From contig CBDDTI010000295.1 of assembly GCA_965233585.1 (NCBI GenBank), positions 64,001 through 128,000 on the forward strand: a stretch of 64,000 nt of DNA, written 5' to 3'. The translations under genes were made by a program, and so were the position numbers. Source of the stretch: a bacterium. GTDB lineage: Bacteria; SAR324; NAC60-12. This document shows, piece after piece, positions 1-64,000 of this stretch. The stretch's first letter is position 1, and each line of letters begins with the position of its first letter. Under the pieces are notes generated by a model. It was given only the letters and a program-made list of their open reading frames with translations. It did no database searches and was not told where the DNA came from.

Positions 1-1
1 A

Positions 2-913
2 TTGCGTGCGGGACAAGTCAGGCAGGTCGTCAGTTTTTATTTTGACATCTTGCATGACGGACGCACCACCTTGCAAGGTATCAAACAACAAGCCATTGAC
101 ATTGAAACAAACTACACTTATGAGGAAGCCGATGAGTTGATTGAGACACAAGAGACTTTTTGGGGAACGTTTTCAAGGTATTTGGAGGCAGTACGATTAC
201 TTCGTTTGGAAGAAGGGGCTTTGGACTTTCCACATCAAGAAGTAGAAATCAAAACACAAGATGCAATCCAAATCACTCTGGTAGATCGCAATACTGCTGC
301 TAATCGTTTAATAGAAGAACTTGCTGTTTTGGTCAACCAGACATCAGGAGCCTTTTTTTGTCAAAATCAAATCCCTGCTTTGTACCGCACTCAAACCTAT
401 GACATTTTGCAAGAACCCCCGGAAGGTGAGCCATTCAAACGAAGCGATGTCAGACTAGCAAGCACTCAAACCTCCACAATCCCCGCAGCTCATCAAGCAC
501 TGGGTTGTTTAAATTACGTCCAAAACACCTCTCCTATTAGAAGATTTTCTGACCTCGTCATGCAATCGCAAATGACACACTTTCTACAACATCAAACCCC
601 TTTATTTGATGAAGACACTTTGATTGGCTACATGCCACAAATTGACACACGTCAACGTGCTTACAACTCTGCCACAAAAGACCTAGAAACCCACTGGAAG
701 TTTAAATACCTCAAACAACACGAAGGAGAAACCTTTACAGGACGCATTCAAAGAAGCCTGTCTTATGGACGTGTAGAAATCTTGCTAGATGCCATTCTTC
801 TCACCTTTGCACATTCCAAAATTGACGCACCTCATCAACTCCCCTTACTCTTCAAAATCCAAACAGTTGACTTAGAACACCGCACAGCCTCTGTCTTTCT
901 TCAATCACTTTAA
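2..913 (+). CDS. RNase II/RNase R family (RNB domain) exoribonuclease, 5'-truncated by the window edge
   Basis: ANRLIEELAVLVN and TSPIRRFSDL RNB motifs, followed by an S1-like C-terminus; the ORF is open at the window start. Confidence 0.85.
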   Translation: MRAGQVRQVVSFYFDILHDGRTTLQGIKQQAIDIETNYTYEEADELIETQETFWGTFSRYLEAVRLLRLEEGALDFPHQEVEIKTQDAIQITLVDRNTAANRLIEELAVLVNQTSGAFFCQNQIPALYRTQTYDILQEPPEGEPFKRSDVRLASTQTSTIPAAHQALGCLNYVQNTSPIRRFSDLVMQSQMTHFLQHQTPLFDEDTLIGYMPQIDTRQRAYNSATKDLETHWKFKYLKQHEGETFTGRIQRSLSYGRVEILLDAILLTFAHSKIDAPHQLPLLFKIQTVDLEHRTASVFLQSL

Positions 914-1041
914 AAAAGAACTGACCAGATTGTCCTAAATTTCATAATCAGAAGGGAGAATTTGGGAAGCAAAGAAGGAACCTTGCCTTTGAAAGAAGTT
1001 GAAAGAAAGAGAACTAAATCGGCTTATAAAGGAAAAGAACT

Positions 1042-1114
1042 CTAGCTTTTTTGCAAAAGCTAGGTTTGAGATTTAGAATTGAGGAATCCCTAGCCTTCTT
1101 TGCAAAAGGCTAGG
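1042..1114. repeat. Double palindrome downstream of each FN3 gene (other copies at about 3494-3564, 6208-6278, 8676-8746, 11396-11505)
   Basis: CTAGCTTTTTTGCAAAAGCTAG (1042-1063) and CCTAGCCTTCTTTGCAAAAGGCTAGG (1089-1114), both centred on TTGCAA. Confidence 0.85.
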
Positions 1115-1126
1115 AAAAGGGGAAGA

Positions 1127-3283
1127 TTAGAAACTGACCCAAGAAGAACACCCATTTGCGTTACAAGCTTTGACTTTATAACTTTTGGTCACTGACCTAA
1201 ATGAGGTCTGTGTCGTAGTCCCACCTCCTCCTCTATCACTTGTCATATAGTAAGTAGCACCTGAGACAGATGACCAGCTATGAGAATACCCACCAGAAAT
1301 GCGTACCCTTCTAGCATTTCTTGGAGGAAAGGGATAACTAGGAGTCATAATAGAAGCAGTGTTAGACCAAGAGCAACTACCACTAGAATTACAAGTTTGG
1401 ACTCGGTAATAGTATCCTGTATTGATACTTAAACTAGATGAGGTATCTGTGAAATTTGGCGTGGTCGGTATCCCAACCTTTGTATCAGAATCTGTCACAG
1501 TGCTACCAGTATCTCTGTAAACGTGATACTTAGATGCACCAGAAACTCCAGACCATGAAATCCTCACTCTTCCTTTATTAGAACCACTGGAAAGAATAGA
1601 CAAACTAATGCTGACAGGAGAAGGTGCAGTCTTAATAGAGGCAACGTTAGACCAAGAACAACTACCGCTAGAATTACAAGTTTGGATTCGAAAATGGTAG
1701 GTTGTGTTGGCAGTCAATTCAGCACTCACTATGAATCCCACTGTGGTAAATATCCCAATTTTCGTACCAGGAGGGTTGCTGGTATCGCCGTAAATGTGAT
1801 ATTTAGACGCACCTGAAACTGCAGACCATGTCCCCTGAATCTTCCCTTTGTAAGTCCCTGAAGTGACAATAGACATGCTGAGGCTGACAGCAGAAGGTGG
1901 AGACTTAATAGATTTTGCAACAGATTTTGCAGAACAGCCTGCCGCATTACAAGCATCTATTTTGTAGTAGTATGTTGTGTTAACGCTAGCAGTGGTGTCT
2001 GTATAGTCTGGTGTGTTCTCTGTACTGATTTTAGAGAATCCACTGCTTGCACTGGTGCTTCTGTAAACAGTGTAGCTTGTCGCTCCAGTCACGCTATCCC
2101 AGTTTATTCTGATCTTTCCTGCACTACTATCATCAGCACCAAGTATGGAAACGCTCTTGATTGTGGGAGTGTTAGGCTTGGACACTGCCCCCGGTAGATT
2201 CACACCAGCAGAAGCAACAGAAAGAGATGAGCAACCTGCAACATTGCATGCCTTCACTTTGTAGTAATAAGTTGAGCCTCTGGTTGCCGTATCTGTGTAA
2301 GTCGTGCCTGAATTGACTGTCGCTACTTTGGAGCTAAATGCACCACCACTGCTTGTGTCACTGTACACCTCATAACTTGTTGCTCCAGACAATCCACTCC
2401 AAGACACCGTGATTGTCGTCGCAGAGGCTTTTGCTGCTGTCGGCTTGCTAGGTGCATTGGGCTTGGACACTGCCCCCGGTAAATTGACACCAGCAGAAAC
2501 AACGGAAAAAGATGAACACCCTGACGCATTGCATGCCTTCACTTTGTAGTAATAAGTTGCCCCTCTGGGTGCTGTATCTGTGTAAGTCGTGCCTGAATTG
2601 ACTGTCGCTACTTTGGAGCTAAATGAACCACCGCTGTTGGTGTCACTGTACACTTCATAGCTGGTTGCTCCAGACACTGCAATCCAAGACACTGTGATTG
2701 TTGTTGCAGAGGCTTTCACTGCTGTCGGTTGAGATGGACTGCTAGGTGCAGAACCAGATGGCGAACTCGGAGACGAAGGAGGTCCAGATGGAGAATCAGA
2801 CGGAGAGCTGGAAGGGGAACGTGGAGAACTGGCAGGAACAACCTTGAAGTCTTCACTAAATTTAGCACCTAGCACCCTGCCTGACACTTTGCCTGTTCCC
2901 ATTTTTAAACCCTTGACCTGTACTTTCTTCTCAAAATCTGACTTCTTGTCTAAAATCAAAATCAAAGATCCTGTCTCTGCTTCAGAGTCTAATTTGCCAT
3001 CTTCCTTGTAAACTTTGATAGAAATCAGGTCTTTGTTATATTGAACTTTTAACTTTTTGCCTTGATAAAGAGAGCCAATATTTGTGCAACTGATCTTTGC
3101 CTCTTTCACAACGTCTTTTTGCAACGTCCCTTTTGCACTCAAATCACATTGAGGCTTTTCTGAACTCTGTGCGTCGTCTTCACTGCTTTCTCCTGCTGGA
3201 GGTTGACAAGCCACGAACACAAACATCAACAACCCAAACGAAAGTTTCCATAACTTCCACGATTTTTTGACTTTTCCAAACAT
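1127..3283 (-). CDS. FN3-repeat surface lipoprotein, paralog 1 (5 full FN3 modules plus a short terminal module)
   Basis: ATG at 3283 with GGGAG upstream; lipobox VFVAC; Ser/Pro linker; repeated W...Y.VY...YYYKVKACNxxGCS FN3 pattern; ends GCSSWVSF. Confidence 0.85.
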   Translation of the reverse strand: MFGKVKKSWKLWKLSFGLLMFVFVACQPPAGESSEDDAQSSEKPQCDLSAKGTLQKDVVKEAKISCTNIGSLYQGKKLKVQYNKDLISIKVYKEDGKLDSEAETGSLILILDKKSDFEKKVQVKGLKMGTGKVSGRVLGAKFSEDFKVVPASSPRSPSSSPSDSPSGPPSSPSSPSGSAPSSPSQPTAVKASATTITVSWIAVSGATSYEVYSDTNSGGSFSSKVATVNSGTTYTDTAPRGATYYYKVKACNASGCSSFSVVSAGVNLPGAVSKPNAPSKPTAAKASATTITVSWSGLSGATSYEVYSDTSSGGAFSSKVATVNSGTTYTDTATRGSTYYYKVKACNVAGCSSLSVASAGVNLPGAVSKPNTPTIKSVSILGADDSSAGKIRINWDSVTGATSYTVYRSTSASSGFSKISTENTPDYTDTTASVNTTYYYKIDACNAAGCSAKSVAKSIKSPPSAVSLSMSIVTSGTYKGKIQGTWSAVSGASKYHIYGDTSNPPGTKIGIFTTVGFIVSAELTANTTYHFRIQTCNSSGSCSWSNVASIKTAPSPVSISLSILSSGSNKGRVRISWSGVSGASKYHVYRDTGSTVTDSDTKVGIPTTPNFTDTSSSLSINTGYYYRVQTCNSSGSCSWSNTASIMTPSYPFPPRNARRVRISGGYSHSWSSVSGATYYMTSDRGGGGTTTQTSFRSVTKSYKVKACNANGCSSWVSF

Positions 3284-3325
3284 CTCTTTTCTCCCGCATC
3301 TTGGGCTAGGCAATAAAAGGGAATT

Positions 3326-3355
3326 ATTCTACCCAAGACTCACAGGAAATGTCAA
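3326..3355 (-). promoter_or_regulatory. Putative sigma70 promoter of FN3 paralog 1
   Basis: TTGACA-N18-TAGAAT on the minus strand, conserved upstream of paralogs 1-4. Confidence 0.65.
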
Positions 3356-3575
3356 TGAAAATTTTGATCAGGGTTGATGTGTCTCAACTCATGTTTTGAA
3401 TCAGGCAGCAACTTGAGCCTTCCTTTGCCAAAGGAGTGTGTTTGAGAATGTGGTACGAAGCAAGACAACAATGAGAGTGAGAAGAAAAGAACCCAGCTTT
3501 TTTGCAAAAGCTAGGTTTGAGATTTAGAATTGAGGAATCCCTAGCTTTCTTTGCAAAAGGCTAGGAAGGGAGAGA

Positions 3576-6023
3576 TTAGAAATTGACCCAAGCAGAACAC
3601 CCATTGGAATTGCATGCCCTGACTGATGTGTATGTTCTAGGTGAGAAAAGTGCAACAGTGCCATGATTTATAATAGAACCGTCAGACTTAAGGAGCTGGT
3701 ATGAAGCCGATGAAACAGGTCCCCATCTGTAATAATCTCCTGACTTTTTAGCAAATCCTGGAGCAGAAGGATAATTAGGAGTCGTAATAGAGGGAGTGTT
3801 AGACCATGAACAATTACTAGAATTACAAGTTTGAACTCGGTAATAATATTTTGTATTACCACTTGCAGACGTATCTGTGACGTTCGGTGAGGTCTCTGTT
3901 GAAACCTTTGTATCAGAATCTGTCACAGTGCGACTGGTGTCTCTATAAATGTGATATTTAGACGCACCTGAAACTCCAGACCAAGTCACCCTCACTCTCC
4001 CTTTATCGGCACCGCTAGAAAGAGTGGACAAACTAATGCTGACAGGTGAAGGAGGAGTCGTAATAGAGGCAGTGTCAGACCAAGAGCAACTGCCACCACT
4101 ATTACAGACTTTCATTCGGTAATAGTATTTTTGATTTGAGGATGATGTTCCATCTGTTCTTTTTCTTGAACTCGCACGAGGAATATTAGGATAAGTGGCA
4201 ATTTTTGTATCAGAGTCTGTCACATCACTACTGGTGTCCCTATAGACGTGATATTGACGTCCCTGTGCGGCCAAAGACCATGAAAATACTACTTTCCCTT
4301 TATGGGAACCATCATCTCTGATGCTCAAAGTGAGGGGAGCTGGCTTTGGAGGTGCAGACTTAATAGACTTGACAGCAGAATCTGCAGAACAGCCTGCCGT
4401 ATTACAAGCATTTATTTTGTAGTAGTATGTTGTGTTAACGCCAGCAGTGGTGTCTGTCATGCCTGACGTGGTCTCTGTGCTGATTTTAGAGAATCCACTG
4501 CTTGCACTGGTGCTTCTGTAAACATTGTAGCTGGTCGCTCCAGTGATGCTATCCCAGTCTATTCTGACCTTTCCTGCACTACTATCATCGGCACCAAGTA
4601 TGGAAACGTTGATTGTAGGGACACTGGGTTTGGACACTGCCCCCGGCAGATTGACACCAGCAGAAGCAACAGAAAGGGATGAACAACCTGAAGCATTGCA
4701 TGCCTTCACTTTGTAGTAATAAGTTGACCCTCTGGGTGCTGTATCTGTGTAAGATGTACCTGAATTGACTGTTGCCACTTTGGAGCTAAATGAACCACCA
4801 TCGCTTGTGTCACTGTACACCTCATAACTTGTTGCTCCAGACACTCCACTCCAAGACACCGTGATTGTTGTTGCAGAGGCTTTCACTGCTGCCGGCTTGC
4901 TAGGTGCATTGGGCTTGGACACTGCACCCGGATTGACACCAGCAGAAGCAACAGAAAGAGATGAGCAACCTGCCGCATTGCATGCCTTCACTTTGTAGTA
5001 ATAAGTTGACCCTCTGGGTGCTGTATCTGTGTAAGATGTACCTGAATTGACCGTTCCTACTTTGGAGCTAAATGCACCACCACCGCTTGTGTCACGATGC
5101 ACTTCATAACTGGTTGCTCCAGTTTTTGCACTCCAAGACACTGTGATTGTTGTTGCAGAGGCTTTCACTGCTGTCGGCTTGCTAGGTGCATTGGGCTTGG
5201 ACACTGCACCCGGTAAATTGACACCAGCAGAAACCACGGAAAAAGATGAACAACCTGAGGCATTGCATGCCTTCACTTTGTAGTAATAAGTTGCCCCTCT
5301 GGGTGCTGTATCTGTGTAAGTTGTGCCTGAATTGACCGTTGCTACTTTGGAACTGAATGACCCAATACTGCTGGTATCGCTGTACACTTCATAACTGGTT
5401 GCTCCAGACACCCCATTCCAAGACACTGTAATTGTTGTCGCAGAGGCTTTCACTGCTGTCGGTTGAGATGGACTGCTAGGTGCAGAACCAGATGGCGAAT
5501 CAGACGGAGAACTCGGATACGAAGGAGAGCCAGAAGGAGAATCAGACGGAGAACTTGGTGAACTCAAACTAGCAGGAACAACCTTGATTTCTGCACTAAA
5601 TCTGGCACTTAATACTTTGCCTGACACCTTGCTTGATCCCAGTTTTAATCCCTTGACCTGTACTTTCTTTTCAAAATCTGACTTCTTGTCTAAAATCAAA
5701 ATCAAAGACCCTGTCTCTGCTGCAGAATCTACCTTGCCATCTTCCTTGTAAACTTTGATAGAAACCAAGCCTTTATTATACTGGACTTTTAACTTCTTGC
5801 CTTGATAAAAGGAGCCGATGTTTGTGCAAATGATCTTTGCCTCTTTCACAACATCTTTTTGCAACGTTCCTTTTGCACTCAAATCACATTTGGGCTTTTC
5901 TGAACTCTGTGTGTCGTCTTCACTGCTTTCTTCTGCTGGAGGTTGACAAGCAACAAAGACAAACATCAACAATCCAAACGGAAGTTTCCATAACTTCCAC
6001 GATTTCTTTGCTTCTCCAAACAT
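3576..6023 (-). CDS. FN3-repeat surface lipoprotein, paralog 2 (6 full FN3 modules plus terminal module)
   Basis: Same N-terminus (MFGEAKK...FVAC); three copies of the KASATT module instead of two; ends GCSAWVNF. Confidence 0.85.
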   Translation of the reverse strand: MFGEAKKSWKLWKLPFGLLMFVFVACQPPAEESSEDDTQSSEKPKCDLSAKGTLQKDVVKEAKIICTNIGSFYQGKKLKVQYNKGLVSIKVYKEDGKVDSAAETGSLILILDKKSDFEKKVQVKGLKLGSSKVSGKVLSARFSAEIKVVPASLSSPSSPSDSPSGSPSYPSSPSDSPSGSAPSSPSQPTAVKASATTITVSWNGVSGATSYEVYSDTSSIGSFSSKVATVNSGTTYTDTAPRGATYYYKVKACNASGCSSFSVVSAGVNLPGAVSKPNAPSKPTAVKASATTITVSWSAKTGATSYEVHRDTSGGGAFSSKVGTVNSGTSYTDTAPRGSTYYYKVKACNAAGCSSLSVASAGVNPGAVSKPNAPSKPAAVKASATTITVSWSGVSGATSYEVYSDTSDGGSFSSKVATVNSGTSYTDTAPRGSTYYYKVKACNASGCSSLSVASAGVNLPGAVSKPSVPTINVSILGADDSSAGKVRIDWDSITGATSYNVYRSTSASSGFSKISTETTSGMTDTTAGVNTTYYYKINACNTAGCSADSAVKSIKSAPPKPAPLTLSIRDDGSHKGKVVFSWSLAAQGRQYHVYRDTSSDVTDSDTKIATYPNIPRASSRKRTDGTSSSNQKYYYRMKVCNSGGSCSWSDTASITTPPSPVSISLSTLSSGADKGRVRVTWSGVSGASKYHIYRDTSRTVTDSDTKVSTETSPNVTDTSASGNTKYYYRVQTCNSSNCSWSNTPSITTPNYPSAPGFAKKSGDYYRWGPVSSASYQLLKSDGSIINHGTVALFSPRTYTSVRACNSNGCSAWVNF

Positions 6024-6066
6024 CTCTTTTCTCCTGTATCTTGGGCTCAGACAATAAAAGGGCTCT

Positions 6067-6096
6067 ATTCTAACCAAGACTCACAGAGAACGTCAA
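6067..6096 (-). promoter_or_regulatory. Putative sigma70 promoter of FN3 paralog 2
   Basis: TTGACG-N18-TAGAAT. Confidence 0.6.
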
Positions 6097-6295
6097 TGAA
6101 AATTTTGATATAGAGTTGATGCAATTCAATCCATGTTGTGAATCAAGCGGTTACTTTAGCTTTCCTTTGCCAAAGGGGACAACAATGAGAGTAAGAAGAA
6201 AAGAACCCAGCTTTTTTGCAAAAGCTAGGTTTTGGATTTTGGAATTGAGAACTCCCAGCCCTTTTGCAAAAGGCTAGGAAAGGGAGAAAAGTGAC

Positions 6296-8464
6296 CTAAA
6301 AATAAGACCAAGACGAACACCCATTGGAATTGCATGCCTTGACTCTATCGTATTTTGTACTTGAAGAAAATGAGGTAACTGACTTATTCGCACTTCTCCC
6401 ATAATAGTCCACCACATAGTAAGTAGCTCCTGAAACAGATGACCAACTGTAAGAAAAGCTAGCCCAACTAGCAGTCCTGCTAGCATTTTTTGGAGCAGAT
6501 GGAGCTGGAGGTTTGGGAGTTGTAATAGAAGGAGTATTAGACCAAGAACAACTACCACCAGAATTGCAAGTTTGAACTCGGTAATAATATTTTGTATTTG
6601 CACTTGCAGACGTATCTGTGACGTTCGGTGTGGTCTCTGTTGAAACCTTTGTATCAGAGTCTGTCACAGTGCTACTGGTGTCTCTGTAAATATGATACTT
6701 AGATGCACCAGAAACTCCAGACCATGAAACCCTCACTTTTCCTTTATTGCTACCACTGGAAAGAGTAGACAAACTAATGCTGACAGCAGAAGGTGGAGTT
6801 TTAATAGAAGGAGCATTAGACCATGAACAACTGCCACTAGAATTACAAGTTTGGACTCGGTAATAGTAGGTTGTGTTGGCATTATTCAAAGAAGAAGTAT
6901 CTGTGACGTTCGGTGTGGTCTCTGTTGAGATCTTTCTATCAGAATCTGTCACAGTGCTACCGGTGTCTCTATAAATGTGATATTTAGATGCACCTGAGAC
7001 TGCAGACCAAGTTACCCTCACTTGTCCACTGTCAAGAATAGACAAACTGATGCTGACAGCAGAAGGTGGAGACTTAATAGATTTCGCTGCAGATTTTGCA
7101 GAACAACCTGCCGCATTACAAGCATCTATTTTGTAGTAATAGGTTGTATTGGGGGTGGCAGAGGTGTCTGTTTTGTCTGGTGAGTTCTCTGTGCTAATTT
7201 TAGAGAATCCACTGTTTGCATTGGTGCTTCTGTAAACATTGTAGCTGGTCGCTCCAGTCATACTATCCCAGTCTATTCTGACTTTTCCTGCATCACCACT
7301 ACTAGCACCGAATATAAAAACCCTTTTGATTGTAGGAGTAGGAAACGCACTTGGTAAATTGACACCATCAGAAACCACGGAAAGAGATGAACAACCTGCA
7401 ACGTTACATGCCTTCACTTTGTAGTAATAAGTTGCCCCTCTGGTTGCTGTGTCTGTGTGAGTTGTGCCTGAATTGACCGTTCCTACTTTGGAGCTAAATG
7501 AACCACCACTGCTTGTGTCCCGATACACTTCATAAGTAGTCGCCCCAGTTTCCCCACTCCAAGACACCGTGATTGTTGTTGCAGAGGCTTTTGCTGCTGT
7601 CGGCTTGCTAGGTGCATTGGGTTTGGACACTGCCCCCGGTAAATTGACACCAGCAGAAGCAACAGAAAGAGATGAACAACCTGACGCATTGCATGCCTTC
7701 ACTTTGTAGTAATAAGTTGCCCCTCTGGGTGCTGTATCTGTGTAAGATGTGCCTGAATTGACCGTTCCTACTTTGGAGCTAAAGGAACCACCACCGCTTG
7801 TGTCCCGATACACTTCATAACTTGTTGCTCCAGTTTTTGCACTCCAAGACACTGTGATTGTTGTTGCAGAGGCTTTCGCAGCAGTCGGTTGAGATGGACT
7901 GCTAGGTGCAGAACCAGATGGAGAATCAGACGGAGAACTCGGAGACGAAGGAGAGCCAGATGGAGAATCAGACGGAGAACTGGAAGGGGAACGTGGAGAA
8001 GATGGCAGACTAGCAGGAATAACCTTGAAATCTTCACTAAATTTAGCACTTAGCACCCTACCTGACACTTTGCCTGAACCTAATTTTAATCCCTTGACCT
8101 GTACTTTCTTTTCAAAATCTGACTTCTTGTCTAAAATCAAAATCAAAGAACCCTTCTCTGCCTCAGAATCTAATTTGCCATCTTCCTTGTAAACTTTGAT
8201 AGAAATCAGGTCTTTGTTATACTGGACTTTTAACTTCTTGCCTTGATAAAGAGAGCCGATGTTTGTGCAACTGATCTTTGCCTCTTTCACAACATCTTTT
8301 TGCAACGTTCCTTTTGCACTCAAATCACATTGAGGCTTTTCTGAACTCTGTGCGTCGTCTTCACTGCTTTCTCCTGCTGGAGGTTGACAAGCCACGAACA
8401 CAAACATCAACAATCCAAACGGAAGTTTCCATAACTTCCACGATTTCTTTGCTTCTCCAAACAT
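6296..8464 (-). CDS. FN3-repeat surface lipoprotein, paralog 3 (5 full FN3 modules plus terminal module)
   Basis: Same architecture and lipobox; ends GCSSWSYF. Confidence 0.85.
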   Translation of the reverse strand: MFGEAKKSWKLWKLPFGLLMFVFVACQPPAGESSEDDAQSSEKPQCDLSAKGTLQKDVVKEAKISCTNIGSLYQGKKLKVQYNKDLISIKVYKEDGKLDSEAEKGSLILILDKKSDFEKKVQVKGLKLGSGKVSGRVLSAKFSEDFKVIPASLPSSPRSPSSSPSDSPSGSPSSPSSPSDSPSGSAPSSPSQPTAAKASATTITVSWSAKTGATSYEVYRDTSGGGSFSSKVGTVNSGTSYTDTAPRGATYYYKVKACNASGCSSLSVASAGVNLPGAVSKPNAPSKPTAAKASATTITVSWSGETGATTYEVYRDTSSGGSFSSKVGTVNSGTTHTDTATRGATYYYKVKACNVAGCSSLSVVSDGVNLPSAFPTPTIKRVFIFGASSGDAGKVRIDWDSMTGATSYNVYRSTNANSGFSKISTENSPDKTDTSATPNTTYYYKIDACNAAGCSAKSAAKSIKSPPSAVSISLSILDSGQVRVTWSAVSGASKYHIYRDTGSTVTDSDRKISTETTPNVTDTSSLNNANTTYYYRVQTCNSSGSCSWSNAPSIKTPPSAVSISLSTLSSGSNKGKVRVSWSGVSGASKYHIYRDTSSTVTDSDTKVSTETTPNVTDTSASANTKYYYRVQTCNSGGSCSWSNTPSITTPKPPAPSAPKNASRTASWASFSYSWSSVSGATYYVVDYYGRSANKSVTSFSSSTKYDRVKACNSNGCSSWSYF

Positions 8465-8507
8465 CTCTTTTCTCCTGTATTTTGGGTCTAGGCAATAAAA
8501 TGGGTCT

Positions 8508-8537
8508 ATTCTACCCAAGACTCACAGAGAATGTCAA
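8508..8537 (-). promoter_or_regulatory. Putative sigma70 promoter of FN3 paralog 3
   Basis: TTGACA-N18-TAGAAT. Confidence 0.65.
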
Positions 8538-8759
8538 TGAAAATTTTGATACAAAGTTGATGTGTCTCAACCCATGTTGTGAATTAAGCAGTGACTTGAA
8601 CCTTCCTTTGCCAAAGAAGTGTATTGAGAATGTCATACAAAGTAGGGACAACAACGAAGTGAGAAGAAAAGAACCCAGCCTTTTTGCAAAAGCTAGGCTT
8701 GGGATTTTAGAATTGAGAACCCCCTAGCCTTCTTGCAAAAGGCTAGGAAAAGGGAGAGA

Positions 8760-8810
8760 TTAGAAAATAGTCCAATCAGAACCCCCAATGGCATTGCATG
8801 CCCTGAGTTT
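8760..8810 (-). pseudogene. Out-of-frame relic of the FN3-lipoprotein terminal motif
   Basis: Translates as KLRACNAIGGSDWTIF*, matching the xRACNxxGCSxWxxF* ends of the other paralogs; starts 1 nt after the paralog 4 stop. Confidence 0.8.
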
Positions 8811-8811
8811 A

Positions 8812-10416
8812 TTATGGAGTCCTAACAGAGACAGTATTAGACCAAGAGCAACTTCCGCTAGAATTACAAGTTTGAACTCGGTAATAGTATATTGTATTTC
8901 TATTTAATCTGGCTCTGTCTACGACGTTGGGTGTGGTCTCTGTTGAAACCTTTGTATCAGAATCTGTCACGGTGCTACTGGTGTCTCTATAAATGTGATA
9001 TTTAGATGCACCTGAGACTGCAGACCAAGTGATCTTCGGTCTTGAGTTATACAAATTCACAAAATGCATAGATCCGCTGATGCTGGCAGCAGAAGGTGGA
9101 GATTTAATAGATTTCGCTGCAGATTTTGCAGAACAGCCTCCCGCGTTACAAGCATCTATTTTGTAGTAATAGGTTGTATTGGCGGAGGCAGTGGTGTCTG
9201 TCTTGTCTGGTGAGTTCTCTGTGCTAATTTTAGAGAATCCACTGTTTGCATTGGTGCTTCTGTAAACATTGTAGCTTGTCGCTCCAGTCACGCTATCCCA
9301 GTCTATTCTGACTTTTCCTGCATCACCACCACTAGCACCGAGTATGAAAACCCTTTTGATTGCTGGGGTTGGAGGAGGCATTGCAACACCAGTAGAAGCA
9401 ACAGAAAGAGATGAACAACCTGCTGCGTTGCATGCCTTCACTTTGTAGTAATAAGTTGCCCCGCCGGGTGCTGTATCTGTGTGAGTTGTGCCTGAATTGA
9501 CCGTTCCTACTTTGGAGCTAAAGGAACCACCACTGCTTGTGTCCCGATACACTTCATAAGTTGTTGCCCCAGTTGCTGCACTCCAAGATACCGTGATTGT
9601 CGTTGCAGAGGCTTTCACCGCTGTCGGCTTGCTAGGTGCATTGGGTTTGGACACTGCCCCCGGTAAATTCACACCAGCAGAAACCACGGAAAGAGATGAA
9701 CAACCTGCCGCATTGCATGCCTTCACTTTGTAGTAATAAGTTGCCCCTCTGGGTGCTGTATCTGTGTAAGTCGTGCCTGAATTGACCGTTCCTACTTTGG
9801 AGCTAAAGGAACCACCACCGCTTGTGTCCCGATACACTTCATAACTGGTTGCTCCAGACACTGCACTCCAAGACACTGTGATTGTTGTCGCAGAAGCTTT
9901 CACTGCTGTCGGTTGAGATGGACTACTAGGTGCAGAACCAGATGGCGAATCAGACGGAGAACTGGCAGGAACAACCTTGAAGTCTTCACTAAATCTGGCG
10001 CTTAACACCCTGCCTGACACCTTGCCTGTTCCCATTTTTAAACCCTTAACCTGTACCTTCTTTTCAAAATCTGACTTCTTGTCTAAAATCAAAATCAAAG
10101 ATCCCGTCTCTGCTTCAGAGTCTAATTTGCCATCTTTCTTATAGGCTTTGATAGAAATCAGGTCTTTGTTATACTGGACTTTTAACTTCTTACCTTGATA
10201 AAGAGAGCCGATATTTGTGCAACTGATCTTTGCCTCTTTCACAACATCTTTTTGCAACGTCCCCTTTGCACTCAAATCACATTGAGGCTTTTCTGAACTC
10301 TGTGTGTCGTCTTCACTGCTTTCTTCTGCTGGCGGTCGGCAAGCCACAAATACAGACATTACCAACACAAACGAAAGTTTCCACAACTTCCACGATTTTT
10401 TGACTTCTCCAAACAT
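8812..10416 (-). CDS. FN3-repeat surface lipoprotein, paralog 4 (4 FN3 modules, terminal module lost)
   Basis: Lipobox VFVAC; shortest Ser/Pro linker; ends SVRTP* with an out-of-frame remnant of the family C-terminus just downstream. Confidence 0.85.
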   Translation of the reverse strand: MFGEVKKSWKLWKLSFVLVMSVFVACRPPAEESSEDDTQSSEKPQCDLSAKGTLQKDVVKEAKISCTNIGSLYQGKKLKVQYNKDLISIKAYKKDGKLDSEAETGSLILILDKKSDFEKKVQVKGLKMGTGKVSGRVLSARFSEDFKVVPASSPSDSPSGSAPSSPSQPTAVKASATTITVSWSAVSGATSYEVYRDTSGGGSFSSKVGTVNSGTTYTDTAPRGATYYYKVKACNAAGCSSLSVVSAGVNLPGAVSKPNAPSKPTAVKASATTITVSWSAATGATTYEVYRDTSSGGSFSSKVGTVNSGTTHTDTAPGGATYYYKVKACNAAGCSSLSVASTGVAMPPPTPAIKRVFILGASGGDAGKVRIDWDSVTGATSYNVYRSTNANSGFSKISTENSPDKTDTTASANTTYYYKIDACNAGGCSAKSAAKSIKSPPSAASISGSMHFVNLYNSRPKITWSAVSGASKYHIYRDTSSTVTDSDTKVSTETTPNVVDRARLNRNTIYYYRVQTCNSSGSCSWSNTVSVRTP

Positions 10417-10458
10417 TGCTTCTCTCCTGTAATTGAGTTTAAAAAATAAAATGGGTCT

Positions 10459-10488
10459 ATTCTACCCAAAACTCACAGAGAATGTCAA
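10459..10488 (-). promoter_or_regulatory. Putative sigma70 promoter of FN3 paralog 4
   Basis: TTGACA-N18-TAGAAT; an IS is inserted 11 bp upstream of the -35. Confidence 0.65.
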
Positions 10489-10499
10489 GAAAAATTTTG

Positions 10500-11259
10500 G
10501 GCATTGTTAAGTAATAAGTGATAGCTGATTATTCCGTTTTGCCATGAACAAAAGAACAGAATATTGTAATGCTTTAAGAGACTTGCTGTAACATTTGGTT
10601 TTCCTTCTCATTCTTGCCAAGAAATGTCTCAAGAGAGAATTATACCCTTCTATCGTGTATGTTTCTGCCTTGGAACATGTATGAATTTCTTTGGGAATGA
10701 CTTGTTTGTAAGCCTTGCAGTGATCAGTCATCACCTGAAGAGGTTTTGTTTCCTTGACCTTGTCCCATAAATGCCTACAGGCTTTTGAGTCTCTGTTTCC
10801 AAGCACATAATTGATAAATTGCTTCCCACGTCTATCAACAGCAATCCAGAGCCAGCAGTAGTTTTTTTTGACTGGATGTAGGTGTGCATTTCATCAATTT
10901 CCATAATTTCAATGTCTGTGTCCTTTCTTAATGCCTTGAGCTGTTCGCCAAAACTACAGACCCAATTATAAACTGAAACATGAGAACAATTCAGCAAACG
11001 ACCGATTGACCTGAAACCAAGACCCTCCAAATACAACTCTAATGCTCTTCTTTTGATCTGTGGTGAGATTTGACCACGATAGGACTTGGTATATTGATAG
11101 TTGCAGGCATTGCAACGCCTCCTCGGTTTACCATATAAAAAACCATTCTTAACCGTCTTCTCACTTTCACATCTAGGACACAACTTCATTGCTACACCAT
11201 GACTATCAATTCAATTAAATGAAATTAATATCGCATATCACTTATAGTTTAACAATACC
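10500..11259 (-). mobile_element. IS1-family insertion sequence, copy 1 (760 bp)
   Basis: Imperfect 24 bp terminal IRs GGCATTGTTAAGTAATAAGTGATA / GGTATTGTTAAACTATAAGTGATA; 8 bp target duplication AAATTTTG (10492-10499, 11260-11267); InsA/InsB-type ORFs. Confidence 0.95.
10507..11189 (-). CDS. IS1 transposase InsAB, expressed by -1 frameshift (InsA frame 10731-11189, InsB frame ending at 10507)
   Basis: CPRC...CNAC zinc ribbon plus HTH; DEMH, TDH and IEGYN DDE residues; slippery A8C at 10861-10869. Confidence 0.9.
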
Positions 11260-11517
11260 AAATTTTGATATAGAGTTGATGATTCAATCCATGTTGTGCA
11301 TCAAGCGGTTACTTTAGCTTTCCTTTGCCAAAGAGGTGTATTGAGAATGTCATACAAATTGGGGACAACAATGAGAGTAAGAAGAAAAGAACCCAACTTT
11401 TTTGCAAAGCTAGGTTTGAGATTTGGACAGCTTTTTTGTAAAAGCTAGAAAAGCTAGGTTTGAGATTTGGAATTGAAAAACCCTAGCCCTTTTGCAAAAG
11501 GCTAGGGAAGGGAGAGA

Positions 11518-13638
11518 TTAGAAAAACGTCCAATCAGAACAACCTGCCAAGTTACATGATCTGACAAAGGCATATGAGTTGGTAGATATAATCTTGGTGG
11601 ATGTGGTACGTCTTATTGAAAAGTCACGAGTGTCCATCAACTGATAGTAAGAAGCCCCTGAGACTGCAGACCAAGAATAGGTATTTCCCCTATGCTTAGC
11701 ATTGGTTGGCTTAGCTGGAGCAGTAGAAAGCAGTGTAATAGATTCAGTGCTAGACCACGAACAAACACCACCAGAATTACAAGTTTGGACTCGGTAGTAG
11801 TAGGTTTTATCCGTACTGACAGAAGTATCTGTGACGTTTGGTGTGGTCTCGGTTGAAACCTTGTGGTCTGATCCACCTACACGGCTATCGGTATCTCTGT
11901 AAATGTGATATTTAGACGCACCTGAAACCCCAGACCAAGTCACCCTCACTTTTCCTGCATTAGGACCACTGTCAAGAATAGACAAACTGATGCTGACAGG
12001 TGGAGGTCCAGTTTTAACAGAAGCCGTGTTAGACCATGAACAACTACCGCTAGAATTACAAGTTTGGATTCGGTAATAGTGGGTTGTATTGGGACTTGGG
12101 TCATCTAGGGTGTCTGGTGAGGTCACAGTTGAAACCTTTCTATCAGAGTCTGTTACAGTGCTGGTGGTGTCTGTATAAATGTGATATTTAGATGCACCTG
12201 AAACCCTAGACCATGTCACAAATACATTTCCATTGACAAAAAGAGACAAACTGATGCTGGCAGGAGAAGGTGGAGACTTAATAGATTTTGCAACAGATTG
12301 ATCAGAACACCCTGCTGCATTACAAGCATCTATCTTGTAGTAATAGGTTGTGTTAGGGGAGGCAGTGGTGTCTGTCTTGTCTGGTGTGTTCTCTGTGCCA
12401 ATTTTAAAGAATCCAAAGCTTGCACGGGTGCTTCTATAAACATTGTAGCTGGTCGCTCCAGTCACGCTATCCCAGTCTATTCTGATCTTTCCTGCACTAG
12501 CATCATCAGCACCAAGTATGAAAACGCTCTTGATTGCTGGGATTGGAGGGGGCAGTGCAACACTAGCAGAAACAACAGAAAGAGATGAGCAACCTGCCAC
12601 ATTGCATGCCTTCACTTTGTAGTAGTAAGTCACCCCGCCGGGTACTGTATCTGTGTAAGCCGTTCCTGAATTGACCGTTCCTACTTTGGAACTAAATGAA
12701 CCACCGCTACTTGTGTCACGATACACTTCATAGCTTGTTGCTCCAGACGCTGCACTCCAAGACACCGTGGTTGCCGTCGCTGAGGCTTTCACCGCTGTCA
12801 GCTTGCTAGGTGCATTGGGTTTTGACAACGCCCCCGACAAATTCACGCCAGCAGAAATAACAGAAAGAGATGAACAACCTGCCGCATTGCATGCCTTCAC
12901 TTTGTAGTAATAAGTTGCCCCTCTAGGTGCTGTATCTGTGTAAGTCGTGCCTGAATTGACTGTCGCTACTTTGGAACTAAATAAACCACCGCTACTTGTG
13001 TCGCTATACACCTCATAACTGGTTGCTCCAGAAACTGCACTCCAAGACACCGTGATTGTTGTTGCAGAGGCTTTCGCTGCTGTCGGTTGAGATGGACTGC
13101 TAGGTGCAGAACCAGATGGCGAATCAGACGGAGAACTTGGTGATGAAGGTGAGCCAGACGGAGAACTTGGAGATGATGGCAGGCTAGCAGGAACAACCTT
13201 GAAGTCTGCATTAAATCTAGCACTCAATACTTTACCTGTCACCTTGCCTGAACCCAGTTTTAAACCCTTGACTTGGACTTTCTTCTCAAAATCTGACTTC
13301 TTATCTAAAATCAAAATCAAAGACCCTGTCTCTGCCTCAGAATCTACTTTGCCATCTTCCTTGTAAACTTTGATAGAAATCAGGTCTTTTTTGTACTGAA
13401 CTTTTAGCTTCTTACCCTGATAAAGGGAATTGATGTTGGAACAACTAATCTTTGCCTCTTTCGCAACATCTTTTTGCAACGTCCCTTCCGCACTAAAGTT
13501 ACATTGGGGCTTCTCTGAACTCTGTGTGCTTTCTTCGCTACTTTCTTCTGCTGGCGGTTGACAAGCCACAAACACAGACATCACTAATCCAAACGAAAGT
13601 TTCCATAATTTCGGAGACTTCTTTACTTCTTCAAACAT
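11518..13638 (-). CDS. FN3-repeat surface lipoprotein, paralog 5 (first in transcription order)
   Basis: Lipobox VFVAC; AGGAGG RBS; 5 FN3 modules plus a terminal module ending GCSDWTFF. Confidence 0.85.
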   Translation of the reverse strand: MFEEVKKSPKLWKLSFGLVMSVFVACQPPAEESSEESTQSSEKPQCNFSAEGTLQKDVAKEAKISCSNINSLYQGKKLKVQYKKDLISIKVYKEDGKVDSEAETGSLILILDKKSDFEKKVQVKGLKLGSGKVTGKVLSARFNADFKVVPASLPSSPSSPSGSPSSPSSPSDSPSGSAPSSPSQPTAAKASATTITVSWSAVSGATSYEVYSDTSSGGLFSSKVATVNSGTTYTDTAPRGATYYYKVKACNAAGCSSLSVISAGVNLSGALSKPNAPSKLTAVKASATATTVSWSAASGATSYEVYRDTSSGGSFSSKVGTVNSGTAYTDTVPGGVTYYYKVKACNVAGCSSLSVVSASVALPPPIPAIKSVFILGADDASAGKIRIDWDSVTGATSYNVYRSTRASFGFFKIGTENTPDKTDTTASPNTTYYYKIDACNAAGCSDQSVAKSIKSPPSPASISLSLFVNGNVFVTWSRVSGASKYHIYTDTTSTVTDSDRKVSTVTSPDTLDDPSPNTTHYYRIQTCNSSGSCSWSNTASVKTGPPPVSISLSILDSGPNAGKVRVTWSGVSGASKYHIYRDTDSRVGGSDHKVSTETTPNVTDTSVSTDKTYYYRVQTCNSGGVCSWSSTESITLLSTAPAKPTNAKHRGNTYSWSAVSGASYYQLMDTRDFSIRRTTSTKIISTNSYAFVRSCNLAGCSDWTFF

Positions 13639-13830
13639 GACTTCCTCCTTACTTCTAATTTAATGAACAAAAAATAAATAAAAAATGAAATTACATTTTA
13701 CATGGTTTTTAGGACGGTTCAAATAAAAAATAATTTTTTATTGTTTTTACAAAAAATTCTTCTGCAGGAAGAGACTTCAGACGATTCATCAAAGTCTTGT
13801 ATGATGACAAGTCTCAAAGGCAGACTTGAA

Positions 13831-16377
13831 TCAAATCAACCAATTTTCGCCAATTCCGATTTCTATTTTTAAGGGAACTTCTAAGAAGATGACATGTTCC
13901 ATGTCTTGTTGAATCAAGGCACAAAGCTCCTGTTGTTCTTCTTTTGGAACATCAAACACTAGCTCATCATGTACAGACAACACCATTTGGGATTGCATCT
14001 TTTTTTGTTGCAAATGGCGGTCAATGTTGACCATCGCCAGTTTGATGATTTCAGCAGCAGAGCCTTGAATGGGGGTGTTGATTGCCGCACCTTCAGCCGC
14101 ACTTTTAGCAAGTCCTTCTCCTTGAATGGCAGGCAAATAACGTCTTCTTCCCATCAAGGTCTGAGCATAGTTTTCTTTGCGGGCAAAGTTTAAAAGCTCT
14201 TCTTGCAAAATGTGAATGCAAGCATATTTTTCAAAAAACTTAGCAATGAAGTCTTTTGCTTGGTCTTTGGAGGTATTGGAGACGTTTGAGAGTTTGTCAG
14301 CCCCCATGCGATAAATGAGACCAAAGTTGACTTCTTTGGCTTTTGACCTCATCTGCCTTGTGACGCCCTCTAATGGAACATTGAAAATGGTTGAGGCTGT
14401 GATGGCATGAATGTCCTCATCGTTACGAAATGCTTGCAAAAACGTTGGGTCTTTGGAAAAGTGAGCGGCAACTCTTAATTCAATTTGACTGTAATCTGCC
14501 TTGATTAAAAGATGGTCTTTGGAAGAAGGTATAAAAAATTGTCTGATCCTTCGCCCATGTTCTGTGCGGATTGGAATATTTTGCAAATTAGGGTGGTCAG
14601 AGGCTAAGCGTCCTGTGGCAGTGGCAGTTTGCTTGAATGAGGAATGAATCCGACCTGTCTGGCTGGCAAACTTTGGCAGTGGCAAGACGTAAGTGTTTTG
14701 AAGTTTAGACAACTCACGGTATTTCAAGAGTAATTGAGGCAGTTCCAGTTGTTGCATTTTGGCAAGGGTTTCTTCATCAGTTGACATGCCATTGCCTGTT
14801 TTAATTTTTTTAGGCTTAATTTGACACTTTTTGTGAAGTTCCAGCTTGTCATAAAGAATTTTCTGCAACTCAACAATAGAATTGATGTTAAAAATCTCTC
14901 CTGATGCTTGGTAGATTTTGGCTGTCAGTGTGTCAAGTTCTGTTGCAAGCTCTTTGGCATATTCTTGACAGGATTCTTGATTGAAACAAACCCCAACTTG
15001 CTCCATTTTTGACAGCACACGGACAAGAGGAAACTCCAAAGTCTCATACAAATCCACTGCACCAATCACTTGGAAACGTTCTTTGAAAAAAGGCGCAAGT
15101 TGCCAAAGCTGTTGAATGTATTGATGCCCAGCATGCTCCACTTTAGGGAGGTCATTTGTCTGTGAGGTGAGATGAGCTACCAGCTGCACGTCAAACAAGT
15201 CAACCTGTTGCCAGTCTATCTCAAAATGCTGTAAGCCACGATAAAGCTCTTTGGCATCTTTGACAATAACCTGACGAGAACCATCAAAGCATCGTCCAAA
15301 AAACGACACTAATTGCTCTTTGGAAAAATCCTTAAACCCAATGTCGCACACTTGATTTGATTGGTAGCAAACCGAAACACCTGACACCGCATCTGAATCA
15401 GTACAATAGTTGAGACTGATTGCAAAATTTTTGACGACTTGTAGTAATTCATCAAGCTGTTTGAGAGTTTCAACAGCAATCACCTCTGTTTGTTCAGAAA
15501 CAACAGGTTTGGTTTTTTTCAGTGAGAATTGTTTCAACAAAGAGGGGAACTCTAACTCCTCTAAAATTCCAATCAATTCGTCATTGCCTTCTAGGAGTGT
15601 TGGGTCAAACTGCATGGCGTCCCAGTCAAAATCAATAGGGACATCACGTCTGATGGTGGCTAATTTCTGTGAAAGCCAAGCATTGTCTTGGGAGCGGATT
15701 AAATTCTCTTGAACCCTTTTCTGTCGGATTGCACTGATGTTGTCATAAATACCTTGCATTGAACCATACTCTGCCAGCAGCTTTTTTGCAGTTTTTTCAC
15801 CAATGCCTGCTACACCGGGAATGTTATCGGAGCTATCACCTATCAAACCAAGTGCATCAGGAACGTATTGAGGGCTACAACCAAATTTTTCAAAAACTGC
15901 CTCTTGGTCTAGCAAATCACCTGCTGAATTGAGAATGCGGGTAGTGTCAGAAACAAGTTGCAAGTAGTCTTTGTCATTGGTCAAGATGATGGTTTCCATT
16001 GTTTTTTGTTCTGCAAGGCTTGAAAGTGAGCCGATGATGTCATCAGCTTCCCAGCCGATTTGAGTCCAATAGGGAATGTCTAGGCTTTTTGCAAAACGTT
16101 TCAAGTATGGGAATTGGGCAATCAAATCTTCAGGAGTCTGCTGACGTGTCGCCTTGTATTGCGGGAAGATTTCATGCCTAAAAGTAGGTTCTGGCAAATC
16201 TGATGCCAGTGCAAAGTAGTCTGGTTTTTCTTTTTTAAGTAGGGTTAAGATTTGTTTAAAAAATCCATGCAAGGCACTGACGTTCATGCCTTTAGAATTG
16301 ATCAAAGGTCGGTGAATCAAGGCAAAATGATGACGATAGAGCAGTGCCATGCAATCTACTGCAAACAAACGTCTCAT
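13831..16377 (-). CDS. polA: DNA polymerase I
   Basis: 5'-3' exonuclease (EADD, GDSSDNIPGV); polymerase motifs TGRLAS, PNLQNIP, DYSQIELR, VHDEL; short, degenerate 3'-5' exonuclease region. Confidence 0.97.
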   Translation of the reverse strand: MRRLFAVDCMALLYRHHFALIHRPLINSKGMNVSALHGFFKQILTLLKKEKPDYFALASDLPEPTFRHEIFPQYKATRQQTPEDLIAQFPYLKRFAKSLDIPYWTQIGWEADDIIGSLSSLAEQKTMETIILTNDKDYLQLVSDTTRILNSAGDLLDQEAVFEKFGCSPQYVPDALGLIGDSSDNIPGVAGIGEKTAKKLLAEYGSMQGIYDNISAIRQKRVQENLIRSQDNAWLSQKLATIRRDVPIDFDWDAMQFDPTLLEGNDELIGILEELEFPSLLKQFSLKKTKPVVSEQTEVIAVETLKQLDELLQVVKNFAISLNYCTDSDAVSGVSVCYQSNQVCDIGFKDFSKEQLVSFFGRCFDGSRQVIVKDAKELYRGLQHFEIDWQQVDLFDVQLVAHLTSQTNDLPKVEHAGHQYIQQLWQLAPFFKERFQVIGAVDLYETLEFPLVRVLSKMEQVGVCFNQESCQEYAKELATELDTLTAKIYQASGEIFNINSIVELQKILYDKLELHKKCQIKPKKIKTGNGMSTDEETLAKMQQLELPQLLLKYRELSKLQNTYVLPLPKFASQTGRIHSSFKQTATATGRLASDHPNLQNIPIRTEHGRRIRQFFIPSSKDHLLIKADYSQIELRVAAHFSKDPTFLQAFRNDEDIHAITASTIFNVPLEGVTRQMRSKAKEVNFGLIYRMGADKLSNVSNTSKDQAKDFIAKFFEKYACIHILQEELLNFARKENYAQTLMGRRRYLPAIQGEGLAKSAAEGAAINTPIQGSAAEIIKLAMVNIDRHLQQKKMQSQMVLSVHDELVFDVPKEEQQELCALIQQDMEHVIFLEVPLKIEIGIGENWLI

Positions 16378-17207
16378 GCCCCAACCTCAAGGTAAGACTT
16401 AAGAAAAACCAAAATCGTCTGGCTAAACTTAGGACCGCGTCTGAAGAAGAATTGTTGAGCTTGGGAATACTCCAACATCTCTGCTTTTCCTTGCAAAATG
16501 AGTTCTCCGTTGGAATCACGTTGCGGCTTGGTCTTTTTGCCACTGACAAAAATGACAGCCTCAAAGTCAATCGCTTCAATGTCAATGATGAGTCTTGATG
16601 CAGCTAGGGTCAAAGGAAGGTGAAAGGCACGTTCTACAAAATGGAATCCCACAAACTCTGCAACAGCCTGAATGTCACTTTCAGACATGTTCACAGCATA
16701 AGTCATCATGTCTTGGCGGAATTGCTCAAACAATGGTCCTTTTCTCTTGAGGTATTTTAAAGGGATTGATTGTGTTTCAGAATATTTGACAACCATGTCC
16801 TGGAACAAATCAAAGAAGCTCCGACCACCCAAAACGGGTTCATACTGCAAAAATTGTGAGATAAAATCATTGACAATGGCACGTCCTCTTTTCAACCTCT
16901 GTAAACTTTCAACACGAACGGTGAGACGGTCTAGTTCTGCCAGCAATGCTTTGTTTTGTTCTTCAAGAGACTGCCGAGCCACGTCACCGCTTTCTATCAG
17001 CTGTTGAAGCTTTGTTACTTCAATATTGTCTGGTTCAGAAGTTTCAGGTTCAGAGTTGAAAGCAGGTTGCTGTTTGGAAATTTGGACTTCAAGGGCTTGA
17101 ATTTGACGTTGCTTCCACTGGGAATAAAGCCAATACGAGCCAAAAGCAAAAGTGACCAGTAAAATCAGCAGGAGTGAGACCCAACGAAAAGTGGTAGAAT
17201 CAGACAT
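16374..17207 (-). CDS. Hypothetical membrane-anchored coiled-coil protein
   Basis: N-terminal TM helix and coiled coil; overlaps the argG stop and polA start. Confidence 0.7.
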   Translation of the reverse strand: MSDSTTFRWVSLLLILLVTFAFGSYWLYSQWKQRQIQALEVQISKQQPAFNSEPETSEPDNIEVTKLQQLIESGDVARQSLEEQNKALLAELDRLTVRVESLQRLKRGRAIVNDFISQFLQYEPVLGGRSFFDLFQDMVVKYSETQSIPLKYLKRKGPLFEQFRQDMMTYAVNMSESDIQAVAEFVGFHFVERAFHLPLTLAASRLIIDIEAIDFEAVIFVSGKKTKPQRDSNGELILQGKAEMLEYSQAQQFFFRRGPKFSQTILVFLKSYLEVGA

Positions 17208-18430
17208 CAGCTTTGGTGACGGTTTCGGACGTGATGAATCGTGCGGAGTGGCAAAGCATTTAAGCGAATGAATCCATCAGCATCTTGCGGACAATAATTG
17301 CCCTCATCTGCTTCCATCGTTGCAATGTCTTCATCATACAAGCTATTTGGAGATTGACGACCTGTGACGTAACACCCCCCACGATAAAGCTCAAGACGCA
17401 CTGTACCTGACACTTGCTTTTGAGTCTCTTTGACCATTGACAACAAAACTTCCATTTCAGGCGAGAACCAAAAACCATCGTAAACTAATTTTGCAAAACG
17501 AGGCATCAAGGTATCTTTCAAATTGATTACACCACGGTCTAAGGTAATAGATTCCATGGCACGATGAGCTACATGTAAAATAGTGCCTCCGGGCGTTTCG
17601 TAAACTCCACGTGATTTCATTCCAACAAAACGAGACTCTACCAAATCCATTCTGCCCACACCATGCCGACCACCTAAATCATTCAAACGATGTAATAATT
17701 GAGCAGGTGACAGAGGTTCTCCATTGACTTTAACAGGCACACCTTCTTGAAAATCAATCAGAAGCTCTTCACGTTCATCAGGAGCGTCCCAAGCAGATTG
17801 AGTCAGCTCAAACATGTTTTGTTGTGGTGCAGTCCAGGGGTCTTCTAACATGCCTGATTCAAAGCTGATGTGCATCAAATTTTCATCAGAACTCCAAGGG
17901 CGTTCAAGTGATGCCTGAATTTTTAAATCATGCCGTTCAGCATATTCAATCAATTCTTTTCTGCCGGGATATTTTTGATAAAAGTCTGGAATTTTCCAAG
18001 GTGCAACAACTTTGATCTGTGGTTGCAGTGCGTAATAGCTTAACTCAAAGCGGACTTGATCGTTGCCCTTGCCTGTTGCTCCATGACCTACAAAGGTTGC
18101 CCCTTCCTGCTGTGCAACTTCAATCTGTTTTTTAGCAATCAAAGGACGAGCCAAAGACGTTCCCAGCAAATAGCAACCCTCATACATGGCATTCCACTGA
18201 ATAGCAGGAAAGACGTAGTCTTTGACAAACTCTTCTTCTGCCTTTTCAACCATGACCTTTGAAGCCCCTGCACGTTTTCCACGCCTTGAAATCTCCTCTA
18301 AATCGTCAATTTTCTGTCCCAAATCCACACATACGGCAATCACTTCATAACCTTGCGAAGCCAGCCAATGTGTCAGAACTGAGGTGTCTAAACCGCCTGA
18401 ATAGGCTAATGCTAATTTCCCTTGACTCAT
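17207..18430 (-). CDS. argG: Argininosuccinate synthase
   Basis: LAYSGGLDTS, HGATGKGNDQVRFE, GMKSRGVYETPGG; start at MSQGK with GGAG RBS. Confidence 0.97.
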   Translation of the reverse strand: MSQGKLALAYSGGLDTSVLTHWLASQGYEVIAVCVDLGQKIDDLEEISRRGKRAGASKVMVEKAEEEFVKDYVFPAIQWNAMYEGCYLLGTSLARPLIAKKQIEVAQQEGATFVGHGATGKGNDQVRFELSYYALQPQIKVVAPWKIPDFYQKYPGRKELIEYAERHDLKIQASLERPWSSDENLMHISFESGMLEDPWTAPQQNMFELTQSAWDAPDEREELLIDFQEGVPVKVNGEPLSPAQLLHRLNDLGGRHGVGRMDLVESRFVGMKSRGVYETPGGTILHVAHRAMESITLDRGVINLKDTLMPRFAKLVYDGFWFSPEMEVLLSMVKETQKQVSGTVRLELYRGGCYVTGRQSPNSLYDEDIATMEADEGNYCPQDADGFIRLNALPLRTIHHVRNRHQS

Positions 18431-18591
18431 GTTTTCTTCTCCAAATTTTTGATAAAAATCAACCAGTCTATCACTCTTGCAAGAGTTTGAATATAGGATT
18501 TCAAACTCCAAATGCACTTCAGTCAAACAAACTTCCAAAAGACTCTATCTTCGGTTTTGAGTTTTGAAAAAAGATTTTTTCCATGAATGAC

Positions 18592-18620
18592 TTGTCTTTT
18601 AAAAAAATAAGTGCCATACT
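18592..18620 (+). promoter_or_regulatory. Putative sigma70 promoter for rpoBC
   Basis: TTGTCT-N17-CATACT about 170 nt upstream of rpoB in a divergent intergenic region. Confidence 0.55.
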
Positions 18621-18765
18621 AGAGGGTTTTGGTTTCTATGGCAAATTTCTGTGCTGCTCCCCTTTTTTTCAAAATTTTTGAGTCTTCCTTTGGTCTTCAT
18701 CAATTCTCTGACATGTTCTGAATTTGGGGAGGTCTCCCTTGCCAGCAAAGAAAGCCTCTTTTTTT
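18621..18765 (+). other. Candidate structured rpoB leader (nested rod-like hairpin followed by a T run)
   Basis: Nested complementary segments AGAGG/CCTCT, TTTCT/AGAAA, TGGCAA/TTGCCA, CTCCCC/GGGGAG, then T7. Confidence 0.4.
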
Positions 18766-18790
18766 AACTTTATGTTTAGGATTAGATAGT

Positions 18791-21700
18791 ATGAGCGTGA
18801 GCTTTAAGAATAGACATCGTTTCCGCAATTCATTTGGAAATATCTCTACTTCTCTGGAGATGCCCCATTTGCTGAATCTTCAAACTGAATCGTATCAACA
18901 ATTTTTACAACCTGACGTTCCCCCCACAGAAAGGAAAAGACAAGGTCTTGAGCAGGTCTTTCAAAGCATTTTTCCAATCAAAGACGTCAGTGAGACATGT
19001 ATCTTGGATTATCGTCACTACACCTTGGGTAAGCCTAAATACCATGCCAAGCAGTCTCGCACCAGAAGCGTCAGCTATTCTGCTCCTTTACGTGTGACTT
19101 TAAGACTTATCACGATGGACAAGAACAATGCAGGAGTGATTCAAGACATCAAAGAACAAGAGCTTTATTTTGGAGACATTCCCTTGATGACAGACACAGG
19201 GTCGTTCATTATCAATGGAACAGAACGTGTGATTGTAAGCCAAATGCACAAGAGTCCAGGAATCTTCTTTGCCCAAGAAAAATTACAGGCAGGTTCTACA
19301 AAACTTGCTTACACTGCAAGGATTATCCCCCAAAGAGGTTCTTGGATTGACTTCCAATACGATTCTAAGGAAATTTTTGCACGCATTGACCGACGACGTA
19401 AATTTCCTGCCACTGTTCTTCTACGTGCTATGGGGTATGAAGAACCAGAATTGTTAAGGAGATTTTATGAGATAGATGAGATTTTTTTGCAAGACGCTCA
19501 TGGTCTCCCTAAAGAAGAGCAAAAATTTTTTAAAAAATTAAACCCAAAAACCCTACTGGGTCAACGAGCCTCTGCAGACATTACGTCACCAGATGGTTCA
19601 ACTGTCTATGTCCGAGAAGGTCGCAAGATTACAAATAAGGCATTGTCTCAAATGCAAAGTAATCAACTTGAAAGGGTGCCAGCGCAGTATAATGACATCA
19701 TCAACCTCTATACGCTCAGAGACATTTTTGACACGGAAGGCAAAGTGATTGTCAAAGGAAATACGCAAATTGGTGAAGAAGGACTTGAGAATCTGCTTGA
19801 GGCAGAAGTCAAAACAATAGAGGTGCTGTACATCAACCCCAAAATAGGTCCTGCCATGAGGGACACTCTTGCCTCTGATAAAATTGGCAGTATTGATATT
19901 GCTTTGCTGGATTTATACAAGAAGCTCAAACCCGGAGACCTTCCCACCATTGAAGCCTCTAAAAAACATTTAGAGACCCTGTTCTTTGACGACAGTCGCT
20001 ACAATCTTTCACGCGTCGGTCGTATGAAACTGAATGACAAACTTGGTCTTAAGTACGATTTAAGTGACACTGTTTTGCACCATGATGATATTTTTGCAAC
20101 ACTTCATTATCTGATGTCTCTGAATGATTCAGGCATCATTGATGACATTGACCATTTAGGCAATAGGCGTGTGAGAAGTGTGGGGGAATTGCTGGAAAAT
20201 CAATGCCGTATCGGACTGGCTCAAATGCAACGCACTGTCAAAGAAAGAATGAGTTTGCAAGAAAATGAAATCATGCTTTCAAACCTCATCAATGGCAAGC
20301 CACTGTCTGCAGCGTTACACGACTTTTTTAGTGGAAGTCAACTTTCTCAATTCATGGACCAAACCAACCCTCTTTCTGAAATCACTCACAAAAGACGATT
20401 GAGTGCTTTGGGTCCGGGTGGTTTAACACGGGAGAGAGCAGGTTTTGATGTGCGAGATGTGCATGCTTCACACTATGGTCGGATTTGCCCCATTGAAACC
20501 CCAGAAGGACCAAACATTGGATTGATTGCATCACTTGCCACTTACGCACGAGTCAATCCATTAGGATTTATTGAGACTCCATATCGCAAAGTGATAGAAG
20601 GCACAATTTCTGATGAAAGTCCAGAATATTTGACTGCCACACAAGAAGACCAACACTTTACTGCACAAGCCAACGCCCCGATTGACGAAGAAAGAAATCT
20701 GGTCAATCAGATGGTTTCTTCCAGAAAAGCAGGGAGCTATTCCATGATTCCCAAAAATCAAGTTGAATACATTGACACCGTTCCTTGTCAATTAGTTTCT
20801 GTGGCAGCATCATTGATTCCTTTTTTAGAACATGATGATGCTAACCGTGCTTTGATGGGGTCAAACATGCAGAGACAAGGTGTTCCGTTAGTCAGGACAG
20901 AAGCTCCTCTTGTTGGAACAGGAATTGAGTATAAAGTTGCAACAGACTCAGGCTCTTGTGTTGTTGCCAAACGTGCAGGTGTTGTGGAAAGTGTGGATTC
21001 TTCCCGTGTTGTTGTTCGTGTGGATTTTGACAAAAAAAGTAGAGATGAAAGTTACGAATTTTCAGACCTTGTTGACATTTATTATCTCACCAAGTTTGCA
21101 CGTTCTAACCAAAACACATGTATCAATCAACGTCCCATTATCAAACAAGGTGATTATGTCAAAGTAGGTGATGTCATTGCTGATGGACAGAGTTCAGAAC
21201 AAGGCGAGCTAGCATTGGGGCAAAATGTCTTGATTGCCTTTATGCCGTGGAATGGATTCAATTTTGAAGACTCCATCATGGTCTCCGAACGCCTGGTGCA
21301 TGAAGACTACTACACTTCTGTTCATATTGAAGTCCACGATGCCGATGCAAGGGATACCAAACTTGGCAGAGAAGAGATCACTTGCGATATTCCAAATGTT
21401 TCTGAAGAAGCAACAAAAAACCTTGATGAAAGTGGAATCGTCAGGATTGGTAGCTACGTCAAAGGGGGGGACATTCTTGTTGGTAAGGTTACCCCTAAGG
21501 GTGAGGCACAACCAACACCTGAAGAAAAATTACTTCGTGCTATTTTTGGCGATAAAGCAGGAGACGTTAGAGATACTTCTGTCAGACTACCCAGAAGTGC
21601 AGAAGGGGTCGTTACCGACGTCGTTGTCTTTAACCGTGAAGGTGTGGAAAGAGACCAACGTTCTAAAGAAATTGAACAAGAACAGTTGCGTCAGTATAAG

Positions 21701-22960
21701 CAAGATTATCACGATGAGTTGAAAATCATTCACCGTAACTTGTTGGAAGTCACTAAGTTTTTAATCGGTTGCAAACTTCAACAGGACATAGTTTCAGAAT
21801 ATGAAGAAACTCTTGCATCACAAGGAGACAAAATCACCCAAGAGCTTTTAGAAAGCATTGTCTTTGCTAAAGAGAATCAAGACAATTCATCAATGACAGC
21901 ATGGGAGTCTGTTCAAATTAAAAATGAGGAGTCAAACGAAAAACTTCAGGTCATTTTGGAAAGTCTCACGTCACAACGAGCATTATTGAAAAATGTGTTT
22001 GAGGATAAGTGTGAAAAAGTGGCAAAAGGTGATGACTTAAAGCCCGGTGTCATTCGCACCATCAAGGTTTATGTGGCAACAAAACGCAAACTATCGGTTG
22101 GCGATAAGATGGCAGGAAGGCATGGAAACAAAGGGGTTGTTTCAAAAATCCAACTACTTGCCAATATGCCTTATATGGAAGACGGAACTCCTATTGATAT
22201 TGTCTTAAATCCTTTGGGTGTGCCATCTCGTATGAATGTCGGGCAGGTGCTTGAAACTCATTTAGGCTGGGCTGCCAGAGAATTGGGACAGCAACTTCAA
22301 AAATTCGTTCAAGACAATCACCCCGTCAACCAAATCAAAAAGTTTATGAAAGATATTTATAGCTCCCCTCAAATGGACGACTATTTAAAACAGATGTCAG
22401 ACCAAGACTTTGTGGAGTTTGCCAAAAAATATTTCAAAGGTGTTCACATGGCAACTCCTGTTTTTGACGGAGCGCATGAAGAAGATATTCACAGGATGCT
22501 AGACCTTGCAGGTCTGCCCCGTTCAGGACAGACCAGACTTTATGATGGGCTGACAGGTGAACCTTTTGACCAGAAGGTTACGGTGGGCTGTGCCTACATT
22601 CTCAAACTCCATCATTTAGTTGATGAAAAAATTCATGCACGTTCTATCGGTCCCTATTCTCTTATCACCCAACAACCTCTTGGGGGTAAGGCTCAATTTG
22701 GGGGACAACGATTTGGTGAGATGGAGGTTTGGGCATTGGAAGCGTACGGTGCGGCTCACACACTCAAAGAGCTTTTGACAGTCAAATCTGATGATGTGCA
22801 AGGACGTAATAAAACCTATGAGGCGATTGTCAAAGGTCGGCATCACGTAGAGACAGGACTACCTGAAGCCTTTAAGGTTTTGAGCAGTGAGCTTAAAAGT
22901 TTAAGTCTCAATGTGGAATTGATAGATGAAGAAGAAATGGAACCCAGTCTTGAAGACTAA
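18791..22960 (+). CDS. rpoB: DNA-directed RNA polymerase subunit beta
   Basis: [61 protein letters not shown]. Confidence 0.99.
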
Positions 22961-23003
22961 GGTTTTTCAAAAATAATAACACTCAAAAGCAAATAGGAAG
23001 CCT

Positions 23004-26000
23004 GTGGATACGAATCTTTTTGAACAAGAACATGCTACAAAAAGCAAGGCGTTACAGATCAAAGTTGCAACAACTGATGACGTCTTGTCTTGGTCTCATG
23101 GTGAAATCAAAACTTCTGAAACAATCAATTATCGTACATTAAAGCCTGAACGAGATGGGTTGTTTTGTGCAAAAATCTTTGGTCCTACACAAGACTATGA
23201 ATGTAATTGTGGCAAATACAAACGTATGAAACACAGAGGCATCACCTGTGAGAAGTGCGGAGTAGAAGTGATTTCATCAAAAGTCAGACGAGAACGTATG
23301 GGACACATCAAGTTGGCAAGCCCTGTGTCTCATATCTGGTTTTTAAAAGGAGTTCCAAGCCGTATTGGAACACTCTTGGATATGACTATGCGTGATTTAG
23401 AGGAGATTCTTTACTTCAAAGCCTACATTGTGGTCAACCCAGGAAGCTCTCCCTTCAAGGAACGAGAGATTGTTGATGAGTCAAAATACTATGAATTTTC
23501 AGAGCAATATCCTGATTTAGAATTGGGAATTGGTGCAGAGGCAATCCAAGTCTTACTGAAAAATTTAGACATTGATGAGTTACATGAATATCTCAGCATG
23601 GATTTGGCAGAAGCCTCATCAGAAGTTAGAAGAAAGCGAATTGTGAAACGTCTGAACATTGTCACTTATCTCAAAGAGTCCAATTCTGCCCCAGAGGCGA
23701 TGATTTTAGAAGTCTTGCCTGTCTTACCCCCAGAGTTAAGACCACTTGTTCCACTAGAAGGTGGACGCTTTGCCACCAGTGACTTGAACGATTTATACAG
23801 ACGGGTCATTCATCGCAACAATCGCCTCAAGAGGCTCAAAGACCTCCGCGCTCCCATCATCATTGTTAAAAATGAGCAACGTATGTTACAAGAAGCTGTT
23901 GATGCTCTTTTAGACAATGGAAGACGAGGCTACCCCATCTTAGGCTCAAACAAACGTCCCCTTAAATCGTTGAGCGATATGCTCAAGGGTAAGCAAGGAA
24001 GGTTCAGGCAGAATCTGCTTGGAAAACGTGTGGACTATTCAGGCAGGACTGTTATCGTTGTTGGTCCTGATATGAAGTTGCATCAATGCGGACTACCTAA
24101 AAAAATGGCTCTTGAACTCTTCAAACCATTCATCTATCACAGACTCATTGACAATGACAAAGTCACCAGCATCAAGCAAGCCAAACAACTTTTGGAAAAT
24201 AATGCCCCCGAAGTTTGGGATATTTTAGAAAAAGTCATCATTGACCACCCTATTTTGTTGAACCGCGCACCAACACTACATAGGCTGGGAATCCAAGCAT
24301 TTGAACCTGTTTTGATTGAAGGCAAGGCAATCCAACTGCATCCGCTAGTCTGCACTGCCTTTAATGCCGACTTTGACGGAGACCAAATGGCAGTGCATGT
24401 TCCACTTTCCATTGAAGCACAACTTGAGGCAAAAATCCTCATCATGTCCACAAACAACCTCTTGTCCCCTGCCAATGGCAAGCCGCTTATGTCTCCAAGT
24501 CAAGATATTGTTTTGGGAATGTACTGGATCACCACCGAGCAAGATGATTTAATCGGTCATGGAAAATGCTTTGCCAATTTTGACCAAGTGTCTGCTGCAT
24601 ACGATCATCAAAAAGTAGAGCTTCATACCAAAATCAAGGTGCGAATGGATGGTCAACTCACAGAAACCACTGTTGGTAGAATCTTACTTTTTCAAATCAT
24701 TCCACCAGAAATTCCTTTCAGCTTAGTCAATCGTCAGCTGAACAAAAAACGTCTGGGCAATTTGATTGATATGGTTTATCGGCAAGTGGGAAGTGTCCGA
24801 ACAGTCAAACTGCTTGACGACATTAAAGCTCTTGGATACCGCTATGCAACGACTGCTGGTTTTTCTATCAGTATGGCAGATATGGTCTCGCCTCCCACAA
24901 AAGCGGAGCTTCTCAAGGCGGCTCAAGAAGAAGTAAACAAGGTCAATATTGAGTATCACAACGGTATCATCACAGATGGGGAACGTTACAATCAGGTCAT
25001 TGACGTTTGGGCACGTGTTACAGATAAAGTGGCAGAGGAAATGACCAAAGCCATTCAAAAACCAACTATGGAAGATGGGAAGAGAGTGTTCAATTCTATC
25101 TACATGATGGCAGATTCTGGTGCAAGAGGAAGTCAGCAGCAAATGAAACAGCTTGCAGGAATGCGTGGATTGATGGCAAAGCCATCAGGAGAGATCATTG
25201 AAACCCCCATCACTGCAAACTTTCGTGAAGGGTTGAATGTCTTGCAATACTTCATCTCTACACATGGTGCAAGGAAGGGACTGGCTGACACAGCCCTCAA
25301 GACTGCAAATTCTGGTTACTTGACCAGAAGGCTGGTGGATATTGCCCAAGACTGTGTCATTCTTGAACATGATTGCGGCACACTTGATGGAATTGAAATG
25401 ACTGCCTTGATTGAAGCAGGAGAAATTGTAGAAACTCTGGGTGAACGCATTTTGGGCAGAATCTCACAAGAAGACATTCCAGACCCTGATAACTCTGGTA
25501 GTTATATCATTCGCACAAGCGAAGAGATTACAGAAACGGTTGTTGAACAAATTGAAAAAGCTGGGGTTGAGAGAATCAATATCCGTTCTGCCTTAACTTG
25601 TATCAACGATCATGGTATTTGTCAGCTCTGCTACGGTCGTGATTTGTCACATGGGAGGATTATTAACTTAGGTGAAGCCGTTGGTGTGATTGCCGCACAA
25701 AGTATTGGTGAACCTGGCACACAATTAACCATGAGAACCTTCCACATTGGAGGTGCTGCAAGTCGTCTGGCAGAGCAAAACACTTGGGAGCCACGATTTA
25801 GCGGAATCTTAAAATTTGAAAACCTTAAAGAAGTTCGTAACAAAGACAACCAATACGTCGTCTCTGGAAGAAGAGGCTCTGCTTTGATTGTTGATGAACA
25901 GGGAAGGGAGAAAGACCGTCATCCTCTACCCATTGGAGCTGTCTTGCTCAAAGAAGAAGGAGTTCATATTTCACAAGGTGAACGAGTGGCAGAGTGGGAC

Positions 26001-27095
26001 CCGTTCTCTATTCCAATCCTCACAGACATTTCAGGATTTGTGAAATTTAAAGACATTGATGAAAATGAGACAATCAAGGAACAAGTAGATGAAGCCACAG
26101 GTTTAGCAAGGCAAGTCATTCAAGAATCGGCTAACCCTGAAAAACGACCTCATATTCTGATTCGTGATGACTCCGGAAAAGTTTTAAAAAATCAAAATGA
26201 TGCACCTGCAAAGTTTTCTCTTCCAACTAAAGCAGAGTTAGTCGTTGTTGATGGTCAAGAAGTCCATGCAGGGTCTATTCTTGCAAAAATTCCACGAGAA
26301 CTTGCCAAAAACAAAGACATCACAGGGGGTCTCCCACGTGTTGCAGAATTGTTTGAGGCTCGTGTTCCCAAAGACCATGCCATTATCAGTGAAATTGACG
26401 GAGAGGTTGTTTTTGGGAAAGACATTAAGAAAAAACAACGCATTCTGATTAAGCCAGAAGATGAAAAGGGAGAATCCAAAGAATATCTCATCCCACTTGG
26501 AAGGCATATTACAGTGCAAGAAGGTGAATATGTTCGTGCTGGTGAGCCTTTGATTGATGGGTCTCCTAACCCCCATGACATTCTTGCCGTCAAAGGAGCG
26601 AAAGAATTGCAAAAATATCTTGTGGACGAGGTGCAAGAAGTCTATCGTCTGCAAGGAGTGGACATTAATGACAAACACATTGAAGTCATTGTGCGTCAAA
26701 TGTTAAAGCAGGTTTCTATTCAATCTCCGGGTGAGTCTCCTTTGTTGATTGGACAAGTGATTTCAAGAGTCCAATTTAATCAGATGAATCGTGAATTGAG
26801 AGAACAGGGTAAAGAACAAGCAGTGTCTAAACCGATTTTGTTAGGAATTACCAAAGCCTCGCTAAGCACTGATTCCTTCATTTCTGCCGCATCCTTTCAA
26901 GAGACAACCAAAATTTTGACCGATGCTGCGTTGGGGGGTAAATACGACACGTTTAGAGGACTCAAAGAAAATGTCATACTTGGTCGTCTGATTCCTGCAG
27001 GGACAGGATTCCAGCAATTCCAAGATGTGCAGTATCATTTGAAAGAAAAAAAGGACGCTGTTCCTCAGACACAACTTGAGAAGGCAGAAGTATGA
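23004..27095 (+). CDS. rpoC: DNA-directed RNA polymerase subunit beta'
   Basis: [12 protein letters not shown] catalytic motif; N-terminal zinc finger; GTG start. Confidence 0.99.
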
Positions 27096-27526
27096 CAAAT
27101 TTGGGTTCAGATGCGTTTTGCTTTGAACAAAAATTTGATGTCCGTGATAGTGAGATTGATATGTTTGGTGTGGTCAACAATAGTGTCTATCTCATCTATC
27201 TACAACATACGAGGCACAGCTTTTTCAAGAGTCTGGGAATTGATTTGTCAGAGTTGGGAAACAGATCTTGGAACCCTGTTGTCACGAGGATTGACGTCAG
27301 GTATAAGAAGCCACTAACAAGTGGAGATTCCTTTGTGGTCAAGTTGGCTGTTGTTCAAATCAAACGGGTCAGGTTTCAATTCTTGCAAAAAATTTTTCTG
27401 CAAAATGCCTCTTCATCAGCTGAAGTTTTAGAAGCATTTATTGAAGGCACTGTCATTTCTCCAGAAGGGAGACCTGCTTTGCCCGAAAAGTTTCAAAAGT
27501 TAAGAGATTACATGATTCAAAAATAG
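27092..27526 (+). CDS. Acyl-CoA thioesterase (4HBT/YbgC hotdog fold)
   Basis: VRDSEIDMFGVVNNSVYLIY motif; overlaps the rpoC stop (ATGA). Confidence 0.9.
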   Translation: MTNLGSDAFCFEQKFDVRDSEIDMFGVVNNSVYLIYLQHTRHSFFKSLGIDLSELGNRSWNPVVTRIDVRYKKPLTSGDSFVVKLAVVQIKRVRFQFLQKIFLQNASSSAEVLEAFIEGTVISPEGRPALPEKFQKLRDYMIQK

Positions 27527-27543
27527 TTTGAATTAAAAAAGCG

Positions 27544-29448
27544 ATGTCTCGTCAATTTTTTATTACAACTCCCATTTACTACGTCAACAGTTGCCCCCAT
27601 ATTGGGCATGCCTATACGACTGTGATTGCAGATATTTTTGCTCGCTACCACAAACTTTTTGGTCAAGACGTTTTTCTATTGACAGGCACAGATGAGCATG
27701 GGCAAAAAGTAGAAGAATCTGCAAAAAAAGCCAATACTTCTCCCCAAAAATTTGTTGATGCTGTTTCAAAAGAGTTTCAAGATTTATGGGGGTCTTTGGG
27801 GATTGAATATGATCAGTTTATCCGCACTACAGAAGACTTTCATAAAAAGAGAGTGCAAGACGTCCTAGCACAACTTTATGAAGCTGGAGAGATTTTTTTC
27901 AAAGAATATGAGGGGTTGTATTGTGTAGGGTGTGAACGTTTTTTAGATGCAGAAGAGTTGCAAGATGGGCTTTGTTCAGACCATCTTGTAGCACCTCAAG
28001 TGCATCGGGAAGAAAACTACTTTTTCCGTATGAGTGCCTATCAAGATTGGTTGATAGAAACTATTCAACACAACCCCCAATGGATTTACCCTGAACAATA
28101 CAAAAATGAAGTCTTAGGTTTTTTGAGAAGTCCATTGCAGGATTTATGTATCTCCAGACCAAAGTCCCGTGTTTCTTGGGGAATTGAGCTACCTTTTGAC
28201 TCTCAATTTGTGACTTATGTTTGGTTTGATGCTCTTCTCAACTATCCTAACGCCCTTGGAAGTCCTGATGATGAACGTTTCCAAAAATTTTGGAAGGAAG
28301 CACATCATATCATTGGCAAAGACATTCTGAAAACGCATGCGATTTATTGGCCTTGCATGCTCAAAGCATCAGGATTCCCTATTTTCAAAAAATTAGTGGT
28401 GCATGGGCATTGGAATTGTTCAGGTTTGAAAATGAGCAAATCTTTAGGCAATGTCATTGACCCTTTGCAAATGCAAGCTCTGGTTGGGAGAGATGGATTG
28501 CGATTTTTTCTTGCAAGGGACATGTCTTTCGGCAATGATGCTGTCTTCACTGAAGATTTATTGAGAAGCCGCTATAACGCAGACCTTGCAAATAATATTG
28601 GAAATTTAGTCAGCCGTGTTGTCAAACTTTCACAAAAATATTTTAAAAAATGCACTCCCATTCAGGGGGAAATTGGCACGTTAGAAAAACGTCTTGCTGA
28701 TGATTTAAAAAAACAAGTGGTTCTAGTTCAAAGGCAGATTGACGATTTCAAATTGCATCAAGCAATAGAATCTATCACCGAAATGGGTGTTGCTATCAAT
28801 AAATATTTAGATGAAACTAAGCCTTGGAAACTTGCTAAAACTCCTGAATGCCATGAACAACTTGGAACTGTACTTTATACAGCACTTGATGGCATTCGTC
28901 TTGTTGCCAATCTCCTTTCACCTGTGATGCCACAAAAAGCGGCTGATCTTTTGGACTTACTTGGTGTTCAAACGGCAAATCGAGAGCAACTGACTTTAGG
29001 ATTGTTGCAAGAAAACTTCACATTAAAAGAGATTCCAAATCTTTTTCCAAGACTACCAAATCAAGAAACGGCACAAGAACCACCTACTCAAGAAGATCTT
29101 CAAAAGACAGACAAAACAGACCCAGAAATTACAGTTGAAGATTTTGAACGTGTTGTGCTACAGGTAGGGCAGATTATTGACTGTCAAGTTGTGCCAAAAG
29201 CAAACCGTCTTTTACATTCCACAGTAGATTTAGGAGAGCCTCACACCCGTTCCATTGTTTCAGGCATTGCAGAATACTACAAACCTGAAGAACTCATTGG
29301 GAAGTTAGTCGTGGTTGTCAGTAATTTAAAATCTGTCAAACTACGTGGTGTTTTGTCTCAAGGTATGTTACTATGTGCCATCTCTGACCGTGGAACAATT
29401 TTAATAGAGCCTCCTCCTCATTCAGAAATAGGCTCAAAAATCCAGTAG
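27544..29448 (+). CDS. metG: Methionine--tRNA ligase with C-terminal tRNA-binding domain
   Basis: HIGH and KMSKS motifs, YVWFDAL; C-terminal OB (Trbp111-like) domain. Confidence 0.97.
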   Translation: MSRQFFITTPIYYVNSCPHIGHAYTTVIADIFARYHKLFGQDVFLLTGTDEHGQKVEESAKKANTSPQKFVDAVSKEFQDLWGSLGIEYDQFIRTTEDFHKKRVQDVLAQLYEAGEIFFKEYEGLYCVGCERFLDAEELQDGLCSDHLVAPQVHREENYFFRMSAYQDWLIETIQHNPQWIYPEQYKNEVLGFLRSPLQDLCISRPKSRVSWGIELPFDSQFVTYVWFDALLNYPNALGSPDDERFQKFWKEAHHIIGKDILKTHAIYWPCMLKASGFPIFKKLVVHGHWNCSGLKMSKSLGNVIDPLQMQALVGRDGLRFFLARDMSFGNDAVFTEDLLRSRYNADLANNIGNLVSRVVKLSQKYFKKCTPIQGEIGTLEKRLADDLKKQVVLVQRQIDDFKLHQAIESITEMGVAINKYLDETKPWKLAKTPECHEQLGTVLYTALDGIRLVANLLSPVMPQKAADLLDLLGVQTANREQLTLGLLQENFTLKEIPNLFPRLPNQETAQEPPTQEDLQKTDKTDPEITVEDFERVVLQVGQIIDCQVVPKANRLLHSTVDLGEPHTRSIVSGIAEYYKPEELIGKLVVVVSNLKSVKLRGVLSQGMLLCAISDRGTILIEPPPHSEIGSKIQ

Positions 29449-29454
29449 ATTGCC

Positions 29455-30414
29455 ATGATGACCAGTGTTGCTGTCTTTTCACCTTATCAAGATCTTTTTC
29501 AACAGATCAATCAAGGATTGCCTTATCTTGTAGAATCCATAGATTTTGAGAAAGATTCTTTTGAACAAATCCACTATGACTTAACCATATTGGACATAGA
29601 GTTGTTGGATCAAAAGCTTTACCCTAATTTTATGGAAAGATGGAGTCATCTTTTCAAAGAAAAACCCCTGCTTTTGGTGACCAGTGCTGTCCCTCAAGTA
29701 AAACACATAGAGATTGATAACGTTTATGATTTCTTGTTCAAGCCTTTTAGCGACATTGAGTTAAATTTGAGAGTCAAGAGGATTTTAAACCCTGAATCTT
29801 TTCAAAGGCTTTCGCAGGAATACACAAAATCCCGAGAACAAAATAAACAACTAGAGGAGACAAACATCTTCTTGAGACAATTAGTTGTCACTGATTCTTT
29901 GACGGGGGTTTCCAATCGACGTTATTTGCTGGAACGTCTGGAAGAAGAATTTTTAGAAGCCCAACGACGGAAGAGACATATTAGCATGCTGATGATTGAC
30001 ATTGACTTTTTTAAAGATGTCAACGACAAGTATGGTCATCAGTGCGGGGATTATGTGTTAGCGGAATTTGCTGGTATCTTAAGAAAGAACGTAAGACGAA
30101 GGGAAGTTGTAGCACGTTATGGAGGCGAGGAATTTGCGATCGCTTTGTTTGACACAGACCTTTCCTCTGCTATGTTGATTGCAGAACGTGTGCATCGGGA
30201 CGTACGTAGCAAATTATTTGACTATCAAGAAAGAACTTTACAAATCACTTGTAGTTTAGGGGTGTCGTCTTATCCCCAAATTTGTCCTGAACCTGATTGG
30301 AATCAACTTTTGCGTGCGGCTGATGCTGCACTTTATCGTGCAAAAAATACAGGTAGAGACAAAATTTGCTTGCCACCTGATTCTGCTCTCACCCCCACAG
30401 AATCAAAGGATTAA
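29455..30414 (+). CDS. Diguanylate cyclase (degenerate receiver domain plus GGDEF)
   Basis: TDSLTG, DIDFFKDVND, RYGGEEF, ADAALYRAK; REC-like DFLFKPF; I-site position reads RxxE rather than RxxD. Confidence 0.92.
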   Translation: MMTSVAVFSPYQDLFQQINQGLPYLVESIDFEKDSFEQIHYDLTILDIELLDQKLYPNFMERWSHLFKEKPLLLVTSAVPQVKHIEIDNVYDFLFKPFSDIELNLRVKRILNPESFQRLSQEYTKSREQNKQLEETNIFLRQLVVTDSLTGVSNRRYLLERLEEEFLEAQRRKRHISMLMIDIDFFKDVNDKYGHQCGDYVLAEFAGILRKNVRRREVVARYGGEEFAIALFDTDLSSAMLIAERVHRDVRSKLFDYQERTLQITCSLGVSSYPQICPEPDWNQLLRAADAALYRAKNTGRDKICLPPDSALTPTESKD

Positions 30415-30449
30415 CAACCATCCATCTTAACCAACACAAACTGATTGGA

Positions 30450-33146
30450 ATGCGATTGATTCTATTTTGCATCATCTCAAACCTTGTGTTGACCGCATGT
30501 ATTACCAAAATTGTTCCCCGTGTCTCAATTCACGAGTTTGATGACCGTCCCAGCCTTTTAAAAAATCCTCCCTCTCCTCTTGTTTCTGAATTGTTTGTCA
30601 GACTGCAACTTGACTACATTGAGGTCAATCGGCTGAAACCCGATGCCATGCTTATTTCCGCATTTCATCAACTTGACAATGCTGTTCCAGAGATTAACAT
30701 TCAGCTCAAGCAAGGATTGGAAGATGCCAAGTCGCCCATTCTTGCCATTCAAACCTCTGTGCAAGATTACCAAATCCCTGTGTCTGATTTGTCCGATCTG
30801 TCTGATTTAAATCTGACCCTTCAACAAACACTCAATCTTTTAAAAAAAGACTTGCCTCAATCAAAATGGGTCAAGGCAGAACAAGCCATCGTCAAGGGAA
30901 TCCTTGCAACACTTGACCCGCATTCTAGTGCAATCTTCACTGCTCAATACCAAAATTTTCAAGAACGTGTGCAAGGACAGTTTGGAGGAATTGGTGTTGT
31001 AGTCCAACATGATGCCAAAAAAGGCTTAAAAATTTTGCAAGTCATTCGTAACTCTCCTGCATACACTTCAGGTTTAAAATCTGGTGAATGGATTACAGAA
31101 ATTGATGATGAATCAGTCAAGTCAATGGACCGGACTTCTGCAAAATCACAGTTGCAGGGACTCATTGGGACTCCTGTCAAACTTAAAATTCTCAAAGCTG
31201 ACCAAAGTAAATATCATGTCAACTTGCCACGAGCTATCATTCATGCACCTAGTGTTGAAGTAGAAAGGATTCAATCTAAAATCCTTTTGATTCAAATTAA
31301 AGTGTTTCAGCAGAACACTGTCGCTCAGTTGTACGATGCACTAAGTCAAACCGAAGGCATTGAAGGCATCATTCTTGACATACGAGACAATCTTGGAGGA
31401 TTGCTGCAGCAAGCGGCATTGACTGCAAATTTTTTTCTACCTCCAAACAAAAAAATCACCTCCACCGAAGGCACTTTGGAACAGGCTTTTGTCTCTCAAT
31501 GGATTTTGAAAGACCAGAGATTGAATACAATCCCTCTTGCTATCCTTATTAATCGTGTCAGTGCATCTGGTTCAGAAATTGTTGCTTCTGCATTAAAAGA
31601 ACGCCCCAATACAGTCTTGCTTGGTGAACGAACCTTTGGCAAAGGTTCTGTCCAACATCTCCAAGCAGTTGGAGACATACACGGGTTGAAGCTCACTGTC
31701 GCCAAATATTTGACTCCAAATGGGGACTCTATTCAAGCGGTTGGGGAAGTTCCACACATCAAAATTCTCCCAATCTATTGGGATCAAACATATCAAAAAT
31801 TCTTGGTCAAAAGCTATCCCCCCAGAGAAGAAAATTTAGCAAGGGTGTTTAAATGGGGTGAACCTACCACTTCTGCTGACTTTGAGTTACAATATCTTCA
31901 AGCCTTTGGTTCTAACCAAAGTTTAACAAAAATATTTAATTTTTTACCCTCATACGATCCTCAAATGCCAGAAGATTTTGTGAAAGACTTTGCAGTCAAA
32001 AGTTTAAAACAAATCTCAAACGTCAAAGATCATCTGAAAAAAGATGACCTCAAAGAAATTGCACTCGCCCTTGCAAAACAAGTACAGGTAGAAGAAGAAC
32101 AAAAGATGCTTCAGGTTTTGAAAGATTCTGGAATTAATTGGGGAAGGGAATCTGGTTTTGTAAGTGAACCAGATGTCAATTTTCAAGTGTCATGGGAAGA
32201 ATCTGATGTTTCTACAAATTTGTCTAAAGACGGTCATACCTTCCGTTTGCGTTGGAGTCTTCAAAGTCAAAATGACGCACTGGACAGGCTTAAAATGAGA
32301 GTCAGAGTGTTGAATCAACCCGGTCCCATTTGGGAGCTTCCTATTGGACGTTTGGAAGCCAACAAAACCATTTCACAAGAACAAGAATTGCTTTTGCCAT
32401 ACCGTGAGGCGTTCAGATTGCAAGCACAACTATTGGACGAAAAAGAAAGGGTTCTTTCAAAACATGACAAAATTGTCATTCCTAAACCAGTAGAAGCACC
32501 AAAATTGAAAGTGCAATTTGCTATCAGAGACAATGGAGACTGGGGGTCTCGTGGCAATGGCAATGGGGTTGTTGAACCTGATGAAAAAATTGCATTGAGA
32601 ATCAACATTTCCAATCATGGCAGCCGAGCAACGGGAAAGCTGAGAGCCACTCTAAAACCCAAACATACTATTAAATCTATTAGGCAGACAGGACGTCTCC
32701 CAAAATTAAAATCAGGTGAAACGGGGTCTATGACCATGCTTTACACCACAAAACAAAAATCAGCGCTATTCATTGACCAACTTGACCTTTCAGATTCACT
32801 TTTTCAATCCAATCATCTATCCTATCGCTTGAATCTCACACAAGCAGAACACCTCCAGAATTGTTGTGACATTCCTGAAGTGTCTTTGAAGGTTTTGGAA
32901 AAAACAGAAGATGGTCAGGTCAAAATTCAAGCAAAGATCATGGCAAACGAAACAATCCAGTCTGCTTTACTTGCCAGAAATGAAAAAAAGATTGCGTTCT
33001 TTCATCTTCAAAAAAAGACTTTTGACGAACAAAAAAAAGTCAATTTGCAAAAAGGTTTCAACCGTTTCTCAATCACCGTCACGACACAACATGGTTTGAC
33101 ACTCAAAAAATCTCTGACTTTATGGCATCCCTATAAACCATTATGA
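30450..33146 (+). CDS. S41 family C-terminal processing peptidase with PDZ domain and long C-terminal extension, probable lipoprotein
   Basis: Lipobox-like VLTAC; LDPHS; PDZ FGGIG; LDIRDNLGG; SASGSE; TFGKGSVQ. Confidence 0.9.
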   Translation: MRLILFCIISNLVLTACITKIVPRVSIHEFDDRPSLLKNPPSPLVSELFVRLQLDYIEVNRLKPDAMLISAFHQLDNAVPEINIQLKQGLEDAKSPILAIQTSVQDYQIPVSDLSDLSDLNLTLQQTLNLLKKDLPQSKWVKAEQAIVKGILATLDPHSSAIFTAQYQNFQERVQGQFGGIGVVVQHDAKKGLKILQVIRNSPAYTSGLKSGEWITEIDDESVKSMDRTSAKSQLQGLIGTPVKLKILKADQSKYHVNLPRAIIHAPSVEVERIQSKILLIQIKVFQQNTVAQLYDALSQTEGIEGIILDIRDNLGGLLQQAALTANFFLPPNKKITSTEGTLEQAFVSQWILKDQRLNTIPLAILINRVSASGSEIVASALKERPNTVLLGERTFGKGSVQHLQAVGDIHGLKLTVAKYLTPNGDSIQAVGEVPHIKILPIYWDQTYQKFLVKSYPPREENLARVFKWGEPTTSADFELQYLQAFGSNQSLTKIFNFLPSYDPQMPEDFVKDFAVKSLKQISNVKDHLKKDDLKEIALALAKQVQVEEEQKMLQVLKDSGINWGRESGFVSEPDVNFQVSWEESDVSTNLSKDGHTFRLRWSLQSQNDALDRLKMRVRVLNQPGPIWELPIGRLEANKTISQEQELLLPYREAFRLQAQLLDEKERVLSKHDKIVIPKPVEAPKLKVQFAIRDNGDWGSRGNGNGVVEPDEKIALRINISNHGSRATGKLRATLKPKHTIKSIRQTGRLPKLKSGETGSMTMLYTTKQKSALFIDQLDLSDSLFQSNHLSYRLNLTQAEHLQNCCDIPEVSLKVLEKTEDGQVKIQAKIMANETIQSALLARNEKKIAFFHLQKKTFDEQKKVNLQKGFNRFSITVTTQHGLTLKKSLTLWHPYKPL

Positions 33147-34183
33147 TTCTTGCCACTCAACTGGCTTGGAGAAGCCTTAAAAATCATCTCCGTTTCAGCA
33201 CCTTCTTTACTTTCAATCTAGCGCTTGCGCTGAGTGGTTTAACCATACTTTACTCTTTGCAAGAGTCCATCAATGTCAGCTTGAAAGAGCGAGCAAAAGT
33301 TTTACTAGGGGCTGATTTGTTCATTTCTTCTTACCAAAAGTTTGATAAAAATCAGGTCAAATTGATAGATGACACCTTACAACCTGTTGCATCACAAAGT
33401 GATCAAGTCAAACTTTTTTCAATGGTTGTCAGCAATCAGAGGTCTAAGTTAACTCATGTCATTGGCATTGATTCACAGTTTCCATTGTATGGAGAATTGA
33501 CGCTTGAATCAGGTGAACCTTCTCTGGCTGAAAAGCAAGACTTTGCAAGTCAACCAAAAGTTTGGGCTTCACCAGAGTTTTTAGAATCTTTGAGAACGTC
33601 CCAAGGAGAGATGGTCAAGATTGGTCAAGTTAACTTTGAAATTACAGGCATCATTGCAGAAGCACCACCAGAGACCCTTTCATTGTTTGCAGGGATTCCT
33701 AAAATTTATGTGTCTGTCTCACAACTGAAACAGACAGGGTTACTGGAATTTGGAAGCCGTATTTTGTATGGGCGGTTTTATAAACTAGACCAACCAACAG
33801 AGGAAGTGGCAGAACGTTCAGAAAAAATCAGAGAAGTGTTGAGACCCTCAAAAAACACAGTGTCTGAAATCAGAATCAGGACAATTACAGACAGCAATTC
33901 ACAATTTGGTGATTTGACACAACGTCTTGGTCGCTTTTTAGGATTAAGTGCCTTGACAGCGTTGTTTTTAGGAGGCGTCGGCGTAGCTTATCTGTTCAGA
34001 CATTTTTTAGAAAGTCAACTGCAATCTTTTGCAATTTTAATGAGTCTTGGAAGCTCAAGAAGCCAAGCACAACTTGTCGTTTTGATGCAGTTGGTTTTGT
34101 TAGGCATTGCAGGGTCTTTGCTGGCACTTGGTATGACTAGCCTTTTCATGTCTTTGGCTTCCTTCATGCTATGGCTACTGTGA
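33143..34183 (+). pseudogene. ABC transporter permease (YbbP/FtsX-like), apparently only the N-terminal half
   Basis: LAWRSL start, LLGADL, FPLYGEL, GSRI.Y motifs and a single FtsX segment; 346 aa where family members usually have two FtsX segments. Confidence 0.6.
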
Positions 34184-34187
34184 TGTC

Positions 34188-34706
34188 ATGACAACAGAAC
34201 TCTATCAATTTTTGGAACATCATCAAATCCGTTACCAACTCTTTGAACACCCCGCTGTCTTCACGGTGCAAGATTCTGAAAAATTGAATCTGCAAATAGA
34301 AGGAGGAAAAACCAAAAATTTGTTCTTGAGAGATGCCAAAGGTAAGAAACACTTTTTGGTCACTCTTGAGGCTTCTAAGTCAGCAGATTTAAAAGCACTT
34401 GCTAAGCAGATGAATTGCAGTCGTTTAGGCTTTGCCTCTGCAGAAAGACTACAACACCATTTGGGGGTTGCTCCGGGTTCTGTGAGCTTACTGGCATTAG
34501 TCCATGACCAGCAACATCAAGTAGAAGTTTGGATTGACCAAGATTTATGGAAAGAACAATTTGTCTTATGCCACCCCATGACCAACACCAGTACTCTACA
34601 AATTCCTTTATCCGATATGGAACAATTTTTTAAGAAAACGGGTCACAACTTCCAGCTGGTCAAGCTCAAAGCTCAACAACCACCTGCAATAGAAGGAACG
34701 ATTTGA
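34188..34706 (+). CDS. YbaK/ProX aminoacyl-tRNA editing protein (ProXp-ala-like)
   Basis: HPAVFT, KNLFLRD, LGVAPGSVS, HPMTNT. Confidence 0.92.
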   Translation: MTTELYQFLEHHQIRYQLFEHPAVFTVQDSEKLNLQIEGGKTKNLFLRDAKGKKHFLVTLEASKSADLKALAKQMNCSRLGFASAERLQHHLGVAPGSVSLLALVHDQQHQVEVWIDQDLWKEQFVLCHPMTNTSTLQIPLSDMEQFFKKTGHNFQLVKLKAQQPPAIEGTI

Positions 34707-34954
34707 ATAACATCATCAGCTTTGGTCGGTGTTTCTAAATTAGAGCTATAACGAATGTCATCATCATTCAGATAAACATTGATAAAACTGCGAATGTTCT
34801 GGTCTTGGTCATACAGATTGGCTTTCAAATCGGGATAACGTTGGCAAAGTTGTACAAAAGCCTCACCAACGGTCTGAGCCGATTCAATGGAGATGGATTC
34901 TTGATTATTGGCATGACGTTGCAGTGCAGAGGGGATTTCAATGGTAATGGACAT
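34673..34954 (-). CDS. MoaD/ThiS/CysO-type ubiquitin-like sulfur carrier
   Basis: INVYLNDDDIR, VPSIAGG followed by an extra Cys; downstream of cysteine synthase. Confidence 0.9.
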   Translation of the reverse strand: MSITIEIPSALQRHANNQESISIESAQTVGEAFVQLCQRYPDLKANLYDQDQNIRSFINVYLNDDDIRYSSNLETPTKADDVIQIVPSIAGGC

Positions 34955-34998
34955 AGTCGGTTTTTTAATGATTAGGGTTTATAAAGAATGGGGAAGTG

Positions 34999-35910
34999 TT
35001 ATTTTGTAAAATCCCAAAATTTTTCTTCCAAATATTTAGAGGCGTTGTCAGCTAGCACGGTGGCAACCACACTATCGGGGGCATCGCAAGCCACTTGACG
35101 AGCGGCATGTAAAGATGCCGCACTAGACACGCTTAACAAAAGACCTTCTTTTTTGGCAACTTCGTCTATCACTTGATAGGCATCTTCTGTGGAACAGGAC
35201 ATTTTGACATCAGCAAAGGTGCTGTCATAAAAGTCTGGTTGAATGGCAGATTCCATGTGCTTCCAGCCTTCTATTCCATGCAATGCTTGGTCAGGTTGCA
35301 CTTCTATCACTTGAATTTTTGGGTTGACTTTTTTTAAATAGCGTCCAACCCCCATCAAAGTCCCTGAAGTGCCAACTCCTGCCACAAAATGCGTGATGGC
35401 TTCTTCCGTTTGTGCATAAATTTCAGGTCCTGTTGTTTTAAAATGAGCCTTCCAGTTGGCTTCATTGGCATATTGATTGGCATAAAAGTACAAATCGGGG
35501 TCTTCTTGAACAAGCCTTTGAGCCTCCCTAATCGCACCATCTGATGAATGCTTGGCGTCAGTCAAAACAAGTTCTGCTCCGTATGCAGAAATGATCCTTC
35601 TGCGAGAACGCGTAACACTTTCAGGCATACAAAGTTTGACACGATACCCCAAAACTGCTCCAATCATAGCATAAGCGATTCCTGTATTGCCTGATGTGGC
35701 ATCAAGTAAAATTTGGTCTTGAGTGAGTTCTCCATATTTCGCTGCCTTCTCAATGATATGACTTGCCGCACGGTCTTTGACAGAACCACCGGGATTATAC
35801 CACTCTGCTTTGGCATAAAGCACGCCTTCAGGACAAAAACGATTCATGCGGAACAAAGGAGTATTTCCAATCGCAGAAAGATATTCAAAACTTGGCAATG
35901 TTTTCACCAC
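34999..35910 (-). CDS. cysM: Cysteine synthase B (PLP-dependent, CysM type)
   Basis: IGNTPL, NPGGSVKDR, TSGNTG, GVGTSGT. Confidence 0.9.
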   Translation of the reverse strand: MVKTLPSFEYLSAIGNTPLFRMNRFCPEGVLYAKAEWYNPGGSVKDRAASHIIEKAAKYGELTQDQILLDATSGNTGIAYAMIGAVLGYRVKLCMPESVTRSRRRIISAYGAELVLTDAKHSSDGAIREAQRLVQEDPDLYFYANQYANEANWKAHFKTTGPEIYAQTEEAITHFVAGVGTSGTLMGVGRYLKKVNPKIQVIEVQPDQALHGIEGWKHMESAIQPDFYDSTFADVKMSCSTEDAYQVIDEVAKKEGLLLSVSSAASLHAARQVACDAPDSVVATVLADNASKYLEEKFWDFTK

Positions 35911-36085
35911 ACTTTTAAGATAAGATGTTTGATAAACAAACCTAAAATTCTAGGCTGATTCAGCAGAATTTTCAATCACTTCTTATGAGTTTTTTGAAGC
36001 GCTTTTGAAAAGTGATTGAGTCTTGCTAAAGAAAAAGTCAGAATGTTTTGAGCCAGCTCAATCTTGATTAAAATTTGACTAAAAA

Positions 36086-36439
36086 ATGATGGAATGGATT
36101 TTGAAGTTTTGGATTGCCACATGGTCTTTACTTGCAATCCTTTTTGGGACATGGACGATTTGGGGGCTGTCAGATTCATCAAAACGTCCTGAGAATAGAC
36201 CAACTAAAAAAGTATTAGGAGTTTGTGCAGATTTTTCAGTTCAAGCCAAGATGCCCCTTTGGTTTGTGCGAATGTGTGCTGTGCTTTTCATTCCTTTACT
36301 GCTGGGCATCGTGTTTTACCTTGCCTATTATTGGGCAATACTTCAAAGACGTCCCAAAGAACCACCAACCCCAAAACAAAAACCACCAGCCAAATCACAC
36401 GACGTCCAAATCACACGCATGGACTCTTATCACTTTTGA
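36086..36439 (+). CDS. PspC-domain membrane protein
   Basis: KKVLGVCA...VR...Y motif with TM helices. Confidence 0.7.
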   Translation: MMEWILKFWIATWSLLAILFGTWTIWGLSDSSKRPENRPTKKVLGVCADFSVQAKMPLWFVRMCAVLFIPLLLGIVFYLAYYWAILQRRPKEPPTPKQKPPAKSHDVQITRMDSYHF

Positions 36440-36698
36440 AAGATTCACTTGCATTTTTGAACTACTCTGAACACCCTAGCAACTGACCAAACATGACAAA
36501 ATTTTGACCATTTTGACTTTCTTTATAAAAAATATAGACCTTGTTTTTTTTCAAAACACCCTTTCTAAGTATCGTGTTCAGAGTCTCTTTAAAACTAAAA
36601 TGAAGAGATTATCAAGGCTTTGGAAGATTTTATGAGTGATAAAATACTCGTGAATGCTTAACACAGCAAGTAACCGAAAAAAGAAGATCAAAAAACAC

Positions 36699-36728
36699 TT
36701 GACTCTTATTTCTTTAATCAGTTAGAAT
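36699..36728 (+). promoter_or_regulatory. Putative sigma70 promoter, separated from the 37551 gene by an IS
   Basis: TTGACT-N18-TAGAAT, 33 bp upstream of the IS insertion point. Confidence 0.55.
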
Positions 36729-36761
36729 CTCTCCCTTCTAAACATAGTGTTTAGGTTTTTT

Positions 36762-37521
36762 GGCATTGTTAAGTAATAAGTGATAGCTGATTATTCCGTT
36801 TTGCCATGAACAAAAGAACAGAATATTGTAATGCTTTAAGAGACTTGCTGTAACATTTGGTTTTCCTTCTCATTCTTGCCAAGAAATGTCTCAAGAGAGA
36901 ATTATACTCTTCTACCGTGTATGTTTCTGCCTTGGAACATGTATGAATTTCTTTGGGAATGACTTGTTTGTAAGCCTTCCAGTGATCAGTCATCACCTGA
37001 AGAGGTTTTGTTTCCTTGACCTTGTCCCATAAATGCCTACAGGCTTTTGAGTCTCTGTTTCCAAGCACACAATTGATAAATTGCTTCCCACATCTATCAA
37101 CAGCAATCCAGAGCCAGCAGTAGTTTTTTTTGACTGGATGTAGGTGTGCATTTCATCAATTTCCATAATTTCAATGTCTGTGTCCTTTCTTAATGCCTTG
37201 AGCTGTTCGCCAAAACTACAGACCCAATTATAAACTGAAACATGAGAACAATTCAGCAAACGACCGATTGACCTGAAACCAAGACCCTCCAAATACAACT
37301 CTAATGCTCTTCTTTTGATCTGTGGTGAGATTTGACCACGATAGGACTTGGTATATTGATAGTTGCAGGCATTGCAACGCCTCCTCGGTTTACCATATAA
37401 AAAACCATTCTTAACCGTCTTCTCACTTTCACATCTAGGACACGACTTCATTGCTACACCATGACTATCAATTCAATTAAATGAACTTAATATCGCATAT
37501 CACTTATAGTTTAACAATACC
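36762..37521 (-). mobile_element. IS1-family insertion sequence, copy 2 (760 bp)
   Basis: Same IRs as copy 1; 8 bp target duplication GGTTTTTT (36754-36761, 37522-37529); only a few substitutions relative to copy 1. Confidence 0.95.
36769..37451 (-). CDS. IS1 transposase InsAB (-1 frameshift)
   Basis: As copy 1; slippery A8C at 37123-37131. Confidence 0.9.
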
Positions 37522-37550
37522 GGTTTTTTTAATCTGTAAGGAGAATTAAC

Positions 37551-38801
37551 ATGAAACAGAATTTTAGCGCAAAATTATCCGCAATCCGCAATCCGCAATC
37601 CGCAATCCGCAATCCGCAATCCGCAATCCGCAATCCGCAATCCGCAATCCGCAATCCGCAATCCGCAATCCGCAATCCGCAATCCGCAATCCGCAATCTA
37701 TATAGGCTAACCCCGCTTTTTCAAAAGTCAAGACAAAAATGGAAATTCTTTGCGTTTTCGTCAAAAAATTCTCTCACCTACTCAAATCTCACTTCTTCAA
37801 ACTCTTTCTCATTCTTCTCACGATTTTTGCGATCTTTGCCTGTGGTAAAAATGGCTTTGATGATCGGAATTAGCTGGATGGCTGTTGGTTGTACGCTCCC
37901 TTTTGTTGCTCCTGGATTTGATCCAACGCTCTACCCAAACCCACCAACCTACCCCAACAATTCATTATCAGAGCGAGCAGTCAAAGTACCACTCGGTTCA
38001 GAAGCATTTAGAGAAGGTTTATTCGGTGCAAAATGGACACGAGGCGTCGAAATATTATGGTTTGATACAGATACTCTTGCTATTGCTTATCTAACTACTG
38101 AAGAATCTGAAGAAAAGGGACAGAATGCCTTTTACTTTTCAGTGCCTAAAAACGCATTTATTGAAGGAGATTCAACTCTTTTTGATGCAATGGATAATTT
38201 TCGTAATCTCACTGAATTGAGTTACAAAAATGTGGATAGCACTGCCTCTCGTGCCCTCACTTTTTTGAGTGTTGCTGCAGGAAATGACAACTATCAGCCA
38301 TGTATTGAATCTGAAAGTTCTCCAATTAGCACTTTGGATGGAAAATATTCAATAACCCTGTTGCTGTCAGACTATACTGGTGATGATTGCGATAGACCAA
38401 CACAGGATGGTGATGGTATATTTGATTACCAAGATATATACATGAGATACAGAATAAAAGGAGACAATTCAAAAAAAGAACTTATATTTACGAAGAAGTT
38501 TGAAAGTATTAGTCATTATAATAGAGGACGTGGCGCCCGGACTATGTATCTTACAGAAGATAAAAAATATTTGGTTACGTCAAGGGGCATTGTTAGTCTT
38601 GATTCTCTCAAAATGATTGATTATGCACCTACTTATCCTGAGGCAGACGGACTGCAGACTCGGACTCCACCCGCAATGTATGGAGCTTTTATTAGCCCAA
38701 CTTTAGATAAGGTTGCCCTTTTGTATTACGTAGAAGATGCTAATTCAAAGACGGAATACTACCTAGAAATCACTGATTTTATTTTACCTGAAACGGAGTA
38801 G
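37551..38801 (+). CDS. Hypothetical lipoprotein with an N-terminal heptamer-repeat tract
   Basis: AAGGAG RBS 7 nt before ATG; (IRNPQSA)n; hydrophobic stretch ending WMAVGC near aa 113. Confidence 0.7.
   Translation: MKQNFSAKLSAIRNPQSAIRNPQSAIRNPQSAIRNPQSAIRNPQSAIRNLYRLTPLFQKSRQKWKFFAFSSKNSLTYSNLTSSNSFSFFSRFLRSLPVVKMALMIGISWMAVGCTLPFVAPGFDPTLYPNPPTYPNNSLSERAVKVPLGSEAFREGLFGAKWTRGVEILWFDTDTLAIAYLTTEESEEKGQNAFYFSVPKNAFIEGDSTLFDAMDNFRNLTELSYKNVDSTASRALTFLSVAAGNDNYQPCIESESSPISTLDGKYSITLLLSDYTGDDCDRPTQDGDGIFDYQDIYMRYRIKGDNSKKELIFTKKFESISHYNRGRGARTMYLTEDKKYLVTSRGIVSLDSLKMIDYAPTYPEADGLQTRTPPAMYGAFISPTLDKVALLYYVEDANSKTEYYLEITDFILPETE
37577..37695. repeat. Perfect simple sequence repeat (ATCCGCA)17
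   Basis: 119 bp = 17 exact heptamers. Confidence 0.98.
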
Positions 38802-38805
38802 AACG

Positions 38806-39900
38806 ATGAAAAAGTTATCACTCCAGCATTTTTCAAAAAGTAGAATGGGTTTTACACCCAGAGTCTGGACTCCTGCCCCTGTTTTCAAAGGGGGTGATGT
38901 CCTAGTCAGGAGGAGCAATTGGTATGTTGCTTTGGTCTTTCTTTTTGTCATCGGCTTTGTCATTGGATGTCTTTCTATTGCCACTCGTATTGACAATGCT
39001 GGTAAGGCAAGAGATGTAGATCAGTTAGTTGAGTTTATTCAATCCGAAGAAGTTTCAATACCAGACAAAAGAAAAGCTATCAGGTGGTTAGGACGTTATT
39101 CGGGGAATGCTGCTGCAGTACAGGTATTAGTCGCTTTGAATCCAAGAAATAGAGGCTTAACTTTTGAAGTGGTCAAGGCGTTGGGCAAGCATACAAACTC
39201 TGTTGATGCTTTTGAACGACTTCAAAGTCATGCTCAAAAGCAAGACAATGCCGATGTCCGAGCTGAAGCTTTCATCCAAATCTCTCTAACAACAGCGGTA
39301 GAAAATGATCAGGTTATTGAAACCTTAAAAACGTCTCAAGAGGATTCAGAAGCAGCAGTCGTCATCACAGGAAGCAGGCTTTTAAGAGAGAGAAATGATT
39401 TTTCGGGAGGAAAGAAGGTTTATGAAATCTTACAAAAGACCAGTTACAGCCCTGTCAAAAAATTAGCTCTCAAAGAGTTACAACATCATAAAAGTAAAGA
39501 CTATTTACCCTTAATATCTGAAGAGGTCAATTCCACTGATCCCAAAATCAGAAAATATGCAAGAGTTTATTTGAAAAACATAGGATTAAGTGGAGAAGAA
39601 ATATCAAAACTGTCTTCAGATAGAAGAGATTTACTGAATCAAATTGTGGCACTTGAGAAAACAGTAACTGATCTTGAGGCAAGAATGCGGTCAATGCAAG
39701 AAAATCAAAGTAGTCATACCAATTCTGGAACGGCTACAGAGAGTCAGCAATCTGGAACTAATCAACTTGCTAGTATTGCGACAGAATGTGCCAAGAAACT
39801 CGCTGCAGTAAAAGCTTGTGAAATGTTGACCTGGCCTGCTTCAACAGTTTGTACCAAAACAGCCGAAAGTCAATTCTCCCTCTGCCCAATCTCACCATAG
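38806..39900 (+). CDS. HEAT-repeat putative lipoprotein with coiled coil and Cys-rich C-terminus
   Basis: Hydrophobic stretch ending FVIGC; helical repeats (KRKAIRWLG, VVKALGK, DVRAEA, KIRKYA); four C-terminal Cys. Confidence 0.7.
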   Translation: MKKLSLQHFSKSRMGFTPRVWTPAPVFKGGDVLVRRSNWYVALVFLFVIGFVIGCLSIATRIDNAGKARDVDQLVEFIQSEEVSIPDKRKAIRWLGRYSGNAAAVQVLVALNPRNRGLTFEVVKALGKHTNSVDAFERLQSHAQKQDNADVRAEAFIQISLTTAVENDQVIETLKTSQEDSEAAVVITGSRLLRERNDFSGGKKVYEILQKTSYSPVKKLALKELQHHKSKDYLPLISEEVNSTDPKIRKYARVYLKNIGLSGEEISKLSSDRRDLLNQIVALEKTVTDLEARMRSMQENQSSHTNSGTATESQQSGTNQLASIATECAKKLAAVKACEMLTWPASTVCTKTAESQFSLCPISP

Positions 39901-39978
39901 GTGAATTATAAGTAACCCCAGTTGCTAGTCATCAAAAATGAGATAAACTTTTCTCTTTCCTCTATCCCTTGCTTCACT

Positions 39979-40065
39979 CTAAAACTGAGCAGGGGATTTT
40001 TCACGCCTGCCATATTTGGTGAAGTAGGCATCTTCTATTCAGACCACTTTTTGAAGTTTGTTGAC
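39979..40065 (-). pseudogene. Relic of the 3' end of the 41994-42335 gene
   Basis: Translates VNKLQKVV*IEDAYFTKYGRREKSPAQF* versus LNKIQKVVWIEDAYFTKYGRRDKSPAHF*; downstream flank is also shared. Confidence 0.85.
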
Positions 40066-40091
40066 GCATTGAATAGTTTTTCAGAATAAAG

Positions 40092-40952
40092 TTAAAGGTT
40101 TTGGATTTGTTGTGGAGAGAGTCCAGTGATAGATTGAATCAAATCCATCTCCAATCCTTGAGCAAGCATCTTTTGAGCAATGTCAAGTTTCTCTTCTTGT
40201 CGTCCCTCTTCTCTTCCTTCTTCTCTTCCTTCTTGCTTACCTTTCTTCTCACCTAGCTCAATAGAGCTTTTTTGAATGGCAACAAACTCTTTTCTTTTGT
40301 GGTGGAGTTCTAACTCTTCAGATGTCATACCTGCTTCATTGACAATTTCTAAAGCCTTTTGGACAGAAGGATTGAAGGAATCAGGCACAAGATCAAACTC
40401 TTCAGCATGCTTGACAAAATAAATCCACTGATCTTGGAGTTCCTGTAAGTCTTCAAAGTTTTTTTGAAACTTGGGAAGTTCAATAAAGACCAGTTCAATC
40501 TCCCCTGAATATTCAGTAAGCTGTTCTTTTTCCAATAACCTGAAACAGTTGATAAGTCTATCATTGTTGTCAAACATGACAAAATCCACCACACTGACAG
40601 CAATGACAGGCTTGAGCAAGTGATACTGACTTCCTGTAACCAACTGCATAGAATACTTTTTACAAGCATTGTAGAGGACTCGTTTCTCAAAGCCATCATG
40701 GTTGATGACTTGCATCTCAATCATCACCTGCTCACCTGTGCTTAATGTGGCTTTGACATCTACATAGCTGTCTTTCATACCTTTGAGCAAAGGCGGATTG
40801 TAAGGGTCTTGAATCGTCAAATCTTCAATCTTTTCATCATTTTGAAAAGTTAAAATAGAATTGAGGAAGCTGAGCAGAAGGTCTTGGTGCTTGGCATTAC
40901 CAAAGACCATCTTGAAAGCATAATCTGTTTTGACATCTAAAAAACGCATCAC
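40092..40952 (-). CDS. Rpn family PD-(D/E)XK nuclease (recombination-promoting nuclease / putative transposase), copy A
   Basis: D.AFK.VFG, YVDV, IEMQ, FIELPKF, EGREEG repeats and IAQKML...TGLS C-terminal domain. Confidence 0.92.
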   Translation of the reverse strand: MMRFLDVKTDYAFKMVFGNAKHQDLLLSFLNSILTFQNDEKIEDLTIQDPYNPPLLKGMKDSYVDVKATLSTGEQVMIEMQVINHDGFEKRVLYNACKKYSMQLVTGSQYHLLKPVIAVSVVDFVMFDNNDRLINCFRLLEKEQLTEYSGEIELVFIELPKFQKNFEDLQELQDQWIYFVKHAEEFDLVPDSFNPSVQKALEIVNEAGMTSEELELHHKRKEFVAIQKSSIELGEKKGKQEGREEGREEGRQEEKLDIAQKMLAQGLEMDLIQSITGLSPQQIQNL

Positions 40953-41884
40953 GTTTCTATGGAAGAGGCAAAAGAGTCCATTATTTAATAAGGTTTTGGA
41001 TTTGTTGTTGAGAGAGTCCAGTGATAGATTGAATCAAATCCATCTCCAATCCTTGAGCAAGCATCTTTTGAGCAATGTCAAGTTTCTCTTCTTGTCGCCC
41101 TTCTTCTCTTCCCTCTTCTCTTCCTTCTTGCTTTCCTTTCTTCTCACCTAACTCAATAGAGCTTTTTTGAATGGCAACAAACTCTTTTCTTTTGTGATGG
41201 AGTTCTAACTCTTCAGCTGTCATACCTGCTTCATTGACAATTTCTAAAGCCTTTTGGACAGAAGGATTGAAGGAATCAGGCACAAGATCAAACTCTTCAG
41301 CATGCTTGACAAAATAAATCCACTGATCTTGGAGTTCCTGTAAGTCTTCAAAGTTTTTTTGAAACTTGGGAAGTTCAATAAAGACCAATTCAATCTCCCC
41401 TGAATATTCAGTAAGCTGTTCTTTTTCCAATAACCTGAAACAGTTGATGAGTTTGTCAGTGTTATCAAACATGACAAAATCCACCACACTGACAGCAATG
41501 ACAGGCTTGAGCAAGTGATACTGACTTCCTGTAACCAACTGCATAGAATACTTTTTACAAGCATTGTAGAGGACTCGTTTCTCAAAGCCATCATGGTTGA
41601 TGACTTGCATCTCAATCATCACCTGCTCACCTGTGCTTAATGTGGCTTTGACATCTACATAGCTGTCTTTCATACCTTTGAGCAAAGGCGGATTGTAAGG
41701 GTCTTGAATCGTCAAATCTTCAATCTTTTCATCATTTTGAAAAGTTAAAATAGAATTGAGGAAGCTGAGCAGAAGGTCTTGGTGCTTGGCATTACCAAAG
41801 ACCATCTTGAAAGCATAATCTGTTTTGACATCTAAAAAACGCATCACGTTTCTATGGAAGAGGCAAAAGAGTTCATTATTTAGT
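40095..41884. repeat. Tandem duplication, 2 x 895 bp
   Basis: 40095-40989 aligns with 40990-41884 with few substitutions. Confidence 0.9.
40981..41847 (-). CDS. Rpn family PD-(D/E)XK nuclease, copy B
   Basis: Near-identical to copy A, offset by 895 bp. Confidence 0.92.
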   Translation of the reverse strand: MMRFLDVKTDYAFKMVFGNAKHQDLLLSFLNSILTFQNDEKIEDLTIQDPYNPPLLKGMKDSYVDVKATLSTGEQVMIEMQVINHDGFEKRVLYNACKKYSMQLVTGSQYHLLKPVIAVSVVDFVMFDNTDKLINCFRLLEKEQLTEYSGEIELVFIELPKFQKNFEDLQELQDQWIYFVKHAEEFDLVPDSFNPSVQKALEIVNEAGMTAEELELHHKRKEFVAIQKSSIELGEKKGKQEGREEGREEGRQEEKLDIAQKMLAQGLEMDLIQSITGLSQQQIQNLIK

Positions 41885-41903
41885 AGAGAATAGAATCTGT
41901 CAA
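41875..41903 (-). promoter_or_regulatory. Putative sigma70 promoter of the rpn pair
   Basis: TTGACA-N17-AATAAT on the minus strand. Confidence 0.55.
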
Positions 41904-41993
41904 GACTTTGGTGGCTAGAGAAAGCCTCTTAAAAGACATCAGAAACTCAACCAAACAGGATATTTTTCTCCTGACCCTATCCCTCGCTTCACT

Positions 41994-42335
41994 CTAAAAA
42001 TGAGCAGGGGATTTGTCCCGCCTGCCATATTTGGTAAAATAGGCATCTTCTATCCAGACCACTTTCTGAATTTTATTGAGAGTATAGACAATTTTCAGGC
42101 AGTCGCAAGAAAGCTCCTCAATGTGAACCATTTCATAGCCCCCCATGGACAAAGTATTCGTTTTCGTCAGCAAGCCGACATTTTTATTGACTTGAGGCTC
42201 CCACCGATCCACAAAAAGATTAATCGCTTCTACTAGCTTTAATACTTCTGGTTTGTGAGATGGCTTTTTGTATTTTTTGAGGATATTCAATTTAAAATCC
42301 TCTGAAATTTTAATGGCACTGTAACTAACTGACAT
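41994..42335 (-). CDS. Putative RelE/ParE-like toxin
   Basis: 113 aa, Lys-rich; I.ISEDF start and KIVY...KVVWIED C-terminal pattern; overlaps the upstream small gene. Confidence 0.45.
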   Translation of the reverse strand: MSVSYSAIKISEDFKLNILKKYKKPSHKPEVLKLVEAINLFVDRWEPQVNKNVGLLTKTNTLSMGGYEMVHIEELSCDCLKIVYTLNKIQKVVWIEDAYFTKYGRRDKSPAHF

Positions 42336-42714
42336 CTGACTCCTCCAATTTTTCTAGTAATTCTTTCACAGTCACTCCCGTCCTTCCCACAGTATTGTCA
42401 ATAAGATGTATTTTTCTGCAGAAATCAGGATCTGCATCAAAATATTCTCCTCTTTCTTTTGCGGCTAAATCTTCTTCAAAAGACAAAAGTTCAAAATGTT
42501 CTTGTTGCTTGGTTTGACTATTCTGACTCAAAGTGCCTCGCAATAAACGCCATTCATGTTTCGTCAACTGATGGTGTTGTTCCTGTGAAACGGGGCTTTT
42601 AATTTCAAGACCTGTACACAACATGAAAGTGACTTCAGACCCTTCTCCTGTCACACTAACAATTTTGGCAGGACTGATGATCTGTTTTTGTTGAGATTTT
42701 TGACAGACTGACAT
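42325..42714 (-). CDS. Hypothetical protein, putative antitoxin
   Basis: 129 aa; AGGAG RBS; acidic C-terminus (GVTVKELLEKLEESD); 11 bp overlap with the downstream gene. Confidence 0.45.
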   Translation of the reverse strand: MSVCQKSQQKQIISPAKIVSVTGEGSEVTFMLCTGLEIKSPVSQEQHHQLTKHEWRLLRGTLSQNSQTKQQEHFELLSFEEDLAAKERGEYFDADPDFCRKIHLIDNTVGRTGVTVKELLEKLEESDVS

Positions 42715-42898
42715 AGCAATTTAACTCCTTGAAAATGATGACGTTAGTTTTGGCTTTGACCTTCTTAAAATGAAAGATGCTTATCCAAAATAAAGTATTA
42801 ATGATACAAACAAAATTGATTTTTGTAAAGAAACATACAAAATATTTTATCAATATCCTATTTTTCCATTCAAAAATCAATCTTTTCTGTTGTTTTTA

Positions 42899-44290
42899 TT
42901 ACTCTGTGACTAAATCTTCAGGGTGCTGGCTGGCGGCGCAGCGGAATCCCACGTCATCGTTTGCATTGATGGGAGAGTCATCTCCACGCATGGAAGAACG
43001 TAGGTATTCCAAAGGACTACTCCATGAACCCCCACGCAACACACGGTATTTGCCATGTTCTGCACCTTGCGGATTTGTCAAACGTCTCGCAGGATACGCC
43101 CCGTACCAGTCATACACCCACTCCCAGACGTTGCCGTGCATGTCATAAAGCTGATAGCGATTTGGTAATTTATCTGCAATCAGATGAGGTTGCCTGTTTG
43201 AGTTTTGGTTATACCAAGCATATTCATCTGCACGTTGTTTTTGAAAGCTGTAAGAATCAAGACCTCCTGCACGTGCAACTTTTTCCCATTCTGCTTCTGA
43301 AGGCAGTCTTTTATTGATGGCTTGGCAGTAATACCGTGCGGCATACCACGTGACATAGACAACAGGATAATTACTGCGGTTGATGGGAGAGGTTAAGTCA
43401 CCCACCCAGTTTTGCAAGTAGTTTCCGTTGTGAAATTCTTGGGGAAACGAGCTTTTACGCAAGTAAGGGTCTTTGATGAGATATTTGAGATAATCAATAT
43501 TGCTCACTTCACAGCGGTCAATCCAAAACTCATCTAATTCCACAGCATGAGGCACTTTTTCGTCATCTCGCCCATCTGAAGAACCCATGATAAACACACC
43601 TTTTGGAATCAAAACCATGCCTTTTCTGACGGTCATACCCCCTATTTGCCCAGTTGCCACACATGGAGAATTGGGCAGGTCTTCAATGATTGTTTCTACA
43701 ACCGCTTCCTCAGGAAAAAGTTTTTTGTCAAGATTGGTCAGAATGTGCCGATACAATTCCCTTAAATTATGCTGATTGCCAACTAGACGACCAATCAAAT
43801 TGACTTCATACCGTCCACAAGAAGAACGACTTTTCAGACAACGCAATTTACGATGAATCCATTTTCTCAAAGCCTTTCTAGCCTTCTTCACCTCCACTTC
43901 ACGCAACAAAAATGCCTCGTGCCGAAAATAAGTTTTTTCAAAAATGTCTAAGGTAGAAACCCCTTGTTTAGCAGTGTCTATGATGGTGTCATATTTTTGA
44001 CAGAACTCTTGTTGACTGACAGGCACAGGCTTTTGTTGATTGCGTCTCAACGAACAAGATCTGGTGTCTGAACGACTTTTGATTCTCAAAGACTCTTTTA
44101 AAATTTCATAACGCATGTTGGAAATGACGTGCAGCAGCGGATAAGTTTCTCCACGACCTAACGCCTCTACAAATGCTTGGATCGCTTGCTCTGCAAATCG
44201 GTCTGAAAGCTCACGGAACAAGCTCTTTTGCTGTCCATAAACCAAAGATGCCCAAAGCACAAAGGCAATGATTAAAAATGATTGTCTCAC
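42899..44290 (-). CDS. Exported formylglycine-generating-enzyme (SUMF1) domain protein
   Basis: Signal peptide; FIMGS, RLPSEAEWEK, LYDMHGNVWEW, RGGSW, GFRC. Confidence 0.9.
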   Translation of the reverse strand: MRQSFLIIAFVLWASLVYGQQKSLFRELSDRFAEQAIQAFVEALGRGETYPLLHVISNMRYEILKESLRIKSRSDTRSCSLRRNQQKPVPVSQQEFCQKYDTIIDTAKQGVSTLDIFEKTYFRHEAFLLREVEVKKARKALRKWIHRKLRCLKSRSSCGRYEVNLIGRLVGNQHNLRELYRHILTNLDKKLFPEEAVVETIIEDLPNSPCVATGQIGGMTVRKGMVLIPKGVFIMGSSDGRDDEKVPHAVELDEFWIDRCEVSNIDYLKYLIKDPYLRKSSFPQEFHNGNYLQNWVGDLTSPINRSNYPVVYVTWYAARYYCQAINKRLPSEAEWEKVARAGGLDSYSFQKQRADEYAWYNQNSNRQPHLIADKLPNRYQLYDMHGNVWEWVYDWYGAYPARRLTNPQGAEHGKYRVLRGGSWSSPLEYLRSSMRGDDSPINANDDVGFRCAASQHPEDLVTE

Positions 44291-44964
44291 TTTTGTTGAT
44301 TCAGTCTTGTCATTAAAGGGTCTTCTATACCTGCCTCCTCAAAACCTTGTTGACGCAAAAGACAAGAGGGGCAATTCATACAAGGTGGAATCATACCTTG
44401 ATAGCAAGTGTGGCTGTGAGCCAACGCCTCCATTGCCCCACATTCTACACCAAGTTTCACAGTACCCGCTTTACTCATGTCCATCAAAGGAGTTTGAATG
44501 GAAACAGGAGAGTCCAACCCAAGAGAAATAGCAGTCTCAAGAGCTTTGATGGTGTCCTCACGGCAATCTGGATAGTTGCCACAATCAGCTTGGCTGACAC
44601 CTGTGACAATGGTGTTGCATTGATTTTGATAAGCAAATGCTGCGGCAAAAGACAAGAAGATTAAATTTCTGGCAGGAACAAAAGTGTTGGGGATTTCACC
44701 ATCTGCCACAGATTCTGGAATGTTCATGGAAGCATCAATCAATGAATTGCCTGACAGCTTTTCAAAGGTATTGATTGGCAAAATGACATGAGGGACTTGA
44801 GCCAACCCAGCTACTTTGTTGGCACAATTCAGCTCAATACGATGCCTTTGCCCATAATCAAAGGTCAATGCTATCACTTCTTCATACTCCCTTTTTGCCC
44901 AATAAAGACAAGTTGTAGAGTCTTGACCCCCTGAAAAAACAACAATCGCTTTTTCCTTTTTCAT
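44287..44964 (-). CDS. queC: 7-cyano-7-deazaguanine synthase
   Basis: FSGGQDSTTC, TFVPARN, YPDCR, TCY...C..C.SC. Confidence 0.97.
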   Translation of the reverse strand: MKKEKAIVVFSGGQDSTTCLYWAKREYEEVIALTFDYGQRHRIELNCANKVAGLAQVPHVILPINTFEKLSGNSLIDASMNIPESVADGEIPNTFVPARNLIFLSFAAAFAYQNQCNTIVTGVSQADCGNYPDCREDTIKALETAISLGLDSPVSIQTPLMDMSKAGTVKLGVECGAMEALAHSHTCYQGMIPPCMNCPSCLLRQQGFEEAGIEDPLMTRLNQQK

Positions 44965-45105
44965 AATTTCACTTTAATAAAGTTGATTTCAAATTTTTAA
45001 GTCCATTTGTTCCTCACCTCCCAGCCCGAACTGTCAAATTTTGAACGTGCGAAACAAGCATCTATTTTCTCAAAATTGATTTGATTTGAAAGTATTAGTC
45101 TATTT

Positions 45106-45828
45106 TCAAGAAAGCCTTTTGCCAAGACTGAGGAACACTTTTGAAGGATCTCGCAGGTCTATTTTGGCATGTTGACGATTGGCTTGCTTTAAAATCTGCA
45201 CTCCCACTTGTTGCAACTGTTTGATCTTCTTCGGATAATCACCCAAACCAAGAGACACCTCCACGACAGGATAAATGAGTTTGACATTCGTTTGGTCAGA
45301 AAGGTCAATCGTGGTGTTTTGCCACTCTGGAGCATCGTTTTTTAGAGACTTGATAATTTGCTGAATCTTCTGAAAGGTCTTTTTTTGGGGCATTTGCGTT
45401 TTTCCACCTTTGACAATGATAGGCAAGACACTTGGGTCACCTTTGTCAAGAATGGCAAGAAGTTTTGAGTTTTCATCTAAGACATGAAATTCATCTTGAA
45501 ACTTCCAAACCACAAAAGGTTGATTTTCCTCAACAATCACATAGACTCTATCAGGGTAAATTTTCCTGACCACAACTTGTTTGAAAGTGGCGTATTGAAA
45601 ATGAGACAAAAGTTCTAAAGGGTTGACATCATTCCAAACGTCTCCTAATTCCAACATTTTTAAAATGTGCTGGGCTGAAAAAGTTTGATTCCCACTTACA
45701 GTAACTTGAGCCACAGGTGCAGGTTCTTTTGTGAAGAGATACCTCATGCCCCCAAACAACATTCCCAAACAAGTGATGGCAACAATCATCATCAACGCCG
45801 CATGAATGACCTTGGGCATTCGTGTCAC
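45106..45828 (-). CDS. ftsQ: Cell division protein FtsQ/DivIB
   Basis: TM helix, POTRA (V.GN...V.RKIYPD.V.V.VEE), IDLR; coupled to murB. Confidence 0.85.
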   Translation of the reverse strand: MTRMPKVIHAALMMIVAITCLGMLFGGMRYLFTKEPAPVAQVTVSGNQTFSAQHILKMLELGDVWNDVNPLELLSHFQYATFKQVVVRKIYPDRVYVIVEENQPFVVWKFQDEFHVLDENSKLLAILDKGDPSVLPIIVKGGKTQMPQKKTFQKIQQIIKSLKNDAPEWQNTTIDLSDQTNVKLIYPVVEVSLGLGDYPKKIKQLQQVGVQILKQANRQHAKIDLRDPSKVFLSLGKRLS

Positions 45829-46736
45829 TTTTGCCTCAACACTTTGGCTTCTAACTCCAACTGCACCCCATGTTCTTTCATCACTTTTTCTTGGGACATT
45901 TCAATCAATTTTAAAATATCGCTTGCGGTGGCTTGACCATGATTGACAATGAAGTTTGCATGCTTCTCGCTGATTTGTGCCTGACCGTTAGAGACTCCCT
46001 TCAAACCCACTGACTCAATCAACTGCCCAGCAGGTGCAACTGATGGATTTTTAAAGACAGACCCACAGCTTGGCATTTGTAGGGGTTGTCTGGCTTGCCT
46101 GAAGGCAGAATGCTTGTCTAAAAGAGATTTGACTCGTCTCACTGATGAATGTTGAAGTTGGAACAATGCCCCCGCAATCACCCCTTTCCCAGCCACCGAC
46201 GAAAAACGATAGCTAAAACTCAAATCTTCTGCTTTGGACTCGTGATACTTTCCTTGCCAATCTACCCAATCAATCTGTTTGAGGAAAAGGCACGTCTCGC
46301 TCCCGTATGCCCCTGCATTCATCGCCACTGCACCACCAATCGTTCCGGGAATTGATGCTAAAAACTCAATCCCCCCCTTGTTCCATGAAGAACATCTTTT
46401 GACGAATGTTGTATTCAAAACTGCTGAACCCGTATAGGCTTCTAGCCCTTCAAGGTTTTTCTTTTCTCTAAAAGACCCAGACAAATGCAAAACCACTCCT
46501 TGCCAATAACTCTCTGCTAAAATCAAGTTGGAACCTCTGCCTAAAACAAAAAATGGAATTTGAAACTCTTGAAGGACAGGTAAAATGACCTGTAAATCTT
46601 GCACACAACATGGCTCAATCAAACACTCTGCAATAGAGTCAAGCCTCAATGTATTGAATCGTTGCAGGGAATAATCCCAGTGGATTAAAGACGGGTCTAT
46701 CTTTTGGGGCAAGATTTTTTTCCAACTTAAAGACAT
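45825..46736 (-). CDS. murB: UDP-N-acetylmuramate dehydrogenase
   Basis: LGRGSNL, IPGTIGGAVAMNAGAYG, SCGSVFKNP, KHANFIVN. Confidence 0.96.
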   Translation of the reverse strand: MSLSWKKILPQKIDPSLIHWDYSLQRFNTLRLDSIAECLIEPCCVQDLQVILPVLQEFQIPFFVLGRGSNLILAESYWQGVVLHLSGSFREKKNLEGLEAYTGSAVLNTTFVKRCSSWNKGGIEFLASIPGTIGGAVAMNAGAYGSETCLFLKQIDWVDWQGKYHESKAEDLSFSYRFSSVAGKGVIAGALFQLQHSSVRRVKSLLDKHSAFRQARQPLQMPSCGSVFKNPSVAPAGQLIESVGLKGVSNGQAQISEKHANFIVNHGQATASDILKLIEMSQEKVMKEHGVQLELEAKVLRQK

Positions 46737-46739
46737 GTT

Positions 46740-47078
46740 TTATTCAACAGAAACTGGAATTTGAGAAAAAATAGAATAAAGCTCTTCAAGGCAATAATAT
46801 TTGCGAGCTTCAGGATGAAAGATGTGAAGCATGCACTCATGGTAATCCATGACAACCCATGAGCCTTCAGCAAGCCCTTCAATGGCAGACGCACGATGCC
46901 CTTGCTTTTTCATCTCCATTTCCACACGGTCTGCAATCCCTCTTACATGGGCTTGGGAATGACCTTGACAGACCACAAAATAATCTGTCATCAACGACTT
47001 GCCTTGTGTGTCAAAACAAATAACCTCTTGTGCCTTAGCCTCAGACAACGTAGAGATGATTTTTTGAGTAAATGTCAT
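46740..47078 (-). CDS. rsfS: Ribosome silencing factor
   Basis: DYFVVC, WVVMDY, HIF.PEARKYY.LE. Confidence 0.93.
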   Translation of the reverse strand: MTFTQKIISTLSEAKAQEVICFDTQGKSLMTDYFVVCQGHSQAHVRGIADRVEMEMKKQGHRASAIEGLAEGSWVVMDYHECMLHIFHPEARKYYCLEELYSIFSQIPVSVE

Positions 47079-47546
47079 TTATCCTTTGAAAAAAACTAAA
47101 TTCTCCAGTGTAGCACGATTCGGCTTCAAAAGTCGCTCAATGCAAAATTTGTGAAAACAAAAAACTTTTTCCTCTGCTTTGCTAGTATCACAAAACTCAT
47201 CAATAGCTCTTCGCCTCTCAATCATCTTGAATTAGAGGAAGAAATAGATATACACTAATAGCCGATTTTCAAAAAAATGAATGAGGTTGAAAAATCCTCA
47301 AGAAAAGCATTTTAAACGAGCTTGACACCATTCCCACATCACATGCACTTACCCATTGGAGAACTTGTAACAATTCTTATTTTTACGCCATTTTTGATTT
47401 AAAAAGTCAAAAATTTCAAGGAATGATAAGCTACTTACGGGTTCAAGAAGAGGCAGTCATTGGAATAGGGAATGTGATTTTTCAGATTAATCAAATAGGA
47501 ATGTCAAAAAGCAGCAATTCACTTACGAAACCAGAAGGAAAACATT

Positions 47547-48215
47547 ATGACAGCACATTTACAACGAGAGATAGAACAACTCAATCAGCAAGTGATGAAA
47601 CTAGGAGGTTCAGTTAAAAATTGCTTACAGATGGCATTGCAAGCATTGAAAGAACAAGACACAGCACTAGCACAAGAAACAATCGCTTATGATCTTGAGA
47701 TTGACAAAGCAGAAATTGCCCTTGAGGAAGAATGCTTGAAAATCTTTGCACTGTATCAGCCTGTTGCAGTAGATTTGCGATATTTGGTCTCTGTCCTAAA
47801 AATCAATAACGACTTGGAGAGGATTGCAGACTTAGCCGTAGATATTGCCAAATGTGTCTTGAAACTAGGTCATAGGAATTGGGAAGAAACCTTTGACTTT
47901 GCAGAAATGGGCAAGTCTGCTCAGCACTCTTTAGACTTGGCGCTAGAAGCCTTGATTGAGTCAGACACAGCGAAGGCAACCCTTGTCTGTGAAGAAGAAG
48001 ACCGCCTTGACAACTTCAATAAACAAGTAGAAAAGCAACTGTTGCAAGGTATCAAAGACAGACCTCACAACCTCGTTTACTTTCTGAACTTTCGGTCTAT
48101 GGGCAAATGTTTAGAAAGGATTGGAGACCACACCAAAAAAATTGCTGAAGATGTCGTCTATATGGTAGATTCCAAAATCATTAGACACCACCACAAGTTA
48201 GGAAAAAAAGAATGA
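47547..48215 (+). CDS. phoU: Phosphate signalling complex protein PhoU
   Basis: QPVAVDLR, DLERIAD, LERIGDH. Confidence 0.95.
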   Translation: MTAHLQREIEQLNQQVMKLGGSVKNCLQMALQALKEQDTALAQETIAYDLEIDKAEIALEEECLKIFALYQPVAVDLRYLVSVLKINNDLERIADLAVDIAKCVLKLGHRNWEETFDFAEMGKSAQHSLDLALEALIESDTAKATLVCEEEDRLDNFNKQVEKQLLQGIKDRPHNLVYFLNFRSMGKCLERIGDHTKKIAEDVVYMVDSKIIRHHHKLGKKE

Positions 48216-48304
48216 CACGCAAAGCCTTTAAGAAGTCTCTGATAACATATAAAATACCCTGTTCTAACTTTTGAAAAATAAACCCAATCTGATTTAGGAA
48301 TGCC

Positions 48305-49162
48305 ATGAAATATGCTTACCATGATCACAACTTTTTATTGGGTGCAGACACAGAAATTTTGCGAAACCTTGCCAACTCCCTTTATCCCCAATATTTGCAA
48401 AGACTCTATCAAGAAGGCAAGACCATTCAACCTGCCCCACTTCCTGTTCTTGATGCCGATTTTGTAGAAAGTAGTGAAGCTCTTTGGTTCCGCGTCTTGT
48501 CTGAAGTCATGTATGCAGAATTAAGTCAAAATCAAGAAGGAATTTTGCACACATTGCTCATGTTTGGCAGTGCCAGAATTGGCAACCAAGATTGGCACTC
48601 TGAAATCCCAGAAGTCAAAGACTCACTTGATGCAGCCAGACAAATTGCCAAGGAGTTTACTCAGTGGAGTCTTGAGCAGTCTCCAAACTCCAAGCAAGCC
48701 TTTGCGGTTTGCACAGGTGGGGGCGGAGGCATCATGGAAGCAGGCAATCAGGGGGCGCATGAGGCAGGCGGTGTTTCTCTTGGAATGAATATCATTCTGC
48801 CCTTTGAACAAGAACACAATCCCTACATTACAGAACATTTTGTTTTTAACTTCCGCTATTTCTTCACAAGAAAGTTTCATTTTTTAAGGCGTGGCAAAGC
48901 CATGATTGTTTTCCCCGGTGGATTTGGCAGTTTTGATGAGCTTTTTGAATCGTTAACACTCATTCAAACCAAAAAAATTGAACCCATTCCCATCATTCTT
49001 TTTCATACAAAATTTTGGAAAGATGTTGTCCAGTTAGAAAAACTTCTTGAATACGGAACGCTTAGTCAGGAAGATTTGGATTTATTCCGCTATGAAGATT
49101 CTGTTGAAAATGTGCTTGAATTAATCAAGGCAGAGTTTTCTCAATTCATACCTTCTTCTTAA
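48305..49162 (+). CDS. LOG family protein (TIGR00730-like)
   Basis: FGSAR, TGGGGGIMEA, FFTRK, PGGFGSFDE. Confidence 0.92.
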   Translation: MKYAYHDHNFLLGADTEILRNLANSLYPQYLQRLYQEGKTIQPAPLPVLDADFVESSEALWFRVLSEVMYAELSQNQEGILHTLLMFGSARIGNQDWHSEIPEVKDSLDAARQIAKEFTQWSLEQSPNSKQAFAVCTGGGGGIMEAGNQGAHEAGGVSLGMNIILPFEQEHNPYITEHFVFNFRYFFTRKFHFLRRGKAMIVFPGGFGSFDELFESLTLIQTKKIEPIPIILFHTKFWKDVVQLEKLLEYGTLSQEDLDLFRYEDSVENVLELIKAEFSQFIPSS

Positions 49163-49186
49163 CCTTCAAAATAGAACTCAACAACT

Positions 49187-50143
49187 ATGGTCAAGTTTCT
49201 GCTTTTCTTTGTTGCATTTTCCTTTTCTTCTATCATCACTTTTGCTTCTCAACCTGAAAATTTAATTCTTGGCAAACATGCTCAAACCGTCTTACTTGCA
49301 GACAAATCAGGGTGTCGCTTGTCTGTCTTCCAATACAATCAAGACCAAACTCAGTTTGAAAAAATCAAATCATATGTTTGTGAAAGTGGAAAACGTTCAG
49401 GCGATAAAAAAATAGAAGGAGATGAGCGCACCCCAACAGGTGTTTATTTTTTGCAAAGGGCATGGACAGGTCGCACCTTAAAAAGCAAATATGGTAAATA
49501 TGCAGATGTTTATGGCTCTGGTGCATTTGAAATGAGCTATCCAAACTATTTAGACCGCTATGTTTTGAACAATGGAGGGTCAGGAATCTGGTTGCATGGG
49601 ACAATAGAAGTCCGCCCAAAAGCCACAAGAGGTTGCATTTCTTTGGGCAATGACCACTTATTAGATGTCGGGCAGTACATTTCTCTACGTCAGACACAAA
49701 TTGTGGTTTCTGATTCTGTCAAAGAGATTTCAGATGAACAAATGCAAAGCCTTCGTCAAGGATTACTTGCCTTCTTAGAATCATGGCGTAGCACATGGGA
49801 GTCTGGCACAACACAAGACTATTTGAAGCATTACTCAGCAGATTTTAAAAATGCAGGGTTTGACTTTCAACAATGGCAGGGCTATAAAACCAAAATCAAC
49901 GCACGCAATCAAAATAGAAAAATTGGGGTTTCAGAAACTGTCATCTTCAAGGCAAAAAATATTTTTCATATCCAATTCAAACAAGACTATCAATCTTCTC
50001 ACACGAATCAAGTTGGTTATAAGACACTTTACGTCAAGGAAGAAGATGGTCGTTATCTCATTTTAAGTGAAGAATGGGCGCCACTGAATCAGCACCAATC
50101 TGCCCAACATGATGTTTTGCCAAGCCCAAACTCTTCAACATGA
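49187..50143 (+). CDS. L,D-transpeptidase/carboxypeptidase (YkuD) with C-terminal NTF2-like domain
   Basis: GD.RTPTGVY, YPN, GIWLHG...TRGC; signal peptide. Confidence 0.9.
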   Translation: MVKFLLFFVAFSFSSIITFASQPENLILGKHAQTVLLADKSGCRLSVFQYNQDQTQFEKIKSYVCESGKRSGDKKIEGDERTPTGVYFLQRAWTGRTLKSKYGKYADVYGSGAFEMSYPNYLDRYVLNNGGSGIWLHGTIEVRPKATRGCISLGNDHLLDVGQYISLRQTQIVVSDSVKEISDEQMQSLRQGLLAFLESWRSTWESGTTQDYLKHYSADFKNAGFDFQQWQGYKTKINARNQNRKIGVSETVIFKAKNIFHIQFKQDYQSSHTNQVGYKTLYVKEEDGRYLILSEEWAPLNQHQSAQHDVLPSPNSST

Positions 50144-53100
50144 CTTCTCCTTCTCATCAACCAACCCAAGCAGAACAACAGGCGATTGAACTTGCCCAAA
50201 AATGGCTGGAAAACTGTCACAAATTGGCTCATCGTCAAGAAAAGCAAGAACAAAATAAATTTGCCAAATTGGTTTCTGACCCCAAAGGTAAGTATGTCCT
50301 GACTCACTTGCTAGACCGTGCCTTCCGCTCTACTACGCCTGCTCGGATTGTAGAACAAACACAGTATCTTTTCGCAAGAGACAACTTGCCACAGTTTTTG
50401 AAGTTTTGGGAGAAGGGGTTGATTCACTTGCTCCAAACATTTGGCTCATTCCTGCCTCAACTGACAGCTTTTTCATTGACACAAAAAATCAAGTGGGACG
50501 TCAAACGGGTGATTTTGTCTGGTGAAGAACCTGCTTTGAGCAAACATCTTGCCAAACGTTATCAAGACGGTGTCTCTATGAACCTCAACATTTTAGGTGA
50601 GATGGTTTTGGGAGAAAAAGAAGCACAGAATCGTTTGAATGCTTTTTTAAAAGCACTGGAACGTCCCGATGTAGATTACATTTCTATCAAAATTTCTGGA
50701 ATCTTTTCCCAAATCCACCCCCTAGGATATGAACAATCCAAAGAGGCACTCAAGCAACGACTTGCACAACTTTATCGTCAGGCACAAAACTATCCTTCGC
50801 AACGGACAGGCAAGGCAAAGTTTATCAATTTGGACATGGAAGAATACCGTGACACTGAATTGACGATTGATGTCTTCAAAGAAACTTTGGAACAAGAAGA
50901 ATTTCACCAACTGCATGCTGGGATTGTGTTACAAGCCTATTTACCTGATTCGTGGCATTATCAAAAAGACCTGATAGCGTGGTCTAAGAAACGTCTCATC
51001 AACGGAGGCACTCCCATTAAAATTCGTTTGGTGAAGGGGGCAAACTTACAGATGGAGGCAGTGGAATCTGCCATACACGGTTGGGAATGCCCTGTCGTCA
51101 GAAGCAAGGTGCAAGCTGATGCCAATTATAAACGTATGCTAGAGACAGGGATTCGCCAAGAAAACATTCAAGCCGCTCATCTAGGCGTTGCCTCGCATAA
51201 TCTGTTTGACCTCGCTTATGCTGCTGTCCTTGCTGAAGAAGGACAAGTTTGGGAACATTTTACTTTTGAAATGCTAGAAGGCATGGCAGAGTCCCTCTGG
51301 AGGACTTTGCATGCAGAGTCTAAACCCGTTTTGCTTTACGTCCCTGTTGCAGAACCCCAACACTTTTTAAACGCTGTCGCTTACCTTGTGAGAAGACTTG
51401 ATGAAAATACTGCACCTGATAATTTTTTAGCTCACTCTTTTGGTCTTTCCTGTCCCAGTCCAGAATGGGATTTTCTCAAACAACAATTTTTAGACTCTTG
51501 CCAAATCAAGCACACGCTGACAGACCAGCCTTATCGCACACAACACAGAACACTAGAAGCAGGCAGTGTGACGCCTCATCATCAACCTTTTCAAAATGAA
51601 CCAGACACCGATTGGCATCTTCCCCAAAATCGGCTTTGGGCTGAAGCAATTCGTCAAAGATGGCAAAACCACAAGCTCATTGAAGTCCCTGTCCAGATTG
51701 GCTCAAAGCAACTTCAAAGCAACGAATATCAAGACTTCTACGACCCTAACACTAACGACAAACGACACGTCTATCGCATCTCTCTTTCTGATGAGCAGAA
51801 TGTCCTTGAGGCATTGAAAGTTGCTGAAAATGACCCAAGTGAGTGGAGTCAAACCACAACAGAACACCGTTGCCAAATTTTAAGCCGTGTTGCCCAAGGG
51901 TTCCGCAAGAAACGAGGGGATATGATTGGGTGCATGGCAGCAGTGACAGGAAAAGTTTTTTTGGAATCTGACCCCGAAATTTCAGAAGCGATTGATTTTG
52001 CAGAATACTATCCAAGGACGTTCAAAGATTTTGAAGACACTCTGCCACATCTCAAATTTTCTCCCAAAGGTGTGATTTTAGTCATTGCCCCTTGGAACTT
52101 TCCAATGGCAATCCCTGCTGGCGGAGTCTTAGCCGCTTTGACTTGTGGCAATCGTGTGTTACTGAAGCCTGCCCCGGAAGCCTTTCCCATTGCGTGGGAA
52201 TTTGCACAATGCTTTTGGCAGGCAGGAGTTCCCAAAGAAGCCTTTCAACTTGTCTGTTGCGAGGAAGGCAAGGTACTGGATACACTGGTTGGTCATTCCA
52301 GCATCAAACATCTCATTTTGACTGGTGGGACTGAAACAGCTTTAAAAATTCTAAAAAGACGCCCTGACATTCCTTTGTCTGCTGAAACAGGAGGCAAGAA
52401 TGCGACCATCATTTCTGCAACTGCTGACTTAGACCAAGCCGTGAAAGATGTGGTTCATTCTGCATTTTCTAATGCAGGTCAAAAATGTTCTTGCACTTCT
52501 TTGCTTGTGGTAGAAAAAGATGTCTTTGACGAACCTCAATTTGCAGAAAAGCTCAAAGATGCCGCAGAAAGTTTTAAAATAGGGTCTGCATGGGATTTGT
52601 CATCTGACGCAGGTCCAATGATCCAAATGCCAAATGCTCTACAAAAACGGGGTTTTGAAGAATTGACTCAAGGAGAACAGTGGCTTGTGAAAGCAAGATC
52701 ATTGAATCCTAAAATTTGGTCTCCTGCAGTGCGTTGGAACACGCCTCCTCAATCTTTTGCTCATCAATTTGAATTTTTTGCACCCATCTTGTCTGTCATG
52801 CGTGCTGAAAGTCTGCAACATGCCATAGAACTTGCCAATGCCACAGAATACGGACTCACCTCAGGCTTACAAAGTCTTGACGAACGAGAGCAAGAAGAAT
52901 GGAAGAAACGCATTCAAGCAGGCAATCTGTATATCAACAGAGGCACAACTGGTGCAATTGTACGAAGGCAACCTTTTGGAGGTCTGAAAAAGTCTGCCAT
53001 GGGTCAAGGAACTAAAGCAGGGGGTCCAAACTACGTCTTACAATTCTGCAATGTTGAAAGAATTGGCAAAATTGAAGAAAAGGACAGTCAAACTCATTCT

Positions 53101-53685
53101 GTCAAAACACAAAATGCTTTGAAATCTGTACCAGCTTTGCTCAAAAATATTGAAAAGGAATCACATCTTTTACACTCGGTCAAAGAGTTTGCATGGCAAT
53201 ATCAATCTTGTTTTGAAAAGCATTTTTCCGGTGAGGTAGATTTTTCTCATGTTTTAGGACAACATAACGTATTCCGCTATCTTCCTGCAGGTTTAGTGAG
53301 CCTGAGAATTGGAGAACATGCCAACCAAGAAGAAGTCTTGCTCACCATACTTGCAGCGCATTTGACTCATAATTCTGTGCAGGTCAGCATGAGTTCAAAA
53401 AGTCCAGCGAAAGAAAAAATTAAAGAAATTTGTAAGTTGTGCCGATATGATTGGAAAGAGGAAAAACTTGATGATGCCATCGGGCAAATCTCAAAAGCAC
53501 AACGGATTCGTGCGGTGGGTTGCACGCCTGATGAAATCAGTGCTTTGGCAAATGCTTTGGCTGAAGTTGGAAAACAAGTTTTTTCTGTTCCAAACACCCA
53601 AGAGGCAAGAATTGAAATGCTTTATTATCTACAAGAACAAAGTATCAGCGTCAATTATCACCGATACGGTTATTTGGGAATTTAA
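50140..53685 (+). CDS. putA: Bifunctional proline dehydrogenase / P5C dehydrogenase
   Basis: DMEEY, RLVKGA, YLVRRLDEN; ALDH motifs PWNFP, ETGGKN, GQKCS. Confidence 0.95.
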   Translation: MTSPSHQPTQAEQQAIELAQKWLENCHKLAHRQEKQEQNKFAKLVSDPKGKYVLTHLLDRAFRSTTPARIVEQTQYLFARDNLPQFLKFWEKGLIHLLQTFGSFLPQLTAFSLTQKIKWDVKRVILSGEEPALSKHLAKRYQDGVSMNLNILGEMVLGEKEAQNRLNAFLKALERPDVDYISIKISGIFSQIHPLGYEQSKEALKQRLAQLYRQAQNYPSQRTGKAKFINLDMEEYRDTELTIDVFKETLEQEEFHQLHAGIVLQAYLPDSWHYQKDLIAWSKKRLINGGTPIKIRLVKGANLQMEAVESAIHGWECPVVRSKVQADANYKRMLETGIRQENIQAAHLGVASHNLFDLAYAAVLAEEGQVWEHFTFEMLEGMAESLWRTLHAESKPVLLYVPVAEPQHFLNAVAYLVRRLDENTAPDNFLAHSFGLSCPSPEWDFLKQQFLDSCQIKHTLTDQPYRTQHRTLEAGSVTPHHQPFQNEPDTDWHLPQNRLWAEAIRQRWQNHKLIEVPVQIGSKQLQSNEYQDFYDPNTNDKRHVYRISLSDEQNVLEALKVAENDPSEWSQTTTEHRCQILSRVAQGFRKKRGDMIGCMAAVTGKVFLESDPEISEAIDFAEYYPRTFKDFEDTLPHLKFSPKGVILVIAPWNFPMAIPAGGVLAALTCGNRVLLKPAPEAFPIAWEFAQCFWQAGVPKEAFQLVCCEEGKVLDTLVGHSSIKHLILTGGTETALKILKRRPDIPLSAETGGKNATIISATADLDQAVKDVVHSAFSNAGQKCSCTSLLVVEKDVFDEPQFAEKLKDAAESFKIGSAWDLSSDAGPMIQMPNALQKRGFEELTQGEQWLVKARSLNPKIWSPAVRWNTPPQSFAHQFEFFAPILSVMRAESLQHAIELANATEYGLTSGLQSLDEREQEEWKKRIQAGNLYINRGTTGAIVRRQPFGGLKKSAMGQGTKAGGPNYVLQFCNVERIGKIEEKDSQTHSVKTQNALKSVPALLKNIEKESHLLHSVKEFAWQYQSCFEKHFSGEVDFSHVLGQHNVFRYLPAGLVSLRIGEHANQEEVLLTILAAHLTHNSVQVSMSSKSPAKEKIKEICKLCRYDWKEEKLDDAIGQISKAQRIRAVGCTPDEISALANALAEVGKQVFSVPNTQEARIEMLYYLQEQSISVNYHRYGYLGI

Positions 53686-53756
53686 AATCTTTTTCAAAGC
53701 ACACGTCTTTGTTTCAAGGGCATTAGATAAATTTCATAAAAATACATTTTACTAAA

Positions 53757-54503
53757 ATGCGTACTCTACTTTTTATGACTTTGTTTTGTTTGATTTTGTC
53801 TAGCATTCCAGATGATTTACAAGCAAGAAGAAGGCAGAAGCCCAAAAATATCAAAATCGGTTTGCAAAGGTGGGTCAATAACGTGACCTACAATTACCAA
53901 ACTCGTACAGATGAAGGCTTTTCTAACGGAGAACTGGAAGAAACTAATGTCTCTTCCAGTGGGGAGATGTCTGATACAGCATTGCTGATGGAATATGTGA
54001 TTGCAACTCGTGTTGGGGTAGAAGCAGGGGTGGGTCTCATTCCATCTGTGAGAGATTTTGAGCTGAAAACAGACCGCCAAACGATTGGAGACGTCAAACA
54101 AACACTAACACTTTCATACTATTTTGGACTTAATGCCTATTTTTCTGCATTCACTGGCAACGGATTCAAGCCATTTGCAGGGATAGGCATCAGCTCATTT
54201 CAAGTCAGTAGCGTCTATTCTAATGGTGGCAGAATCAATATAGATTTGTCCGCAGATGAAAGTGCCGAGGTAGTCAGTAACTTCCCTGAAAAACAAACGA
54301 TGTCAGCAGTCGTGCAAGGGCAATATCTTAAACTAGGTTTTGATTGGATGATTGATGCGGCAGGGCTAAGAGTGCAATATGTTTATTTGCAAGATGCAAA
54401 GACGACCACAGAACAAACTAAAAAAACATTGTTAGACCAAAAGCAACAAGAAACTATTCAATTGAATGGTGGAATCAACATTGGCATCTTTTTTGCCTTC
54501 TAG
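53757..54503 (+). CDS. Putative outer-membrane beta-barrel protein
   Basis: Signal peptide, alternating beta strands, C-terminal aromatic end (IGIFFAF). Confidence 0.6.
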   Translation: MRTLLFMTLFCLILSSIPDDLQARRRQKPKNIKIGLQRWVNNVTYNYQTRTDEGFSNGELEETNVSSSGEMSDTALLMEYVIATRVGVEAGVGLIPSVRDFELKTDRQTIGDVKQTLTLSYYFGLNAYFSAFTGNGFKPFAGIGISSFQVSSVYSNGGRINIDLSADESAEVVSNFPEKQTMSAVVQGQYLKLGFDWMIDAAGLRVQYVYLQDAKTTTEQTKKTLLDQKQQETIQLNGGINIGIFFAF

Positions 54504-54693
54504 CCTGACTGCTTCTTCAAATCATTCAAATTGCAAAGGTTGTCTCTTCATCACTGATGAAAAAATAAAACCGTCCATGAACCCAAAAAAGCGATTTTTT
54601 GGGATTTTGCTTGCGTTTTTGTCAAAAAACTGCGACAACTTCAATCTGGTTAAGAAAGAAATCTGATTAAGACACATTGACCTAGTAAACAAA

Positions 54694-55080
54694 ATGGACC
54701 AAACAGTTCACGGAATCATCTCACTAATTTGTATGGGGAACCGTCAAAACTATCGGATTGAATTGAGTGCATACCAATCATGGCAGATTGATGGAATGAC
54801 ATTGGAAGAACTCAATCTTTACTTTCCTGAGGTATTGGAAACCTGCCACAAAGAAGCATTTGACCACGGCAGACTTGATGATTTTATAGAACAACAAAGT
54901 GCTAATGACGTCAGAGTCATTTTTACAATCGTTCCTCACACAAAGCAAACGATGCAAAAACGACTGGAACATCATCGCAAAATGGTTGCAACCTTTGAAA
55001 GCTATCGCAACCTCCAACGCTACCTCAAAGCAACCTTCAAACACACTTCAATCCGAGCAGACAAATCGCTCAATACTTAA
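54694..55080 (+). CDS. Hypothetical protein
   Basis: 128 aa ORF filling the intergenic space; no recognisable motif. Confidence 0.55.
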   Translation: MDQTVHGIISLICMGNRQNYRIELSAYQSWQIDGMTLEELNLYFPEVLETCHKEAFDHGRLDDFIEQQSANDVRVIFTIVPHTKQTMQKRLEHHRKMVATFESYRNLQRYLKATFKHTSIRADKSLNT

Positions 55081-55158
55081 TCAGTCCGTTTGGAAGTTTG
55101 CCTGCCAAAACTGGTTTGAAAAGCCCCCGAACCCAGCATGCAACTGCTTTCAAAAAAC

Positions 55159-56580
55159 TTACATGTTTGGCAGTAACATATTGATAATAGGAATGGACAG
55201 TTGATTGGCTTGAGCCGCTGCTGCACTAGAGGCATTGGTTAGAATCTGGTACCTTGTAATGTCAGACAAGGTTTTGACAATGTCTGCATCACGCACTGTA
55301 GACTCTGCTGCCAACAAATTCTCTGCTGTAATTCGCAAAACTGCCACATTACTTTCCAGAGAATTTTTTTGAGTCGCACCCAAATCCCCCCTCATTTTTG
55401 AAACTTCAGTGATGGCTTTGTCAATCAAACGTATCGCATCGGACGCATTTTCTACAGTCTCTACTTCAATGTCAGAGAGACTTGAAAATAGACTGTCATT
55501 TTGCACCCCTCTGCCCAATGAACTGGTAGAGACACTATTGAGAGCCAGCCCAACTCTTTGATCCACATTCTGCCCCACCTGAAACTGCAAGGAGTTTTGA
55601 GAGACACTGACAGTGCCATTGAACCCCAAAACTGGCTCACGCACAAAGACAGAAAGCCCATCAGTAAAGCGATTCCCTTCTGCACCTGTGAGAGTCCGAC
55701 CTTTCCCAACTGCTGCCTCGCCATTAATTGTGCCTTGAATGTCTGACCCGTTGCGAATCTCTTCAGTCTGACCACCGATTAAGCCCAAAGTGTCTTCAGA
55801 GACAGTGATAGAAAAGCTATTGTCTTGACCATATTTTTTATGGAAGATGAAGAGTGACACGCCATCATATTCCACCTCTAAATTCAGACCTGCCCGTTCT
55901 ATTGAACTGGATAAGCGACTCACAAATAAATCAGGAGCCTCATCTTCTCGTCCAACTAAACGGATAGATTTACCCCCTTCATTGAGAGTCATCACTAATC
56001 CCTCAGGATCATCAGCAAATTGCCCAGAGATTTCAGAACGTGTGGCTGTTTCTATCACGTCTATTTCATAGCCCTCCACAGGTGAAGAACGTGTTTTGTC
56101 TGTTGCTCCCAAGAAGTCCACAAACTGATTAGAAGCCACGCCTGAAACACCATTGCTGCCATCAAGCAAGAATTTATTCCCAAAACGTGTGGTGTTGGCA
56201 ATTCTTTCAATGGTATCGAGCGCATTTCGGAGTTGATTTTGCAGAGAGGCTCTTGCAATTTCGTCATTTGAGGCTTCATTGGCAGCTGCCAATGAAAGTT
56301 GCCTTGCTTCAATGAGTAAATTATTGACCTCAGACAAAGCACCTTCTGCTGTTTGCACAACAGAAATAGAGATTTCAGAGTTTTTAATGGCTTGTTCCAC
56401 ACTTGCAATTTGCGCTCTCAAATTCTCTGAAATGATCAAGCCCGCAGGGTCATCTCCACCATGATTGATACGTTGCCCTGAAGACAATTTTTCTAATGAT
56501 TTGGAGAGTTCACTTTGAGTCCAAGACAAATGTCTTAAAGCATTCAAAGATTGTGTATTGTTTCGGATATTGATTGCCAT
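55159..56580 (-). CDS. Flagellin (divergent, probably minor)
   Basis: EKLSSGQRIN, QTAEGAL, QVGQN, AAESTVRDAD; atypical C-terminus. Confidence 0.93.
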   Translation of the reverse strand: MAINIRNNTQSLNALRHLSWTQSELSKSLEKLSSGQRINHGGDDPAGLIISENLRAQIASVEQAIKNSEISISVVQTAEGALSEVNNLLIEARQLSLAAANEASNDEIARASLQNQLRNALDTIERIANTTRFGNKFLLDGSNGVSGVASNQFVDFLGATDKTRSSPVEGYEIDVIETATRSEISGQFADDPEGLVMTLNEGGKSIRLVGREDEAPDLFVSRLSSSIERAGLNLEVEYDGVSLFIFHKKYGQDNSFSITVSEDTLGLIGGQTEEIRNGSDIQGTINGEAAVGKGRTLTGAEGNRFTDGLSVFVREPVLGFNGTVSVSQNSLQFQVGQNVDQRVGLALNSVSTSSLGRGVQNDSLFSSLSDIEVETVENASDAIRLIDKAITEVSKMRGDLGATQKNSLESNVAVLRITAENLLAAESTVRDADIVKTLSDITRYQILTNASSAAAAQANQLSIPIINMLLPNM

Positions 56581-56592
56581 GATGCCTCCAAA

Positions 56593-58080
56593 TTATTGAG
56601 ATGCTAAAAGCCCCAAAACGTTTTGGGGCATGGCATTGGCTTGTGCAAGCTGTGCAGTTGCCGCTTGTGTCAAAATTTGACTTCTTGTGAAGTTTGTCAA
56701 CTCTTGAGCCATGTCTGCATCACGCAAGACGGATTCTGCGGCAGTCAGATTCTCTGCTGCCACCCTGAGAGAGTAGATGTTACTTTCTAAGGTGTTGCGT
56801 TGAAATGCTCCAAGTAGCCCCCGATTTGCAGAGATTTCCTCAATCGCTTTATCTACAAGCCTGATGGAATCTTGGGCACCTTGACCCGTACGGACATCTA
56901 CATCAGCAAGAGAAGAAAACCCGCTGTTGTTGTTAATGTCTCTTGCAATTTGAGTAGAGCTTGTGTCAAGCATACTGACAGCAACCGTCTGTCCTTCGTT
57001 TGCACCTACCTGGAATTGGAGTGCATTTTGTTTGACACGCACCAGTCCGACCACCGAATTTTCAGGTGCAGAACCATTGACCCGCAATCTGAGACCATCA
57101 GTAGATCTGTTGCCTCTCTTGCCAATCATCACATCGCCATCGCCAATGGCAATTTCTCCATTGATGGTGCCGCGAATATCTGTTCCGTAGCTGACAACTT
57201 CCTCATTCTCAAGAGTCGTCCCTTGTTCTCCAAGGAAAATACCTGCTTCTGTGCTAGAGGCACTGAAACCTTTTTTGCTTCCATACTGATTATGAACAAC
57301 GCTAAAAGCCCCTGAGGCTGCCCCCCTTGGCACGTCATGCTCAATACTGATGTCAAGCCCTGCCCTTTCAATCGCAGCTGCCAGACCTTCTAGTGCTGTG
57401 CTGACAGAGTCTTGCTCAGTGGCTTTGTATTTGACAACTTTGCCCTCTGAACGGACAGAAAGCACGACACCATTTTCAATGGCATCTTGGGACAGAGTTC
57501 CATCTAAAGTGGCTCGTGTTGCATTTTCTGAGACAAAGACTTCATACCCTTGATCATCTCCGACCTTAGTTGCCGCAGATGCTTTGAGAAACTGCACGAC
57601 TTTTTTCCCATCAGCAGACAAGACTAAATCTTGGGTGCTTCCAGTGGTTGCACGACTTCCATCAAGCAAGCGACGTTGTCCAAACTGCGTGTTTTGTGCA
57701 ATTCGGTCAATCGCAGCAAGTGCATTTTCAATTTCTGCTTGGTCTGCCGCAAGTTGTGTCTCGTCATTGATTCCCTCGTTGGCAGCATGCACAGCTCGTT
57801 GCCGAATGTCAATTAAAAGACGATTGACTTCTGTCAATGCACCTTCTGCTGTTTGTACCAATGACACAGCAGCTTCGTTGTTATCCAAAGCCTGCGTCAA
57901 GCCCCCAATTTGGGCACGCATGTGTTCTGAAATGACTAGCGTCGCAGGTCCTTCTGCTGCTGAATTGACTTTGATCCCTGAAGATAAGCGTTGAAGTGTT
58001 CTTCCTAAATCTTGGTCGTTTTTTAACATCAAACGGTGTGCATTCATTGCATTGATGTTATGGTTAATTCTAACTCCCAT
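56593..58080 (-). CDS. Flagellin
   Basis: RLSSGIKVN, QTAEGAL, QVGANEGQ, AAESVLRDADMA. Confidence 0.95.
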   Translation of the reverse strand: MGVRINHNINAMNAHRLMLKNDQDLGRTLQRLSSGIKVNSAAEGPATLVISEHMRAQIGGLTQALDNNEAAVSLVQTAEGALTEVNRLLIDIRQRAVHAANEGINDETQLAADQAEIENALAAIDRIAQNTQFGQRRLLDGSRATTGSTQDLVLSADGKKVVQFLKASAATKVGDDQGYEVFVSENATRATLDGTLSQDAIENGVVLSVRSEGKVVKYKATEQDSVSTALEGLAAAIERAGLDISIEHDVPRGAASGAFSVVHNQYGSKKGFSASSTEAGIFLGEQGTTLENEEVVSYGTDIRGTINGEIAIGDGDVMIGKRGNRSTDGLRLRVNGSAPENSVVGLVRVKQNALQFQVGANEGQTVAVSMLDTSSTQIARDINNNSGFSSLADVDVRTGQGAQDSIRLVDKAIEEISANRGLLGAFQRNTLESNIYSLRVAAENLTAAESVLRDADMAQELTNFTRSQILTQAATAQLAQANAMPQNVLGLLASQ

Positions 58081-58112
58081 GATAACCTCGTTATAGTTTA
58101 AAGATTAAAAAA

Positions 58113-58150
58113 TGATTCCTCCATAGAACTACATTGATTCCCTCCATAGG
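58113..58150 (-). promoter_or_regulatory. Two putative CsrA sites upstream of flagellin 56593-58080
   Basis: CCTATGGAGG and TTCTATGGAGGAA, a repeated ATGGA-loop motif. Confidence 0.55.
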
Positions 58151-58215
58151 TTTAAAAAGAAGCCTATCAAACATAGACTTCTTCAAAAATTGAAAGTCTT
58201 TTTCAAGACAAAGAT

Positions 58216-59658
58216 TTATCCAAGTAAGGACAACACCATCTGGTCTTTGGTGTTTGCCTGTGCCAGCATAGCGGTTGCCGATTGCATCATAATCTGATTC
58301 TTGGTGAAGGTTGTCATCTCTTCTGCCATGTCTGTATCACGAATCACAGACTCTGCAGAGATTAGGTTTTCACTAGCCACACGCAGATTGTTGAGATTAC
58401 TTTGCAAGGTGTTTTTTTGGAATGCCCCAAGCTTTCCACGTTCTATGGTCGTTTCTTCTATCGCTTGGTCTATGATACTTAATGAATCCTGTGCAGAACG
58501 AAAGGACGTCACATCTACTTCTTCCAAAGATTTGATGTCACTGACGTTCTCCAGTCCTTTCCCCAATGCAGAAGGCGCCATGTTTCTTAACGACACAGCG
58601 ATCGTTTGACCTTCATTTGCACCAATTTGAAATTGCAATGAATTTTGAAACACTGACACAGTCCCTGCAATTTGGGCTTGTCCTTCTGAAATGGCTTCTC
58701 CGTTATAACGAACGGCAAGCCCTGCAATGTTGGGTGCATTGTCTTTGCCTGTTAAAATCTGCCCACGACCGACGGCATCTTCCCCGTTGATTGTGCCTTT
58801 GACGTCTGCTCCTCTCTCTGCTTCCTGTGTGACATTACCTATGTCAGACAACACACCCCCCGTCTCTGATGACACCGAAAAAGAGTTCTCACTCCCGTAT
58901 TCTTGATGCGTCAATGTGACACTTCCATTGTCATTCTTAGAGACCTCTATCTTCAGTCCTGCGGCTGCAATTTTAGATTTCAGTTCATTGATGTTGCTGT
59001 CCAGATTCTCTCCTGCAATGGTTGTGAAAGAGACAGTTTTACCCCCCTCACTGACAGTGAGAGTTTCCCCATCATCTATCAGCTGTTGAGTCAAAGCCAC
59101 ACTACCTGTGACAGAAGTCTTAGATGCCACTTGCGAAATCTCAACATCATAACCCTCTATGGGTGATGTGTTGGTGTTGGGTCCTGCAGAGACAAACTGC
59201 AGACCTTCTCCATTTGCCACTCCGTTTGCACCACGACTGCCATTGAGCAGTTGCTTTTTGCCAAATTGGGTGTTTTGGGCAATTCTTTCAATGGTAGCAA
59301 GGGCATTGTCTATCTCTGCTTGGTCTGCCTCAAGCATCTTTTCATCGTTCACACCTGTATTGCTGGCATGAATAGCAAGCTGACGAACATCTACAAGCAG
59401 CTTATTCACTTCTTGCAATGCTCCTTCTGCGGTTTGCACCATAGAAATCCCACTTTCAGAGTTGTCTATCGCTTGTTCAAGTCCTGCAATCTGCGCTCGC
59501 ATTTGCTCTGAAATCACAAGCGATGCAGGACCATCTGCGGCACGATTGATCTTCTCCCCAGATGAAAGTTTTTCTAGGGTTTTGGCTGAATTAAACGCAG
59601 CACTCCCTAATTGACGCTGCGTGTTGATGGCACTAATATTGTGTTTGATTCTAAACAT
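58216..59658 (-). CDS. Flagellin, near-identical group copy 1
   Basis: EKLSSGEKIN, QIGANEGQ, AESVIRDTDMAEEM; second ATG chosen for spacing from GGAGG. Confidence 0.95.
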   Translation of the reverse strand: MFRIKHNISAINTQRQLGSAAFNSAKTLEKLSSGEKINRAADGPASLVISEQMRAQIAGLEQAIDNSESGISMVQTAEGALQEVNKLLVDVRQLAIHASNTGVNDEKMLEADQAEIDNALATIERIAQNTQFGKKQLLNGSRGANGVANGEGLQFVSAGPNTNTSPIEGYDVEISQVASKTSVTGSVALTQQLIDDGETLTVSEGGKTVSFTTIAGENLDSNINELKSKIAAAGLKIEVSKNDNGSVTLTHQEYGSENSFSVSSETGGVLSDIGNVTQEAERGADVKGTINGEDAVGRGQILTGKDNAPNIAGLAVRYNGEAISEGQAQIAGTVSVFQNSLQFQIGANEGQTIAVSLRNMAPSALGKGLENVSDIKSLEEVDVTSFRSAQDSLSIIDQAIEETTIERGKLGAFQKNTLQSNLNNLRVASENLISAESVIRDTDMAEEMTTFTKNQIMMQSATAMLAQANTKDQMVLSLLG

Positions 59659-59661
59659 CAT

Positions 59662-59698
59662 AACCTCCTTGGTTTGATTGAAATGCTATCCATAGCAT
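59662..59698 (-). promoter_or_regulatory. Putative CsrA-binding hairpins in the flagellin 5' UTR
   Basis: ATGCT-ATGGAT-AGCAT stem-loop plus AACC-AAGGA-GGTT overlapping the SD. Confidence 0.75.
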
Positions 59699-59750
59699 AA
59701 AAAAACCCCTGATACATTCAAAGGCAACTTAAAAATTGTAAATTGTGAAT

Positions 59751-60432
59751 GGTTAAATCTATTTATCCGTTGTCATTAGACACTCCTCCCTGAATCTCTC
59801 ATCAAAAAACTAGAGACTCTTAAAAAATGCTCCTTCCTCTTCTCCAATCCTTTCCAGAGACAAAGAAGAAACTCAAAAAAAACAAAAATCCAAAAAACTC
59901 CTCACGTTCTGATGACTTTTGTCAAATCCGTTGATCCATTGTCAAAGACACGTCTCCCTGAATCTCTCATCAAAAAACTAGAGACTCCTAGAAAATGCTC
60001 CTTCCTCTTCTGCAATCCTTTCCAGATTGAAAGAAGAAGAAGCTCAACAAAACAAAAATCCAAAAAACTCCTCACGTTCTGACGACTTTTGTCAAATCCA
60101 TTTATCCGTTGTCATTAGACACTCCTCCCTGAATCTCTCATCAAAAAACTAGAGACTCCTAAAAAATGCTCATTCCTCTTCTCCAATCCTTTCCAGAGAC
60201 AAAGAAGAAACTCAAAAAAAACAAAAATCCCAAAAAACTCCTCACGTTCTGACGACTTTTTGTCAAATCCGTTGATCCATTGTCAAAGACACGTCTCCCT
60301 GAATCTCTTAATCAAAACATCACGGACTCCTAAAAACTGCGGTTCGCTCTCCAATCCTTGCCAGAAACAAAGAAGAAGAAACTCAACAAAACAAAAATTC
60401 CAAAAAACTCCTCACGTTCTGATGAATTTTTT
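59751..60432. repeat. Intergenic tandem array, 4 x ~170 bp
   Basis: Units start at about 59751, 59921, 60091 and 60262; core GTCAAATCC...TTGTCA..AGACAC..CTCCCTGAATCTCTCATCAAAA. Confidence 0.95.
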
Positions 60433-60480
60433 GTCAGCATCAAGCAAAGACTTCCTGCCTGATGCCAATTCAAAAATCCA

Positions 60481-61923
60481 TCAGCTTAATAAGGAAAGCA
60501 CCATCTGGTCTTTGGCGTTTGCCTGTGCCAGCATGGCGGTTGCTGATTGCATCATAATCTGATTCTTGGTGAAGGCTGTCATCTCTTCTGCCATGTCTGT
60601 ATCGCGGATCACAGACTCTGCTGAAACCAAGTTTTCATTTGCCACACGCAAGTTGTTGAGATTACTTTGCAAGGTATTCTTTTGGAATGCCCCGAGCTTT
60701 CCACGTTCTATGGTCGTTTCTTCTATCGCTTGGTCTATGATATTCAAGGAATCCTGTGCAGAACGAAAGGACGTCACATCTACTTCTTCCAAAGATTTGA
60801 TGTCACTGACGTTCTCCAGTCCTTTCCCCAATGCAGAAGGCGCCATGTTTCTTAAAGACACCGCAATCGTTTGACCTTCATTTGCTCCGATTTGAAATTG
60901 CAATGAGTTCTGAAACACTGACACAGTCCCTGCAACTTGAGATTGCCCCTCTGGAATAGCTGCTCCATTGTAACGAACAGCAAGCCCTGCAATGTTGGGT
61001 GCATTGTCTTTGCCTGTTAAAACTTGCCCACGACCGACGGCATCTTCCCCGTTGATTGTTCCTTTGACGTCTGCTCCTCTCTCGGCTTCCTGCGTGACAT
61101 TACCGACGGTGGACAAAACACCATTTGTCTCTGATGCCACTGAAAAAGAATGCTCGCTTCCGTATTCTTGATGCGTCAATGTGACACTTCCATTGTCATT
61201 CTTAGAGACGTCTATCTTCAGTCCTGCAGCTGCAATTTTAGACTTCAGTTCATTGATGTTACTGTCCAGATTCTCTCCTGCAATGGTTGTGAAGGAGACA
61301 GTTTTACCACCTTCACTGACAGTGAGAGTTTCCCCATCATCTATCAGCTGTTGAGTCAAAGCCACACTACCTGTGATGGACGTTTTAGTGGCAACTTGAG
61401 AGATGTCAACATCATAGCCTTCCACAGGCGATGTATTGGTGTTGGGTCCTGCAGAGACAAACTGCAGACCTTCTCCATTGGCAACTCCGTTTGCACCACG
61501 ACTGCCGTTGAGCAGTAGCTTCGTTCCAAACTGAGTGTTTTGGGCAATTCTTTCAATGGTAGCAAGGGCATTGTCTATCTCTGCTTGGTCTGCCTCCAGC
61601 ATTTTTTCATCGTTCACACCTGTATTGCTGGCATGAATGGCAAGCTGACGAACATCTACAAGCAACTTATTCACTTCTTGCAATGCTCCTTCTGCCGTTT
61701 GCACCATAGAAATCCCACTTTCCGAGTTGTCTATCGCTTGCTCAAGTCCCGCAATCTGCGCCCGCATTTGCTCTGAAATCACAAGCGATGCAGGACCATC
61801 TGCGGCACGATTGATCTTCTCCCCAGATGAAAGTTTTTCTAGGGTTTTGGCTGAATTAAATGCAGCGATCCCTAATTGACGCTGCGTGTTGATGGCACTA
61901 ATATTGTGTTTGATTCTAAACAT
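60481..61923 (-). CDS. Flagellin, near-identical group copy 2
   Basis: Same length as copy 1 and highly similar. Confidence 0.95.
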   Translation of the reverse strand: MFRIKHNISAINTQRQLGIAAFNSAKTLEKLSSGEKINRAADGPASLVISEQMRAQIAGLEQAIDNSESGISMVQTAEGALQEVNKLLVDVRQLAIHASNTGVNDEKMLEADQAEIDNALATIERIAQNTQFGTKLLLNGSRGANGVANGEGLQFVSAGPNTNTSPVEGYDVDISQVATKTSITGSVALTQQLIDDGETLTVSEGGKTVSFTTIAGENLDSNINELKSKIAAAGLKIDVSKNDNGSVTLTHQEYGSEHSFSVASETNGVLSTVGNVTQEAERGADVKGTINGEDAVGRGQVLTGKDNAPNIAGLAVRYNGAAIPEGQSQVAGTVSVFQNSLQFQIGANEGQTIAVSLRNMAPSALGKGLENVSDIKSLEEVDVTSFRSAQDSLNIIDQAIEETTIERGKLGAFQKNTLQSNLNNLRVANENLVSAESVIRDTDMAEEMTAFTKNQIMMQSATAMLAQANAKDQMVLSLLS

Positions 61924-61926
61924 CAT

Positions 61927-61962
61927 AACCTCCTTGGTTGATTAAAATGCGTTCCATCGCAT
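61927..61962 (-). promoter_or_regulatory. Putative CsrA-binding hairpins in the flagellin 5' UTR
   Basis: ATGCG-ATGGAA-CGCAT (compensatory change versus copy 1) plus AACC-AAGGA-GGTT. Confidence 0.75.
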
Positions 61963-62008
61963 AAAAAGCCCCCGATACATTCAAAGGCACTTAAAAAAAT
62001 TGTGAATT

Positions 62009-62690
62009 GTCAAATCCATTTATCCGTTGTCAAAAGACACTTCTCCCTGAATCTCTCATCAAAACATCAGAGACTCCTAAAAACTACAGTTCGCTCTCCA
62101 ATCCTTTCCAGAGACAAAGAAAAAGAAGCTCAAAAACAAAAATCCTAAAAAGCTCTTTGCGTTCTTATGACTTTTGTCAAATCCATTTATCCGTTGTCAA
62201 AAGACACTTCTCCCTGAATCTCTCATCAAAACATCAGAGACTCTTAAAGCTGGAGACTCCTAAAAAATGCTCCTCCCCTTTCCAGTCCTATACAGATTGA
62301 AATAAGAAGAAGAAACTCAAAAAAACCTTGCGTTCTTATGACTTTTGTCAAATCCATTTGACCGTTGTCAAAAGACACTTCTCCCTGAATCTCTCATCAA
62401 AACATCAGAGACTCTTGAGACTACTCTTAAAAAATGCTCCTCCTCCTCTCCAATCCTTTCCAGAGACAAAGAAAAAGAAGCTCAAAAAAACCTTGCGTTC
62501 TTACGACTTTTGTCAAATCTATTTATCCGTTGTCAAAAGACACTTCTCCCTGAATCTCTCATCAAAACATCACAGACTCTTAAAGCTGGAGACTCCTAAA
62601 AAATGCTCCTCCCTCCTCTCCAATCCTTTCCAGAGACAAAGAAAAAGAAGCTCAAAAACAAAAATCCCGAAAAGTTGATTGCGTTTGATT
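62009..62690. repeat. Intergenic tandem array, 4 x ~165-171 bp, same family as 59751-60432
   Basis: Units start at 62009, 62176, 62347 and 62512. Confidence 0.95.
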
Positions 62691-62739
62691 TTTTCAGGAT
62701 CAAACGACAACCTTCCGTCTGATGCAAATTTAAAATCTA

Positions 62740-64000
62740 TTAACTCAATAAGGAAAGCACCATCTGGTCTTTGGCGTTTGCCTGTGCCAGCATCGCAGTT
62801 GCAGATTGCATCATAATCTGATTTTTGGTGAAGGCTGTCATCTCTTCTGCCATGTCTGTATCACGAATCACAGACTCTGCTGAAGTTAAGTTTTCACTAG
62901 AAACCCTAAGGTTGTTCAGGTTGCTTTGTAATGTGTTTTTCTGGAATGCCCCAAGTTTCCCTCGTTCCATAGTCGTTTCTTCTATCGCTTGGTCTATGAT
63001 ATTCAAGGAATCCTGTGCAGACCGAAAGGACGTCACATCTACCTCTTCTAGGGATTTGATGTCACTGACGTTCTCTATTCCTTTTCCCAGTGCAGAAGGC
63101 GCCATGTTTCTTAAAGACACGGCGATTGTTTGACCTTCATTTGCACCAATTTGGAATTGCAATGAGTTCTGAAACACTGACACAGTCCCTGCATTTTTGG
63201 TCTGTCCTTCTGGAATGGCAGCTCCATTGTAACGAACAGCAAGCCCTGCGATGTTGGGTGCATTGTCTTTGCCTGTTAAAATCTGCCCACGACCGACGGC
63301 ATCTTCTCCGTTGATTGTGCCTTTGACGTCTGCACCCCGTTCTGCTTCTTCTGTCACATTACCTACGGTGGACAACACACCTGCTGTCTCTGATGCCACT
63401 GAAAAAGAATGCTCGCTTCCGTATTCTTGATGCGTCAGTGTAATCGCACCAAGGTCTGTTCTGGAGACATCTATCTTCAGACCTGCGGCGGCAATTTTAG
63501 ACTTCAGCTCATTGATGTTGCTGTCCAGATTCTCTCCTTTGAGAGTGGTGAACGAAACGGTTTTGCCCCCTTCGCTGACAGTGAGAGTTTCCCCATCATC
63601 TATCAGTTGTTGAGTCAAAGCCACACTGCCTGTGGTGGTCGTTTTAGTGGAAACTTGAGAGATGTCCACATCATAGCCTTCCACAGGCGATGAGTTCGTT
63701 GTTGGTCCTGCAGAGACAAATTGTAAGCCCTCTCCATTCGCCACGCCGTTTGCACCACGACTGCCATTGAGCAGTAGCTTTGTTCCAAACTGGGTGTTTT
63801 GGGCAATTCTTTCAATGGTGGCAAGTGCGTTGTCTATCTCTGCTTGGTCTGCCTCAAGCATCTTTTCATCGTTCACACCTGCGTTGCTGGCATGAATCGC
63901 TAACTGGCGAACATCTACAAGTAATCTGTTGACTTCTTGCAAGGCGCCTTCTGCTGTTTGCACCATGGAAATCCCACTTTCAGAGTTGTCTATCGCTTGC
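62740..64000 (-). CDS. Flagellin, near-identical group copy 3 (N-terminus beyond the window)
   Basis: Frame continues QAIDNSESGISMVQTAEG at the window edge. Confidence 0.95.
   Translation of the reverse strand, partial: QAIDNSESGISMVQTAEGALQEVNRLLVDVRQLAIHASNAGVNDEKMLEADQAEIDNALATIERIAQNTQFGTKLLLNGSRGANGVANGEGLQFVSAGPTTNSSPVEGYDVDISQVSTKTTTTGSVALTQQLIDDGETLTVSEGGKTVSFTTLKGENLDSNINELKSKIAAAGLKIDVSRTDLGAITLTHQEYGSEHSFSVASETAGVLSTVGNVTEEAERGADVKGTINGEDAVGRGQILTGKDNAPNIAGLAVRYNGAAIPEGQTKNAGTVSVFQNSLQFQIGANEGQTIAVSLRNMAPSALGKGIENVSDIKSLEEVDVTSFRSAQDSLNIIDQAIEETTMERGKLGAFQKNTLQSNLNNLRVSSENLTSAESVIRDTDMAEEMTAFTKNQIMMQSATAMLAQANAKDQMVLSLLS

Follow-up and report, generated by a model that had tools for sequence, protein, structure and literature searches.

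Why would a bacterium keep side by side a set of similar genes whose products begin alike and end differently, and how might such a set have arisen? The window (the whole stretch of 64,000 nucleotides analysed here) carries five paralogs in tandem, gA to gE, each beginning MF(G/E); their neighbours are a convergent RNB-domain gene (2-913) and polA. As an earlier, preliminary description had it, all five lie on one strand. This is the minus strand, and the products have 706-815 aa or, for gD, 534 aa. Each product has an N-domain and a Ser/Pro linker followed by a rod of modules in the classes K (the KASATT modules), D, S and T (the terminal module). Gene gA (1127..3283) encodes a 718-aa lipoprotein with a signal, an acidic tether, the N-domain, a 29-aa linker and the order K-K-D-S-S-T (T at 1130-1327). 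The 815-aa product of gB (3576..6023) has a 31-aa linker and K-K-K-D-S-S-T (T at 3579-3764), and that of gC (6296..8464; 722 aa) a 36-aa linker and K-K-D-S-S-T (T at 6299-6502). In gD (8812..10416) a 12-aa linker precedes K-K-D-S, and in gE (11518..13638; 706 aa) a 28-aa linker precedes K-K-D-S-S-T (T at 11521-11715). The variation in linker length had thus been described correctly.

Across the array, the module order is K(2-3)-D-S(1-2)-T(0/1). The counts first given (6, 7, 6, 4 and 6) hold, except that gD has no terminal module and its four are K, K, D and S. The end part of a terminal module survives behind the gD stop as an out-of-frame relic, KLRACNAIGGSDWTIF followed by a stop (8760..8810, minus strand). 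Pfam fn3 (PF00041) scored above cut-off in all five proteins. A Cys pair is kept in every one of the 29 modules, while the motif CNxxG(x)C, originally ascribed to all of them, occurs in 28, the exception being gB6 with CNSSNC. The four T modules are 34-53% identical and do share the terminal motif noted before, in the form [YH]xWxxVSxAxY. Serine and threonine make up 26-30% of the rods.

The signal, MF..KKSWK..LLMFVFVAC, has a basic N-region and a hydrophobic stretch, and a lipobox FVAC is present in all five proteins. Read from the sequence, this signal and its lipobox Cys identify the five products as putative bacterial lipoproteins. Lipidation of the Cys is predicted and, since there is no Asp at position +2, Lol sorting would be expected to deliver the proteins to the outer membrane. 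The genome encodes LolA and VKOR, DsbB was not found in it, and the Cys pairs may be oxidised via a VKOR-type pathway. A search for Slam had no match, and neither did its control. The acidic tether has a mean charge of -3.5 vs -1.2 in 78 other lipobox ORFs, a contrast that we set aside as evidence because the proteins of the family are related to each other and the anchor was misplaced in three of them.

The array consists of five duplicated cassettes of promoter, gene and terminator, all on the minus strand. The duplicated spacer between gB and gA (3284..3575) holds a terminator-like hairpin (3517-3490) and a sigma-70-like promoter, TTGACA-18-TAGAAT (3355-3326). That between gC and gB (6024..6295) has a hairpin at 6231-6204 and a promoter-like TTGACG-18-TAGAAT at 6096-6067, and that between gD and gC (8465..8759) a hairpin at 8699-8672 and a promoter-like site at 8537-8508. 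The gE-gD spacer (10417..11517), with hairpins at 11507-11481 and 11416-11390 and a promoter-like site at 10488-10459, is split by an IS1-family element (10500..11259, minus strand) that is flanked by an 8-bp target duplication (AAATTTTG) and inserted 11 bp upstream of the gD -35 box. A further terminator-like hairpin past gA (1042..1063, minus strand) ends the array opposite the convergent RNB-domain gene. The promoter-like site matches at 10-11 of 12 positions in four array genes and at 9 of 12 in gE.

Such an array could be imagined as a switching locus, and three kinds were considered. A slipped-strand contingency locus was rejected for the FN3 clade: in the 135 nt leading up to the lipobox Cys, none of its six genes shows a G/C run of >=6 or an A/T run of >=7. 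Tracts of G6-G9 do occur in that region in 14 of the 29 other genes of the N-domain family. These poly-G lipoproteins of the same genome share the N-domain family and lipoprotein layout with the FN3 clade, but carry Kelch or unnamed cargo. A locus of the inversion or cassette-switching type (MBA, shufflon) was likewise rejected, there being five full genes each with a promoter-like site, and no recombinase gene was seen among the ORFs of positions 1-20000 of the window. Ureaplasma MBA/UU172 resembles the array in combining a conserved N-terminal part with different C-terminal parts but, in the accessible part of that report, the switching of a single 5' end works by site-specific inversion, whereas the array genes each come with a promoter-like site and a complete 5' end (PMC3047005). 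As for the target of a diversity-generating retroelement, blastn of the four tips returned only self-matches and short paralog matches in an assembly that is 92% complete, and no reverse transcriptase was found among the ORFs read in the window. With a promoter-like site per gene and no slippery tract, the five genes are expected to be expressed side by side rather than switched.

The paralogs diverge unevenly along their length. Amino acid identity between them is 82-95% in the signal and N-domain, 87-96% in K1, 79-90% in the last K, 71-91% in D, 42-72% in the first S, 67-87% in the second S and lowest in T; the K modules inside one gene are 75-89% identical. The preliminary description was therefore right about the high similarity of N-domain and K modules, although "near-identical" overstates values of 82-95% and 75-96%. 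It was also right that T is the most divergent, while the steady rise towards the C-terminus that it proposed is broken by the second S, which is closer between paralogs than the first.

Amino acid change is indeed concentrated in the distal modules, as had been claimed. By maximum likelihood, omega is 0.25 in the proximal and 0.5 in the distal part (p=3e-6); NG86 estimates are 0.13 for N, 0.18 for K1, 0.27 for the last K, 0.50 for D, 0.57 for S1, 0.37 for S2 and 0.81 for T. The dS of D (0.27) equals that of K1 (0.26), with dN nearly threefold higher in D. Taken as positive selection, however, the word "diversifying" found no backing. Comparison of M2a with M1a was never significant (p = 1, 0.63, 0.33, 0.14 and 0.063 for N, K, D, S and T) in a site-model test run with our own code on 4-13 sequences per module class with recombination present. 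Pooled distal omega is clearly below 1 (2dL 38.6), T being compatible with 1 (2dL 2.0), and the gA, gC and gE tips do not differ between two samples from a single study, in which contigs lose rare variants.

These results bear on the possibility that the pattern reflects birth-and-death drift, with the stalk homogenised by gene conversion and folding constraint, laxer distal modules, and redundant copies arrayed by dosage or IS duplication. The lack of a significant M2a test, the distal omega of 0.5, the loss of the tip from gD with its frame still open, and 33 IS1 copies longer than 700 nt in a 2.96-Mb genome all fit such a history. Yet none of the five reading frames is broken, omega lies well below 1 in six of seven segments, dN climbs from K1 to D at equal dS, and exchange of cargo on one anchor recurs across the N-domain family, so that we consider drift unlikely as the full account. 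Less probable again is a role of the rods as variable coat or decoy against phages, grazers or host innate receptors rather than as a means of binding partners. A constant base with a variable, exposed, Ser+Thr-rich end would suit a decoy, as would the poly-G tracts of many sister-clade genes, which lie in the signal region and suggest on/off switching there; the FN3 genes have no such tract, three tips are invariant in the two samples, and the genome holds no template copies of the tips.

The preliminary description had also proposed remodelling by recombination and asked for per-module phylogenies, and here it was borne out. The best N-domain tree (AD|BE) is rejected by K1, the last K and D (AU p 0.0009, 2e-5 and 0.0015), the best D tree (AB|CD) by the N-domain (AU p 0.004) and the best last-K tree (AB|DE) by D (AU p 0.007). 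As the segment trees are mutually incompatible, the genes are mosaics. The FN3 module trees group neighbouring genes, and S1 by itself does not discriminate among trees. Clustering of informative sites was significant in unthinned tests (p 0.011 and 1e-4) and not in the thinned test (p 0.66). Besides the varying numbers of modules and linker residues, a sixth paralog, gF (C295:226365-228224), has the same N-domain base and a different distal part: its DNA is 86-92% identical to the array genes in N and K1 and 55-66% in the next modules. On its 3' side follow 104 nt that are 98% identical to the gD S module, then IS1, a junction spanned by a 958-nt contig in two of four runs. We conclude that the cassettes have gained or lost and exchanged FN3 modules by recombination, and exchange of DNA between neighbouring copies would keep the stalks alike while the tips drift or are selected apart.

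When similar genes stand in tandem, there is the concern that the array, or its mosaic structure, was created by assembling copies from mixed strains. In four runs, all of one study that is possibly the assembly's own source, no contig among those listed spans the array, a joint from 6141 to 11300 that would remove gC and gD appears in one run, and a 12-kb contig carries a frameshifted gA. The joint, from a sample with three runs, has a depth of 3.7 and 34 ambiguous letters and is probably a graph artefact, less probably a rare deletion; the split gA (459+273 aa; P0001, P0042), otherwise identical to gA, is probably a sequencing frameshift. Against a mixture, five unique inner pieces of the array recur with 0 differences in all four runs of the two samples, and the gD relic region lies within a contig (8451-8959) that likewise shows 0 differences in 4/4. 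Depth is present in 30/30 bins in each run, each of six marker genes occurs once at E 1e-10, and the differences between paralogs are under purifying selection. The array is no assembly collapse, as far as contigs show, and an artefact is highly improbable.

What holds the five proteins together is the N-domain, which in gA (2834..3154, minus strand) comprises 107 aa with a conserved Cys pair and a predicted 10-strand beta-sandwich. It did not turn out to belong to a characterised family, having no Pfam, NCBIfam or PDB-sequence match at E 0.001. A phmmer search with gA residues 20-155 matched only proteins of this organism (lengths 394-1257 only); a profile search found the domain in none of 63 other genomes of the order, gE as query gave no match to it in 30 relatives, the gA domain had none in JGI metagenomes, and an ESM Atlas search gave no match above 0.79. 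Four unnamed proteins outside this genome contain it. A homodimer model of the domain scored 0.19 (mark 0.42). The anchor is shared by the five, as first described, but is not specific to the array: 35 genes of the genome carry it, joined to cargo of four kinds that are unrelated to each other (FN3, Kelch, RCC1 and one unnamed), and in three pairs the cargo changes at the end of near-identical N-domains. A regex label of "FN3+RCC1" for C747:529196 was dropped, Pfam finding RCC1 alone. The domain could be a lineage-specific plug-in for surface display, in which tether and N-domain route any cargo outwards, FN3, Kelch, RCC1 and the unnamed type are swapped, the poly-G branch is switchable and the FN3 branch always on, the 35 genes forming a host-recognition repertoire of animal-associated SAR324. 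We offer this only tentatively.

The fold comparisons raise a different use: the rods might bind something other than a host, be it polysaccharide, particles trapped in mucus, skeleton or bacterial prey, and their FN3 modules might act as they do in carbohydrate-active enzymes, as spacers or glycan binders. By fold, the N-domain model comes closest to the cohesin modules found in glycoside hydrolases (Z 10.4, rmsd 2.7, 104 aligned, 12% identity). By sequence, the solved structures closest to the rods are FN3 modules of bacteria, 3mpc and 5g56 among them. Exoglucanase CbhB is weakly matched in its FN3 part, and a gA D-S-S-T model resembles tandem FN3 structures (best E 2e-10), the terminal-module model being of low confidence (pLDDT 34-63, single sequence). 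However, complement C3 and alpha-2-macroglobulin domains follow at Z 9.7-9.8, so that cohesin is near-tied, within 1 Z, with unrelated beta-sandwiches, and no cohesin-family match to the N-domain was obtained by sequence. None of the five proteins has a Pfam catalytic domain and the neighbours are the RNB gene and polA, which leaves non-host targets very unlikely.

The setting hints at an animal. About 9 of the 12 Mb of the assembly lie in contigs of low coding density that contain retroelements and a class C GPCR, making a host animal probable, although co-assembly with animal DNA is no proof of symbiosis; with metazoan SRP RNA and the 16S primer site not found in the assembly, the host evidence stays "animal-type". 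The best named MetG matches are to SAR324 (58%), and an RpoB scan, with matches of about 50%, gave no placement. The assembly has 70 fn3 matches, at least 9 of them outside the six bacterial contigs, vs 0-25 in 63 other genomes of the order; such matches are present in 36 of the 64 genomes, and FN3 lipoproteins also occur in relatives. FN3 is enriched in sponge symbionts, according to the portion of that report available (PMC5524777). In the available parts of this and related work on marine-invertebrate symbionts with FN3 and Kelch-type repeat proteins (PMC5524777, PMC9944714, PMC11706023), FN3 counts far above those of relatives and a proposed host interaction are as here; those parts give domain counts, whereas a common lipoprotein anchor, tandem cassettes and mosaic evolution are features of this genome, and the domains they list do not include Kelch and RCC1.

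Our preferred reading, to which we assign a probability of roughly 0.6, is that the locus is a cassette array of mosaic rods anchored in the outer membrane, and that the faster-changing distal modules would let the paralogs bind differing partners on what is probably an animal host. A constant stalk would be made up of the acidic tether, N-domain, Ser/Pro linker and homogenised K modules, and the D, S and T modules would bear the binding surfaces. The nearest parallel is Leptospira LigA, LigB and LigC, surface lipoproteins with tandem Ig-type domains (PMC7821625). In the accessible sections of that account, the paralogs have proximal domains that are almost the same and distal domains of their own, as with K1 (87-96%) and T here, and the history of duplication, C-terminal loss and recombination is alike. 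Unlike the Big_2 (PF02368) domains of Lig, the array modules are Cys-pair FN3, and a search of the five proteins at E 0.01 gave no Big_2 match; Lig comprises three genes, the array five in tandem inside a 35-gene family; and the array proteins have no Big_5 extension, but a separate N-domain whose cargo can be swapped. Host binding has been demonstrated for Lig, whereas for the rods we infer an adhesin or host-binding function. Nothing closer than these systems was found in the literature, and no description of a lipid anchor, constant stalk and variable end was found for SAR324 in open-access publications.

The array is likely to be part of a 35-gene surface-binding repertoire of an animal-associated SAR324 lineage, one that would work like Leptospira Lig without belonging there. 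A layout known from pathogens such as Leptospira is here found in SAR324. If the reading is true, the five genes would provide concrete, expressible candidates for host recognition by uncultured animal-associated SAR324, a new unclassified anchor domain for which cargo exchange is directly evidenced, and a small natural set of disulfide-type FN3 variants for comparison of binding.

Five open reading frames on the minus strand, flanked by an RNB-domain gene and polA, make up the FN3 lipoprotein array: gA (1127-3283), gB (3576-6023), gC (6296-8464), gD (8812-10416) and gE (11518-13638), each starting at a shared MF(G/E) behind an AGGAG-like site. All five encode a lipoprotein-type signal ending in FVAC, an acidic tether, a 107-aa two-Cys domain (the N-domain), a Ser/Pro linker (29, 31, 36, 12 and 28 aa from gA to gE) and FN3 modules. 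These modules form four classes, named K, D, S and T here, in the constant order K(2-3)-D-S(1-2)-T(0/1) from base to tip. The module counts of 6, 7, 6, 4 and 6 bear out the preliminary description, although the terminal module it placed in every gene is missing from gD, which ends in a single S module with a 16-codon, out-of-frame T relic behind its stop. Likewise, a Cys pair is kept in 29/29 modules, but the CNxxG(x)C form claimed for all is found in 28.

The array is a real feature. The stretch is present in four runs from two samples of one study (the best-matching run may be the assembly's own source), with depth in 30/30 bins in 4/4 runs. Five unique pieces (1065-1409, 3897-4509, 6203-6596, 8451-8959 and 11366-11995), which include the gA, gC and gE tips and the gD relic, with the gB tip lying outside the listed pieces, showed no differences in any run. 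The differences that are listed fall in the N-domains, K modules, spacers and IS, all subject to cross-mapping between paralogs; a joint that would remove gC and gD occurred in one run only, and none of the contigs listed for the four runs spans the entire array. That the array is an artefact is very improbable.

Five large contigs are alike in composition (r≥0.99) and densely coding, and with contig C723 they total 2.96 Mb, in which six marker genes are single-copy. Approximately 9 of the 12 Mb assembled are mostly low-coding sequence binned with this bacterium, and the listed contamination is 2%. Nine of ten long ORFs picked from the low-coding part match retroelement, TPR-array, ciliary Ig or class C GPCR families; judged from such sequence matches, the remaining ~9 Mb would be largely animal-type DNA. 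The best named relatives by MetG are 'SAR324 cluster bacterium' (58%), with two further relatives at 74-77%. The fn3 matches number 70 in the assembly (70 of 103 candidates scored; at least nine are not on bacterial contigs), whereas 63 relatives have 0-25. FN3 enrichment has been reported for symbionts of sponges (PMC5524777, PMC9944714, PMC11706023).

Elsewhere in the window, a divergent argG lies upstream of rpoB-rpoC (18791-27095), and a thioesterase-like gene and metG follow downstream; the usual neighbours rplJL are absent from the listed ORFs. A 346-aa ABC-type permease-like ORF (33143-34183) seems short for its kind and is possibly truncated, and a perfect (ATCCGCA)17.4 repeat (37577-37698) lies at the 5' end of a 416-aa ORF beside a further IS1 copy. 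The nearly identical tandem gene pair at 40092-41847 presumably resembles Rpn/PD-(D/E)XK transposase-like nucleases. Flagellin-like genes, at least five of them in tandem, occupy 55159-63966, and their spacers contain 165-170-nt repeat arrays (59755-60430 and 62157-62658).

The array spacers are mutually homologous (79-88% identity in blastn pieces), and each carries terminator-like hairpins and a TTGAC(A/G)-18-TAGAAT site; these sites are the region's top four minus-strand promoter matches (33 promoter-like sites found against 19.7 expected; 24 terminator-like against 11.6). The upstream region of gE is distinct, with a weaker promoter-like site, and the gE-gD spacer is split just upstream of the gD -35 box by an IS1-family element, flanked by an 8-bp target duplication, of which the genome has 33 copies longer than 700 nt. 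No homopolymer tract precedes the lipobox in any of the six FN3-clade genes. Since each gene has its own promoter-like site and terminator-like hairpins and lacks such a tract, each looks like an independent transcription unit by consensus matching. Ureaplasma MBA loci differ in having a single switched 5' end (PMC3047005), and no DGR-type template was found for the array.

Divergence between the array genes grows toward the C-terminus, as had been proposed, but not monotonically: pairwise identity is 82-95% in signal plus N-domain, 87-96% in the first K module (K1), 79-90% in the last K, 71-91% in D, 42-72% in the first S (S1), 67-87% in the second and 34-53% in T. Testing all 15 topologies of five genes for every segment gave mutually rejecting trees. 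K1 (p 0.0009), last K (2e-5) and D (0.0015) all reject AD|BE, the tree preferred by the N-domain; the N-domain in turn rejects (p 0.004) the AB|CD tree that K1 and D favour, and last K favours AB|DE, which D rejects (p 0.007). S1 did not discriminate among the 15 topologies. The FN3 segments group neighbouring genes, thus matching the prediction of unequal crossover or conversion. Compatibility of neighbouring informative sites was above shuffled (p 1e-4) and shared splits were commoner (p 0.011); the excess of shared splits was not significant once thinned (p 0.66). The suggested remodelling by recombination is upheld by the segment trees, with p of 0.004 or below for N-domain against FN3; the array has undergone cassette duplication and module gain and loss, and its ancestry is mosaic.

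A sixth paralog, gF, lies on the same contig at a distance of 150 kb (C295:226365-229087 covers gF, a relic and an IS1). It shares the array's promoter region, with DNA identities of 86-88% in the N-domain and 90-92% in K1, beyond which identity falls to 55-66% for its three FN3 modules when DNA alignment is forced; no near copy of these three was found elsewhere. Immediately 3' of the gF stop are 104 nt that are 98% identical to the gD S module, followed by an IS1 without target duplication, and the stop-relic junction is bridged by a 958-nt contig in 2/4 runs, both from one sample. This arrangement records that array sequence recently moved between loci.

NG86 dN/dS is 0.13 in the N-domain, 0.18 in K1, 0.27 in last K, 0.50 in D, 0.57 in S1, 0.37 in the second S and 0.81 in T; D and K1 have equal dS, with dN almost threefold in D. 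Codon likelihood gave an omega (dN/dS) of 0.25 for proximal against 0.5 for distal modules (p 3e-6). In the distal modules omega lies under 1 (2dL 38.6), with T by itself compatible with 1, and a positively selected class was not significant in any site-model test (p 1, 0.63, 0.33, 0.14, 0.063). The distal modules are under relaxed constraint; of the proposed diversifying tip, the distal amino-acid change stands and positive selection is unsupported. It is unlikely that the copies are redundant and under drift.

An iterated N-domain profile over the assembly defined a family of 35 ORFs, every one on bacterial contigs, whose cargo (what follows the N-domain) is FN3 in 7, Kelch-like in 10, RCC1 in 5 and, in 13 (one truncated), an unnamed domain starting near 'KMQD'; Pfam was run on the array genes and on 12 others of the 35. 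Kelch and KMQD cargoes are intermixed on the N-domain tree, and three pairs have nearly identical N-domains but lose all similarity where the domain ends (closest pair: 4 differences in the last 110 residues). Cargo has been exchanged on the N-domain. Outside the FN3 clade, the signal region contains a G6-G9 tract in 14/29 genes, of which several do not share the frame of their ATG. Sister-clade tandem clusters with Kelch or 'KMQD' cargo and such tracts occur on C745, C746, C747 and C729 (e.g., C747:432654-442030, C747:983643-993907, C746:321968-329469); at C746:325792 a stop falls at the lipobox Cys codon. Giant lipoproteins with a different N-terminal region, varying FN3 number, a Kelch propeller and, at the C-terminus, the same 'KMQD' domain lie at C746:93947-99199, C747:901554-905894, C747:942280-946002, C723:34812-39764 and C729:133442-136078, the last two cut by contig ends. 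A separate expanded FN3 family on C745-C747 and C295 has many proteins with Pfam scores above the array's (e.g., C746:583674-584207, C745:63937-65583).

In 63 further genomes from the order the N-domain profile had no matches. A search of 1.84 billion representatives gave 36 proteins at E≤0.001; the 11 inspected comprise four from this genome, three repeat proteins that match in part, and four others. These last four are single-contig proteins: P0018 (FN3 and Kelch cargo), which clusters with the FN3 clade (SH-aLRT 94), P0020 (KMQD), P0021 (a fragment without cargo) and P0027 (RCC1). The confident N-domain model (pLDDT 90, ten strands) resembles cohesin modules (Z 10.4, 10.0), a C3 domain (9.8) and an alpha-2-macroglobulin domain (9.7), and by Foldseek PAD4 and S-layer domains; the predicted fold is a generic beta-sandwich that points to no function.

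Bacterial lipoproteins are processed at the lipobox and sorted by the +2 rule, VKOR can substitute for DsbB, and tandem FN3 modules form rods; the genome encodes LolA, VKOR and two secretins. The array lipoproteins may be displayed on the outer surface, where a constant stalk would carry distal modules that bind host components, a joint reading to which we assign a probability of about 0.6. A decoy coat is a rather improbable role for these proteins, and binding of non-host ligands slightly more so. Display with distal host binding would work like Leptospira LigA/LigB, described as lipoproteins with nearly identical first six domains and a unique remainder that originated by duplication and recombination; the array modules are, however, FN3 and those of Lig Big_2, and the array is not a Lig member (PMC7821625).

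No description of the N-domain or array family was found in the main texts of the open-access literature. By itself, the array illustrates a familiar design well; what raises the finding above this is an unclassified anchor domain whose cargo has been swapped in a probably animal-associated lineage of SAR324.
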